Source of the DNA: Octopus bimaculoides
Lineage: Eukaryota
Direction of reading: 5' to 3'
Assembly: GCF_001194135.2 (NCBI RefSeq)
Contig: NC_068997.1
Coordinates: 45,958,498 to 46,022,497, forward strand
Length of the DNA: 64,000 nt
Below, piece by piece: positions 1 to 64,000 of the stretch. Position 1 is the stretch's first letter; each line of letters opens with the position of its first letter. Made by a program: the position numbers and the translations under genes. Under the pieces are notes generated by a model. The model was not told the origin of the DNA, made no database searches, and saw nothing but the letters and a program-made list of their open reading frames with translations.

Positions 1-402
1 GGAGTGGCTGTGTGGTAAGTAGCATGCTTACCAACCACATGGTCCCAGGTTCAGTCCCACTGCGTGGCACCTTGGGCAAGTGTCTAATACTATAGCCTCG
101 GGCCAACCAAAGCCTTGTGAGGGGATTTGGTAGACAGAGACTGAAAGAAGCCCGTTGTATATATGTATATGTATGTATATATATGTGTGTGTCTGTGTTT
201 GTCCCTCCTACATCGCTTGACAATCGATGCTGGTATGTTTACGTCCCCGTAACTTAGCGGTTCGGCAACAAGACAGACCGATAGAATAAGTACCAGGCTT
301 ACAAAGAATAAGTCCTGGGGTCGATTTGCTCGACTAAAGGCGGTGCTCCAGCATGGTCACAGTCAAATGACTGAAACAAGTAAAAGAGTAAGAGTAAAGA
401 GT
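1..402 (+). mobile_element. tRNA-derived SINE family 1 (about 20 copies or fragments in window)
   Basis: Head GGAGTGGCTGTGTGGTAAG...GGTTCAGTCCC (A/B-box-like), internal (TA/TG)n, tail AAAAGAGTA. Other copies approx. 2765-3155(+), 9806-10310(+), 14840-15450(+), 36240-36605(+), 42110-42480(+), 52000-52400(+), 55895-56270(+). Confidence 0.85.
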
Positions 403-1108
403 ATTTAAATCAGCCCAATGCTTTACTGATATTTATTTAATCAACTAAAAAATTGTTTTTGACTTAGGAAAAAAAAAACTTAGAAAATAAACTGACTCTG
501 GCTGGATTTGAACTCTGATGGTAAAAGAGGATAACTAAATACTGCAAGACATTTATTCCAACACTCTACTACCACCACCACCAACAACACCAATCTAAGG
601 CAATGTAAGAATCTAATGGCTGTGAAAGTAGAGTAGGTTGGCTGCAGGTAACAGTCATCTCCTGATTTCTAGCTCTACTACTACTTCTACCACCACCACC
701 TCCTCCTCTTCAAATATACTGATGCCTTGAGCCAACATATGAGCTGACAAGGAAGTCTCTACGTGGCCAATCAACCTATTAGAAGTGGTAGCCAAGTCTT
801 CCTCCAATCTAAAATAAGGAAAGGACATGAAGAACAGACACTTCAGGATACCCCCAAAAAGACAAGGATGACCATGGATGGGATGTCACTGGTCTCAAGT
901 CTGCTTAATCAAGTTTGATCTAGAGCTAAACAGCAAAAAAAACAAAAAAAACTCAGACATGTCACAAGTGAGCAGTAAAGGCATCCAGCTGTCAGAAAAA
1001 AAAAACAATTAGTCAATCCACCAATGTTATAACGAGTGGCAAGTAAATTACTGAATCAGAAAAAATGCAGGATAAAAACACAAAAATTTTCAAATTATCT
1101 ACACTGAC

Positions 1109-1137
1109 CTTCTTTTCAGCCACGTTTACAGATTCCT
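1109..1137 (-). CDS. Left paralogue microexon 7 (29 nt)
   Basis: ttttctag|AG ESVNVAEKK|gtcagt. Confidence 0.62.
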
Positions 1138-4100
1138 CTAGAAAAAAAAAAAGAAGAAAGAAGAAAAGAAAAATGCTTTAGAAATATGATACAGAAAAAT
1201 TTAACGTTTTTGTTGTTTGCTGAAATTCACTCCTTTCATTTTCGAAAAATAACAAAGGATTTAGTAAAATAACTTTGTTGTTACTTCATTATTAAGCGGG
1301 AACGTAAACAGTGATGAAATTTTGATGGCAGGTTTTAATTTTTTAAGCTTTTAGCATTCAGGCCATTCATTCAAATGCAACACTAACTTATTCATTCACA
1401 TTACTCTTTTCTCTTTTAGTTGTTTCAGTCATTTGACTGCGGCCATGCTGGAGCACCGTCTTTAGTCGAGCAAATTGACCCTAGGACTTATTCTTTGTAA
1501 GCCGAGTACTTATTCTATCGGTCTCTTTTGCCAAACCGATAAATTACAGGGACGAAAACACACCAACATCAGTTGTCAAGCGATGTTGGGGGGACAAACA
1601 CAGACACACACATATATATAAATACATATACATGTACGACAGGCTTCTTTCAGTTTCTGTCTACCAAATCCACTCACAAGGCTTTGGTCGGCCCGAGGCT
1701 ATAGTAGAAGACACTTGCCCAAGGTGCCACGCAGTGGGAATGAACCCGGAACCATGTGGTTGGTAAGCAAAGCTACTTACCACACAGCCACTCCTGCACC
1801 TATGCTATGACCATTTTAAAAAAGTTTGCGTTTTCCTCAGCAAAATCAAGGAGATCCGATGCAGCTGAAACCTGATCATCTTTTTGAGACAACCACACTC
1901 TACACACTTCACTTCCAAGCATTGCTATAAACAACACAAGGGAGCGAGAGAGGAAGTTACAACTGAGTATGCATATGTAACAGAGTTCAAGGTCAGTCTA
2001 TGCCATCCAGCTTCACTCTGCATACTCTAGCTCCATTACCACTGTCACAGTACCTGGGTGCCAACAGGGAAACAAAAAACCCAGACGATGCAGGCTTGAT
2101 TACATGAGAATTTACTTTCAGAAGTAAGCTAACAACAACATCATCATCATCCTCCAGTGTTTTCTCCCTGTTAACGGGGGTGGCCAGATCTACCTCAATG
2201 CCATAGCAACAAAGGTAGGCAGGTGCAGCCCACCCCAACCTTTGGGCTGGCTGGCTTGTGCCCATTCTCCTTTGCTATCATGAAACTTGTTCGTAGCTGG
2301 ATTTTCTACAGAGAGCATGCTCTTGCTTACCCCCAACCTCAGTTTCTAGACATGAGTGGTTCCTGAGACCAAGGCCTCTACCATGATTTTAAAGAAATGT
2401 GGTGGAAAACTAGCTCAAGAAGGCAGGGATAATAACACCAAAAATATATTATTATAAAAGAGATTCTTACTTCCTTTTGTTTTCTTGTCATCTGAATTGG
2501 CAGGACTGAAAAATAAAAATTTTACTCTATGACATCACCATTCATTATTATTATTATTATTATTATTATCATTATTATCATAATCTTCATAACAACAATT
2601 ATATATATCATCTTTTATCATTCATTTCAGTCACTGGACTGCAATCATGCAGGGGCACCACCTTGAAGAGTTTTAGCTCATCAAATTAACCCCAATCCTT
2701 ATTTTTAAAACCTGGTACTTATTCTATCAGTTTCTTTTGTGAACTGCTAATTCTTAGAGATGTTGGTATGGCTGTGTGGTAAGAAGCTTGCTTCCCAACA
2801 ACATGGTCCTGGGTTCAGTCCTACTGTGTGGCACCTTGAGCAAGTGTCTTCTATTATAGCCTTGGGCTGACCACAGCCTTGTGAATGGATTTGGTAGATG
2901 GAAACTGAAAGAAGCCTGTTGTATATACATATATATGTGTGTGTCTGTGTTTGTCCTCCACCATGGCTTGACAACTGGTGGCATTGTGCTTACAGTCCTG
3001 TAATTTAGCAGCTCAGCAAAAGATGCTGATAGGGTACCAGGTTTGAAAAAATAAAAATACTGGGGGGTCGATTCATTTGACTAAAAATTCTTCAAGGTGG
3101 TGCTCCAGCATGGCCGCAGTCTAATGACTGAAACAAATACAAGATAAAAGATAAACCAAAAGCAGTTGTCAAGCAGAGATGGGGGACAAACACACACATA
3201 CATATATAACAGACGATAGAGACAGAAAATGGAATGCACAGGAAACTTTATTCACAATGATCATCAAACACATTCTGCATCGATAACCTTGCAGGTAGGA
3301 AACTACACAAGTAGTTGTGGTGCATCCCTCGGTGTAGAAGTGTCTCATCAAGAGACATAATCCAGCAAAAGTTGTGTAATTATTATGGATGGCATCAGGT
3401 AGCCATAGGCAGTGAACATGCTTTATTGGCATACTACTAGGAACAAACCCAACACTTAAATATTAACTTATACATATATACACCTACACACAGTTTCTGA
3501 CTTTAAGGGTATTGTGAAAGGCCTAGTTAGAGGCCCAACCTTGTAGAAAAACTGAAGGACCACTGCAATAAGTGTGTGAATCTGAGAGGGGAATATGTTA
3601 CATAAAATCATAATTAACTGATCCTCCTGTATTTTCTTTTACTCAAAGCCAGAAACTTTTCAGCACCCTCTCGTGTGTATGTGTGTGTATTAACATAGGA
3701 GCAAGGAACAGAAATTCTCTCCCTACCAAATTCTACTACACATTTAAATTAAATATTCTTTTCTCTTATTTGTAAACACACACAAACACACGAGGAGTGT
3801 TATGCATATATAACAGTGTTCAATACATGCTTTGGGTAGGGTAGTGAGCAGGCAGAATCATTAGCACACCAGGCGAAATGTTTAACGGTATTTCATCCAT
3901 TTTTACGTTCTGAGTTCAAATTCCACAGAGGTCGACTTTATCTTTCATCCGTTCGCAGTTGATAAAATAAGTACCAGTTGAGCACTGGGGGTCAATATAA
4001 TCGACTTAACCCCTTCCCTGAAACTGCTGCCAAAATTTGTAACCAATATATTTGCTTCAGGTAAAAGTAAACCAAGGCTTTTTGTGGTGACTGAACTGTT

Positions 4101-7100
4101 TAACCACATCTAATTAATATCCCGACATAATCTTAATCCTTACATAGCTTTCATACCTACATTCCAACATTAAACTACTTTTGTTTTGATGCAGAACAAT
4201 GCCAATTATTTGTCATTACACCATGTGAACCAAATACAACATGTTACTGGAACAATAATTCTATTAAAAACTGAGAGATTAAGTAAATTCCATCAGATAT
4301 TTAATCTGTTGTCATTTTCAGGACGTTTGTCAACTCAGCATANNNNNNNNNNNNNNNNNNNNNNNNNNNNNNNNNNNNNNNNNNNNNNNNNNNNNNNNNN
4401 NNNNNNNNNNNNNNNNNNNNNNNNNNNNNNNNNNNNNNNNNNNNNNNNNNNNNNNNNNNNNNNNNNNNNNNNNNNNNNNNNNNNNNNNNNNNNNNNNNNN
4501 NNNNNNNNNNNNNNNNNNNNNNNNNNNNNNNNNNNNNNNNNNNNNNNNNNNNNNNNNNNNNNNNNNNNNNNNNNNNNNNNNNNNNNNNNNNNNNNNNNNN
4601 NNNNNNNNNNNNNNNNNNNNNNNNNNNNNNNNNNNNNNNNNNNNNNNNNNNNNNNNNNNNNNNNNNNNNNNNNNNNNNNNNNNNNNNNNNNNNNNNNTAA
4701 TTTATCAACCCCGAAAGGATGAAAGGCAAAGTCTACCTCGGTAGAATTTGAACTTAGAACAAAGCCAGACAAAATGCTGCTGAGCATTTTTCTGACATGC
4801 TAACAATTCTGCCAGCCTGCCACCTTAATAATAATAATAATAATAATAATAATGGCTTCAAATTTTGCCACAAAGGCAGCAATTTTGGGGGAGGGAATGA
4901 GTTGATTACATCAACCCAAGTCTTCAACTGGTATCTATTTCATCGACTCTGAAAGGATGAAAGGCAAAATTGGCCTTCACAGAATTTGAACTCAGAACGG
5001 AGTGACAGGAGAAATACCACTAAGCATTTCGTCCAGCGTGCTAATGATTCAGCCAGCTCACCATAAATTTGAGAATGGGTGACGATTGTTGATAAAATCA
5101 CCTCCCTAGTATTTTGGCTGCTGTATCCCTTTAGTATCTAGATTATTCCGTTTAATGTAATATCTTTTTTTATTCACATTGTTTTGAATTATTCATACAT
5201 TATCTCATAGCTTTGAGATTTTGATCATCTCCTTTACTCATTTCAGTCATTTGACTGTGGCCATGCTGGAGCACCACCTTTTCAGTTGAGAAAATCAACC
5301 CCAGGACTTATTCTTTGTAAGCCTAGTACTTATTCTATCCGTCTCTTTTGCCGAACTGCTAAGTTACGGGGATATAAACACACCAGCATCAGTTGTCAAG
5401 CAATGTTGGGGGAACAAACAGACACGCAAACATACATACACACACACACACACATATATACATATACATATATACGACGGGCTTCTTTCAGTTTCCGTCT
5501 ACCAAATCCACTCACAAGGCTTTGGTCGGCCTGAGGCTATAGTAGAAGACACTTGCCCAAGGTGCCACGCAGTGGGACTGAACCTGGAACCATGTGGTTG
5601 GGAAGCAAGCTTCTTACCACACAGCCACGATCCACGAATCGTGAAAGGCAAAACAGGATTTGAATGGAGAACACACAAAACTGGAACAAATACTACAAGA
5701 CATTTAAGTAGGTACTCTACAAAAAGAACAAGGAGGAGAAGGAAAAAGAAGCAGGAGGGAGAGGAGGATATATTGAAATAGAAGGTAAGGGAACATGGGG
5801 AGTTGCAGTTACCAACCACAAAAACTCAATATATGTATATATAAACAATACCTTTTGGTCTTTCCTTCTTTACTGTCTTTCTTCTGCTCAGTTTTCTGGA
5901 TTTTAGCAGGGGTGGCACCTTCAGTGGTATTCGTAGTGATGCACTTTTTGCCACCAGCCAGCTGTTTAATTTTCTTCCCGCTTGCAGTTAAATCAGCATC
6001 CAGGTCGTTATGGATATCATCGTCAAGTACAATTAATGACTCGTTCTCTTCCGATTTCACTGCTGTTTTTCAAGAATGGAAAACCCTGGTTAATGACTTT
6101 CAATGCAAAGGTAGGTAGTGGTATGTGTTGGTGGCAGTGGTGGTGGTAGTATGTGTTGGTGATGAATAGTAGTGTATTGGTTGTAGTAGTAGAATACTGG
6201 TGGATGGTAGTGTGTAGGTGGTAGTTGTATATTGGCAGTAGTGGAGTGTTGGTGGTGGTGGTGGTGGTGGTAATAGTAGAGTACTTGTGGTTGGCCGAGT
6301 ACAGGTAATAGTAGTGGTGGTGGTAGCATGTTGGTGGTAGTAAAGTGTTAGTTGGTATTAGTTTATTTGTGGCTGTAGTAAGTAGAAGTTGAAAGTTGGT
6401 GGTAAATGATAGTGTATTGGTTGTAGTAGTGGCTGTGGTGGCATATTGGTTGTAGTAGTGGCTGTGGTGGTATGATGAGGATGCAAGTGTGGTGGTGGTG
6501 TTGATGGTCGTGTGAAACAAGTGGTAGTAATGTGTTGGTGGTGGTACAAAATAAACAGCTGTAGAGGAAGAGATGGGAGATCAGATAAGAACAGGAGAAA
6601 GTAAGAGAGAGAGGGTAAGAAAACCCCAACACACACACACAAGCTGTATGTAGTTACTCAACCTGCTAGAAATAGCAGCCATTTCTCAATCAAATCATAC
6701 TCTACCATCTTGAGAAAAAAAAAGGGGACACATTGAATAATGCAGACCAAAATATTCTTCAAAAGACATGATACTGGGTGGAATACTCTTGATTACAGGG
6801 AAGCTCAATTGGGACTAATTAACAATAACTCGTTAGCAACTGTGGTTTACAATTTCAGCACAAGGCCTACAGTTTTAAAGGGTCTGGAGTAACTTGCTAC
6901 CACTGATCCTAGAAGATAACTGCAACTTTATTTTATCAACCCCAGGAAGATGGAGAGTAAAGTTGACCCCAGTCCTCAGTCAAATCGTCCAACCCATGCT
7001 AGCATGGAAAGCGGACGTTAAACGATGATGATGATGATGAACACAAAGTCTGCCTCATCATCGTCATTTAATATCCACTTTTCCATGCTTGCATGAGTCA

Positions 7101-8702
7101 GAAGGGAACTTTCTAAGGCAGATTTTTTTATGCTAGATGCCCTTCTTTGTCACTAGCCCTCACTTATTTCCAAGCAAGACAATACTTCCCCATGGCTAGA
7201 CATGTTCTCACAGAATACTGGAAATGAATGCAACTGCTTGAATGAAAAATTCATTTACAACTTTCACATGATGTCAAGACAAGGAGAGACAAGCATACAC
7301 ACACTTACACAAGCATATTGTTGTTGGCACTCCGTCGCTTACGACGTCGAGGGTTCCAGTTGATCCGATCAATGGAACAGCCTGTTCGTGAATTAACGTG
7401 CATGTGGCTGAGCACTCCACAGACACGTGTACCCTTAACGTAGTTCTCGGGGATATTCAGCGTGACACAGAGTGTGACAAGGCTGACCCTTTGAACCACA
7501 GGCACAACAGAAACAGGAAGTAAGAATGAGAGAAAGTTGTGGTGGAAGAGTACAGCAGGGTTCGCCACCATCCCCTGCCGGAGCCTCGTAGAGCTTTAGG
7601 TGTTTTCGCTCAATAAACACTCACAACTCCCGGTCTAGGAATCGAAACCGCGATCCTATGACCGCGAGTCCGCTGCCCTAACTACTGGGCCATTGTGCCT
7701 CCACACACAAGCATATATACATACATGTATATATGTGTTAAGGGATGAAATAGAAGAGGTGAGCAGTTATGCATATCTTGGTCAAGAAGTGACTATGAGG
7801 CGTGAGATGGAGAATGAGATCTCGCGAAAGGTAAGAGCAGGATGGAGAGCATTCAACTCAATGAAGGATTTGCTGAGGGCAAACCTAGACAAGGCAACTC
7901 ACACCAATCTCTTCAACAGTACAGTCTTGCCTGCAATGCTATATGCATGTGAGATTTGGGCCTTGACAAAGAGAGAAGAACAACATCTGCTTATGGTGCA
8001 GAGAGCTATGGAAAGGTCAATGCTGGGAATTTTGCTGAGAGATCACATCCAGAATGAGATCAAGAGCAGAACTGGAGTGAAGGACGTCATCGCAGAATGC
8101 CACCACGCAAAGCTATGACGGACCGGTCGTGTCGCAGGTTCACAGAAAAATTGTCAAGTGGTACCCGCGCAAGCAGAAGAGACCACTCGGGAAGACTTCC
8201 AAATCAGGTGGGAAGATGTTTGGAGCAACATGGAGGAGAATGGCAAGAGCACAAGGGGAATGTAGCAAATGCTGTGGCCAGCAGAGCCAACTCAGCGACA
8301 GACAGTCTGGCTGATCTAGGTAATGTGCGTGTGTATGTGTGTGCGTGTGTATGTGTGTGCGCGTGTGCACGCTTCTGTATTTTTTATATATTACTCAGTA
8401 TCAACCTACCAATTTATACTTGGTAGCCAAACCTAGGATTTATAAATTGAACTGGTGACAGCTTGTTAAGTTTGGATTACCAGGATTCCATCTATCAAAG
8501 GATAAATTTGGTAGCCTCATGTATCTTACCTGTACAGAGAGCTTACTAAATTTTTTGCTTGGATTATCAATTCCTTTNNNNNNNNNNNNNNNNNNNNNNN
8601 NNNNNNNNNNNNNNNNNNNNNNNNNNNNNNNNNNNNNNNNNNNNNNNNNNNNNNNNNNNNNNNNNNNNNNNNNNNNNNNNNNNNNNNNNNNNNNNNNNNN
8701 NN

Positions 8703-8739
<37 letters not shown>

Positions 8740-11700
8740 AAAAGATTTCTTTCAGTTTCTATCTACCAAATCCACTCACAAGACTTTGGTTAGGCTGGGG
8801 CTTATAGTAGAAGACATATGCCCAAGTTATCACAAGGCATTTTGGTCGATACCAAACAATTCTGCCAGCTCATCAGCTTATAGTAAACAATAATTGTAAC
8901 AATATATCTGGGATACAAACATTTGATCTTTTGCACTGGTTATCCTGATCAGTACCCCACCAAGCTCTGGCCAACACCCCCACCAAACTCTGGCCAAGAC
9001 TCCACCAAGATTTCAACCAAACTGTAACAATTAAAAACCAACAAACCTAAGGATTCAGCAGTGCCATCTTTCTTTGGTAGCTGTACAACAAAAGAGAAAG
9101 TAGAGGTCAGTTCAGAGGTGAGGAGTAAAATGTTCAGATCAGTGGAACAATATAAGACAGCGGATAAAATGAAGCCGTTGTCTTCCCAGATGGGCAGAGA
9201 AGTGTTTAAATAGGGTGAAGCCTTTAATAGGAATTAGGGGTGTTTATATACAGACCTTGCAACATGTATGTATATAGTCTGTTTATAGAAACATCAAAAC
9301 TGAGGTGTTTTTGTAAGTTTAATAGTTTGAACAAGAATAATGTCATTAACCCTTTAGTGTTTAAACCGGCTGTATCCGGCCCAGATATTCTACCCATTTT
9401 ATGCTCAAACTGGCCAGAACCAGCATCTCACACCTACCCTGCAATGTCATTCTAAAAATAATTACATCTTTCCTATCTTGAAGCTACAAAATAATATCAG
9501 ATAATTTTTTTTTAATGTGAATAAATAAGGATTACTTTTGACAAATTAATCTATCATACAAGCAATGCCATTCATTTCCAATATTCCACAAAAACATGTC
9601 TGGTCATGGAGAAATATTACCTTGCTTGAAAACAAACGAGGGTTGGCAATAGACAGGAGAAAGGGCAACCCATACAAGCATGGAAAAGTAGGCATTAAAA
9701 CAACAATGACAATAATTCCTCTTTCATCTACCTATATGGGTGATGGCCATGCTTTCAATAATCAATGGCTACAAAGTAATTTTTATTTTTTATTTTTACT
9801 AATATACAGGAGTGGCTGTGTGATAAGTAGCTTGCTTACCAACCACATGGTTCCAGGTTCAGTCCCACTGTGTGGCACCTTGGGCAAGTGTCTTCTACTA
9901 TAGTCTCGGGCCGACTAAAGCCTTGTGAGTGGATTTGGTAGACGGAAAACTGAAAGAAGCCCATCGTATATATGTATATATATCTGCCAAATCAGACTGG
10001 AGCCTGGTGTTGCCATCCGGTTTCACCAGTCCTCAGTCAAATCGTCCAACCCATGCTAGCATGGAAAGCGGACGTTAAACGATGATGATGATGATGATGA
10101 TGATATATATATATATGTGTGTGTGTGTTTGTGTGTCTGTGTTTGTCCCCCCAACATCGCTTGACAACCGATGCTGGTGTGTTTACGTCCCCGTAACTTA
10201 GCGGTTCAGCAAAAAGAGACCGATAGAATAAGTACTAGGCTTACAAAGAATAAGTCCTGGGGTCGATTTTGCTCGACTAAAAGGCGATGCTCCAGCATGG
10301 CCGCAGACAAATGAACTTACTTAGCTCCCTCTTCCATTACTAGCTTGCTCAAACACTCTGAGCCCTTTCCTGATGAGACTTTACCAAATAGATATCTCAA
10401 CAGCAAGGCTCTTCCGTGACCCTAGATTAATGAACTCTTTTAAGGAGGTCTTGAGAGTGTCCTTGTAGGGTTTGCATCGTCCTCCAACTGAACCCCTTCC
10501 ACCTTGCTGTTGTGGTAAAGTGACCCCAACAAGCACAACTGGGCTCTGTGTTGGAGCATGTGGATACTGGGTAACATAGTACAATTGAGGGCCTGTGCAT
10601 AGGACCGTGTTTTGCCAACAAATACATACATACTTCCATGTATACATACACACATCAATAAGGGTGCTTCTACATGGTTACTCAACCTGCTAGAAATAGC
10701 AACCAACTCTCTCTCAAATCTCATTATACTATGTTAAAAAAAAGCTGGAATAGTCATGGTTAGAATGCGTTTTGACTGTAAGGTACTCAATCTTTCTCCT
10801 TATCTACAAGAATTTATTCCAATCTATAAAAGCCTACAACATAGCGTCCCCTTCCGAAAATGGGCAACATACCTCTTACCCTATGAACTATCATCCTATT
10901 GCTCTCCCAACAAACAGTCCACAAACAACAACCTCTTTCATTATCTCGAGTTTCTTTCCCTTTTCAGTGGCCACCACAATGGTTTCTATGGAAGCAAAGA
11001 CTTTCTCACCTCCAAACACCAGTGATCTCTTACTCTTGAAAACTTCGGTGAGTGATGCTACCATTATCTTTAACATCAGTAAAGGCTTCCTTTTCACCGT
11101 GTCTGGCACAAGAAACTCCTAGCCAATGGGATTCATCAATCCATTGTCTGCCAGTGGGATCCATCAATCTCTCATCTACAGGGTTAAGAAGTTCCCAACC
11201 AGCTCACTCCAAAGCAACATTCACAATCAGGGCTCACATTCCAACCAACCAGCTATCAATTCTTGTGTACAGTAATCCCTCGACTATTCCAGGATTATTT
11301 TTTATTGAACAAAGAGGGATGATTGGCAAAGCCGACCTCAGCAGGATTTGAACCAAGAGTGTAAAGAGCTAAAACAAGCACTGCACAGTATTTTTTTTAA
11401 CGCCAATACTCAAATAATTCTGCCAACTAACTGTTCTTAGAATAATTGTCATTTATAAATAATAGGCACAAAGCCAGCAATTTTTGAAGTGAAGGGGACC
11501 AGTTGATTATATCAACCCCAGTACTTGACTGGTACTTTAATTTATCAATTCTGGATGGATGAAAGGCATAAATCAAACTTAGCCGGATTTGGAACTCAGA
11601 ACACGAAGTGAGGTGACTAAATATTGCAGAGTATTTTATCCAACATTCTACCAACTAACCACCTTTCAGAATAATGATAATAATTTCTTTCAAATTTTAG

Positions 11701-12081
11701 CACAAGGCTTGCAATTTTGAAGGGAGTGAGTGAGTCAGTTACATCAATCCAAGCACTTCACTGGTACTTTATTTCATCAACCCAAAAATATTAAAGGCAA
11801 AGTTGATTTTGGCGGGAATTTAAACTCAAAATGTAAAGAGTCAGAAATAATAATAATAATCCTTTCTAATATGGACATAAAGCCTGAAATTTGAGGGGAG
11901 GGGATAGGTCGATCATATCGACTCCAGTACTTGACTGGTACTTAATTTATCAACCCTGAAAGGATGAAAGGCAAAGTCGACGTTGGCAGAATTTGAACTC
12001 AGAACGTAGTGGCAGACGAAATACTGCTAAGCATTTTGTCCAGTGAACTAACAATTCTGCCAGCCTGCCACCTTAAATGAT

Positions 12082-12112
<31 letters not shown>

Positions 12113-14969
12113 TATTCTCAGACATGACAGTGTTGGGACTTATATACACTGGAAGCTATAACAACACTATGAAATGACAACAGAAAAAAAACGATGGTAT
12201 AGGCACACCCTAGAAAAGGTCACAGAAAATGAGAAAGTAACCATACTCTGGGATATGCCAATACACACGGATAGTGAAATCAAGGCTAATAGACTGGATA
12301 TAGTTGTCAGAAATCACCAAGAAAAAAAGATGCCTTCTAATCGATGTATCAATACCAACAGATGATGTTTCTCTAAAAGAAACGGAGACACTTCCAAAAT
12401 ACAAAGATCTGGAAATAGAGGTAACTCGAATGTGGAGCCTAAAATCAGAAACAATTCCTATTGTAGTAGGTACATATAGTAGAAAGGATTATTTTATCAA
12501 TGCTAAAAGGATTAAAGGTAAAGTCAACCTCAGTGGAATTTGAACTCAGAACACAAAAACAGACGAAATGCCACAAAGCATTTTGCCCAATGTGCCTGCT
12601 GCCTTTTTTTAAAAATTTTTTTGCAATAATAATGATAATAATAACCTTTCTACTATAGGTACAAGGCCTGAAATTTCAGGAGACAGGACTAGTTGATCAC
12701 ACTGACCCCAGTGCTCAACTGGTACTTATTTTATCGACCTTGAAAGGATGAAGGGCAGAGTTGACCCTGGCAGAATTTGAACTCAGCACGTAAAGACAGA
12801 CAAAATACCGCTAANNNNNNNNNNTTAAAGGTAAAGTCAACCTCAGTGGAATTTGAACTCAGAACACAAAAACAGACGAAATGCCACAAAGCATTTTGCC
12901 CAATGTGCCTGCTGCCTTTTTTTAAAAATTTTTTTGCAATAATAATGATAATAATAACCTTTCTACTATAGGTACAAGGCCTGAAATTTCAGGAGACAGG
13001 ACTAGTTGATCACACTGACCCCAGTGCTCAACTGGTACTTATTTTATCGACCTTGAAAGGATGAAGGGCAGAGTTGACCCTGGCAGAATTTGAACTCAGC
13101 ACGTAAAGACAGACAAAATACCGCTAAGCATTTTGCCCAGCATACTAATAATTCTTTTCTACTATAGGCACAAGGCCTGAAAATTTTGGGGAGGGGTGCC
13201 AGTCGATTAGATCAACCCCAGTACATAACTGGTACTTAATTTATCGACCCTGAAAGGATGAAAGGTAAAGTCGACCTCAGCGGAGTTTGAACTCAGAACG
13301 TAAAGGCAGACGAAATACCGCTAAGCATTTTGCCCAGTATGCTAATGATTAAGCCAGCTTACCGCCTTTGCACCAATAATAACAACAATAAGCTATACTC
13401 ACCACACTTTCAGCCATATTTAAATTGTCTACAAAAAAAAAGAGGGAAATAAAAAAAAACTTTTAAAAGCTTGAAAATGAAGTATCTGAACAAACATTGT
13501 TACTTTCAAATAAACAGTAAGTTATAAACTCTTGAAAAAGTTGTTTCCTGATTTTCCACTCTACCACAGACTAATTACACTGGTCAACAAGTATTTTTCA
13601 TCAAGCATATGTCAAGGTATACTCAGTCTAGTTTCTAATGCTGATTTCAAATACACAATTAGTTTTTTGATATCACGTACAGTTTTCAAGATGAGAAATT
13701 TTTGAGGTTTTAGCTCATGCATTATATAGAACTTCCAGTTGATGATGTGTACGCATGTATTTCATTTACATCATGGAAACATTTGTTGTTGGCACTCCAT
13801 CGCTTACAACGTCGAGGGTTCCAGTTGAACCAATCAACGGAACAGCCTGCTCGTGAAATTAACGTNNNNNNNNNNCCGCGATCCTATGACCGCGAATCCG
13901 CTGCCCTAACCACTGGGTCATTGCGCCTCCACCATGGAAACATACCTTTAAAATAAACTACATTACTCATTGCTGCATAGTTCAGATGCAATATTTCATC
14001 ATCTTAAATGAACCAATCAAGTTTTGTCTAATGAAATAGGTATTTCAACATCTTAAATTGTCCAGTCATAATTGGTCTGATGAAATATCTCATCAAATTC
14101 AATATAAGTATAACTACTTATTTTACGGTGTTAACAATGTCAAGACTGTGTAGAAATTGTTTTGTTATGTCTGTGGACAATTTATTGTGAAAGCTCAAGA
14201 ATGCACAATAACCCCAGAGATCAAGAAGATTTATAAGCTATACTTTGACTGTCCTCTTGGAGATCAGGACAAGTTATTGGCACCACATTTTATCTGCTCA
14301 GCTTGCTCAAATGGCTTACGTGACTGGTTCGTTAAGAAGTCGTCCTTGCCTTTTACCATTCCAATGATATGAAGGGAGCTGAAAGACCATTTTAATGACT
14401 GTTATTTTTGCAAAATAAATGTCACAGGATTTTCTATGAAGAATAAACACAAAATTGTGTATCCCAATTAGGATTCTGCAATGAGACCTGTGCCTCACAA
14501 TGGAAGTCTGCCAATTCCAGTTCCACCAGATGATAATGCTGACTGTCACAATAGTGCTGCTGAGGAAGATTACGTGGCTGATGACAATAGCTTTGAACCT
14601 CAGAAATTTTCCCAAGCTGAACTGAACGACCTTGTCAGAGACCTATCCCTCTCAAAAGATAAAGCAGAACTGTTGGCATCAGGACTGAAGGAGAAGTATC
14701 TGCTAGAGCACGGTGTTCGTATAACTTATTTTTGGCAGAGAAATGTGTTTCTACAAACGTGTTTTTCTGTTGAAGGCCTGCTTTGCTTTTGCAGTAACAT
14801 CGATGGACTGCATTCCCATTAACATTCCAATGACTTTTAAATCTCCACATGGTATTGGATTCAGTCCCATTGCATGGCACCTTGGGCAAGTGTCTTCTAC
14901 TATAGCCTCGGGCCGACCAAAGCCTTGTGAGTGGATTTGGTAAACGGAAACTGAAAGAAGCCTGTCGTA

Positions 14970-15012
<43 letters not shown>

Positions 15013-15185
15013 GTATGTGTGTGTGTGTATATGTTTGCGTGTGTGTTTGTCCCCCCAACATCGCTTGACGACCGATGCTGGTGTGTTTACGTCCCCATAA
15101 CTTAGCGGTTCGACAAAAGAGACCGATAGAATAAGTACTAGGCTTACANNNNNNNNNNAACGGAAACTGAAAGAAGCCTGTCGTA

Positions 15186-15228
<43 letters not shown>

Positions 15229-15943
15229 GTATGTGTGTGTGTGTATATGTTTGCGTGTGTGTTTGTCCCCCCAACATCGCTTGACGACCGATGCTGGTGT
15301 GTTTACGTCCCCATAACTTAGCGGTTCGACAAAAGAGACCGATAGAATAAGTACTAGGCTTACAAAGAATGTCCTTGGGTCGATTTGCTCGACTAAAAGG
15401 CGGTGCTCCAGCATGGCCGCAGTCAAATGACTGAAAAGAGTAAAAGAGTAAGCCAATACTCGTCAGTTTAGCAAATCAAGTGACAAAAGTTTCTATAATT
15501 ACCTGAAATCTGCAAATTATCAATTCCACTATGGTTTTCTTCCTCTGAAGGAATCTGTAAGTATAAAAAAAAAGAATCAAAAATCTAATTGCCATTTTTT
15601 GCTTATATCTGTAATTCAATTGAAGTTAACTTTGATTAAAGTTAATCAAGACAGACCATTGATAGATTTGGAGTGAGAAATTTACATTTTTGGAAAACAA
15701 TGGACAATGCCAGAAGGGAGAAAGGAAGAGATGTGGGTAATCAGGAAGTACACCGAAGACTGTGGGTTAGCAATATGCAGGCTCAGGCAAAGCTGGTTAT
15801 AGGTCCATGCCAGATGTGAGATGTAAATCTCATTTCAAAAGATAACAGGCCAAGACAAGATGTGAGATAAAAGCTCCAATTTCACACTGCCCATCAAGTG
15901 TTTTAATACTCAGTGCTAAATATATGATTTACTTATGATTCAC

Positions 15944-15981
<38 letters not shown>

Positions 15982-18900
15982 ATATGGTATGTATGATGTA
16001 CTTACAAGTAATACTCTTTTACTTGTTTCAGTCATTTGACTGCGGCCATGCTGGAGCACCGCCTTTAGTTGAGCAAATCAGCCCCGGGACTTATTCTTTG
16101 TAAGCCTAGTACTTATTCTATCGGTTCTCTTTTGCCGAACCGCTAAGTGATGGGGACATAAACACACCAGCATCGGTTGTCAAGCAATGCTAGGGGGACA
16201 AACACAGACACACAAACACACACATATATATACATATATGCGACGGGCTTCTTTCAGTTTCCGCCTACCAAATCCACTCACAAGGCTTTGGTCAGCCCGA
16301 GACTATAGTAGAAGACACTTACCCAAGATGCCATGCAGTGGGACTGAACCCGGGACCATGTGGTTGGTAAGCAAGCTATTTACCACACAGCCACTCGTTA
16401 GAATAAAAGCCCTACATAGAACTATTTATAACAAAACAATTCTTTACCAAAGGAGCCCCATTTGCTACTAACCGGGGAAGAGGAGAGAGAAAGGCTTTCT
16501 TGAAAATCTTCAGCCTATATGCACCTCCTACCCCATCCCACAGACATGCACAAAAACATCTGCTCAAGCCTGGTAATATGTGCATCAGACCCAAACAGGC
16601 TGACAGGAACACAAAATGGTATGAAAAGCTATGAAATGAAGATTACAGATTACTTCAACGGAAGTGAAAGGTAAGTTCTGTTATACTGAGGATGTGGGTA
16701 TTGCAAGTAGAGTTACTACAGGAGGTAGAATTAATAATAAAATAATGGGTTTCACAAAACATAGACATGCATGATGTTGAAATGTATGTAAGTAGCAGGT
16801 TTGCTTCCACTGTTGTAAATACTTGTCTTCTATTACAATTCCATTCACATGTACTGTATCCCAGTTTTTAGAACAGATATGCTACATGTTGTAAGAAGGA
16901 TGGTTGCATGTTGTAAGAAGGATTGCCAATAAGATAAGCACCTGATCCTAAAACAGTTTCAGAAAAAACTGTCAACCCAACCCAGCATGAAAAAGCAGAC
17001 ATAAAACACGGGTGACAAGAAATATTGCTTTCAAATTTTGGCACAAGGCCAGCAGTTTTGGTGTGGGGGGAAAAATCAATTACGTTGACCCCAGTGCTCA
17101 ACTGGTACTGATTTTATTGACTCCAAAAGGATGAAAGGCAAAGTCGACTTCAGCAGAATTTGAACTCAGATTGTTAAGATGAATGAAATGCCACTAAGCA
17201 TTTTGCCTGGCATGCTAATGATTCTGCCATCTCACTGCCTTGGTGACAATGAATATTATAATTCCATTCCCCCTGTTCAAGTAATAAACCAACCCTAGTA
17301 CTTGGCTGATGCTTTTAATTTTATCAACTCCAGAAGGATGAAAGACAACGTCGACTCCAGTGGGATTTGAATTCAGAATGTAAAGAGCCACAACTGAATA
17401 ACAACAGGCATTTGTTGATAAGTCTACCAAAGCCACCACCTAAGTGTAATCTGCTGGACGTTTAGTGTAAACTTGTTGCTCAATTGCTCTAATTTATTTT
17501 CATTCCTTTTTAACCAAAACACTCAAGAATACCTGGGAATGTTGTTTCTAAAGGGAGTAACTCAGTTTACCTATAGATTCCATATTTAAAAAGGTCAGGG
17601 GAGAAAACAATTTTTTTTTCTTTGTTACTTGTGATTTGTGATGTTTGTAAGTCCATACTTGTTACTAATTACATTTAATTCATTACACCGTGTAACACAA
17701 TTTTTGCCCTTGGATAGTAACTGTTATTTCCTATTTGCTTACCCCTAGAAAGAATGAAATATGGTTAATATTTCCTTCAAACTTTGCTTTTGTAAAATTT
17801 ATTCAAACCCCTCTCAACACATGGCTATGTTGCTCCTCCACTACTCCTGCTCATGATCAGAGATGCACATATTGTCAGCCACTAAGGGACACAATACAGT
17901 TCCATATTTAAGAGATGAGAAATTATGTACATTATTTACATTTGACAGATATTTGTCCTCATCTTGTTTGTTGTTAACAACAAACAAGACGAAGACAAAT
18001 ATCTGTCAAATGTAAATAATGTAACTAAGGGACATGCTCAAGTGGATAAGGTCAAGTAACTGATAAGCAAATCTGTGGTATTGAGCAGAATATTTGCTAT
18101 AATGATATTTCTGCTTCAGCAACTCAGCACTGAATCTGTCTGAAATGTAATGAAAAATAGGTCAGTTTCAAAATACTGATGTCCAGGTCACAAAAGCAAA
18201 ATCTGAAGGGAATAGCAGTCACTTCCTTTGATTTCTAGATAGAGTCAATTAAGAAATAACATTGACTAAAGACAAAAAAAAACAAGTACTTGTATCAAAA
18301 ATCAGAGGGATCTTAGCTGCAAAGGGGTATCCAGTAAACCAGCAAATACGGTATATTATTATTAATAGTTTAGCCTTAAAACGTTTGGAAAAGTATATAT
18401 TGCCATGAAAAATACCATAAAAAATCGCAGATGATATTTATGATTCTGCGAACAATTATCAGTTCCACAAATAACCGGGACTACAAATGCCAAACCGCAA
18501 ATAAGCAAGGGTACACTGTATTTATATTGCTATTTATACCATTATATTCTGATTTTTTATTATTTTTAAGTTCTAGGTTCAGTTTGTGTTTTTTTATTTT
18601 CATAGAAATGATCTAGTTTCCTAAAAACATAGTCAAAAAGAAACCAATACCATGTGTGGGAAAAAATGACTTTCTGACAACAAATCAATGCTCAACCAAG
18701 GTAGACCTACATAAGACCACATGGATAATAATTCCCTTCACTAAACATTTAAAGACAAACTTTATAAAATCTACTACAAAGATTATTAATAAAAACTTTA
18801 GAAACACTAGATACGCAAAAATATTTAATAATAAACATATAAGATTCGGATTTTCAGTTTCTCCTAACCTTTTCAGGATAATATCTTCATTTGATAATAG

Positions 18901-21900
18901 GAAACTTGTGCACGCAAGTAATGTTTCGTTCCTCTCTCAGGTTAAGCAAGGGGAGTCCAGCCTTACTTCAGCACCCTGTTATAGTGTTAAAAATATAAAA
19001 TGTTACCTATGTATTAATGAAACATTTTTCATCTTTATGGCTAGACTCCACTTGCTCAACCCGAGAGAGGAACGAAACATTACTTGCTTGCACATAGGTA
19101 AACATGCATTCTCTGGATATAATTAAAATTAGTTAATTCTCTAATCCTCCTCTCCCATAGTAGTACCCATTATTCACCATAACCATAGATAATTTGTACT
19201 TAATTGACTGGCCAATGGACCAATTAATAAATTAAATTGATTAGTTTATTGATTAATGGCTACCCCACTTTGTTAAACTCAGCAATTTTACACCTTGAAA
19301 CAAATACAACCCCCCACCCCTAGTCCAATAACTTTTACCATTTCCTCCCACATAACACTCTCGTTAATTAACAACTCAATATCAACTGTTCACTTTCTAT
19401 AGTCATACGCACATAACTGTATATTCATGTGTGTGCATGAATATATATCTATATCTTTATGGCCGCTTGTGGATGCACAAGTACATTCATGGATATGTGG
19501 GTGTAGACCCATATGTGTGCGAAGGGGCACGGCAAGATAAACATGAACATGCACTCTTATACACATCACCCTCCTAGTTTCTAGCTAGTCCCCTTGACCA
19601 CCCCTCTTTTTGTTATCTGATAAACTCCATAACCCACTTTATTTTACTTTTGATATTTACCATAATGAGTTAGTCATTTTCACTCATATAAGAGTATATA
19701 CTTATATAGATTCACAAAAAAAATGTATAGGAATGTATATATATATACATATATGCGACGGGCTTCTTTCAGTTTCCGCCTACCAAATCCACTCACAAGG
19801 CTTTGGTCAGCCCGAGGCTATAGTAGAAGACACTTACCCAAGATGCCACATGGTTCCGGGTTCAGTCCCACTGCGTGGCATCTTGGGCAAGTGTCTTCTA
19901 CTATAACCTCGGGCCAACCAAAGCCTTGTGAGTGGATTTGGTAGACGGAAACTGAAAGAAGCCCGTCATATATATGTATGTGTGTGTATATGTTTGTCCC
20001 CCCAACATCGCTTGACAACCGATGCTGGTGTGTTTACGTCCCTATAACTTAGCGTTCAGCAAAAGAGACCGATAGAATAAGTACTAGGCTTACAAAGAAT
20101 AAGTCCCTGGGCTGATTTGCTCGACTAAAGGTGGGGCACCAGCATGGCTGCAGTCAAAAGACTGAAACAAGCAAATGAATAAAGGAATATATATACATAT
20201 ATTTCTTGAGGGTGTTCTTTTCCTCTGCAGTCTTCAGGTGCTTCTCCATCCGATATGCCTCAAAGTCTCTTTTCATTTGTTGACAAATCACTCCACTGAG
20301 AAGGGAATATTCAAGGTGATCTTCAATAGTCCTCTTCATATTCTTCCTCTTCTCGAGTAACTTCGTAGTTTCTTCCGAGACTCTTCCCTTCTTCTCTCTC
20401 AGACACACTCCCTTAGCCTTCGTTAGACACTCCTTTAGTTTCCCTATCAGTGAGTTGTAGTCATCGTCTATGTCGTCTCCTTTGCACCAGGTTTCCTGCA
20501 TGATGGCTTCCCGCACCTTTGCCTCGTTGAAGACTCTGACGCATTTTCCCTTCGACGCCAAATGCATCGCCTTCTTCTCCCTCGTCCCGTCGATGAGGAC
20601 CCTCGCCCTCCCCAGACAATGATCGCTGCCAGTGTTGAATGGCGTCACGATAGAGACGTCATGTAATATTCTCCGCTTATCGACCAGGATGTAGTCGATC
20701 TTGTTTCGATGCTCAGAGTTCAGCGATACCCAGGTCCATCTCTTCTTCTTCTTCCTGAATAGGCTGTTTCCGATGTAGAGCCGCCTCGCCTCTGCCATGG
20801 TAACCAAACGTTCTCTTCTCTCGTTTCTCTCTCCTATGCCAAATCTCACGACGTACTCTTCCTCTTGTCATCCATGTCCAACCTTTGCGTTGAAGTCTCC
20901 CATCACAACGGTGTAAGTGGACTTCACAGCCAGCCCTTTGTCTAGCTGTCGAGAAAATTCTTCCACTTTGCCGTTGCTGGCACTTGTGGGAGCATAGGTC
21001 GGGACAATCTTGAGGGTGGCCTTCCCTGAGAGGTATACGTTCAGTACACCAATCCCTGATGATATGAATTGGCAAGAAGCAACCCTCAAAGACCTTTCCT
21101 TACTTACAATGAATCCGAATGGTGGTCGGCAATGATGAAATAGAGGAGGTAAAGGAATATGTCTACCTGGGACACGAAGTGAATATGTGCCAAGACATCG
21201 AAAAGGAGATCTTGCGGAGAATATGGGCCGGATGGAAGGCGTTTAATGGCATAAGGGATGTGCTCAAAGGAAGGTTGGACAGGACCACCCGCGCCAACCT
21301 GATAAATAGCACAGTTCTACCTGCAACGTTATATGGTAGTGAAACATGGGCTACAACAAAGAGAGAAGAGATTGGTAACAGCTCAAAGAGCCATAGAGAG
21401 GTCAATGCTTGGAATCTTGTTGAGAGAGCACATCAGTAGTGAGGTGATCAGACAGAAGTCTGGCGTGAGTTTAGATGAGCTGGACACGTCGCCCGGCTCA
21501 CCAATAATCGGTGGACCCATGCGAGCAGAAATGACCACTCAGAAGGTCTCCACGGCGGTGGAGTTACGATTTTAGGAGGGCGATTGGGACCACGTGGATG
21601 AGGAAGGCACAATCCAGAGAGGAATGGACAGTGTTCTGTGACCAGTGGTGTCAAATGGACGTCCATCGGACTGGTCGATCAAGGTGATATATATATATAT
21701 ATATATATATAGAATCATCAGCATCGTTTAATGTCCGTTTTCCAGGCTGGCATGGGTTGGACAGTTTGACTGAGGTCAGGAGAACCAGCAGCTGCAACAG
21801 GCTCCAATCTAATCTGGCAATGTTTCTACAGCTGGATGCCCTTCCTAACGCCGACCACTCAGAGAGTGTAGTGGATGCTTTTTATGTGCCACCAGCACAG

Positions 21901-22488
21901 CAGCCAGTCAGGCCGACCTGACATCAACCACATTCGGATGGCGTTTTTTCCGTGCCACCGGTACAGGAGCCAATCAAGTGGACCTGGCCACAGCTACGAT
22001 ATTGGTTTTACTTGACTCAACAGGTCTTCTCAAGCATATCATATTGCCCGATGCATCAGGGGTATTCTTAACAGGGCCAGATATGCATGGCTGCGATTTC
22101 ACTTTAGTTGCCGGTTCTTCTCAATCACAGCCATCTGGTTCACCAGTCCTCAGTCAAATCGTGGAAGGCGGACGTTAAACGACGACGACAATGATGATAT
22201 ATATATATGTATGTATGTATGTATATATATATGTGTGTGTATGTATGTATGTATGTGTTTGCACCCCACCATTGATTGAACCGATGTTAGTGTGTGTACC
22301 TCTCCGTACACTAGCGGTCCGGCAAAAGAGAACAATAGATGTACTAGGCTTAAAAGAATAAGTCCTAGGACGATTTGTTTGACTAAAGGAGGTGCTCCAG
22401 CATGGCTGCAGTCAAATGACTGAAACAAAGAAAAGAATAAAAGAATGTATGTATACCTACATGTATGCATATATAGATACATGTATGA

Positions 22489-22520
<32 letters not shown>

Positions 22521-23422
22521 TTATATATATATGCACATAATTTATATATGATATAAACACATATATACACACACATACAATCATGTATGTATACAGATGT
22601 GTGTACATATTTATATGTACACACGCATCTATATACATACATGCATGTATGTATATGTGTGTATATATATATATATACCTACATGCATGCATATATAGAT
22701 AGATATATGAATGTATGTATAATGAATATGTGTCTAATTAGAGGATATATTAAGCTCGTAAAGGGATGGTTAGATCCTGCTGAAATGAACTGATAGGTCA
22801 GCATGTAATATCTCAAGGTATGTCTTTTTCTCTGATGAAATAATGCACAAATTTGTAATTAAATTATGGAGTATTTAATGAAATTTAATGGAAGCAGTAA
22901 AGATGACCAATTTGTTAATATTAGATAATTATTAACTTCCTTCTCTCAATTTTCTTTTCTTCATTTAACTATGTGTGTGTATAGATAGGTTGATAGATTT
23001 ACACACAGACATATATATATATACATATACATATATGTATGCATATATAGATACATATATGAATACATGTGTAGTATATAAATATATACACACACACACG
23101 CGCGCGCGCGTGTGCATATATAGATATATCGGTGGATTTTTTTTATTGCTTATCGTATAAATTCTGATATGCAGAAGACAGAATCCCCCCAAAAATTGTG
23201 AAACTTCGTAAAGATAAAAAAAGTTAGGGGTTTTAGTACATGCTTACATCATAATTTCGCCGATATATATATATTTACACATACATACACGTGTGCTTAG
23301 ATACATATATATATACACACACGTGTACAAATAGATACCTACACATATATATATATGCACGCATATGTAAACACACGCACACATATAAACTCATATATAT
23401 ACACACACACGATATATGTTTG

Positions 23423-23455
<33 letters not shown>

Positions 23456-24138
23456 GTATACACACACAAAACAAATGCATACGTATGTAGTTATGTACAT
23501 CGCTATAAAAATATATGTATATAACCATATACACTATATATATATACATACATTTAAATATACATACATACATTTATATATATATACATACATACATTTA
23601 TATATATATATATATATACATACATACATTTATATATATATATACATATTTATATATACAGGCATTCCTACAGAAATGTTCTACACACGCACATATATAA
23701 AGTACATACAGAAATGTTCTACACACACACATATATAAAGTACATATATGTAATCTTGTGTGTAAAATGGGAACGTTCCTCATCTGTGTGTGTGTGTGTG
23801 TATACACCTTTTTATTTATCTTATAAGAGTAAATATTCATGACGTGTAGCATACATTCTTTGGTAAACCTTTTACCTAAACCGATTCCAAGTGTTTAGTA
23901 TATGTGTATATTTATCATAAGCAAACAAGTGACGCACAAACGAAGTATAAATCTCTTTTGAAAAGCCTGAGACCAACCCGCTGTTTTTCAATTACAGAGA
24001 ATAATACGAAGGAGATCCAAGAAACTGTCTTTTACTTACCTTCTTCTCGCAAACTCCGTTGTTCTTTCTACTCGATTCTTCTGATGCGTTTTCACATCTT
24101 AGACGTTTTCCTTCGACATCTCGGTCAGCTAAATCCAT
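1109..24138 (-). CDS. Second SAFB-like paralogue, N-terminal part (3'-partial, continues past left edge)
   Basis: Exons 24040-24138, 15503-15554, 13403-13428, 9047-9080, 5852-6059, 2471-2505, 1109-1137. All GT-AG with chained phases 0,1,0,1,2,1. Exon 5 motif SEENESLIVLDDDIHNDLDADL matches SEKDVSLIVHVDDTQSDLEADL of the right-hand gene, and both exons end K-AG|gt in phase 2. Confidence 0.65.
1416..1803 (-). mobile_element. SINE family 1, minus copy
   Basis: Reverse complement of 1-402. Further minus copies approx. 5232-5628, 16013-16396, 54780-55175, 60113-60710, 63080-63470. Confidence 0.85.
2471..2505 (-). CDS. Left paralogue microexon 6 (35 nt)
   Basis: ttttcag|T PANSDDKKTKG A|gtaaga. Confidence 0.68.
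5852..6059 (-). CDS. Left paralogue exon 5 (acidic motif + Lys-rich)
   Basis: NAGNAG acceptor cagcag; VKSEENESLIVLDDDIHNDLDADLTASGKK...KEGKTK; AG|gtattg. Confidence 0.75.
6110..6560. repeat. Degenerate (GGT/AGT)n low-complexity tract
   Basis: Interrupted GGTGGT/GTAGTA runs. Confidence 0.85.
7320..7704 (-). mobile_element. tRNA-derived SINE family 4
   Basis: Minus-strand head GGAGGCACAATGGCCCAGT..AGGGCAGCGGACTCGCGGTCATAGGATCGCGGTTTCGATTCC; near-identical copy at 41103-41474; partial copies 13786-13935 and 34285-34640. Confidence 0.85.
7735..8250 (+). mobile_element. RTE-clade LINE fragment (post-RT region)
   Basis: YAYLGQEV...RAGWRAF...FNSTVLPAMLYACEIW...QRAMERSMLG. Confidence 0.88.
9047..9080 (-). 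CDS. Left paralogue microexon 4 (34 nt)
   Basis: gtacag|LPKKDGTAESL|gtttgt. Confidence 0.6.
10320..10620 (-). mobile_element. Degenerate RTE/BovB-like LINE C-terminus
   Basis: GRCKPYKDTLKTSLKEF...W*SLIRKGLRVFEQ. Confidence 0.55.
11440..13375 (-). mobile_element. Head-to-tail cluster of SINE family 2 copies separated by (TAA)n
   Basis: Repeated core CTGGTACTTAATTTATCGACCCYGAAAGGATGAAAGGCAAAGTCGACCTCGGCGGAATTTGAACTCAGAAC, all in one orientation. Dispersed copies also near 3840-4060, 4700-5060, 17030-17400, 29150-29605, 38820-39060, 57175-57360, 60460-60677. Confidence 0.8.
12117..12470 (+). mobile_element. R4/Dong-clade LINE fragment (restriction-like endonuclease)
   Basis: RHDSVGTYIHW...ILWDMPIHTD..IKANRLDIVV..CLLIDVSIP...KYKDLEIEVTRMWSLK; has a stop and a frameshift; directly follows (TAA)n. 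Confidence 0.85.
13403..13428 (-). CDS. Left paralogue microexon 3 (26 nt)
   Basis: ttttgtag|ACAATTTAAATATGGCTGAAAGTGTG|gtgagt; DNLNMAESV. Confidence 0.65.
14137..14812 (+). mobile_element. Degenerate DNA transposase N-terminus (tentatively Sola-type)
   Basis: FCYVCGQF..YKLYFDCPLGDQDK..APHFICSAC...DCYFC...RPVPH...FSQAELNDLVRDLSLSKDKAELL; in-frame stops; superfamily assignment uncertain. Confidence 0.7.
15503..15554 (-). CDS. Left paralogue exon 2
   Basis: cttacag|IPSEEENHSGIDNLQIS|gtaatt; 52 nt. Confidence 0.65.
17892..18023. mobile_element. Short insertion ending in a 96-bp spacerless palindrome, 11-bp flanking direct repeat
   Basis: ACTAAGGGACA at 17881-17891 and 18024-18034; 48-bp arms with 2 mismatches centred on GTTAAC; the left arm matches the dispersed repeat at 32805-32875 and near 43290. 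Confidence 0.85.
20210..21118 (-). mobile_element. RTE LINE APE-endonuclease segment, inverted
   Basis: YAPTS...VMGDFNAKVG...NERRERL...NSLFRKK..RWTW...IDYILV...GSDH. Confidence 0.92.
21119..21690 (+). mobile_element. RTE LINE 3' segment
   Basis: EYVYLGHEV...AGWKAF...NSTVLPATLYGSETW...QRAIERSMLG. Confidence 0.9.
22440..23800. repeat. Compound (TA)/(CA)/(TATG) microsatellite field
   Basis: Visible dinucleotide and tetranucleotide runs; a similar field lies at 25380-25600. Confidence 0.9.
24040..24138 (-). CDS. Left paralogue exon 1
   Basis: MDLADRDVEGKRLRCENASEESSRKNNGVCEKK; AAG|gtaagt; 99 nt. Confidence 0.65.
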
Positions 24139-25553
24139 GTGAAGAAACTGGACAATGTTTCAAAATTCGGAGAAATACAGAGAATGCGGGGTGGAGGGAT
24201 AGAAATGGTGTTGTAGGGGGAAGAAAAAATTTGAGAAATTGAAAAGAAACAAAATACTAAGCTAATGATTTAGGCAGAAATTCAGTGAAAAAAACATAAA
24301 ATAGAAACTATAAATAAATTGAGAAGAATAAATTATATATATATATATATATCTTCACACAGATATAAATATTACTTAGAACAACAACAAAACTAAGCCG
24401 AACAGAAGAGAAGAGAAATCCCGCAGCCAAATACATACATGAAATAATTTTTTCAAAAGAATAATTGCAAATTGAGGTTTAAAAATATTGTTAATAAATA
24501 TAGAAATAAATAAAATTAAATAAATGCTTTTTCAGTGAAAAATATTGACGTAATCAAATTTTATATTTCGACATTTTTTTAATTGTTATCTGTGTCGCTT
24601 GAAAACTTGTGGAGTGATGTGTATGAAATGGGTATGTACACACATGAAAATAATGTGTGTGTATATATATATATATATATAACCTGGGGGAAATACCCAA
24701 AATATTGAAAAGAATTAAAAAAGAATTCTTATTTCTATAAATATTAAATGATTAGATTCATTTTTAAATTGTATCAAATGTAAACTAAAAAAATGTAGAA
24801 ACCTTTACAAAATTTGACTGAATAAGTAGTAGAGAGATAAATAAAGTATAAGACAGTCGATAACCAGAATAGCAGTAATTCCAGTAAACAGTTAAAGACG
24901 AGAGTATTTGGAAGACGCGCCAATACTTGAGGAATGGGAACCCGAAAATACACTTATCAATTTTGGAAATTAATTTTTATTTTAGTCACTTCTTTATTTT
25001 TAATTGTTTATTTTACTTTCTCTTTTAGATGTAATTTATGTTGACGTTTGAAATTGAATTTTAAAAAGAAAGATTTATTTAATGGATTTTTTAAAATGAA
25101 CCTCTATTCAAACTAGATTATCTGCCCTTGACTACATTTTCCTTTTTTCAAGGTTAACTTTAGTTAACTCTGGGGACGTAGTTAAGGGAAAACTGACAGG
25201 AGTATAATAATGTCTTTATCGATTATTATTACTAACAATAATAGTAATATTGCATTTGGACAGAGAAATGCCAGCAGAACGTATAAGGTGTCATACTAAG
25301 TTTCATATAACAAGATAGCACAGAATGGTGAAACCACATAATAGACGCAACATGAATTTTCTGCTCATACCGTACTATATTCGGATATATATATATATAC
25401 ATATATTTTCAAATCTATATATATATATATATATATATATACATACATACATATATTTTCATATATATATATATATATATATCATATATTCATATATATA
25501 TATATATATATATATTCATATATATATGTATGTATATATACATACGTTTTAAT

Positions 25554-25584
<31 letters not shown>

Positions 25585-25859
25585 AAGAGAGAGAGAGAGT
25601 GCTTCTCCGGATTTATGTTTTCTCCAAACGATATATATGTATATATATATTTATAATCGCTTGTAGAAAACATAGATCTGAAGAAGCATACTCTTAAGAT
25701 GTGGAGCAGTTTATATTTTACTCGGGAAGGCCAGTTTATGGGACTGCCCTGAGTTTCCCATCCATAAAGGGAAACCAGGGTAATCCCATCAACCAGCCTT
25801 CCCCAGTAATAAATATACATACATATAAGTATCTTGAGAGAAAAGCTGAACATAAGAAG

Positions 25860-26499
25860 CATCAGTTGTGGTGTGCAAGAGAGACAATTGCGCTGGTTTG
25901 GACATGTGGTGAGAATGAATGAGGATAGCTGCGTGAAAAAGTGCCACACCCTAACAGTTGAGGGAACCCGTGGAAGAGGTAGGCCCAGGAACACCTGGGC
26001 TGAGGTGGTGAGGCAAGACCTTCAAACATTGGGCCTCACCGAGGCGATGACTACTGACCGAGACCTTTGGAAATGTGCTGTGCGTGAGAAAACCCGGCAA
26101 GCCAAGTGAGATCGTTGCCAGTGCCCCTGGACTGGCTCTTGTGCGGGTGGCACATAAGATGTANNNNNNNNNNNNNNNNNNNNNNNNNNNNNNNNNNNNN
26201 NNNNNNNNNNNNNNNNNNNNNNNNNNNNNNNNNNNNNNNNNNNNNNNNNNNNNNNNNNNNNNNNNNNNNNNNNNNNNNNNNNNNNNNNNNNACCATTTCG
26301 AGCGTGGCCGTTTTCGTGCGGGTGACATGTAAAAGCACCCACTACACTCTCTGAGTGGTTGGCGTTAGGAAGGGCATCCAGCTGTAGAAACTCTGCCAAA
26401 TTAGATTGGAGCCTGGTGTTGCCATTCGGTTTCACCAGTCCTCAATCAAATCGTCCAACCCATGCTAGCATGGAAAGCGGACGTTAAACGATGATGATA
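25860..26499 (+). mobile_element. RTE-clade LINE 3' end with UTR and (GAT)n tail
   Basis: ERQLRWFGHVVRM...GTRGRGRPRNTW...DRDLWK. The UTR (...GGAAAGCGGACGTTAAACGATGATGAT) also occurs alone near 6965-7040, 9985-10103, 32875-33100, 44690-45095, 47290-47625, 53690-53900, 56500-56766. Confidence 0.88.
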
Positions 26500-26521
26500 T
26501 GTGTATGTATGCATATATATA

Positions 26522-26583
<62 letters not shown>

Positions 26584-27074
26584 CTTATATACAAGGTGGC
26601 CCAAAAGTAGGTTTCCAGTTATTCAACTATCCCTTTTGCATTCATATAGTAACAGTTTAGATCTTAATTATGAAAAAAATATGAAATCATTATTCTATGC
26701 AAATTTAGTTTATTGTAAGATAGAAAATTAGTTCAGGAGGTATACTTTGTAGATCCAGCATCCTATAGAGCAAATCCCTGTCCACCAAGTCAAACACCTT
26801 GCAGAGGTCATACATATATGTGTGTGTGTACTTTTAGTATTATGCATCTGTGTGAGAGGTTCTCTCAGGAAGACTACTACAGTATTGGACATTGTAACAA
26901 TTTGTCCACATTGATTAGGAAATATACAGGACGCAGTGAATAAACTGTCATCTGAATTACACAAAAATGAAAATAAACACTGACATCTCATTTTAACAGA
27001 TATATTTACCAAAATTACATAAAAATATCTTGAAATACTAAAGAGTAAATTTATTCAATAAAATCACCATTGGC

Positions 27075-27360
27075 TTAAACCACAGCCTCCAGACAACTTC
27101 GGAATCTCCTGCAACTCTTCTGGACAGTCTCCTTGTTTAAGTTGGTGAATGCTGCCATAATCCTTTCCTTCAGTTCATCTTTGGTGTTACAAGGAGTTTT
27201 GTTGGTCTCTAGCTCAACTGTGCCCCACACATAATAACCAAGGGTGTTGCAGTCTGGGGAATTAGGTGGCCAGATATTAAGGGTCATGTGGTCACAGAAA
27301 TTGTCTGACAACCATGACTGGGTTCTCCTGCTAGTGTGGCATGGTGTAGAGTTCTGTTGC
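27075..27360 (-). mobile_element. Tc1/mariner (DD37D/maT-like) transposase C-terminal fragment
   Basis: WQQNSTPCH...WPPNSPDCNTLGYYVWG...CRRFRSCLEAVV. Confidence 0.88.
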
Positions 27361-27364
27361 CAGA

Positions 27365-28110
27365 CATTGGAAGTTGCTGCTGTGTAATTTAGATCTGTCA
27401 CAGCTGTACAATGTCAGAAGTGTAATAGAAGCAATAATTAAGAAGCTTCAGCCACATGTTGCATCAGAGGAGAAGTATGTCAGTGTACCAAAACTTTGTT
27501 ACAAATTGGAAAGGGAAGATTTCCTTCCAACAATAACGGTACTATTGATCCAGCTCCAAGAAGCATTGTGATTAAGACAGCAGAGAAATTAATATCAAAT
27601 GTGTTTCCGTGACTTACAATATCAATATTTAACACACAAGTAGCTGTGCGAAAGAGATATACTTGTGCCCAGAGCACTAAAATATTACAGTCAACAGCAA
27701 CAACTAGCAGCTGTTGCAGGCACTTCCAGGAATCAGCCATACCTGCAAATCAATAGATACAGTTGTGGACCAGGATGAAGTAATTCACTATCCTGCAGGA
27801 TTTTAAACAATTCTTGGAAGTTGCTGCTATGTAATTTAGATCGGTCACAGCTGTACAATGTCAGAAGTGTAATAGAAGCAATAATTAAGAACCTTCAGCC
27901 ACATGTTGCACCAGAGGAGAAGATGTATTTGTATTGTTCAGCATTCCATTCCTACAACCAGATGTGCTCTTTTGATTTAGAAAACTTTGGTTGTCAGTAC
28001 ATCTCAGCTTTACTGTGTCACTTAATGAATCCCAACAACAAACATTTACCAATTGTTGGGCTTCAGGAATCCTGTTTTAATCATGACTAATTTTACGTGG
28101 CACATTCAAG
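27365..28110 (+). mobile_element. Helitron PIF1-type helicase relic
   Basis: LLQIGKG...LISNVFP; LCERDILVP; SIDTVVDQDEVIHYP; LLCNLD..LYN; IVGLQESCFNHD*FYVAHSR; many stops and frameshifts. Confidence 0.72.
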
Positions 28111-29611
28111 ATTTTAAAATAGCCTGTAATTTCATTAGGTCCTTGCTTGTAACATCAAAAACAGTTTGCATCCTTAGATATTTACTTAGGTGTTCAGAAT
28201 TCCCAAGGCTTTATCAGATACATTTCTAAGCTGGGGCTCATTGCAACTCTTAATATCATTTCTTTATCATTGCATGCATTGTAGTTCCAATATTTGGATA
28301 AGCATAGGGTATCTTGTATTATTCCTAATCAATTTTGAAAGAATGCCTTCATAACTTTCATATCCAGATCAAACATGTGTGTGTGTGGTTATATGGTTTC
28401 AAACTTTATACTTCTCAGATTCTGCTATCATGGATCTTACTATACACTATTGTTCATATATATATATATATAGTTTTAGGGAAAAGAACCAAGGTTCATG
28501 AACTCATTGATGAAAATCCACTGTCACATATAGAAAAATTAATAATTAAAAGCACAATAAATGAGTATAATATAATAAAGCTTAATTTTAATTTTTTATA
28601 AATTGATTTTAATTGAGTTTTTACCTGTAATTTTGGATTTTGTCCCTAATATTATANNNNNNNNNNNNNNNNNNNNNNNNNNNNNNNNNNNNNNNNNNNN
28701 NNNNNNNNNNNNNNNNNNNNNNNNNNNNNNNNNNNNNNNNNNNNNNNNNNNNNNNNNNNNNNNNNNNNNNNNNNNNNNNNNNNNNNNNNNNNNNNNNNNN
28801 NNNNNNNNNNNNNNATATATATATATATATACACATATATATTGGGTTATCAGAGGAGAACGTTCTAGATGCAATCTCATGATCATCCATAATCGAAGGG
28901 GTTCTTTACCCTTTACCCTACATATATATATATAGGGAAGCTTTGTATCTTGTCATCAGCAAGATATCTGCTCATGTCATTCTATCATACTTTCATATCC
29001 CTTAGTGCTATACCCTACTCAGTTGAGACGGGAGGGATCTTGTCTTACAGGTACTTGGTGACCTCACCAGTGCTGGTGTCATTTAGAATGCACCTAGTAC
29101 ACTCTGTGTACACTTTACTCAATTGGTTTATTGACCAATTGAGGAAATGTTGTGGGCCGAGGCTAGTTGATTACATTGCCCCCAATGTTTCACTAGTTCT
29201 GAATTTATCGACTCTGAAAGGATGAAAGGCAAAGTCAACCCTGGTAGAATTTGAACTTTGAACATGAAGATAGACAAAATGCTGCTAAGCATTTTGTCTG
29301 GCATGCTAACGATTCTGTCAGCTCACCACCTTACACACACACACACACACACAGACACACACACACACACACACAGAGTAATAATGATAATCCTTTCTAC
29401 TAAGGGCACAAGGCCTGAAATTTGGGGGAGGGGACTACTTGATTATATCAACCCCAGGGTTCCACTGGTACTTAATTTATTGACCCCGAAAGGATGAAAG
29501 GCAAAGTTGACCTTGGAGGAATTTTAACTCATAACATGGCAACAGGTGAAATACCGCTAAGCATTTCGTCCAGCATGCTAATAGTTCTGCCAGCTTACCG
29601 CCTTACACAAC

Positions 29612-29667
<56 letters not shown>

Positions 29668-29669
<2 letters not shown>

Positions 29670-30070
29670 CTGAGCAAGTATAAAGATCTTGAAATAGAAA
29701 TTGGCAAAATGTGGAACCTGAAGACTAAAAACAATACCTGTTGTCATAGGTGCCCTAGGAACGATAGCAAAAGGGGCTGATTGCTACCTAGCTCAGATAC
29801 CAGGAAACCCCAAAATGGCAGAAATTCAAAAGATAGTGCTCATGGGAACTGCCCATATCCTACGCAAAATACTTTCTATGTAATCTCAAGTTTTAAAACA
29901 AACATAATTTTCTTGTTTTCTTAAACATTCTCTAGAACAATACTTTGTGCAAAACCAAATACATGGCACCCTAGACATAACACCATGAACTTCTTACTTG
30001 TTGTCTCTTGGGGTCTCTGGGTGAGACTTGGAGCCAACTTGTACAAATGCAAAGTAAGAGCCAAACATGA

Positions 30071-30073
<3 letters not shown>
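29668..30073 (+). mobile_element. 5'-truncated R4/Dong LINE 3' end inserted in (TAA)n
   Basis: KLSKYKDLEIEIGKMWNLKT..IPVVIGALG...LMGTAHILRKILSM* plus 3'UTR; (TAA)n on both sides. Confidence 0.85.
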
Positions 30074-30103
<30 letters not shown>

Positions 30104-30557
30104 CCAACATACATAATTCAAACAGGCATAGTATTTTTCTTTTTAGTAGTAGTAGCAACAGTACATGATTTTTATTATAATAATTTCTGTTATATATAAT
30201 TATATGACAATAAAAGCATTTATACATATAATTTATAGAAATATTTTAATCGAAAAATCTTTAAAGTTAGTTAATTTATTTAATTAACTGTAATAGGGTT
30301 GCTACTTCGATATCAAAATTTCCTAAAATAAAAGTAAAGTGAAAATAAACCCTTGATTAGATGACAACTAATTCATTTGGTGATTTGACAAGCATGGCAG
30401 CCACAGTACCACCAAGCGATTGCAATATTCATATTCAAAATAAGCGTTCCAATGTTTATACTTCACGTCTGTTTTTAATAATGTATAGCAATTAATATCG
30501 GTTGTATTATGTCCTCGTAAAAACTCCTTCTTTGCCTGTTTTTTTAGAGTGTGTGTG

Positions 30558-30593
<36 letters not shown>

Positions 30594-30736
30594 ATGTGAA
30601 ATTGTGTGTTGAATTCTGAGTATTATGAAGCATATGGAAATATGTGTTGATTTATGCACCTGTGTGTGTGTGTGTCTGTGTGTGTGTGTGTGTACCAGGC
30701 AACCCGTTGACAAATCACACAAGAGTGCTGAACTAG

Positions 30737-30953
30737 TTATTGATAACCCTGTAAACGCAGCACTGTAGGGTAGCGTTCTCGCACTGGAAGGCATTTCTGC
30801 CTGTCGATAAAAATGGAATTTATCTTGTTTGAGATTTCTTTCTCTAAACACATCCTTGTGTCTTGCAGGTTCTTGAGAGAATTCTGAGCTTCCATCAGTT
30901 TTTTTTGCAGGGTTGTTATGGAAGTGTTAATTTCATCAACTTCTTGGATTAAT
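30737..30953 (-). CDS. TEKT4: TEKT4 exon 7 (terminal)
   Basis: LIQEVDEINTSI...NSIFIDRQKCLPVRERYPTVLRLQGYQ*; tag acceptor; TAA at 30737-30739. Confidence 0.93.
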
Positions 30954-33900
30954 CTAGATATTAAAAAAAAAAGAGAGAAAAAATTAGAAAAATTCTGAAT
31001 TTATACTATCATCATCATCATTACCATAATTATTGTTATGACTTCGGCAGTTTGAGTACCTCATCGCCAATAATGTTATGACAACGTTGGGGTGTGCACA
31101 AGGGTGTAGGAATAGTATTATCCAAATAAATATTTGGACATGGTTATCTAGGATATTCTTTTCACAGAATTAATATGTTCACATAGAATGTGCTCCATAC
31201 TGCGCCAAAAATAGGTGCAATATTAAACTAGCACAGTAATCCAATACGAACAACTAATGCTGTCACCTGCTGACTGTGAACTCCAATAGTTCTTTATTTT
31301 ATTGAAATGCCTCAGTCCACTTTTAGTGACGTGGGGGTGGTCAGGATCCTTTCACAGCAATCATTATCATCATCATTTAACACTCACTTTTCCATACTTG
31401 CAGATGAACAGTCAGATAGAATTTGTTGAAGCAGATTTTCTACAGCTGGATGCTCTTCCTGTTGCTGACCCCCCCCCCCCCACACTTATTTCCAAGAAGT
31501 GCAATATTTTCTCATGACCAGACCTGTTTTTCAAGGTGTACTAAAAACAGACAACCTCCCTTCTTTGATTATGTTCATTTACAACGACCATGTGATGTCT
31601 AGACACAAACATGCACAAACATATACACACACACATATATTTATATATTGTATTTTTTTGTGTGTGTGTGCTTGTGCATTTATGTATGTACTTATGTGTA
31701 TATATATTTGTATATATGCAGGCATGGCTGTGTGATAAGAAGTTTGCTTCTCAATCACATGGTCTACAGCATGGCACCTTGGGTAAGTGTCTTCTACTAT
31801 AGAGGGAAACTGAAAGAAGCTCATATTTGAGAAACATCATATATCTTGGTACGGAAGTAAGTTAACTTTTAACAAACATACCCAATTTGGATGCCGTCTC
31901 TACACAGCTCAACTCCAGGACGGCGGGACCTTGCATCAAGGCGGGTTTGAACAACTTTTAGAGGATCTTCCTTGTCCCTGATAGCCTTCTGCAGATTTTC
32001 TATATTTTTCTCTTCATCAGCAATTTCTTGGCATACCTGGACAAAAAAAAAAAAAATCAACACCATTTTTCGGATCTATTTTAAAACGGGGGCCACAGTA
32101 TTTTCTTAACGAAACACTTTGAAACTTGGAACACTGGTAGAATGTGTCATATAAAACATCTTTTTCTCTTAGTCTTCTTAAAAAAAAAAAGAAATCCCTA
32201 AGTTATTCCATGTTAAAGCTGTCGTATTTCTGTAATTTCAACCAATCACTGACGTCCATTCAGCCAATATACATTAAGTGCCGACTACATAAACAAACGA
32301 TTCTGAAACAATTCTATCGGTGATAAAATTATTATNNNNNNNNNNAAATTTAAAAAGAAAAAAGCAAATAAAACGAAGAAAAAAATAAGAAAATGAAAAA
32401 AGCAAATTTAAAATGAAAAAAGCAAATAAAACGAAGCTATGGAGATTAAATACGCTTTACACCACTTAATCATCCAAAGGAGTAAATATAAACAACTGAA
32501 TACTTGTCAGTGATTGGTTGAAATTATCGAAATAAGACAATTTTTTACATGAAATAAATTCAAATACAAAAATATTTTTCTGTTCTATAACACAAAATAG
32601 ATAAGTATACGAAGTTTGAAAGTCTTTCGGTACCAAAAACACTACGTAAAACATTAATGAAAACTGTGGCCCCTGTTTTAAAATAGATCCCATTTTTCTA
32701 GTTTAGTTTGATGGCTGTTAACAATTTAAGAAGATTGCATGTGTAAACAATGATTACACAAACACTTGAGTTTCCAAATATTTTATTAACCTGCATCATT
32801 ATAATACAGTTCTATATTTAAGAGATGAAGAATTATGTACATTATTTACATTTGACGGATATTTGTCCTCCTCCTCATCATCATCGTTTAACGTCCGCTT
32901 TCCATGCTGGCATGGGTTGGACGGTTTGATTGGGGACTGGTGAGCCAGATGGCTGCACCAGGCTCCAATCTGATCTGGCAGAGTTTCTACAGCTGGATGC
33001 TCTTCCTAATGCCAACCACTCCGAGAGTGTAGTAGGTGCTTTTTTATGTGCCACTGGCATGAGGGCCAGTCAGAAGGTACTGGCAATGGCCATGCTCATG
33101 GGGAAGGTTTTCACTTTTTTTAGAGTCCCTGGTTAACAAAATAAAATGAAAATATATTCCTTTGCTATCAAATATATCCTGGTAAATCCAACTTCTGGAG
33201 TTTTATTGCAGACGTCTGCTCATGCTAAAAATAGTAACAAACCAAAAAGCAAAAATATAAAACCTTATAGAAGATAAAATAATTCAGGTGTTATACCTTT
33301 GGAAATAAGAGCCACTTAATGGACTTTCCACAGAGAGGTAAAATGAATAAATACCTTCTTCAAATGGCTTTCATGTCTAAATTTGGCATCATCAAGTTCT
33401 TGCAGACGTTTCTGGAAAGCAGACTGTACGATATTATTCTGCTCAAACAGGTCTCTGGAGGTATCCTCCAAGATGTTCTTTGCACATTCTCTCAACTGAA
33501 TAGATGACTTTCGCTCATTTTCAGCCAGAATTATGTTGTCATGGGTGAACTGTGCCCAAGATTCAGGAGTTGATTGTCTTCAATGAAATAAAAATGTATG
33601 TATTGATATGTATACATACATATATACAAAATTACGTAGTATATATATATATATATATTGGATCATCCCATAAATAATGCAGTTTTGTCAATGCATGAAC
33701 TAAAAGTTGGAGGGGGACAGAATAATCTACTTGTATCAATGTGCTACAAAGGCAAGTAGTAATTTCACCTTGTGCTTATTCTTAGTGCAAATTTTGAAAA
33801 GTGCAGTCCGATTTTAACAGTTATTTTTTCAAAGCTATAATGGAAGTGACAAAGGAGCATATTCAGCATAAACCTAACTTGAGACAGAATGATATGATTT

Positions 33901-36900
33901 GAAAAAGAATTATCTAATATGTCTTGCTAACACAGAGAGGCCTTGAATTGTTTGTTAATACATACATATAGACCAACAAACAGCAGGATTGTTATTTATG
34001 AGGGAGATTTGGCTGCTATTGCTAAGATTTTGAGATACTACAGAAATGTGCATTCTTTGACTGAAATAGTAACGTATGATATAAGGAAGAATTGGCTGTT
34101 ATTTTTATCAAGGGCAGCAGCAATATACTTGGCTCTTTCATTTGCTTACGTTTGTATATATGCATAAGCTAGTAAGCTAAGATGCAAAAGGGATTTGGAT
34201 GCTGAAGCTATCAGGATGCAATATCATGTAGTGGATCCAATAATATTGAGTACACTATGTGTAACTACCTTACATTTAAACTGGCATTCGATTGGTTACA
34301 ACGTTGAGGGTTCTAGCTGAATCAATCAACAGAGCAACCTGCTTGTGAAATTAACATGAAAGTGGCTGGGCACTCCACAGACACGTGCTCCCTTAGTGTA
34401 CAGGGTGTCCACAAAGTCTGGCTACATGGAGTAAATAAAATCATAACATAAACAATTAACTATAAGAAATAATAATTTCATAATGTATGTGTTAATCCCC
34501 ATGTACCCAGACTTTGTGGACACCCTGTAGTTCTCAGGGAGATTTAGCATGACACAGAATATGACAAGGCTGGTACTTAGAATTACAGGTACTACTCACT
34601 TTTGCCAGCTGAGTGGACTGGAGCAACTTGAAATAAAGTGTCTTGCCCAAGGACACAATGCACCTAAACAAGTCACACCCCTTCACAACTACCTTATTAT
34701 ATATATATATATATATCAGATAATCAATATTTACATCAACGTGAAAGCAAATACTTACATTTCCTGGAAATTAGCTGCACCAGGAAAGAACTGCTTGTTG
34801 GTGTGGTGGTTCCTCAGTATTGCACATCGACTGTCAATCTGTAGCGCCTCCTTTTTATCACTCCAATCCATCTCCATCTTTTGCTTTGTAAGACGGTTAT
34901 TCCTGGTAATGATGTCATCAATGATGTCATTAATTAAAAAACATTTACAGAGGACATGTGAAACTGTGAAGTATATTTATATATAAAAGATATATAAATA
35001 TATATATAAGCATGTATGTATGTATATGTACATATACATATAGATATATATATAATACACATACACATCTGTGTGTGTGTGTGTGTGTGTGTGCATGCAT
35101 GCGTACACATACACACATATAAAAGAGATATGAAATTTTAAATTTTACAATTTTAAATTTTTTAAATTCAAAAATTAAAAAAAAATAAATGAAAAATTAA
35201 AATTAAGAATAGAAATATAACTTTTTGAAAAATATATATATATATAAAGAATAAAAAGTTTTGAATGGTACAACAATGCACTATAATACAAAAAATGGAC
35301 TATATACCTGTTGTAATTTAGTTATCTATATTATATCTTTAAAAAAAAGACAAGCTAACAGGATACATGCATGTATATTGAAACACAGATGCACACATTT
35401 CTACACACACATATCACAGCACTCACACAAACATACAGAGGCACACACACACATTTAAGTGCACACATACAATTTCATATAGGTGCAAACACAGATATAA
35501 ATGCAATACATATGCTTACAAACACATGCAGATACAGACTCACACACACTTATAAGAGGACATCCAAATGCATACAAATGCACACTCTCACACATACACA
35601 CACTCTTTCACACATTCATGCATTGTATGTAAATAGGTACTTACTCGAGTTGTTCCTCAGTTTTTGCAATTGTCTTCTTCAGAAGTTCCTGTACATTGTT
35701 AATTAACTTGACTTCCTGCAACCATTGAAGACAAAACTTTTAATAAGTCACACAAAATAACTTACTTTGAAATACCCACCAAGCCACACATCATCCCCTA
35801 ATCCAAGGATCATCTTTCGAATTCAGAAATGGTTAACCCTTTAGCATTCAGATTAATTTGTCAAATATAATGCTTATTTATCCATATTTTTAAAAATAAG
35901 TCATGCCTTATCAATTATGGGATTTACTCTCTTTTACTTGTTTCAGGCCATGCTTGAGCACCACCGTTAGTTGAGCAAATTGACCCGACGACTTATTCTT
36001 TGTAAGCCTAGTATTTATTCTATCAGTCTCTTTTGCCGAACCACTAAGTTACGAGGACATAAACACACCAGCATCGGTTGTCAAGTGATGCTGGGGGGGG
36101 GGGACACACAAACATATACACACACATACATATATATATATATACATACATATATACGATGGGCTTCAACCAGCCAACCATCCATACATACATACATACA
36201 CACACTCGCACACATATATGCATAAACACACACACACACAAAGGTGTGTGCAGGCGTGACTGTGTAAGATGTTTCCTTTCCGACAACATGGTTTCAGGTT
36301 CAGTTCCACGTGTGGCACATTGGGTGTCTTTTACTATAGCCCCAAGCCAATCAAAGCCTTGAGAGTGAACTGGGTAGATGGACACTGAAAAGAAGCCTGC
36401 TATATGTACGTGTGTGTTTATCCCTACCACTGCTTGACAACCAGAGTTGGTTTCCTTACATCCCGTAACCAAGCAGTTCAGCAAAAAAAAAAACAAAAAA
36501 AAAAACGATAGAATAAGTACCAGGTTCGATTTGTTCAACTAAACCTTACGAGTTGTTGCCCGAGATGGCCGCAGTCAAATTACTGAAACATATAAAAGAT
36601 ATAAGGCTGATACTTTCATTTTATTGACCGCAGAAGCAATAAAGTTGATATTTTAATTTAAACTGTAAAGCTCAGTAACTAAGTGCCGCAAATCATTTTG
36701 TCCGATGCTCTGACGATTCTGCAACCCACTGTCCTAGCGAGAAGCAAATTGTAAGTTATCGTTCCCTCGTATCATAAGGTTGTTATGTAATAAATAATCA
36801 TATCAGGGGAAGTAACTCTTGTAACTCCAGAGGTGGAACTCTTGTTACGTCGCTTTAGCTGGGCAAAACGGGATAGAAACAATACACACACACATATATG

Positions 36901-39900
36901 CACTCGCACACCTGGACATTATACCCTAGAAGGACGAAAAGCAAAATCAACCTCAATGATGGTATTTGTACTTTGAACACAACTAAATACCATAAGGCAT
37001 TTTGTCTGGCATAATAGAGTTATCACCCCTGCTTGTTGTAAAAAAAAAAAAATTAAAATTAAAACTCTTCAGGGACAATGTTTGTCTAGTAACAGCACGA
37101 ACGATCTCAGTTAATTTCAAATGAGAACGGATTTGTACAAATCTGGTTATAAGTCAAGGCCAGCTGTGAATGTAACTTCACTCCATTTCGAACTTTTCAT
37201 CAAGTATTTTTACAATCAGTGAGTGGTATATACGTTTATGTATTGGTTGAAATTGTCTGTTGAAAGACTGTTATATTTGGGGATGATCACATTTTGTCAA
37301 TTAAACGCGCGCACCATAGTTGTGGTTCTCACTTCAGCTTTATTATTATTATTGTAGTTTTTGGCACTAAATCAAGTGACAAGACAAGTTATGAAAATAC
37401 ATAAATCGAAGCATTATTTTTCATAAGTCATTTTCTCTTTGATTCCCCAAGCCTCTGTACATATAGTAAACCATATGCGGTGTGTGTGTGTTTCTTTAAA
37501 GAAATATTTCAAGTGGTTTTAATTTCGTTATGGATTAAATAATAATAGTTAATTCATTTTCATTATAATTAAGGTAAAAGCACGACTTAACTGCATTACT
37601 TTAATATATATATGCTACACATAACACTGTAACCTCCATTGTGATATAAAAGTATTTGAGTGACTGTAACTTAATACACCAATGCACATTCTACCAAAAA
37701 AAAAAAATAATAATAACCAAGTAAGCAAATAACAAAATCGTCTAAGTTACCTGAAGCAAAGCTTTTTCAACAATGTCCTCAACAAGATCGATTCCTTGTC
37801 GACGCAGCCTGCAGTTCAGGTTATCTGTTGCAATGTGCAGCGGTATCTCAGTAGAACGCAGCGCATTCTCCAGTTGTCTCTTCATTGCCACTTGCAGATC
37901 TATCTCATCTTGCATGTCTTGGATTGCTCGTTCAAGTTCAAACTTCCAGAAACTGATGTCTTGTATTCTCTCTCCTAGCTTCTTGGTCAGGTCATCCTGG
38001 GTTTTCTTGGTGATGGCTTCTGTGGTATTCATCGTATTCGAGGAGTCGTTGCGTATCACTTCAGAGTTATGTCTGATTTAAGGAATGATAAAAAAAAAAT
38101 TTTTAAACTAGGAAAGAAATCGATAGCTATTGCATATTCTTCAGCGAGTACTTAGTCTTGGAGAAGTAATTTTAGTAGGTTTCTTTAACAAAAAAAAAAA
38201 AAAAAAAAAAAAATCATAGAATGTGATAACTCTGATACCAAAATGTATTCGCATACATATTACAAAGGCATGACCATGTCATTAAGATGGCTGCTCTGAA
38301 TTCACGTGGTTTGGGATTTGCTCCTATTGGGCAGCACTTAGAGTAGGGTCTTCTATCTTAGACTATGGTTGTTCATTGCCATATAAGTGAAACTTTGGAG
38401 AAGTATGGAATTGAAGTGTAGCCAGGTTCTAAAGTTAGTGGGAGCGGGCGAGCATATAAAAAAGGTGCCATAACACATCAAACAATTTTAAAATCATTTC
38501 TCAATTGTTGAAAAGACACCATTTAAAAAAAATATGCTCGAGAGTAACGGTGGTTTATCTTGCTCCCCTATTAGCTACGCCGGTCGTGTGGAAGCCCGAA
38601 TGAGGGACTATTTCTATTCTTGGATGGTAGACTTAATCTGCCATGCAGTTTAACACCGCCACCTGGGCTGCTGCACCAGCAGAGTTTACTTTATTGTCCT
38701 TTTCTGGGAAAGTCATTGGAAAAGTAAATAAATGACTGAAACACGTGCAACGGATATATGCACCAAATAAATGACAGGGAAAAAAAATAACAGTTGAAAT
38801 AATCTTTATTTTAGCATTACAATATAATAAATAACTGATGTGGTGAGCTGGCAGAACAACCATTAGCACGCCGGCCAAAATGCTTGGCGGCATTTCGTCT
38901 GTCTTCACGTTCTAAGTTCAGTTTCCGCCAAGGTCGATTTTGTCTTTCATCTTTTTAGGGTAGATAAAATAAGTACCAGCTGAACGCTGGGGGGGTCGAT
39001 GAAATAGACTTAGCTCCTTCCTCGAAATTGGTTGCCTTGTGCCAAAATTTGAAACCAATATATGAATGAACTTCTTCGAGTTGTTGTTGTATAAAGATTA
39101 GTTGAAGTTCTGTTGTCCATTTTATACGTAGTTGCGTCCATCGTTTGTTGACTGCGAGAAGACGGGTAGAAGGAGGAGAGAAAATATAAGAGAATTCACC
39201 TCTCTGGGTTCACGAAGTAGAGAGAGCGAAAGTTGTATAGTCCATCGCAGTGACATACAAGAGGTGCTTCTTTCGTCGGACGCCAAGCAAAAGAGGGACG
39301 CTCTTCGGCAAGGCACTTAATGGAAGGGAGAGAATTGAATTTGGGTTCTGTATTTATATTTTCCTACTTAACCTAGGTCAGGCTAAACAAAAAATTCTTC
39401 GTCTGTTATCTACTCTGAACTGTATTTAACCTAAGGATATTCAGGAAACAATAAGACTTACATAAATATCACAGTTGACTCTCATAAAATTCTTAATTGC
39501 AAATCTCGAGAATAAATGGATGGGACCCAAAGAAAAATCTAGACGAGGTTTTGAATTTTGGCTAAGGAATTCAGGAAGCGATTCGCTCCACAAGTAAAAC
39601 AATACAATGGATACAAACGTCCAAATTATTTTTTAAAATTCCTATCTGTTCTAGCAAAAAAAAAAAAAAAAAATTTTAGTGTAAAACACTGAGGAAAAGC
39701 AAATTAGCTTTGATAATTAATATTTGATCATTAATACTATATCCATTTCAACGAGGTATCCTTTGTATCAATCACGGGTAAACTGCAGCCCTTGTGACTT
39801 TATGGATGGCACTCCTACCGAAAAATTACCTTGACTCTTTTTGCAATGCGGGCAGCCTGATGATGAGTCGTGTCTCATGCGGTCTGCTTCTCATAAAAGG

Positions 39901-42846
39901 TTGCCCATGCATGCTTTAGATGGTTATGCAACCTACTAGAAAAAGCAACCAAATTTCCCTCTGCTATTTAATTTAAAAAAAACACGTAGTGGATGATGTA
40001 GTTCTGAAAAGAAAAAGAAAAAGACGAGATGTTCATGACTTGATCATGGGTCCCAACTGACCAGGGTTAGCATGGGAACTAAACAACTTAGAAACAATAA
40101 CAAAGTAGAAAGGAAGGAGTAAAACCATTAAAGTGAAGGCAAATCTGTAGAACATTCCTCTCGGTTTCAGTGGGAAATAATTATTTTTGCTAGTTTTTTT
40201 TTTTTTTCTATGTGCTATCAATTAATTTAGTGGAGGCGCGTGGTTAGGGTGTCAGCATCATGATCGTAAGATTGTGGTTTCGATTCCTGGAGCGGGTGAC
40301 GCGTTGTGTTCTTGAGCAAAACACTTCATTTCACGTTGCTCCAGTCCACTCAGCTGCCAAAAATGAGTAACGCTGCGATGGACTGGCGTCCCGTCCAGTT
40401 GGGAAACACATACGCCACTGAAACCGGGAAATCGGGCCCATGAGCTTGGCTAGGCTTTAAAAAGGCGCATTTTTAAATTTTTTTTTTATTTATTATCAAT
40501 TAATTTGACATCCGAACATGCTGAAAAAGATTTTTTCCCCCGCAAAACGTAGTGGCGAAGTCCTTTGCGGCATGTTTGGAGGTCAAATGAATTGATAGCA
40601 CACGTAAAATCTATGGAAAAAAGGAATTATTTCCCACCAAACGCAAATGGGGTGTTAGATCTGCGAAATTCCGATGGACTTATCCACCCCCCACTTATAC
40701 CCTCTTTTTCTATAAAGCTAGTCGTTTCCGATTGGTTTGGAAGTCATATTTGTTGATAACACACAAACAAATGGTCAGGGGAAACTCCAGGGACGAGGAG
40801 TCTGAGGTTTCCACCAGCCTCCTTCATTACCGGGAAGAAGTTCTTTGTGGCATGTCCGAAGGTCAGATTAGTTGATAACACATGGGAGAAAATGGGGAAA
40901 ATAATTAGTTCACCAAAATCGGGAAGGGTGTTCTTCTATAAATTTACCGAAGGGAATGAAGAAATTTCAGTAAAAATATTATTCTGGATTTCATGGTGGC
41001 ATTGTGTTGCATAAACTTACATTTGCTTTTGAGGAAAACTAGAGACAGTCAAAGAGGATGCGACTTGCAATCCTCTTTTCTAAATAGTTTATGGCAAAAG
41101 AGTGTTGGCACTCCGTCACTTACGACGTCGAGGGTTCCAATTGATCCGATCAACGGAACAGCCTGTTCGTGAAATTAACGTGCAAGTGGCTGAGCACTCC
41201 ACAGACACGTGTACCCTTAACGTAGTTCTCGGGGATATTCAGTGTGACACAGTGTGACAAGGCTGACCCTTTGAATTACAGGTATAACAGAAACAGGAAG
41301 TAAGAGTGAGAGAAAGTTGTGGTGAAAGAGTACAGCAGGGTTCGCCACCTTCCCCGGCCGGAGCCTCGTGGAGCTTTAGGTGTTTTCGCTCAATAAACAC
41401 TCACAACGCCCGGTCTGGGAATCGAAACCGCGATCCTATGACCGCTTCCCTAACCACTGGGCCATTGCGCCTCCGCGGCAAAAGAGTATTTCATTTCAAT
41501 CAAATCTTTTTTCTTTCTTTTTTTTTTTTTTCTTAGTCAGATGATAAGAAAAATACACATGAATCTTTACATGGTCTCTGAGACTGGAGAGAGAGAGAGA
41601 AGTATCTCGAAATTCGGCCCAAATGCTTGCAACAGAAAGAACTTCGCTGAAGGTACCCAAGGACCAAGTAACAGTGTTGAAAAAGGCGATGGATTAAGTT
41701 TACCATCCAAGTAGTCCATGGCAGGATTTGAACGCAGAATGCCAAGCGCCAGACCAAATACCACAAGTACTTCAGTTTAACATTCTTGCAGTTCGGAGAA
41801 TCCACTGCCCTCGATTGGCATTTCTTTTAATGGATCTTGAAAGGATGATAAGTAAAGTTGCCCTCGGTGGGATTTGAACTTGGAGCGCAGAGTAGGAACA
41901 AATACCGCAAAGCATTCGATAAGACGCTCTAACGACTATGCCAAGTCACCGTGCCATTGTCGTAATAGTACATGTTAATTAGTCGCTGTAGTATGAGTGA
42001 ATCTATTGTGACCGAGGAAAGATTGTAATTAATCACTATAAACTGATTAAATATTTGTTAACTGTACTATGCAGTAGATTGGAAAAAATCATTAAAACCG
42101 TTGATTAGGCGCTGGCGTAGCAAAAAGCTTGCTTCCAAATCACATGGCCCCAGATTCAGTCTCACTGCGTGGCACCTTCGACAAGTGTCTTTTACTATAG
42201 CCTTGGGCTAAACAAAGCCTTGTGAGTGGGTTTGGTAGATGGGAACTGAAAGAAACTCATCATGTGTGTGTGTGTCTTTGTGTTTGTCCACTACCACCGT
42301 TTGCAACGGTGTTGGTGTGTTTACGCCTCCGTAACGTAGCGGTTCGGCAAAATAGACCGATAGATAATAAGTACTAGGCTTGATAAAAAAGTCCTGGGTT
42401 GATTTGTTCGACTAAAAAGCCCTTCAAAACGCCGCCCCAGCATGGCCACAGTCAAATGACAGAAACAAGTTAAGGACAGAAGATATCAACGTTGGAAATA
42501 GATGAGAGAGAAAGTGGAGGGGGGGGTTAGAAGTGACAAAAGAGATGGTCGGTGTCAAAGGTTATTAAGTTTACCTGTCGGTGGCAGATTGTAAATATTT
42601 GGTGTAGTTATTGTTACTCCACTCTATATCGTTATATTTGTTGCTTCGGTAACCTTGGGTCGAGATACCCATATCGTTTCCAGTGTTTGTCATCAACACT
42701 GAATCTTCAAATGTCTCTCGCTTGGTCCTACAGTCAAGATCACCGTCTGGTCTACATTCCATCGGTGGGTGGGTGATACTCGCTTCACCCACATCGCCCG
42801 TCGGTTGGCAGGTATTTAGGTTCGGGCCCACGACACATGCAGCCAT
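30737..42846 (-). CDS. TEKT4: Tektin-4 (tektin A-type), complete 7-exon gene, 467 aa
   Basis: Exons 42575-42846, 37751-38072, 35645-35715, 34759-34902, 33355-33577, 31882-32036, 30737-30953. All introns are GT-AG with phases 2,0,2,2,0,2, giving 1404 nt open. Tektin motifs: GERIQDISFWKFELER, EMDWSDKKEALQID, TPESWAQFTHDNI, signature [9 protein letters not shown], C-terminal RYPTVLRLQGYQ*. Paralogue assignment is from recalled similarity to tektin-4/tektin A1. Confidence 0.92.
31882..32036 (-). CDS. TEKT4: TEKT4 exon 6 (tektin signature)
   Basis: [51 protein letters not shown]; cag|...|gtatgt. Confidence 0.95.
32066..32696. mobile_element. Foldback/MITE-like element with long inverted arms
   Basis: GATCTATTTTAAAACGGGGGCCACAGT and its inverse ACTGTGGCCCCTGTTTTAAAATAGATC; second internal inverted block TTTCAACCAATCACTGAC; contains a 10-N gap. 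Confidence 0.65.
33355..33577 (-). CDS. TEKT4: TEKT4 exon 5
   Basis: QSTPESWAQFTHDNIILAENERKSSIQLRE...AFQKRLQELDDAKFRHESHLKK; ag|...|gtattt. Confidence 0.93.
34401..34527. mobile_element. 127-bp Tc1/mariner-type MITE, TA target duplication
   Basis: TA|CAGGGTGTCCACAAAGTCTGG...CCAGACTTTGTGGACACCCTG|TA; interrupts a family-4 SINE. Confidence 0.92.
34759..34902 (-). CDS. TEKT4: TEKT4 exon 4
   Basis: NNRLTKQKMEMDWSDKKEALQIDSRCAILRNHHTNKQFFPGAANFQE; cag|...|gtaagt. Confidence 0.92.
35645..35715 (-). CDS. TEKT4: TEKT4 exon 3
   Basis: EVKLINNVQELLKKTIAKTEEQL; cag|...|gtaagt; 71 nt. Confidence 0.9.
37751..38072 (-). CDS. TEKT4: TEKT4 exon 2
   Basis: cag|A CAT AAC...; HNSEVIRNDSS...FWKFELER...EIPLHIATDNLNCRLRRQGIDLVEDIVEKALLQ; donor GTAACT. 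Confidence 0.95.
41103..41474 (-). mobile_element. SINE family 4, full-length copy
   Basis: Colinear with 7320-7704. Confidence 0.85.
42575..42846 (-). CDS. TEKT4: TEKT4 exon 1
   Basis: ATG at 42846; MAACVVGP...GYRSNKYNDIEWSNNNYTKYLQSATD; donor AG|GTAAAC, phase 2. Confidence 0.85.
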
Positions 42847-42991
42847 TTTGAAGTTTTATCTTTGTCTGTTATGAATGTACTTATATGAATGTAAACGTAG
42901 AGAGGAGATGGGAGTTAAAAAGAGAGAAAGAAATGTATATAAAATAGAGAGAGGGGCAAAGTGAGAGAACGATGTTTTAATCAGTAGTAGC

Positions 42992-43024
42992 GTCCTAACA
43001 ACACGCGATGGTTGCTATGGGGCC
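42992..43024. promoter_or_regulatory. Candidate RFX X-box-like sites upstream of TEKT4
   Basis: GTCCTAACAAC (42992-43002) and GTTGCTATGGGGCC (43011-43024), about 150-180 bp upstream of the ATG; imperfect matches to GTTGCYATGGYAAC. Confidence 0.45.
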
Positions 43025-45701
43025 ACGACCAAGCGAGATAAATATAAATAAATAACGAAGGGAGGTAACTCTACTCGAACTCTTGAAAATTTAATTGAAA
43101 TAGTCTGGTATGTGACGAAGACTGGATTTTAAAACTTATCAAATTTGATAAATGCCCGCTTCTCCACCCCTAATTCGTTAATTCCCTAAATCCGATGAAT
43201 CGTCAAGTATAGCTAAGTGTAGACACGAAACCAATAGTAACTTTCTGACCAGTTGTATGCCATAACTAGGAATATACTGCACGACTAAAGGTAATACAGT
43301 TCTATATTTAAGAGATGAGGAATTATGTACATTTGTACTCATCTTATTAACACAACGTTTCGGCTCATATACCCTCCAGCCTTCATCAGGTGTTTTGGGG
43401 AAATTTCGAGCCTGGGTTCTCATTCGTAAGGTATTTTTCACTGCCTGAAATCGAACTCGGAATCTTGGGGTTAGTAGCCCGCGCTCTCAACTACGCCATA
43501 TGCCCATGGGTTTTTTTCTTCAGAGCTTTCTAGATGTCGGCTACTTACATTAATTGCTGCTTTCACAGGTGGGTGATAGACTTAAGTTTCATAAACTTCT
43601 TAATCTGGCGTGTCTTCACCATTTCAAATTCTTTCATGTACGACTTTTCTAGATCTTGTTGGATTCTCTTTTTATCATCATCTCTGGTTATAATGGATCC
43701 TCTCACGGACGAGGGCATGTCCTGTCNNNNNNNNNNNNNNNNNNNNNNNNNNNNNNNNNNNNNNNNNNNNNNNNNNNNNNNNNNNNNNNNNNNNNNNNNN
43801 NNNNNNNNNNNNNNNNNNNNNNNNNNNNNNNNNNNNNNNNNNNNNNNNNNNNNNNNNNNNNNNNNNNNNNNNNNNNNNNNNNNNNNNNNNNNNNNNNNNN
43901 NNNNNNNNNNNNNNNNNNNNNNNNNNNNNNNNNNNNNNNNNNNNNNNNNNNNNNNNNNNNNNNNNNNNNNNNNNNNNNNNNNNNNNNNNNNNNNNNNNNN
44001 NNNNNNNNNNNNNNNNNNNNNNNNNNNNNNNNNNNNNNNNNNNNNNNNNNNNNNNNNNNNNNNNNNNNNNNNNNNNNNNNNNNNNNNNNNNNNNNAGGTA
44101 TTTTTCGATGTTATAATTATTATTCAGGTCACTGCCTGGAATCGAATTCGGAATCTTGGGGCAAACTTTCGCTGTTTAATTTTCACAACAAAATATGTAT
44201 TGTCTGCATGAACTGAACTAGTTTTTTTTGTAATATAATGTTAAGTTTCAGTTTCTTTTCAAATTTTTTTTTTTTTTTTGCATTCCAACATTTCACATAA
44301 CTTTATTCATTAAAACTTCCATTGTTGAATACTGTCATCATAATGTCATTATGCACAAAATGCCAGCTTCCAAATCCTGTTTTTTGACTGGGTAAAAATG
44401 ATCAAACTTTAAACCTTTGTAACATTTTACTAATTTTTCTAGAACAAATGAACACCAGATTTGACATAAAAAAATTACATCAATGTACCAAATTTGAATA
44501 TTTTCACCTAAATTTAAAATTTAAAAAAGTGAAGCCAAACAGAAAAGACTTGACTTTGTAAATCATCAGTTGATCTTAAAAGTCACCTCAGAGTACATGG
44601 ATGTATAACATTGAGCAGTTTGAGAAAAAACTGAATAATGAGGTAGCTATCACCTTTCGTAATAAAGCAATCACCATATAGTTGCAAATTTGTCTATTTC
44701 TGGCAATCGAGCAACTACAAAGCTACATTAGCAACTCCTTTTGCTGACATATGTATATATGAGGAAATGACAATGGACCAGGAGATGTGGCGATTTGCTG
44801 TACTCGATAAGACAATGTCAAGCTCAGTAGAATCACTCTGTCTTCCGCACACACAAGCTTGTCCTTTCAGATGTCGGAGCACAAAAAAAGCATCCATGCT
44901 GGTGCTGCATAAATGTGTCTGTGATAGTGACATGTAAAAAGCACCGAGCATACTCTGTTAAGTAGTTAGCGTTAGGAAGGGCATCCAGCCACAGCAGACA
45001 GTTGGAGTCCAGACAACTCCCTGCCAGCCAGCTCCATGTCAAACCACCCAATCCATGCCAGCATAGAGAGCGGACATAAAACAATGATGATGAATGAAAT
45101 TTTGCTTTAAGGCTCAAATACTGTAAATACAGAAAACACAGGCGAAACAAATTTATAAGAAAAGCAAGCATATGGTTTTTATTTGACTAATGATGGAAAA
45201 ATTATCAATCATCAGTAAATGTTTATACAACATGTGGGGTGAGCAATGTCCAGTATTAGCAGCCATATCTTTATTTATAAACTACCTTCCATATTGACAT
45301 CCAAGACCCAGTTGGTGTTCATCCATTCAGAAATGTCCTCATTACCTAAATGTTCTTCTGCCTCTATCAAGTCTCATTCCCAATTATTTCAGTTTATCAG
45401 TTAGTTCCCTCCATGAAAAAGGTAATCTTATCTGGCTGTCTAAGACCACTATCCATGAGCTCCATTGGTAACTATTAGTAAACTAACCCCCCACCACACA
45501 CCTCTCTAGACATCATGAAAGCACTTATTCCTTCTAGCCATAAACTCACTTTAAGACCCACAAGCTGTGTTCCCTATATCTTACAGATGTGAACTCCCTT
45601 GGGTTATCACGTTAGCTGTGAATTCAAATCACTTGAGTAAACGAGTTCACAGCAAATAAATCCGAGAGTATATGTTTTTTAGCATAACACTGCTTAGTGC
45701 T

Positions 45702-45707
45702 TTTATT
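45702..45707 (-). terminator. Candidate AATAAA polyadenylation signal of the SAFB-like gene
   Basis: tttatt on plus strand about 100 nt past the stop; sequence is AT-rich, so weak evidence. Confidence 0.3.
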
Positions 45708-45803
45708 GCTTGGACAAAAAAGATCATATGATGTTTTTCCTTTTCTCCATCAGGAATTAAAATATAAAAAAAAATTAAAGTGTATCTCAGACTTCATCTC
45801 CTT

Positions 45804-46453
45804 CTAGTTAAACAACCTGTTCTGACTCCCAACTGTACTTGATGGAAAGCCTTCATTTTGGTATCCTGTGTTATAAGCATTGAAATAAGGCTGTTGCATT
45901 TGTCCATTCTTGTTATTACCACCACCATGTATATTCAACATGATCCCATCCTGTGCCTGAGAATTATCAAACATATTAGTAGATTCCTGGTTGTACCCCA
46001 TCCCTTCACTGTTAGTGGATTCCTGGTTGTGCCCCATCCCTTCACTGTTAATGGGTCCCTGGTTGTACCCCATCCCTTCACTGTTAGTGGGTCCCTGGTT
46101 GTACCCCATCCCTTCACTGTTAGAGGGTCTCTGATTGTACCCCATCCCTTCACTGTTAGAGGGTCTCTGATTGTACCCCATCCCTTCACTGTTAGTAGAT
46201 TTCTGGTTGTACCCCATCCCTTCACTGTTAGTAGGTCTCTGGTTGTATCCCATCCCTTTACTGTTAGTTGTTTTACTACTGTCAACAAATGCTCCAGTAG
46301 TGTCACGCCCTGTTGAATTCACGGGGTTACCAAACCACTGGTCATTGGGTTGGTTCATGCTACTGTTGCCAATGTCTCCATACGTGTGGGACCAGCTGTC
46401 CACCTTCCTATCTACACTGCTGGAATCCCAAGATCTCTGGTTAGATCCACCAC
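45804..46453 (-). CDS. SAFB-like gene terminal exon, G/N/Q/S-rich with 12-aa repeats
   Basis: ttttag|GT GGGSNQRSWDSS...(TNSEGMGYNQxx)8...QNRLFN*; TAG at 45804-45806. Confidence 0.85.
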
Positions 46454-46980
46454 CTAAAAGGAAGACACAGAAAAGGTAGTGTTTAAAGATGCACAAATAT
46501 ATAAACTGAAAATTTCAATAAATTAATATTAAAACAGAATAATGAGAGATATAAAGAAAAGGATTGTATTGAAAGAGGGACTGCTTCAGAAGGCACAGAG
46601 AAACAGTGAAAATACTATATTCGGAAATAGAGCGTACAAAATTTCATCTGTGGGTGAGTGAGTGAAATGGAGACGGGGAAAGAGGTGATCAAAAACATCG
46701 AGTAAAATAATAGAAACTTACCAAGAGAACTTCTCATTTGACCCCTTCTATTACGAGAGGATGTATTTCGGCTGTCAGGATCTTGTTCTCGATTAGGGCC
46801 AATATAACTTCTTTCAGGTTCTCTACTTCGACCCATGTCTCTTCTTGCATCAAAGCCTATCCTGGAAAAAGAAGTAAATCAGACAGAAGAAGGGCAAATT
46901 TACTTTGTTATAGAAGTATTTAGAAACATATCTGCACAAAAGACACTTTGATATTTGGTTTCTAAAACTAAAAATTCAGC

Positions 46981-47021
<41 letters not shown>

Positions 47022-50000
47022 AAATTACCAGTTTTCATCTGTTCGAGACCAGTCATCATTTCTGCCTTGAAAATCTTGCGAAGGACCCATTTCCCAACTC
47101 GTCATTCCTCTTTCTGTCTGACCAACCCATCTTCCATAATCTGTATTGCCATATTCATTATAGCTGACAGAAAAAAAGAGAAATGACATATTATATGTAA
47201 CCATGTACCTCCTCTATAGCAAAATACCTGTTTTTGCCTCTCTGTTTTTCTGTCACACTATAACCTTTCTTCATCTGACACAAGATCACCTGCTCCAAAA
47301 TTCCTTGTCTTGCAGGTTACTTGGTGACCCTGCCAGTGCTGGTGCCACATAAAAAGCATCCAGTCCACACTGTAAAGTGGTTGGCTTTTGGAAGGGCATC
47401 CAGCTGTAAAAACCATGCCAAGACTGACCTCACCTGTGCTGGGGTTGTGTAAAAAGCACTCAGTCCACTCTGTGGGGTGGTTGGTGTTAGGAAGGGCATC
47501 CACCCATAAAAAACATGCCAAAACAGACACGGTAGCCTGGGGTAGTCTTCTACCTGGCTGGCTCCTGTCAAACCAACCGACGCCAGCATGGAAGGCAGAC
47601 AATGATGATGACGATGATGATGATATATATCATAAACACAATCATTATCATTTTAACATCTTCTTTTCCATGTTTACATGGTCTGATGGAATTCACTGAG
47701 GTGGATTTTCTACAGCCAGATGCTCTTCCAACTGCCCACCCTCACTTGCTTCCAGGTAAGGTTATATTTCCCCCTCCTAGCTGGACAAGTTTACACCTGC
47801 AACTGGAAATGATCAACACCACTTGTGTGACAGTGAGGCTTATTTACAACTATCATGCAATGACAAGGAGACACAAACACACAAATATATTACATATGAC
47901 AGGCTTCTTTCAACTTCTCTCTAACAAATCCAGCTACAAGGTTTTGGTCAGCCTGTGTCTTTAGTAGAAGATACTTGCGCAAGGTGCCACGCAGTGGGAC
48001 TGAACCTGAAAGTATATAGTTATATCATCATCATTGTTTTATGTCCGTTTTCCATGCTGGCATGGGTTGAACAGTTTGACAGGAGCTGACCAGCTGGAGA
48101 GCTGTCCATACTCCAATTGTCTGTTTTGGCATGGTTTCTACAGGTCAATGCCCTTCCTAATGCCAACCAATTTACAGTGTGCTGGATGCATTTTTACGTG
48201 CCAGCAGTACGAGTGCATTTTACATGGCATCGGCATGAGTATACACATACACACATGAGTACAAGAGGTCAAAGGCTGAGAAAGGAAAGAGAAAAATAAA
48301 CCCAATGTAAAACTACACAATTCCAGTAAATAGGAAGTAAGAAAAGAACTGACTCCATCATGCAAAACTTACTAGGATTCATTCTGGAATGGGGGTTCAT
48401 ATCTAGGAGCGTTGTTGTTATAACTGCTCCTCCTGGATCTTCTGGGTCTGTTCCAGTCTTTATCCCCACGAGGTCTCTTCATAGAATGAGTCATTTCCTC
48501 CGGTCTATTTTAAACAATAAACAGCAAAATAAAGTTAACAGAAGTAAACAACTATAGCACTGAATGCAAATAGAGGATAAGATAGTGAATAGTCTTAACT
48601 CCGAACAATAAACAAGAGTGCTTGCTATGTGGTTGTTCAAGCAACTAGAAACAGCAGCCAAATCTTTAAATCACTCTTTGTGGCTCCCTGATATAATGCT
48701 TTGCTTCCACCGTTTCCCCAGTCCTTCCAAGCCTGTCTCTTGGCTCTTATAGCACTGTCCACTTCCTTGTCCCACCACCAAGTCACCGTCGGCCTGAGAC
48801 TTTGCATCAACCACAGATTTGGTCAGCAGTACCCAGTAAACAATATATATTATGTAGATAAGTAAGGGAAAAGTGTATCTGTTTATTCCACTATTAGTTT
48901 ATACACACACATACATATGTGTGAGAGTAAGTATGTATATACACAAACATATAATACATGCATGAATATATGGGTGTGAGAGAGTGTGTACACAGACAAA
49001 TACACATATAACGCAGATGTTTATATAGTCACACACAAGAAGTCAAAATTGAGAAAAGAAAAAGAAAAAAAAAGGGGGGGGGGAATTAATGTTAAACATC
49101 ACAATTTCAGTGAATAAGAAATTGATGAAACCCTGCAGACAGGGTTTCCAGTACACACAGCTTACCGAGATTCATTCTGGAATGGAAGATCAAATCTAGA
49201 AGTGTTGTTATAATTGCTCATGCTGGGTTGATTGGGTTCATCATGTTGTTTCCTTTGATTCAGAGATTTCTGTATGGAATGTATAAGTTCTCTCAGCCTG
49301 TTTTAAAGAATAAGCAACAAATGAAGTTAACAATTGCTGCACTGAATGATAGCAGGTAATGGGAAAAGGGAGTAAATAGTCTTAAATCCGAATAATACAC
49401 AACTAAGCTAAGAAGAGCTAAGAAGCGTACTTCTATGTGATTACTCAATGAAAAACAACAGCCAAATCTTTGACAAAATCACTATTTATTGGCTTAAAAT
49501 TTTAAATGGATGCAACAGATAATGTAGGCCTACATTATGTCTAAAAATAGATGAAATGATCAAGACTGGAGTACCTTTGATCAAAGGTCTGCTCAATTTG
49601 ATGAAACCTAGGAGTAAACAACACTAGCTGTGGATTTAGAACCACAAAACAAGAACAATTAATGACTAGTGTTGACCTCTATGAAAAGCTGGTATATGCA
49701 CCAACACTGACCAACACAGAGGCTGGTGCATGCACCAACACTGATCTACATGAAGACTATTGTTTACAACAAAACTCATCTATATATCAGCACATGTTTA
49801 GATCAACATGGGTTTTATACAGTTAAAATCAAAAGTAAAAGTTAAGACTTTTAAATAACAAGCAAAATTACTGTTTAAGTTTTTCTTCAATTTGTCTTTC
49901 AACTTTCTTTTGAACATTTGGGAAAGGAAACGTTTCTTGCTTCTTCATTTGTTTTTCTTCAGGGATATCCAAGTGGCTTACACCTTCCAAAACTCTCCCA

Positions 50001-53000
50001 GTCATCTCATTACTCTGAACTTGTTTTCCATAATCCGTGTTCTTATATTCATTACCACTGAGAGAAAAAGAGATAAGAAATGATACACACACACACACTT
50101 GTAAGATGCCAATGTTAAAAAAGGTAAAAGAAATTTTAATTTAGAACACCACATTTCCAGTAATCTCTATCACACAGCTTACCGAAACTGACTTTTTAAT
50201 AGAAGTTGTAATGCAGCGAGTATAGGGAAATTTCTCATTATCGATCCCATGGGTCCAGCCGAGAGTGCTTCTTTACGGGGACTGCTTCCATCCTGAAGGT
50301 TCTGCATGAAACCGATCGTGTCTTTCAGCCTATTTTAAATAATAAACAACAAAATAACATTAACAAAAGTAAACAACCCCTCTACTGAATGATAAGCAGA
50401 TAGATGATAAGATGATAGTCTTAACTCTGAACAATAAACAACTAGGACACCAGTTGTGCCAACAAGAGTGTCTTTATGTGACAGCTAAGGCAACTAAAAA
50501 ATAGCAACTAAGTTTTTGTCAAATCATTCTTTGTTGCCGTAAAAATTTAAATGGACGCATCAGATAATGTAAGCCTATATTATGTCTAAAAACAGATGGA
50601 ATAATTAAGACTGAAATACCTCTGGTCAAAGATCTGCTCAGTATGGTGAGATATAGAGGTATAGTGACAGGTATGTATGTACACTAGCACTTGTAAAAGT
50701 GCCAAAGGCAAAAGTAATGTTAATTTAGAACACAGCAATTCTAGTACAGTAATCACTTGCCATATCATGGTTCGTCTATCAAGCCCTCAGTACATCGTGG
50801 ATTTTTCAGGCTAATATATGTAAATTTATATCACGGACTCCTCAGTATATCGTGGATTTCTGAGGCCAATAGATATTTCTATTTTTTGAGATTTTAATTA
50901 TTCCTGTAGTAAAATAAGCATTTTCATGCCTAAAAAATTCATAAATTAATCAATAAAAATACAGTACTGTATAACACATTAATTAAGATATATTAAAAGA
51001 AAATACGTAATGTACCGTAGATGAGTAAACAAAGAATCGCACACACTGTACGGAAAACTAAAGCCGGGAGACGAGTGTGTGGTGTTGTTTTGCATTTATA
51101 ATAAAATAAATATATACAAATTATAAAAGTAATACAATATACAGTACATTACTGTTTCTATTTTGTGGACTTTCATCTATCATGGGTTTTTTTTTAAAAG
51201 CAACACCTGCAATAGTCAAGGGATTACTGTAAAATGAAAGCAATGGTATATTGGTGTGCATCACACACAGCTTACCAAGGTTGATTTCGGAATGAACGTT
51301 CAAATAGAGAGGGGATATGGGAATTGTTCCTCCTATTCCTCTTTCTCTTTGATTGTGTGGGTCCATCTGGGTTGCTTTGATCTTGAGGTTGGTGCATGGA
51401 ATGGGTATTTCCTTCCAACCTATTTTAAACAATAAACACAGTAAAATGAAGTTAACAGAAATAAACAATTGCTGGATCGAATGATAAGCAGTGAGAGGAA
51501 AACATATTAAATAACCCTAACCCTGCAGAGTAAGTGACCAGAACACCAACTGAGCCAACAGAAGTGCCTCCATGGTACTTGACAGACTAGAAACAGCAGC
51601 CAAATCTGAAAAATCATTTGCTAAAGGGAAAAAAAAAAATGGATTCACTGAATTGTCTCCATCACACACAACTTACTGAGATTGATTGTGGGATGGAAGT
51701 TCAAATATAGACAGAATATTGGAATTTCTCTCCTTTGATCCTGTAAGTCCACTGGAGAACTCTCCCTTACATGGGTTGCCTCGATCCAGAGGTCTTTTCA
51801 CAGAACGTGTAATTTCTTGCAGCCTATTTTAAACAATAAGCAACAAAATGAAGATACTGCGCAGAATAAGCAGCTAGAGGATAAGATAGTAAATAACTTT
51901 TTACAGAAGGGTAAATGATCAGAGTACTAAGCAATATAGTACTCAACATACTAGAAACAGCAGCTAAATCTTCCTACCAAAAAAAAAAAATGTGGTTGAG
52001 CCTGTGTAATAAGAAGTTAGCTTCCCAACCATATTGTTCCAGGTTCAGTCTCACAGCACAGCACCTTGGGAAAGCGTCTTCTACTGCAGCTCTGGGTCAA
52101 CCAAAGCCTTGTGAATGGATTTGGTAGATGGAAACTGAAAGAAGCCTGTCACTGTGTGTGTGTGTGTGCATGTGTATATCCATTTATATGTTTGAGTCTT
52201 TGTGCTTATCCATTACCAGTGTTGATTTGCTTACTTCCCTATAACTTAGTGATTTGGCAAATAGAGATCGACAGAATAAGCACCAGGCTTTCATAAGAAC
52301 TTAGTAATGGAGTCAAGTTGTTTGACTAAATGTTTCATAGCAGTGCCCCAGCATGGCCACAGTCCAATGACTGAAACAAGATGAAGGGTAAAAGATAGAT
52401 TGTTTCCATCATGCACGACTTACCAAGATTGATTTTGGAATGGAAGTTGAAATATAGAGGGGGTATGAGGACTGTTCATCCGTGATCTCATGGATCCACC
52501 TGAGAACTTTCGCTTATTTGCATCTCTTGGATCATTAGATATTTCCATGGCATTTCTCATCTCATTCAGCCTATTTAAAACAATAAACAGAAAAATAAAG
52601 TAAACAACTGCTGTACTGAATAATAGAGAAAAAGATAGTAAATAGTCAAGACACCACCGAGACAACAAGAGTGCCTCTATGGCAATGATTCCCAACATGG
52701 GGCATACATTCCCACCAGTGGGGCCTGGGAAAATTGTGGTAGGGTGTGGGAGTTAAAATTTTTTTTTTTGTTCTTTAGTGGGATATGGAATTGTGAAAAT
52801 CTTTCTACAGCAGACTACACCTATATTCAGCCTAACCAAGTTAATCCCTCTGGTCAAGCATACTGTATGAAGACTGTTTGCTACAGTATAGCGCTATTCT
52901 AATGCCCTAGTGTGGATATTTCTTTAAGAAAAGTATATAATTATGAAAGGCGTGGCTGTGTGGTAAGTAGCTTGCTCCCCAACCACATGGTTCCCGGTTC

Positions 53001-53130
53001 AGTCCCATTGTCTGGCACCTTAGGCAAGTGTCTTCTACCATAATCTCAAGCTGTCCAAAAAGCCTTGTGAGTAGATTTAGTAGATGGAAACTGAAACAAG
53101 CCCATCATGTATGTATGTGTATGTATCTGT

Positions 53131-53176
<46 letters not shown>

Positions 53177-56100
53177 AAGTTGTTTTTTTTCCAACTACCA
53201 GTGGGACATATATTTTTCTGGAAAGTTATAGTAGGGCCTGGGGAAAAATAGGTTGGGAAAACTGCTCCATGGCATTCAACATACTAGAAACAGCAGCCAA
53301 CTCTTCCTTTAGAAATAAAAAGAGTTTTAAAAAACCGTTCCTCACCATCTCTCAAAAAAAGAGAGCAAAAAATCAGATACGTTGGACAACATAGTTCTCA
53401 AGTCTTAAAAATAGGTTGAATGATCACAGCTTTGACTATAGGTCTACACAATCTGGACTGATCAAGAGTTAATTTATAGCCAGAGAATAAGACAATAAAC
53501 AGTTCCAATACCAATACAACAGCTGAGATACCAATGTAGATAATGGCATTTATTCTCTGCTACTGAGAAACAAGAGACCTTCACAGTATATAATTTCATT
53601 TTTAATAAGACAAGGTTGCTTTATAAATATATTGCTGTCAATCTTGATTAAGTGGACTATGAAGAAAAATATTACAGCAGAAGTGTTAAGACCTGTCCCT
53701 CTGGCGGTGAAAAGCACTTGTGGCAGTGCCATGTGAAAGCACCCAGCACCCACTATAAAGTGGTTAGTGTTAGAAAGGGCATCTGGCTGAAGAAACCATG
53801 CCAAACCAAAACGGAAGTCTGGTGCAGCTCCCCAGCTTTGATCAAATTATCCAACCCATGCTAGCATGGACAATAGATGTTAAAAGATGATGATGATGAT
53901 GAACCACAATTTTATTTAGCTTGACATATCTTCTCAAACACAGCTAACTGCCAAAAGTCTCGGTTCCTTGTCAAGCAAAACACCAGAAGTTTCAGTCCCC
54001 AAGGGGAATAAAATAAATTAGTCAAGTTAAATAAGTGATGTCAAAGACAATGATAAAAAAAAATTAAGTTGACAGAGTAACAACACAATCTGTCTCACTC
54101 ACAGCAACACCTCTGTCCATAGAAAATTCAGTTCAAGAAGTTGTCTTCCGATTTCACATTTTGATAGGTTCAGATTTTCTATTTTCATTTTCTCCCACCT
54201 GAAAAGTATGAAATAACATAAATAAAGATATCAAAAAATTTAAACAAAAAGAAAATGAAAATCATAGTCTACACACACCAACCTGTAACTAATCTGACTG
54301 GTATTACTTTACAGAATATCCAAGAAACTTTCTTTGGAATCTCTGGGAAAATTAAGTATTTGTCCCAAGATCACTTTTCTAACCTTCTAATAGCTTTGTA
54401 ATAGATTTTAATGATGTGATTATTTTAGAATGCCATTATAAGGTGAGTATGAAAGACTTAAGTTTGAACAAAAAAAACAGCAAGAATATTTCAACCCGAT
54501 ACGGAAGGTTTTAATACTAAAGGGTTTAAACATAGACAGGATAAAGAACAGCTTGTTGACATAGGGTATTTTTGAGGTATAAGGATAATATATAAACACA
54601 TTTTGTTTTTCAGAAAAGAGAAGTCACATTTGGACAAAGTAACAGTGTGCCAGACAAGAGACAAACATCACTGTGAGCTGGACAGAGACATTTAAGTATC
54701 AAGTTAACAACATTCACATAACAATAAATATGTAGCATGTAGAGGTACAGTTTAGAGAGTATGTGTGATTGGTTGACCTATCTTTTATCTTTTACTTGTT
54801 TCACTCATTAGATTGCAGCCATGCTGGGACACAAGCTTAAAGAATTTTAGTTGAATGAATCACCCTCAGCACTTATTTTTTTTTTTTAAAGCTTGGTAGT
54901 TATTCTATCAATCTCTTTTGCTAAACCACTAAGTTATTGGGACATACATACACACACACCAAAACCAGTTGTCAAACAGTGGTTAGGGACAAACACAGAC
55001 ACAAAGACACACACACACACATATATATATATACAACAGGCTTTTTTCAGTTTACGTCTAACAAACCCTACACCCACAAGGTCTTGGTCGGTCCAAGGTA
55101 CCATACAGTGGGGCTGAACCCAGAATCATGTTGTTAGGAAGCAAGCTTCTTACCATACACCCACACCTGTGCCTACAAGAAATCTTGAACATATAACATC
55201 TTCCTTCTATCATCTTAAAGAATACATGTACTGGATAAGATAGTTCTAAAGATAGTCATAAAAAAATGGGATGGTTACAGCTGGAATGCCTTCAATCATA
55301 TGTCTGCATAATAAGATTTGATCTGAGACTAAGCAACAACACAAACAACAGTTCACCACAAGAATCGAGAAACTGTATGTCTGACAATCATTTCATTAAA
55401 TGTCCATGCTAAGGAGTATATCCTCTTTTCATCTCTATAAAGAGTAAAATATTTTCAGTAATGCCCAACCAACTGGATTTTTTCCTCTTGACTTACCTCC
55501 AGCTTTTGAAACAAATTAAATTCTAAGTTCATCATAAGCCAAATGAGCTATTCAAAAGATTTCAAAATGATTTATAACTCAGTCAGAAAAGGAAAAGCTG
55601 TACACAAAATTTGTTTTTTTCAGTTTCTCCAAGATTGATTAGAAAAAGGGAAGAAGCTATCCTTAGATTAAATACCTAGCCTGAAAGCTTGAAAGAGTGT
55701 ATACTCTGCTAAAAGCAGCCAAGGACCAGATGTTGTGTTAAACCAGGTGACAGGAGTATTCTTTTACCAAAAACTGGAATAGCCCCTCAGACGAGGCTTA
55801 ACATAGTTTGCATCTACCAAAATTTCACTAAAAAAGCACTGGTCAATCTGAGCATATGATACAAGACACTTGCCCAATGTGTTGCACAGCAAAGCATGGC
55901 GGTGTGGTAAGAAGTCTGCTTCCCAACAACATAGCTCTGGGTTCAGTTCCACTGTGTGGCACCTTGGGCAAGTGTCTTCTACTATAGCCTTGGGCCGACC
56001 AAAGCCTCGAGTGGATTTGTTAGATGGAAACTGAAAGAACCCGTCGTGTGTGTGGTTCTATATTTGTCCCCCCACCACCACCGCATGACAACAGATGTTA

Positions 56101-59100
56101 ATATGTTTACATCCCTGTAATCCAGTGGTTTGCCAAAAGGAGACCAATAGAATAAGTACCAGGCTCTTTAACAAAAAGTCCTGGGGTTAATTTGCTTGAC
56201 TAAAACCCTTCAAGGCAGTGTCCCAGCATGGCCACAGTCAAAAGACAAAAACAAGTAAAAGAATAAAAGATTACAATGATGGAATCCAGAATTAAGCAAT
56301 TATAATTTCAGTAGAATTTCAACAAACCTTAACTGTTCACCAAGTTGAAACAATCTCAAAGACTCCTCCTGTTTTTGAGAGAGTTCAAGTTTTCTCCACA
56401 GACTGTTATGTCTCCATCGTTTCTGATATAAAACAACATAAAATGTAGAAAAGAAAACCGCATAAAACTAACAAACCATATAAAACAATCACCATCCTCA
56501 TCATTTAACATGCAGGTGGCATGTAAAATACATTATTTTGAGAGGGGCCGTTGCCAGTACCGCCTGACTGGCCTTCGTGCTGGTGGCACATAAAAGCACC
56601 CACTACACTCTCAGAGTGGTTGGTGTTAGGAATGGCATCCAGCCGTAGAAACCATGCCAAATCAGACTGGAGTCTGGTGCAGCCATCTGGCTCACCAGTC
56701 ATCAGTTAAATCGTCCAACCCATGCCAGCATGGAAAGCGGACGTTAAACGATGATGATGATGATGATAACCAGATATCTGTCTGTTTACTTTGATTACTA
56801 CATGTGGGGCACAGCTGAGAAGGACAACAGCTGCTCTATCTGAAACACCAAGACTGAGCTGGTAGCCAAGATCAAGGTGGTGTTCAAATATCTTCCCAGG
56901 GACACAGTGAAGAATGCATGCACCAGGTTCTGAAGTTGTCTTGAGGCTGTTGTGGAAACTGAGAGCTGCTACCCTTAAACTGTTATCTCCCAGCCATAAT
57001 CTAGTTTATATATATTTTTATTTTTTAAAATACTTTAATTTTGGATGAGATATTATGTTTTTATTTTTATTTTTATGCAAACCGTCAAATTTAGCCTGAT
57101 CACCCAGTACATAAACATCTATCCTCTTTAAGCATTAACCATGTCAAATTTAGCCCAAATACCCAGTATATAAATAGGAGGCCAGCTGGCAGAAACATTA
57201 GCACGCCAGGCGAAATGCTTGGTGGTATTTCATCTGCCGCTACATTCTGAGTTCAAATTCCGCCGAGGTCAACTTTACCTTTCATCCTTTCGGGGTCGAT
57301 ATAATCGACTTAATCCATTTGTCTGTCCTTGTTTGTCCCCTCTGTGTGTAGTAAAGAAATAAGTATATAAACGTCTATCCTCTTTAACCCTTTCGGTACC
57401 AACCCGGCTGAAACCAGATCTGGCTCTGTAGTACAAATGTCTTGTTTTCGTAAGTTTTGAATTAAAATCTTCCACCAAACCTTAGTCACAATTTAGGTTT
57501 CTAACACTAGCTTAATGATAACTAAGCTATTTCACTAAATAATTGAAAGAAACACAGAGCATCTCGAAATAAAAATATTAACGAAAGGGTTAAGAGTTAA
57601 CCATGTCAAATTTAGCCTGTACACCTGGTATATAAACATCTATCCTTTTTAAGAGTTAAACATTTATATTGCAATAACCTGATTGACTCAACTTGCTCCA
57701 AAACCTATATCTATTGGAAAAGATGACCATCAATATTCCAATAGTAAATAACAATAAAGCTCATCATATAATTCAGTAGTTGACCATCTGGTCTGAAGAC
57801 AAACCAATAAAGAGAGGAGAACTCACCTTTTCAACTTTTATCTTATGGCCCTCAAATTTAGTTTGGTTCAGAAATGCAATACATTTTTCAGCCTCTTCAG
57901 GCTGAGACATTCCTATACTAGCACGATATTGAACACCAGATTTTTGTTTTTTTGATGATATACTGCCACCCAAAACCTGGTATGAACAGACGAAAACAGA
58001 AGTAGAAAATATTTAAACTTTAAACATGAAAAATTACATGTATGTATTCAATCCAAAAGTTAGCAACATCATCATCATCAACATCTTGAAAAAGGCAGCA
58101 AGCTGGTAGAATTGTTAGCACACTGGACAAATTGCTTCACGGTATTTATTTCTTCCGGCTTTGTGTTCAAAGTTCAAATCCTGCCAAGGTCAACTTTGCC
58201 TTTCATCCNNNNNNNNNNATATATTAAATATTTCAGGGTTTTTGTGTTTTTTTACTGATTCAAAAGGAAAGGGCAGTGCCCATGGTTTTTACAAGTTCTC
58301 CAAGGCTGGTAAGAAATATCAGAACTATTTCTTTTGAACAGTTGCAATTAATAGCTGCAGTGAAAGAATTCCAGAAAACCAGCATCCAGAGAGAAATGAC
58401 TGAGTATAGTGGTTATTATGGGGCTGGGGTGGGAGGAGGAGCGGGGAAGTGAAGGAAAAAAAAAAGAATGAGTGCCAAAGTGGAGGTGGCACAAGATCTG
58501 CCTTCATTAAGAAACAGGCTATGGGCATGGCCTTTTTTTACTCCTGACAAAACCATTAAAAGAAAAAATTTTTTTAATGAAAACACAAAAAACTCCTGTA
58601 AAGAATTTTACATTTCTTCAATTTAAGATATATCCTGTTAATGTGCAATAATCTTTGGATATTGTACATTATCTGTACATTATTTGGAGAGAGGAGAGGA
58701 TGGGAAAGACATGTTTTTGGAATTAAGGTAGGTGTGTGTTGGCAAGTGACTCCATACCAATCAGTCAGGTGACATTTAAAAAAAATTTTTTTTTATGCAG
58801 CCTGTTAGTAAGAGCTGCTGTTTGCAATCAAACAAAGAACTGTTAAAGAAAATTGTTTATGAGATTTAATGTTATTTTGTGTAATCCAGGGAATATACAA
58901 AGTGTTGGAGTAACAGAAGATCATGATAACAATCTTGAGAGGAATCTTCATTGTATTTTCACCACAGAGCAAAACTCTACCAAAAACACTTGTAGTTCAG
59001 GAAGAGTGACTGGTATGATTTACCCACCACTGACAACAAAAGACAAGAGCAAAACTTAACATGCTTGCCTAACTAAGCATACACAACTACATTGTCAAAT

Positions 59101-61994
59101 GTCATTAAGAAGACACCTCCAGCACTTTGAATCCCTCTCTCTTCTTAGCAACTATCAGTAAGGCTTTCATAAATGTGAGATACATAACAACACATACAAG
59201 GTTGCTGTTGGTATTTTGAATATAAGTACTAATGAGTAATTACTATCATTAATTCAATAATAAAAAACATTATGTGAAAATGAAGAAGAAAATTTCATTC
59301 AACATACTGTGCCGTACTGGCTACAAAGCCTTTTCAGCTCATCCAAACAGGTCTTTGAAGTAAAACCTGTGATCCTCAAATTCCAACGGTGGTTCCGAGC
59401 TATTAAATGCAGAAAAAACACTCGACAATTATATATACATATATATACGCACACACACACATACATACATACAGGGTGTCCCTAAAGTCTGGACACATAG
59501 GCAAAATGTATATTTTCACAAAATACACATAAAATTTTCAACAATATTTTATACAATTGGAAGATTAACAAATAACATCTTCAATACGATTTCCACCATT
59601 TCTGATGCAAAAGGTTGATGCATTTTGCAAGATTTACGTGAACCCGATTAAATAACTCCACACTGCCATCAATCTGAGCACATTCACTCTTATATGCATT
59701 CCATCAAGTGGTGTTGCACCTGTGATTTTCAATCAGTACCTTTTCTCCCAGAAAAATTAAAAAAGAAGTCAAGGGGGCTAAGATCTGGTGAACAAGGAGA
59801 TCACTCCACAAGATTACATCTTCCAATCCAGTTAGGGAAATAGTCATTCAGCTAATCTCTTACCACTGTGGCAAATTGGAAGAGGTGTCATCTTGTTGGA
59901 ACCACCCAAAGTTCTTCACCTAGCTTTTTCAAAGTTGGGGCATTAACTGGTTTCTTAACATGGTGAGATAAGTCTCATCTGTTACACATTCACTGAAGAA
60001 AAAATGGCCCCAACACGAGATTTCCTAGTGTCCAGACTTTAGGGACACCCTATGTGTGTGTATTACACATATGAAATGAACCAATAAATATGCAACACAA
60101 CTCTTCTGCTTATATTCTTTTATTGGTTTCAGTCATTTGACTGCAGCCATGCTGGAGCACCGCCTTTAGTCAAACGAATCGACTCTCTTTGTAAGCCTAG
60201 CACTTATTCTATTGGTCTCTTTTGCTGAACTGCTAAGTTACAGGGACATAAACACATCAACATTGGTTGTCAAGCGATGGTGGGGGGAACAAACACAGAC
60301 ACATAAACATATATACATGACGGGCTTCTTTCAGTTTCCGTCTACCAAATCCACTCACAAGGCTTTGGCCGGCCCGAGGCTATAGTAGAAAACACTTGCC
60401 CAAGGTGCCAAGCAGTGGGACTGAACCCGGAACCGTATGGTTGGGAAGCAAGCTTCTTATTTCTTTATTGCCAACAAGGGGCTAAATATAGAGGGGACAA
60501 ACAAGGATAGACAAACGGATTAAGTTGATTACATCGACCCCAGTGTGTAACTGGTACTTAATTTATCGACCCCGAAAGGATGAAAGGCAAAGTTGACCTC
60601 GGCGGAATTTGAACTGAGAATGTAACGGCAAACGAAATACCGCTAAGCATTTCGCCCAGTGTGCTAACGTTTCTGCCAGCTTCTTACCACACAGCCACAC
60701 CTGCGCCTGTTCAAATTTCAAATATCTCAAACTGTTACAATAAGCTTAGAAAGTAAGAAAGAAAGAAATCCAAGAAAACATAGAAAACTTACGTTTGTCA
60801 ATGTCCGACTGATCCCTGCAACAATAAAACAAAATGTTTAGAAATATCAGAAAAATATTACGAATACTGAATGCTAAGAGACAGAATAGAAATGTTATTT
60901 CAACATTCAAATAAAATAGAATTAGAAACAAATTTATATTATACAACTTTACATCAAGATTCTCAATCTAAACAACCAGGCAGAGATATATTGAAGTTTA
61001 CAAATAAATAAGCAGTGTATATATACATATGAGTGTGTGTGTGTATATATGCATATATATAAAGGGTTAACAGTGAAAGCCCATGAGCGTCAGGCTCATA
61101 ACCATGAGGTAGTGAGTTCCGTTCCTGTACCGGACGGTGTGTTGTGTTCTTGAGCAAGACACTTTATTTCACGTTGGTCCAGTTTGCTGAGCTGTAGAAA
61201 TGAGTTGTGACATCATTGGTGCCTTCGGCCATGACTGACCATGGGATTGCACCTAGAAAGTTACCCTCCCAGGCACAAGTCCGGGCAAGGTTGTTTTATG
61301 GAAGACCAGCAGTCGCCCATGCATACCGGCCTCCCCTCTCCACACCACCAGTGTTATCCAAGGGAAAGGCAAATGGGCCGATACAGCTTGGCACATGATG
61401 TCGCAACCCATTTCTACAACTGAGTGAACTGGAGCAACGTGAAATAAAGTGTCTTGCTCATGAACACAACATACAGCCCGGTCTGGGATTCGAACTTACA
61501 ACCTCACGACCGTAAGCCTGACACTCTAACCACTGAGCCATGTGCCTTCACACACACACACTGAGAAGTACGATCATTTAACTAATAACATCTTTAAATC
61601 AAAGCAATGGGAAAGATGACAAGTGAACCAACCTTTTTGGCCTAACATGACCTTTCATTTTAGTTTGCTCTGTTTCCTTCTGAGCATTTTCTTCAATTAT
61701 TTTCTCCATTTCAATTCTGCCATTTGTTTCTTCATTTACCGTTGTGTCCATTTTCACATTATCTGTCTCGGATGCCATTAAATCAGCTTCTAGATCACTT
61801 TGTGTGTCATCAACATGTACAATCAGTGAAACATCTTTTTCACTCTGCTGATCGGGGGAAATATCCATATTGATTGTGTCTTTCAATGCAAATGGAGCTT
61901 CACATAGAACGCAGGTGGGTGTTGGAGATGAACTATCTGAGAGAGCTGTTTTGACCACAAATTTAAAATGGAGTTGAAATTTCACTTTTTTTTT
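45804..61994 (-). CDS. SAFB: Divergent SAFB/SLTM-like RRM protein, 5'-partial, 16 exons, 925 aa in window
   Basis: Exons 61633-61994, 60793-60815, 59308-59399, 57827-57976, 56328-56422, 54103-54198, 52424-52570, 51677-51823, 51276-51419, 50183-50329, 49872-50057, 49166-49297, 48373-48504, 47029-47163, 46722-46861, 45804-46453. All GT-AG, phases compatible, 2778 nt open. The RRM aligns by eye to SAFB NLWVSGL...DLKNLFSKYGK|VVGAKVV...MSTAEEATKCI..L..TELHGK.ISVEK, with the intron at the matching position (recalled, not database-checked). Confidence 0.68.
45975..46268 (-). repeat. 36-bp coding minisatellite, 8 units plus a stub
   Basis: Plus-strand unit approx. CCCTTCACTGTTAGTGGGTCCCTGGTTGTACCCCAT; encodes TNSEGMGYNQ(R/K/G/E)(P/S). 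Confidence 0.95.
46722..46861 (-). CDS. SAFB-like gene, Arg/Ser-rich penultimate exon
   Basis: IGFDARRDMGRSREPERSYIGPNREQDPDSRNTSSRNRRGQMRSSL; cag|...|gtaagt; phase 2 to 1. Confidence 0.8.
47029..47163 (-). CDS. Duplicated exon B2 (135 nt)
   Basis: ctgtcag|C YNEYGNTDYGRWVGQTERGMTSWEMGPSQDFQGRNDDWSRTDEN|gtaatt. Confidence 0.78.
48373..48504 (-). CDS. Duplicated exon A6 (132 nt)
   Basis: PEEMTHSMKRPRGDKDWNRPRRSRRSSYNNNAPRYEPPFQNES; tag|...|gtaagt. Confidence 0.8.
48700..48830 (-). mobile_element. LINE ORF2 linker fragment
   Basis: RPTVTWWWDKEVDSAIRAKRQAWKDWGNGGSK. Confidence 0.7.
49166..49297 (-). CDS. Duplicated exon A5 (132 nt)
   Basis: LRELIHSIQKSLNQRKQHDEPNQPSMSNYNNTSRFDLPFQNES; cag|...|gtaagc. 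Confidence 0.8.
49872..50057 (-). CDS. Duplicated exon B1 (186 nt)
   Basis: ctctcag|T GNEYKNTDYGKQVQSNE...QIEEKLK|gtaatt; phase 2-2. Confidence 0.72.
50183..50329 (-). CDS. Duplicated exon A4 (147 nt)
   Basis: LKDTIGFMQNLQDGSSPRKEALSAGPMGSIMRNFPILAALQLLLKSQF; tag|...|gtaagc. Confidence 0.78.
50747..51229. mobile_element. pogo/Tigger-like MITE, TA target duplication
   Basis: TA|CAGTAATCACTTGCCATATC...ATAGTCAAGGGATTACTG|TA, between exons A3 and A4. Confidence 0.75.
51276..51419 (-). CDS. Duplicated exon A3 (144 nt)
   Basis: LEGNTHSMHQPQDQSNPDGPTQSKRKRNRRNNSHIPSLFERSFRNQP; tag|...|gtaagc. Confidence 0.8.
51677..51823 (-). CDS. Duplicated exon A2 (147 nt)
   Basis: LQEITRSVKRPLDRGNPCKGEFSSGLTGSKERNSNILSIFELPSHNQS; tag|...|gtaagt. 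Confidence 0.8.
52424..52570 (-). CDS. Duplicated exon A1 (phase 2-2, 147 nt)
   Basis: tag|G LNEMRNAMEISNDPRDANKRKFSGGSMRSRMNSPHTPSIFQLPFQNQS|gtaagt. Confidence 0.8.
54103..54198 (-). CDS. SAFB-like gene exon (putative short coiled coil)
   Basis: ttttcag|G WEKMKIENLNLSKCEIGRQLLELNFLWTEVL|gtgagt; only the phase-2 frame is open. Confidence 0.65.
56328..56422 (-). CDS. SAFB-like gene, post-RRM exon
   Basis: KRWRHNSLWRKLELSQKQEESLRLFQLGEQL; phase 0 to 2; chosen on phase compatibility only. Confidence 0.5.
56790..57110 (+). mobile_element. DD37D/maT-like transposase C-terminus and right end
   Basis: DYYMWGTAEK...KNACTRF*SCLEAVV; ends CAAATTTAGCCTGATCACCCAG-TA. Confidence 0.7.
57388..57589. mobile_element. 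piggyBac-type MITE, TTAA target duplication
   Basis: TTAA|CCCTTTCG...CGAAAGGG|TTAA. Confidence 0.85.
57827..57976 (-). CDS. SAFB: SAFB-like gene, RRM C-half exon
   Basis: VLGGSISSKKQKSGVQYRASIGMSQPEEAEKCIAFLNQTKFEGHKIKVEK; cag|...|gtgagt; 150 nt. Confidence 0.85.
59308..59399 (-). CDS. SAFB: SAFB-like gene, RRM N-half exon
   Basis: RNHRWNLRITGFTSKTCLDELKRLCSQYGT; tag|...|gtatgt. Confidence 0.8.
59472..60052 (-). mobile_element. Internally deleted Tc1/mariner element, same TIR family as 34401
   Basis: TIRs CAGGGTGTCCCTAAAGTCTGGACAC; minus-strand remnant PCSPDLSPLDFF. Confidence 0.85.
60793..60815 (-). CDS. SAFB-like gene, 23-nt microexon
   Basis: ttgttgcag|GGATCAGTCGGACATTGACAAAC|gtaagt; DQSDIDK; phase 2 to 1, bridging the flanking exons exactly. 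Confidence 0.75.
61085..61551. mobile_element. Composite element: two convergent tRNA-like SINE heads flanking a unique core
   Basis: 75-nt block GTTGTGTTC..GACATCA is present in both orientations with 8 mismatches; the right arm has an intact A/B-box-like head. Confidence 0.75.
61633..61994 (-). CDS. SAFB-like gene, acidic exon (acceptor uncertain)
   Basis: ORF ...FALKDTINMDISPDQQSEKDVSLIVHVDDTQSDLEADLM...HVRPK; donor AAAAG|gttggt, phase 2; acceptor ctccag at 61995 (alternative cagcag at 61845). Confidence 0.7.
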
Positions 61995-62499
61995 CTGGAG
62001 GATGAAGATGACTGTTCAAACAATGCTACAGAAGGTAAATTCAAGAAAAAAGACAATTGACAGGAAATGAAAACTTGTTTAATCTTATTCATCAACAGAC
62101 TACGGTATTTAAATCAGGGGCTCTCAACCATTTTTTACTTATGGACCCCTTTGATAACTATTTTCTACAGTCGTATCCAAAAGTTTGGAACATTTTTTTA
62201 AAAACTGATATATTTATGCCCAAGTACAATTTGATTAAAAAATATACAACGTATACATTTGAGCAATTAATATAAAAATTCTAATTTTCAGACCGATGTT
62301 CCAAACTTTTGGCCAAGTAAGAATATACTGCAAATTTTTGTTTTTACACTATTATCATATTGCATTCACAGTATTTACTGTTTTACAAAATTAAATTAGA
62401 AAATTGGACAAAACAAAGAACACAAGTGAAAAAAATTAAAAAGAAAAAACCCAAAACAATTCACAACCTTTTGATGAAAAGTTGGGGGCACTGGAAAAA

Positions 62500-62880
62500 C
62501 CTCTCTAATGGCTATTGAGGCACGCCAGCACGCTTGCAGCGTTGTTGCGAGTGATGGCAAGGCTGATTTGCTGGAACAGCCAAGCGCCCTGACGAGCCTC
62601 ACCAGTTACCTCTGCAAGGTGGGTTGTCAGTGAAGACAAGAATCTCACAGTTAGTGATCTGACCTCCACCAAACATCTTAAATGCCACAGGATGGAAAAT
62701 GTAGTTGGCTGACAGATCGCACTATTTCAGGATTTTGTTCTGCTCGGCCACAGAAGCTGTGGATCTCGCCCTGACCACAGCATCCAAGATGTGAGAAGAA
62801 GCAAAGGAGTCGCTAACTATGACATCCCAGACAAGGTATCTGCTCTGCGACTAGGGGCACAGGGTGAGGCCATTAGGTCC
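62500..62880 (-). mobile_element. CRE-clade non-LTR retrotransposon 3' end (restriction-like endonuclease)
   Basis: PNGLTLCP*..YLVWDVIVSDSFASS...AEQNKILK*.DL..Y.F.PVAF; GAWLFQQISLAITRNNAASVL. Confidence 0.8.
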
Positions 62881-64000
62881 GCAGTGGGAATGAACCTGGA
62901 ACCATGTGGTTGGTAAGCAAGCTACTTACCACACAGCCACTCCTACGCCTATATGTAAATAAATATATATTTTTTTTTTATATACAACCATCCAGCATTC
63001 TGAACGCCTTTTTCTTTCATATGTATTAAATCTGTACATTGCCACCAATACTTCGAAGATATATATATGTATATACATACTCTTTTACTTGTTTCAGTCT
63101 TTTGACTGTGGCCATGCTGGAGCACCACCTTTAGTCGAGCAAATCGACCCCAAGACTTATTCTTTGGAAGCCTAGTACTTATTCTATCGGTCTCTTTTGC
63201 CAAACCGCTAAGTTACGGGGACATAAACACACCAGCATCGGTTGTCAAGCGATGTTGGGGGGGACAAACAGACATACAAACACACACACACATATATATA
63301 TACATATATACGACGGGCTTCTTTCAGTTTCCGCCTACCAAATCCACTCACAAGGCTTTGGTCGGTCCGAGGCTATAGTAGAAGACACTTGCCCAAGATG
63401 CCACGCAGTGGGACTGAACTCGGGACCATGTGGTTGGTAAGCAAGCTACTTACCACATAGCCACTCCTACGCCTATACATATATACTTTCATTTGACTGC
63501 GGCCATGCTGGAGCACCGCCTAGTATTTATTTTATCGGTCATTATGTCGAACCGCTACGTTACGGAGACAAGCACACCAACACCAATTGTCAAGCAGTGG
63601 TAGGGGACAAACAGATACAAAGACATATACACACACACATATATATACACGACAGGCTTCTTTCAGTTTATGTTTACGAAATCCACTTACAAGGCTTTGG
63701 GGTCAATATAAAGATCTTCACCTGTCATAAATTTCGGTAAAATGGGTATATATTGATTTTGGCAAACTTACGGTATTAGTACCGTTACTGTCAAACTTGT
63801 TTACATTTGAAGAAGATCGTCGCTCTCCGTAAAAATTTTAATTTTTTTATATATGTAGGGTAGAGGGGGTATCTTTTCAAGTGGACGTAAAAGCGAAATA
63901 GACGATCATCTTCACGAATGTAAATAAACACACGTGGTTTGTAACTAGCAGTTGTGTGTTCTTGTAATGAAAGATCACCATTTTTTTTTTTTTTTTTTTT

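What the first reader, a model, noticed from the sequence alone, without database searches (positions are those of the whole stretch)
47029..52570. Array of eight tandemly duplicated, frame-symmetric cassette exons inserted into a SAFB-like RNA-binding protein
Seen: six homologous type-A exons (132-147 nt) and two type-B exons (135 and 186 nt, shared NEYxNTDYG), in the order A1 A2 A3 A4 B1 A5 A6 B2. Every one is a multiple of 3, phase 2-2, open, and bounded by AG/GT. The type-A units also share roughly 150 nt or more of upstream intron (plus strand: CCTATTTTAAACAATAAACAGCAAAATAAAGTTAACAGAA...ACTGAATG...CTAGAAACAGCAGCCAAATC), so these are genomic exon-plus-intron duplications. The exons have diverged strongly at protein level yet none has a stop or frameshift. 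Known: canonical SAFB/SLTM has an RE-rich coiled coil in this region, and I know of no such exon array there. Inference: a lineage-specific modular disordered region that could be tuned by combinatorial exon inclusion.
Basis: partly seen in the sequence, partly recalled or inferred. Interest (0 to 1): 0.85.

Follow-up and report, generated by a model that had tools for sequence, protein, structure and literature searches.

The report
Amplified exons in an octopus SAFB paralog
A fast-evolving extra copy of the octopus SAFB RNA-binding-protein gene has multiplied two of its own small exons into a row of eight in-frame exons; this is a real but fairly ordinary case of tandem exon duplication, and seven of the eight are already in the public gene model.

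Summary
On the minus strand at 47029-52570 there are six A exons (147, 147, 144, 147, 132, 132 nt) and two B exons (186, 135 nt). All have AG/GT ends, are multiples of 3, are phase 2-2 and are open. A DNA profile finds exactly these copies and no others.

The window is Octopus bimaculoides chromosome CM046617.1. The gene is XP_014784467.1 ('SAFB-like transcription modulator', 834 aa). Its model already uses seven of the eight exons together; only A2 is unannotated.

The exons were not inserted. A and B are native SAFB exons, present at most once each in the other SAFB paralogs and orthologues examined, and the ancestral A exon is already 147 nt and phase 2-2. The array is confined to one SAP-less, weak-RRM paralog in a tandem SAFB gene cluster.

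The copies are old, and their sequence drifts at about the intron rate (dN/dS 0.3-1.3). Frame, splice sites and 3n indels are kept far beyond neutral expectation, so they are real coding exons for a probably disordered tail.

No docking/selector signal was found. Combinatorial splicing is possible but untested. This is a new member of a known kind, of modest interest.

The parts
45804..61868 (-). Whole coding span of the host gene, O. bimaculoides XP_014784467.1 / UniProt A0A0L8G3X1 ('SAFB-like transcription modulator', 834 aa), 15 CDS exons
   Evidence: tblastn at 100% identity; exact exon-by-exon rebuild of the protein; accessions; chromosome position CM046617.1
54103..54198 (-). Model exon 6 (96 nt, phase 2-2), remnant of the coiled-coil region; the exon that splices to A1
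   Evidence: its homologue is present as two tandem copies in the canonical paralogs
52424..52570 (-). A1 exon, 147 nt, phase 2-2 (model exon 7)
51677..51823 (-). A2 exon, 147 nt, phase 2-2, intact AG/GT and open frame but NOT in the RefSeq model
51276..51419 (-). A3 exon, 144 nt, phase 2-2 (model exon 8)
50183..50329 (-). A4 exon, 147 nt, phase 2-2 (model exon 9); the most diverged copy, more hydrophobic
49872..50057 (-). B1 exon, 186 nt, phase 2-2 (model exon 10); homologous along its length to the canonical B exon
49166..49297 (-). A5 exon, 132 nt, phase 2-2 (model exon 11)
48373..48504 (-). A6 exon, 132 nt, phase 2-2 (model exon 12)
47029..47163 (-). B2 exon, 135 nt, phase 2-2 (model exon 13); canonical B with a 51-nt in-frame deletion
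48505..48670 (-). Upstream-intron part of the A6 duplication unit. The equivalent stretches are about 49298-49616 (A5), 50330-50661 (A4), 51420-51610 (A3), 51824-51990 (A2) and 52571-52700 plus a displaced piece at 53265-53321 (A1)
46722..46861 (-). Model exon 14 (140 nt, phase 2 to 1), first single-copy exon after the array; fixes the reading frame of B2
45804..46453 (-). Last coding exon (model exon 15); contains a 36-nt tandem repeat of 8.1 copies at 45976-46268

Best explanation
The array is the product of repeated tandem duplication, most likely by unequal recombination, of segments of roughly 0.3-1 kb. Each segment carries one native SAFB exon plus its flanking intron. The duplications happened inside one lineage-specific, fast-evolving paralog of the octopus SAFB gene. 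In the SAFB genes that have both, the region after the coiled coil is encoded by one A exon (147 nt) followed by one B exon. The ancestral A exon is phase 2-2, and both B copies here are phase 2-2, so any extra copy keeps the reading frame and is tolerated. The paralog in this window has no SAP domain in its model, a weakly scoring RRM and only short remnants of the coiled-coil region. In it, A has been amplified to six copies and B to two. The copies are real coding exons, and by default most are spliced in together, as in the RefSeq model that joins seven of them. Together they lengthen a polar, probably disordered C-terminal tail by roughly 290-340 residues. Shown: the anatomy, the homology to single-copy exons, the restriction to this paralog, and the retention of frame and splice sites beyond neutral expectation. 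Inferred: the recombination mechanism, joint inclusion in mRNA, disorder, and any benefit of a longer tail.
For: Exon anatomy and in-frame concatenation. The gene is XP_014784467.1 at 100% identity, and its model contains A1, A3, A4, B1, A5, A6 and B2. Canonical SAFBs have at most one A and one B. Proteins P0002, P0004, P0005, O. sinensis SAFB1 X4 (P0007) and Argonauta hians (P0008) have one of each. O. sinensis P0003 has A only. The unnamed Logan transcript P0024 has one A-like segment. At DNA level, L002 has one A and one B, the P0003 gene in L003 has one A, and the gene upstream of it in L003 has one B. The ancestral A exon is 147 nt and phase 2-2. B1 and B2 align to the canonical B exon, including the conserved GTAATTT donor. 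The duplication units include intron, and the same intron stretch lies upstream of the single-copy A exon in O. sinensis. Neutral retention of six open frames (3e-3 to 7e-6) and of the splice dinucleotides (2e-2 to 3e-5) is improbable, and exon indels are all 3n. The copies are old: aligned intron identity within the array is 63-72%, against 85-87% between species. The paralog sits in a tandem SAFB cluster where exon duplication recurs. Pfam finds only a weak RRM (25.3 bits) and no SAP. Array composition is 70% disorder-promoting residues; AF2 pLDDT is below 50 over nearly all of the array.
Against: No RNA-level evidence was obtainable. The RefSeq/Gnomon model could be partly ab initio, and no assembled transcript ORF of this gene is in the protein collection (P0001's cluster has one member), although Logan does hold transcripts of other SAFBs. 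Amino-acid constraint on the copies is weak: dN/dS is 0.3-1.3, with mean pN 0.42 against pS 0.50. Exon bodies are no better conserved than the flanking intron, 0.56 against 0.56 when gaps count as differences. The best-conserved exon part, the last 30 nt, is equally conserved at all three codon positions, which does not look like selection on the protein. The intact A2 is missing from the model, so not every copy need be included. The AF2 run used a single sequence, so low confidence is weak evidence for disorder.
Confidence: 0.68

Rival explanations
1. Combinatorial cassette use. The eight symmetric exons are included or skipped independently or in blocks, in a tissue-specific way, giving many isoforms with tails of different length and content. 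This extends the best explanation rather than excluding it.
For: All eight are 3n and phase 2-2, as are exon 6 before the array and the entry into exon 14 after it, so every subset is in frame. A2 is intact but absent from the only public model. A acceptors have weak pyrimidine tracts (5-6 of 10 at -12..-3) against 9-10 of 10 for B1, B2 and exons 14-15, with strong GTAAG donors. Oppositely oriented SINE copies bracket A2-A6 and could loop them out: 47897-48021 against 52027-52151, 125 nt, 74% complementary.
Against: No isoform differing in these exons is annotated; the cluster of XP_014784467.1 has a single member. The symmetry is inherited from the single-copy ancestor, so it is not evidence of design for modular use. 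The upstream constitutive exons 2-6 also have only moderate pyrimidine tracts (6-8 of 10). Part of the shared intron sequence is an old dispersed-repeat fragment and is ancestral, not an array-specific regulator.
Confidence: 0.22
2. Mutually exclusive splicing of the A copies (Dscam exon-6 type). One A exon per transcript is chosen through competing base-pairing between a docking site and a selector next to each copy.
For: Tandemly duplicated homologous exons with co-duplicated intron are the usual raw material for such clusters (PMC9013439, PMC6071210, found). A conserved 20-mer sits upstream of most A copies.
Against: The public model joins five A exons in one mRNA. All copies are 3n, so joint inclusion does not break the frame, and the shortest intron is 125 nt, so there is no steric block. 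A scan of the bordering introns for 12-mers able to pair with the flanks of at least five A units gave no excess over shuffled controls. The long inverted repeats are SINE pairs, not a selector series. The conserved 20-mer also lies upstream of the single-copy A exon in O. sinensis and in dispersed copies.
Confidence: 0.03
3. Decaying or non-functional locus. The paralog is a dying duplicate, the 'exons' are relics, and the open frames and the gene model are survivorship plus ab initio prediction.
For: Near-neutral sequence evolution of the exon bodies. Degenerate RRM and no SAP domain. No transcript-derived ORFs of this gene in the collection. The neighbouring paralog V (P0098) has no A or B exon in its locus.
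Against: The 834-codon frame across 15 exons is intact with canonical splice sites throughout. Retention of six open frames, 24 splice-site bases and only 3n indels over a divergence two to three times the interspecies distance is very unlikely under neutrality. The orthologous RRM exon in a second octopod keeps frame and splice sites, with pN/pS 0.46.
Confidence: 0.08

Closest known systems
Tandem exon duplication as a general class (about 10% of animal genes, per a 2002 study cited in PMC9013439)
   Same: Adjacent homologous exons of the same length class and phase, duplicated together with flanking intron. One copy (A2) is unannotated, as is often reported for such duplications.
   Different: Eight copies of two exon types in one block is at the large end. 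The copies encode a weakly constrained, probably disordered segment rather than alternative versions of a folded domain.
Titin PEVK and similar arrays of short symmetric exons encoding disordered repeats (from my own knowledge, not checked here)
   Same: Many tandemly duplicated, frame-symmetric small exons encode a low-complexity or disordered region whose length can change by exon number or skipping.
   Different: The protein class differs (nuclear RRM protein against muscle spring). There are far fewer copies here, they are much more diverged from one another, and differential splicing is not demonstrated.
Dscam-type mutually exclusive exon clusters with docking/selector RNA structures (PMC1431710, PMC6071210)
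   Same: Origin by tandem duplication of exon plus intron; a short conserved intron element upstream of most copies.
   Different: No docking/selector complementarity found. Copies are co-included in the annotated mRNA. Nothing in frame or intron length enforces exclusivity.
Canonical SAFB1/SAFB2/SLTM proteins
   Same: RRM, a remnant of the coiled-coil region, and C-terminal homology to the octopus SAFB paralogs (about 48-65% identity in exons 14-15). The gene lies in the SAFB cluster.
   Different: No SAP domain in the model, an RRM that barely passes Pfam, a much reduced coiled-coil region, six A and two B exons instead of one each, and a 12-residue repeat expanded eightfold in the last exon.

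Membership tests
SAFB/SLTM family | N-terminal SAP domain (PF02037) | tested here: not met
   The Pfam scan of XP_014784467.1 finds no SAP. SAP is present in the neighbouring canonical genes. An unannotated upstream SAP exon is not excluded.
SAFB/SLTM family | Central RRM (PF00076) | tested here: met
   RRM_1 scores 25.3 bits against a cut-off of 20.7, residues 95-164. AF2 gives an RRM-like beta-alpha-beta fold with pLDDT 71-82.
SAFB/SLTM family | Sequence homology of the C-terminal half to bona fide SAFBs, and location in the SAFB locus | tested here: met
   Best hits are octopod SAFB1/2. Exons 14-15 are 48-65% identical to the paralogs. The gene lies in a tandem cluster on CM046617.1.
SAFB/SLTM family | Long R/E-rich coiled-coil region | tested here: inconclusive
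   Only exons 5-6 (about 60 residues) remain. They are helical in AF2 at low confidence. The canonical octopus genes have much longer R/E-rich regions, including two tandem copies of the LEKMKLEKEKLLRYRMEKELLE exon.
Tandem exon duplication array | Neighbouring exons homologous to each other, with the same phase and length class | tested here: met
Tandem exon duplication array | Duplication at the genomic level (flanking intron co-duplicated, unit not a dispersed transposon) | tested here: met
   Intron homology. Outside the array the unit matches only through SINE pieces and a fragment of about 60 nt.
Mutually exclusive exon cluster (docking/selector type) | One and only one copy per mRNA | tested here: not met
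   The annotated mRNA joins five A and two B exons. This rests on a predicted model, not on reads.
Mutually exclusive exon cluster (docking/selector type) | A docking site complementary to a selector next to each copy | tested here: not met
   No excess over shuffles in a 12-mer pairing scan. The inverted repeats are SINE pairs.
Regulated cassette-exon array | Isoforms differing in which copies are included | not testable with these tools
   No RNA-seq or junction data could be reached. Only one protein isoform is on record. The omission of A2 is the only hint.

The most novel reading that the evidence does not exclude
The eight symmetric exons, plus the symmetric exon 6, are used combinatorially and tissue-specifically, perhaps helped by the inverted SINE pair that brackets A2-A6. 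One fast-evolving octopus SAFB paralog would then produce a graded series of disordered tails of different length and motif number. That would be an exon-number 'rheostat' in a nuclear RNA-binding protein, kept by selection on frame and splicing signals rather than on amino-acid sequence.
Probability: 0.2. Interest if true: 0.5.

Novelty: new member of a known kind. Interest (0 to 1): 0.3.

Why it matters
It is a clean, datable example of how frame-symmetric exons let a disordered protein segment grow by exon amplification. Selection is visible on frame and splice sites but hardly on sequence. It also shows that octopods carry a tandem cluster of at least five SAFB-like genes in which exon duplication recurs: the coiled-coil exon, the N-terminal exon, the RRM exons and the A/B exons. 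I found no paper describing this. It adds one probable missed exon (A2) to the O. bimaculoides annotation. It does not reveal a new mechanism.

Tried and rejected
1. Exons evolving faster than introns. The MAFFT column identities suggested this: 60% in exons against 67-72% upstream, and A4/A6 at 48% against 86%. My first pairwise re-test used gap penalties so lenient that shuffled sequences scored 0.58, so it was uninformative. With strict penalties and gaps counted as differences, exon and intron are equal at 0.56 each. I dropped the claim of accelerated exon evolution.

2. The conserved intron 20-mer as an array-specific splicing element. Rejected: it lies in a dispersed-repeat fragment of about 60 nt and is also upstream of the single-copy A exon in O. 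sinensis.

3. Intronic snoRNA or other known RNA in the shared intron. Rfam gives only sub-threshold mir-297/mir-1277 hits on TA/TG microsatellites.

4. Docking/selector structure. No signal.

5. The A unit as a transposon. Outside the array only SINE pieces match.

6. A protein-level motif (F-E/Q-L-P-F-Q-N-E/Q-S) multiplied for multivalency. Not supported: identity is equal at all three codon positions.

7. Cross-species presence of the array. The O. sinensis locus L003 and its 10-kb tail hold no orthologue. Logan contigs of a related octopod cover only exon 4. Three loci from an ENA cephalopod contig do not reach the A/B region. Look-ups of P0002 and P0011 found nothing on record.

8. Literature. 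Nothing on SAFB in cephalopods or on this accession. One search term was a guessed locus identifier and carries no weight.
Full report
**Observation.** The gene lies on the minus strand. Reading the reverse complement of 46500-53200 shows eight open segments. I fixed the boundaries by hand and then checked them by script. They are A1 52424-52570 (147 nt), A2 51677-51823 (147), A3 51276-51419 (144), A4 50183-50329 (147), B1 49872-50057 (186), A5 49166-49297 (132), A6 48373-48504 (132) and B2 47029-47163 (135). Each follows an AG and precedes a GT. Each begins with the third base of a codon and ends after the second. Each is open, and the eight-exon concatenate has no stop. The copies are only about 55-70% identical and there is no assembly gap inside the array, so a mis-assembly artefact is not a concern.

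**What the locus is.** A protein search with the conceptual translation returned O. bimaculoides XP_014784467.1 (UniProt A0A0L8G3X1, 834 aa). It is now named 'SAFB-like transcription modulator'. It maps to the window at 100% identity. I rebuilt it exactly as 15 CDS exons spanning 45804-61868. Model exons 7-13 are A1, A3, A4, B1, A5, A6 and B2, with the same boundaries as above. A2 is the only unit not in the model. The window corresponds to chromosome CM046617.1 at about 45,958,498-46,022,497. Pfam finds a weak RRM (25.3 bits, cut-off 20.7) and no SAP domain.

**The exons are native, not inserted.** The other octopus SAFB proteins carry at most one A-like and one B-like exon.
- One A and one B: O. 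bimaculoides P0002, P0004 and P0005, O. sinensis SAFB1 X4 (P0007) and Argonauta hians (P0008). The A exon reads e.g. LNEMRHPAKKPHDR...RFELPFQNES and the B exon YNEYENTDYGRR....
- One A only: O. sinensis SAFB2 (P0003).
- One A-like segment: a more distant SAFB transcript from Logan whose source is unnamed (P0024).

At DNA level, L002 has one A and one B. In L003 the P0003 gene has one A and the gene upstream of it has one B. The single-copy A exon is 147 nt and phase 2-2 in both species. B1 and B2 align to the canonical B exon along their length, including the GTAATTT donor, and B2 has a 51-nt in-frame deletion. So the frame symmetry is inherited from the ancestral exons. This explains why extra copies are tolerated.

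**A gene cluster prone to exon duplication.** On the same chromosome, within about 150 kb, lie the following, all on one strand:
- the P0004 gene, with a SAP-containing model next to it;
- an unnamed paralog, here called U, whose 3' end is about 8 kb upstream of the window gene (L001:373-1900);
- the window gene itself;
- a tektin gene;
- a further paralog, here called V (P0098, XP_014784461.2), which overlaps window 1-24138 and has no A or B exon anywhere in its locus.

The P0002/P0005 gene is on the same chromosome, but its position was not found. O. sinensis has at least two tandem SAFB genes. Exon duplication recurs across the family. The canonical genes have two copies of the coiled-coil exon. 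V has two copies of the N-terminal exon. Three SAFB-like genes on an ENA cephalopod contig each have two copies of the RRM exon pair. Among everything I could read, the six-A, two-B array is unique to the window gene.

**Is it maintained?**
- A random 147-nt stretch of local composition is open in a given frame with P=0.043.
- Simulated neutral decay at 15-35% substitution per copy keeps all six A frames open with P=3e-3 to 7e-6, and keeps all 24 splice-site bases with P=2e-2 to 3e-5.
- The four length changes among the A exons are all multiples of 3.
- The copies are old. Aligned intron identity within the array is 63-72%. Between this species and a related octopod it is 85-87%.
- Amino-acid constraint is weak. 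Pairwise dN/dS is 0.3-1.3, with mean pN 0.42 and pS 0.50, on only 37-48 codons per pair and near saturation.
- With a fair alignment, exon bodies are as diverged as the flanking intron (0.56 each). Only the last 30 nt stand out at 0.72, and there identity is equal at all three codon positions.

The picture is selection for 'an exon that splices and stays in frame', not for a particular peptide.

**Shared intron.** About 130-210 nt upstream of each A exon aligns among the copies. For A4/A5 the homology runs to about 330 nt. The same stretch lies upstream of the single-copy A exon of O. sinensis P0003, so it is ancestral. In A1 this piece has been pushed about 700 nt upstream by insertions. Rfam finds no known RNA there.

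**Splicing mode.** Mutually exclusive choice is unlikely.
- The model joins five A exons.
- Nothing in frame or intron length enforces exclusivity; the shortest intron is 125 nt.
- A pairing scan found no docking/selector excess over shuffles.

Cassette use remains possible. Every subset is in frame. A2 is intact yet unannotated. A acceptors have weaker pyrimidine tracts than B or the downstream exons. An inverted SINE pair brackets A2-A6. None of this is evidence of actual alternative use, and no RNA data could be reached. The collection holds no transcript-derived ORF of this gene.

**Protein.** The array is rich in S, N, R, Q, E and P, with 70% disorder-promoting and 23% hydrophobic residues. 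A single-sequence AF2 model is confident only for the RRM and for one helix across the end of B1 and the start of A5 (residues 422-457). The rest of the array is below pLDDT 50. This is consistent with disorder but is weak evidence.

**Other species.** A 77-aa Logan ORF (P0009, from runs SRR11869384, 85, 90 and 91) is the orthologue of this paralog's own diverged RRM exon. The contigs also carry the introns on both sides of the exon. The exon is 87% identical in nucleotides, the introns 85-87%, and pN/pS is 0.46 on few sites. Frame and splice sites are kept. So the paralog is not private to O. bimaculoides and is weakly constrained. Whether the array is shared could not be tested.

**Comparison and verdict.** Tandem exon duplication is common; about 10% of animal genes have it, per a 2002 study cited in PMC9013439. 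Arrays of symmetric exons that encode disordered repeats are known, titin PEVK being an example from my own knowledge. I found no paper on SAFB in cephalopods. The finding is a correct and careful observation of a real exon amplification. The gene and seven of the eight exons are already annotated, and the mechanism is a known one. The interesting part, combinatorial use, is untested. I rate it a new member of a known kind, with interest about 0.3.

Noticed in passing
window 45976-46268 (minus-strand coding, last exon): A 36-nt tandem repeat, 8.1 copies at 91% match, encodes NSEGMGYNQxPx eight times. The canonical paralogs have a single GNSGGMGQNLGPGN-like stretch. The same gene has therefore also expanded a repeat inside an exon, and recently.
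   Followed up: partly
window 1-24138 (minus); exon seen at 5854-6066: A further SAFB-like paralog, here called V (XP_014784461.2, 435 aa), ends after its RRM and has no A or B exon in its locus. Its N-terminal 'SEENESLIVLVDDIHNDLDADL' exon is duplicated in tandem (L008 28070-28285 and 34546-34773; the second copy lies outside the window).
   Followed up: partly
L001:373-1900 (about 8 kb upstream of the window gene, outside the window): The 3' end of yet another SAFB paralog, here called U. Its last exon equals P0011 at 100% identity. Its A/B region could not be fetched, so I do not know whether it also has an array.
   Followed up: partly
window 47897-48021 and 52027-52151 (also 52981-53060): Oppositely oriented SINE copies (125 nt, 74% complementary) lie in the A6-B2 intron and the A1-A2 intron and so bracket A2-A6. 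Those six exons total 888 nt, a multiple of 3. They could form a pre-mRNA stem that favours block skipping, back-splicing or editing.
   Followed up: no
L003 30014-30145 and 31587-31715; L002 10001-10117 and 11830-11952: The canonical octopus SAFB genes carry two tandem copies of the coiled-coil exon (LEKMKLEKEKLLRYRMEKELLE...), both included in the annotated proteins.
   Followed up: partly
L009 14496-15087 and 17388-17847; L010 16428-16959 and 18664-19109; L011 14893-15424 and 17132-17575: Three SAFB-like genes lie on one 370-kb cephalopod contig from an ENA assembly (ERZ21867824, ctg122310l). Each has two tandem copies of the two-exon RRM unit, which makes them candidates for mutually exclusive RRM exons.
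   Followed up: no
window about 30740-38077 (minus): A tektin gene (Pfam PF03148 on the annotated 467-aa product) sits between the window gene and paralog V, inside the SAFB cluster.
   Followed up: no
window 6666-6685, 10654-10710, 34006-34025, 39921-39955: Dispersed copies of a fragment of about 60 nt (…TGATTTGAG…GATTTGGCTGCTRTTTCTAGYAGGTTGAGTAAC…). It is also embedded in the intron upstream of each A exon and is probably an old, unclassified transposon remnant.
   Followed up: partly
window about 20157-21436 (both strands): Long open frames with retrotransposon-like features (e.g. ...VVMGDFNAKVGHG..., and RT-like stretches on the other strand), probably a LINE insertion.
   Followed up: no
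window 53098-53175 and 59416-59479: Sub-threshold Rfam hits to mir-297/mir-1277 (at most 42 bits, against gathering scores of 81-90) fall on TA/TG microsatellites and are almost certainly spurious.
   Followed up: yes
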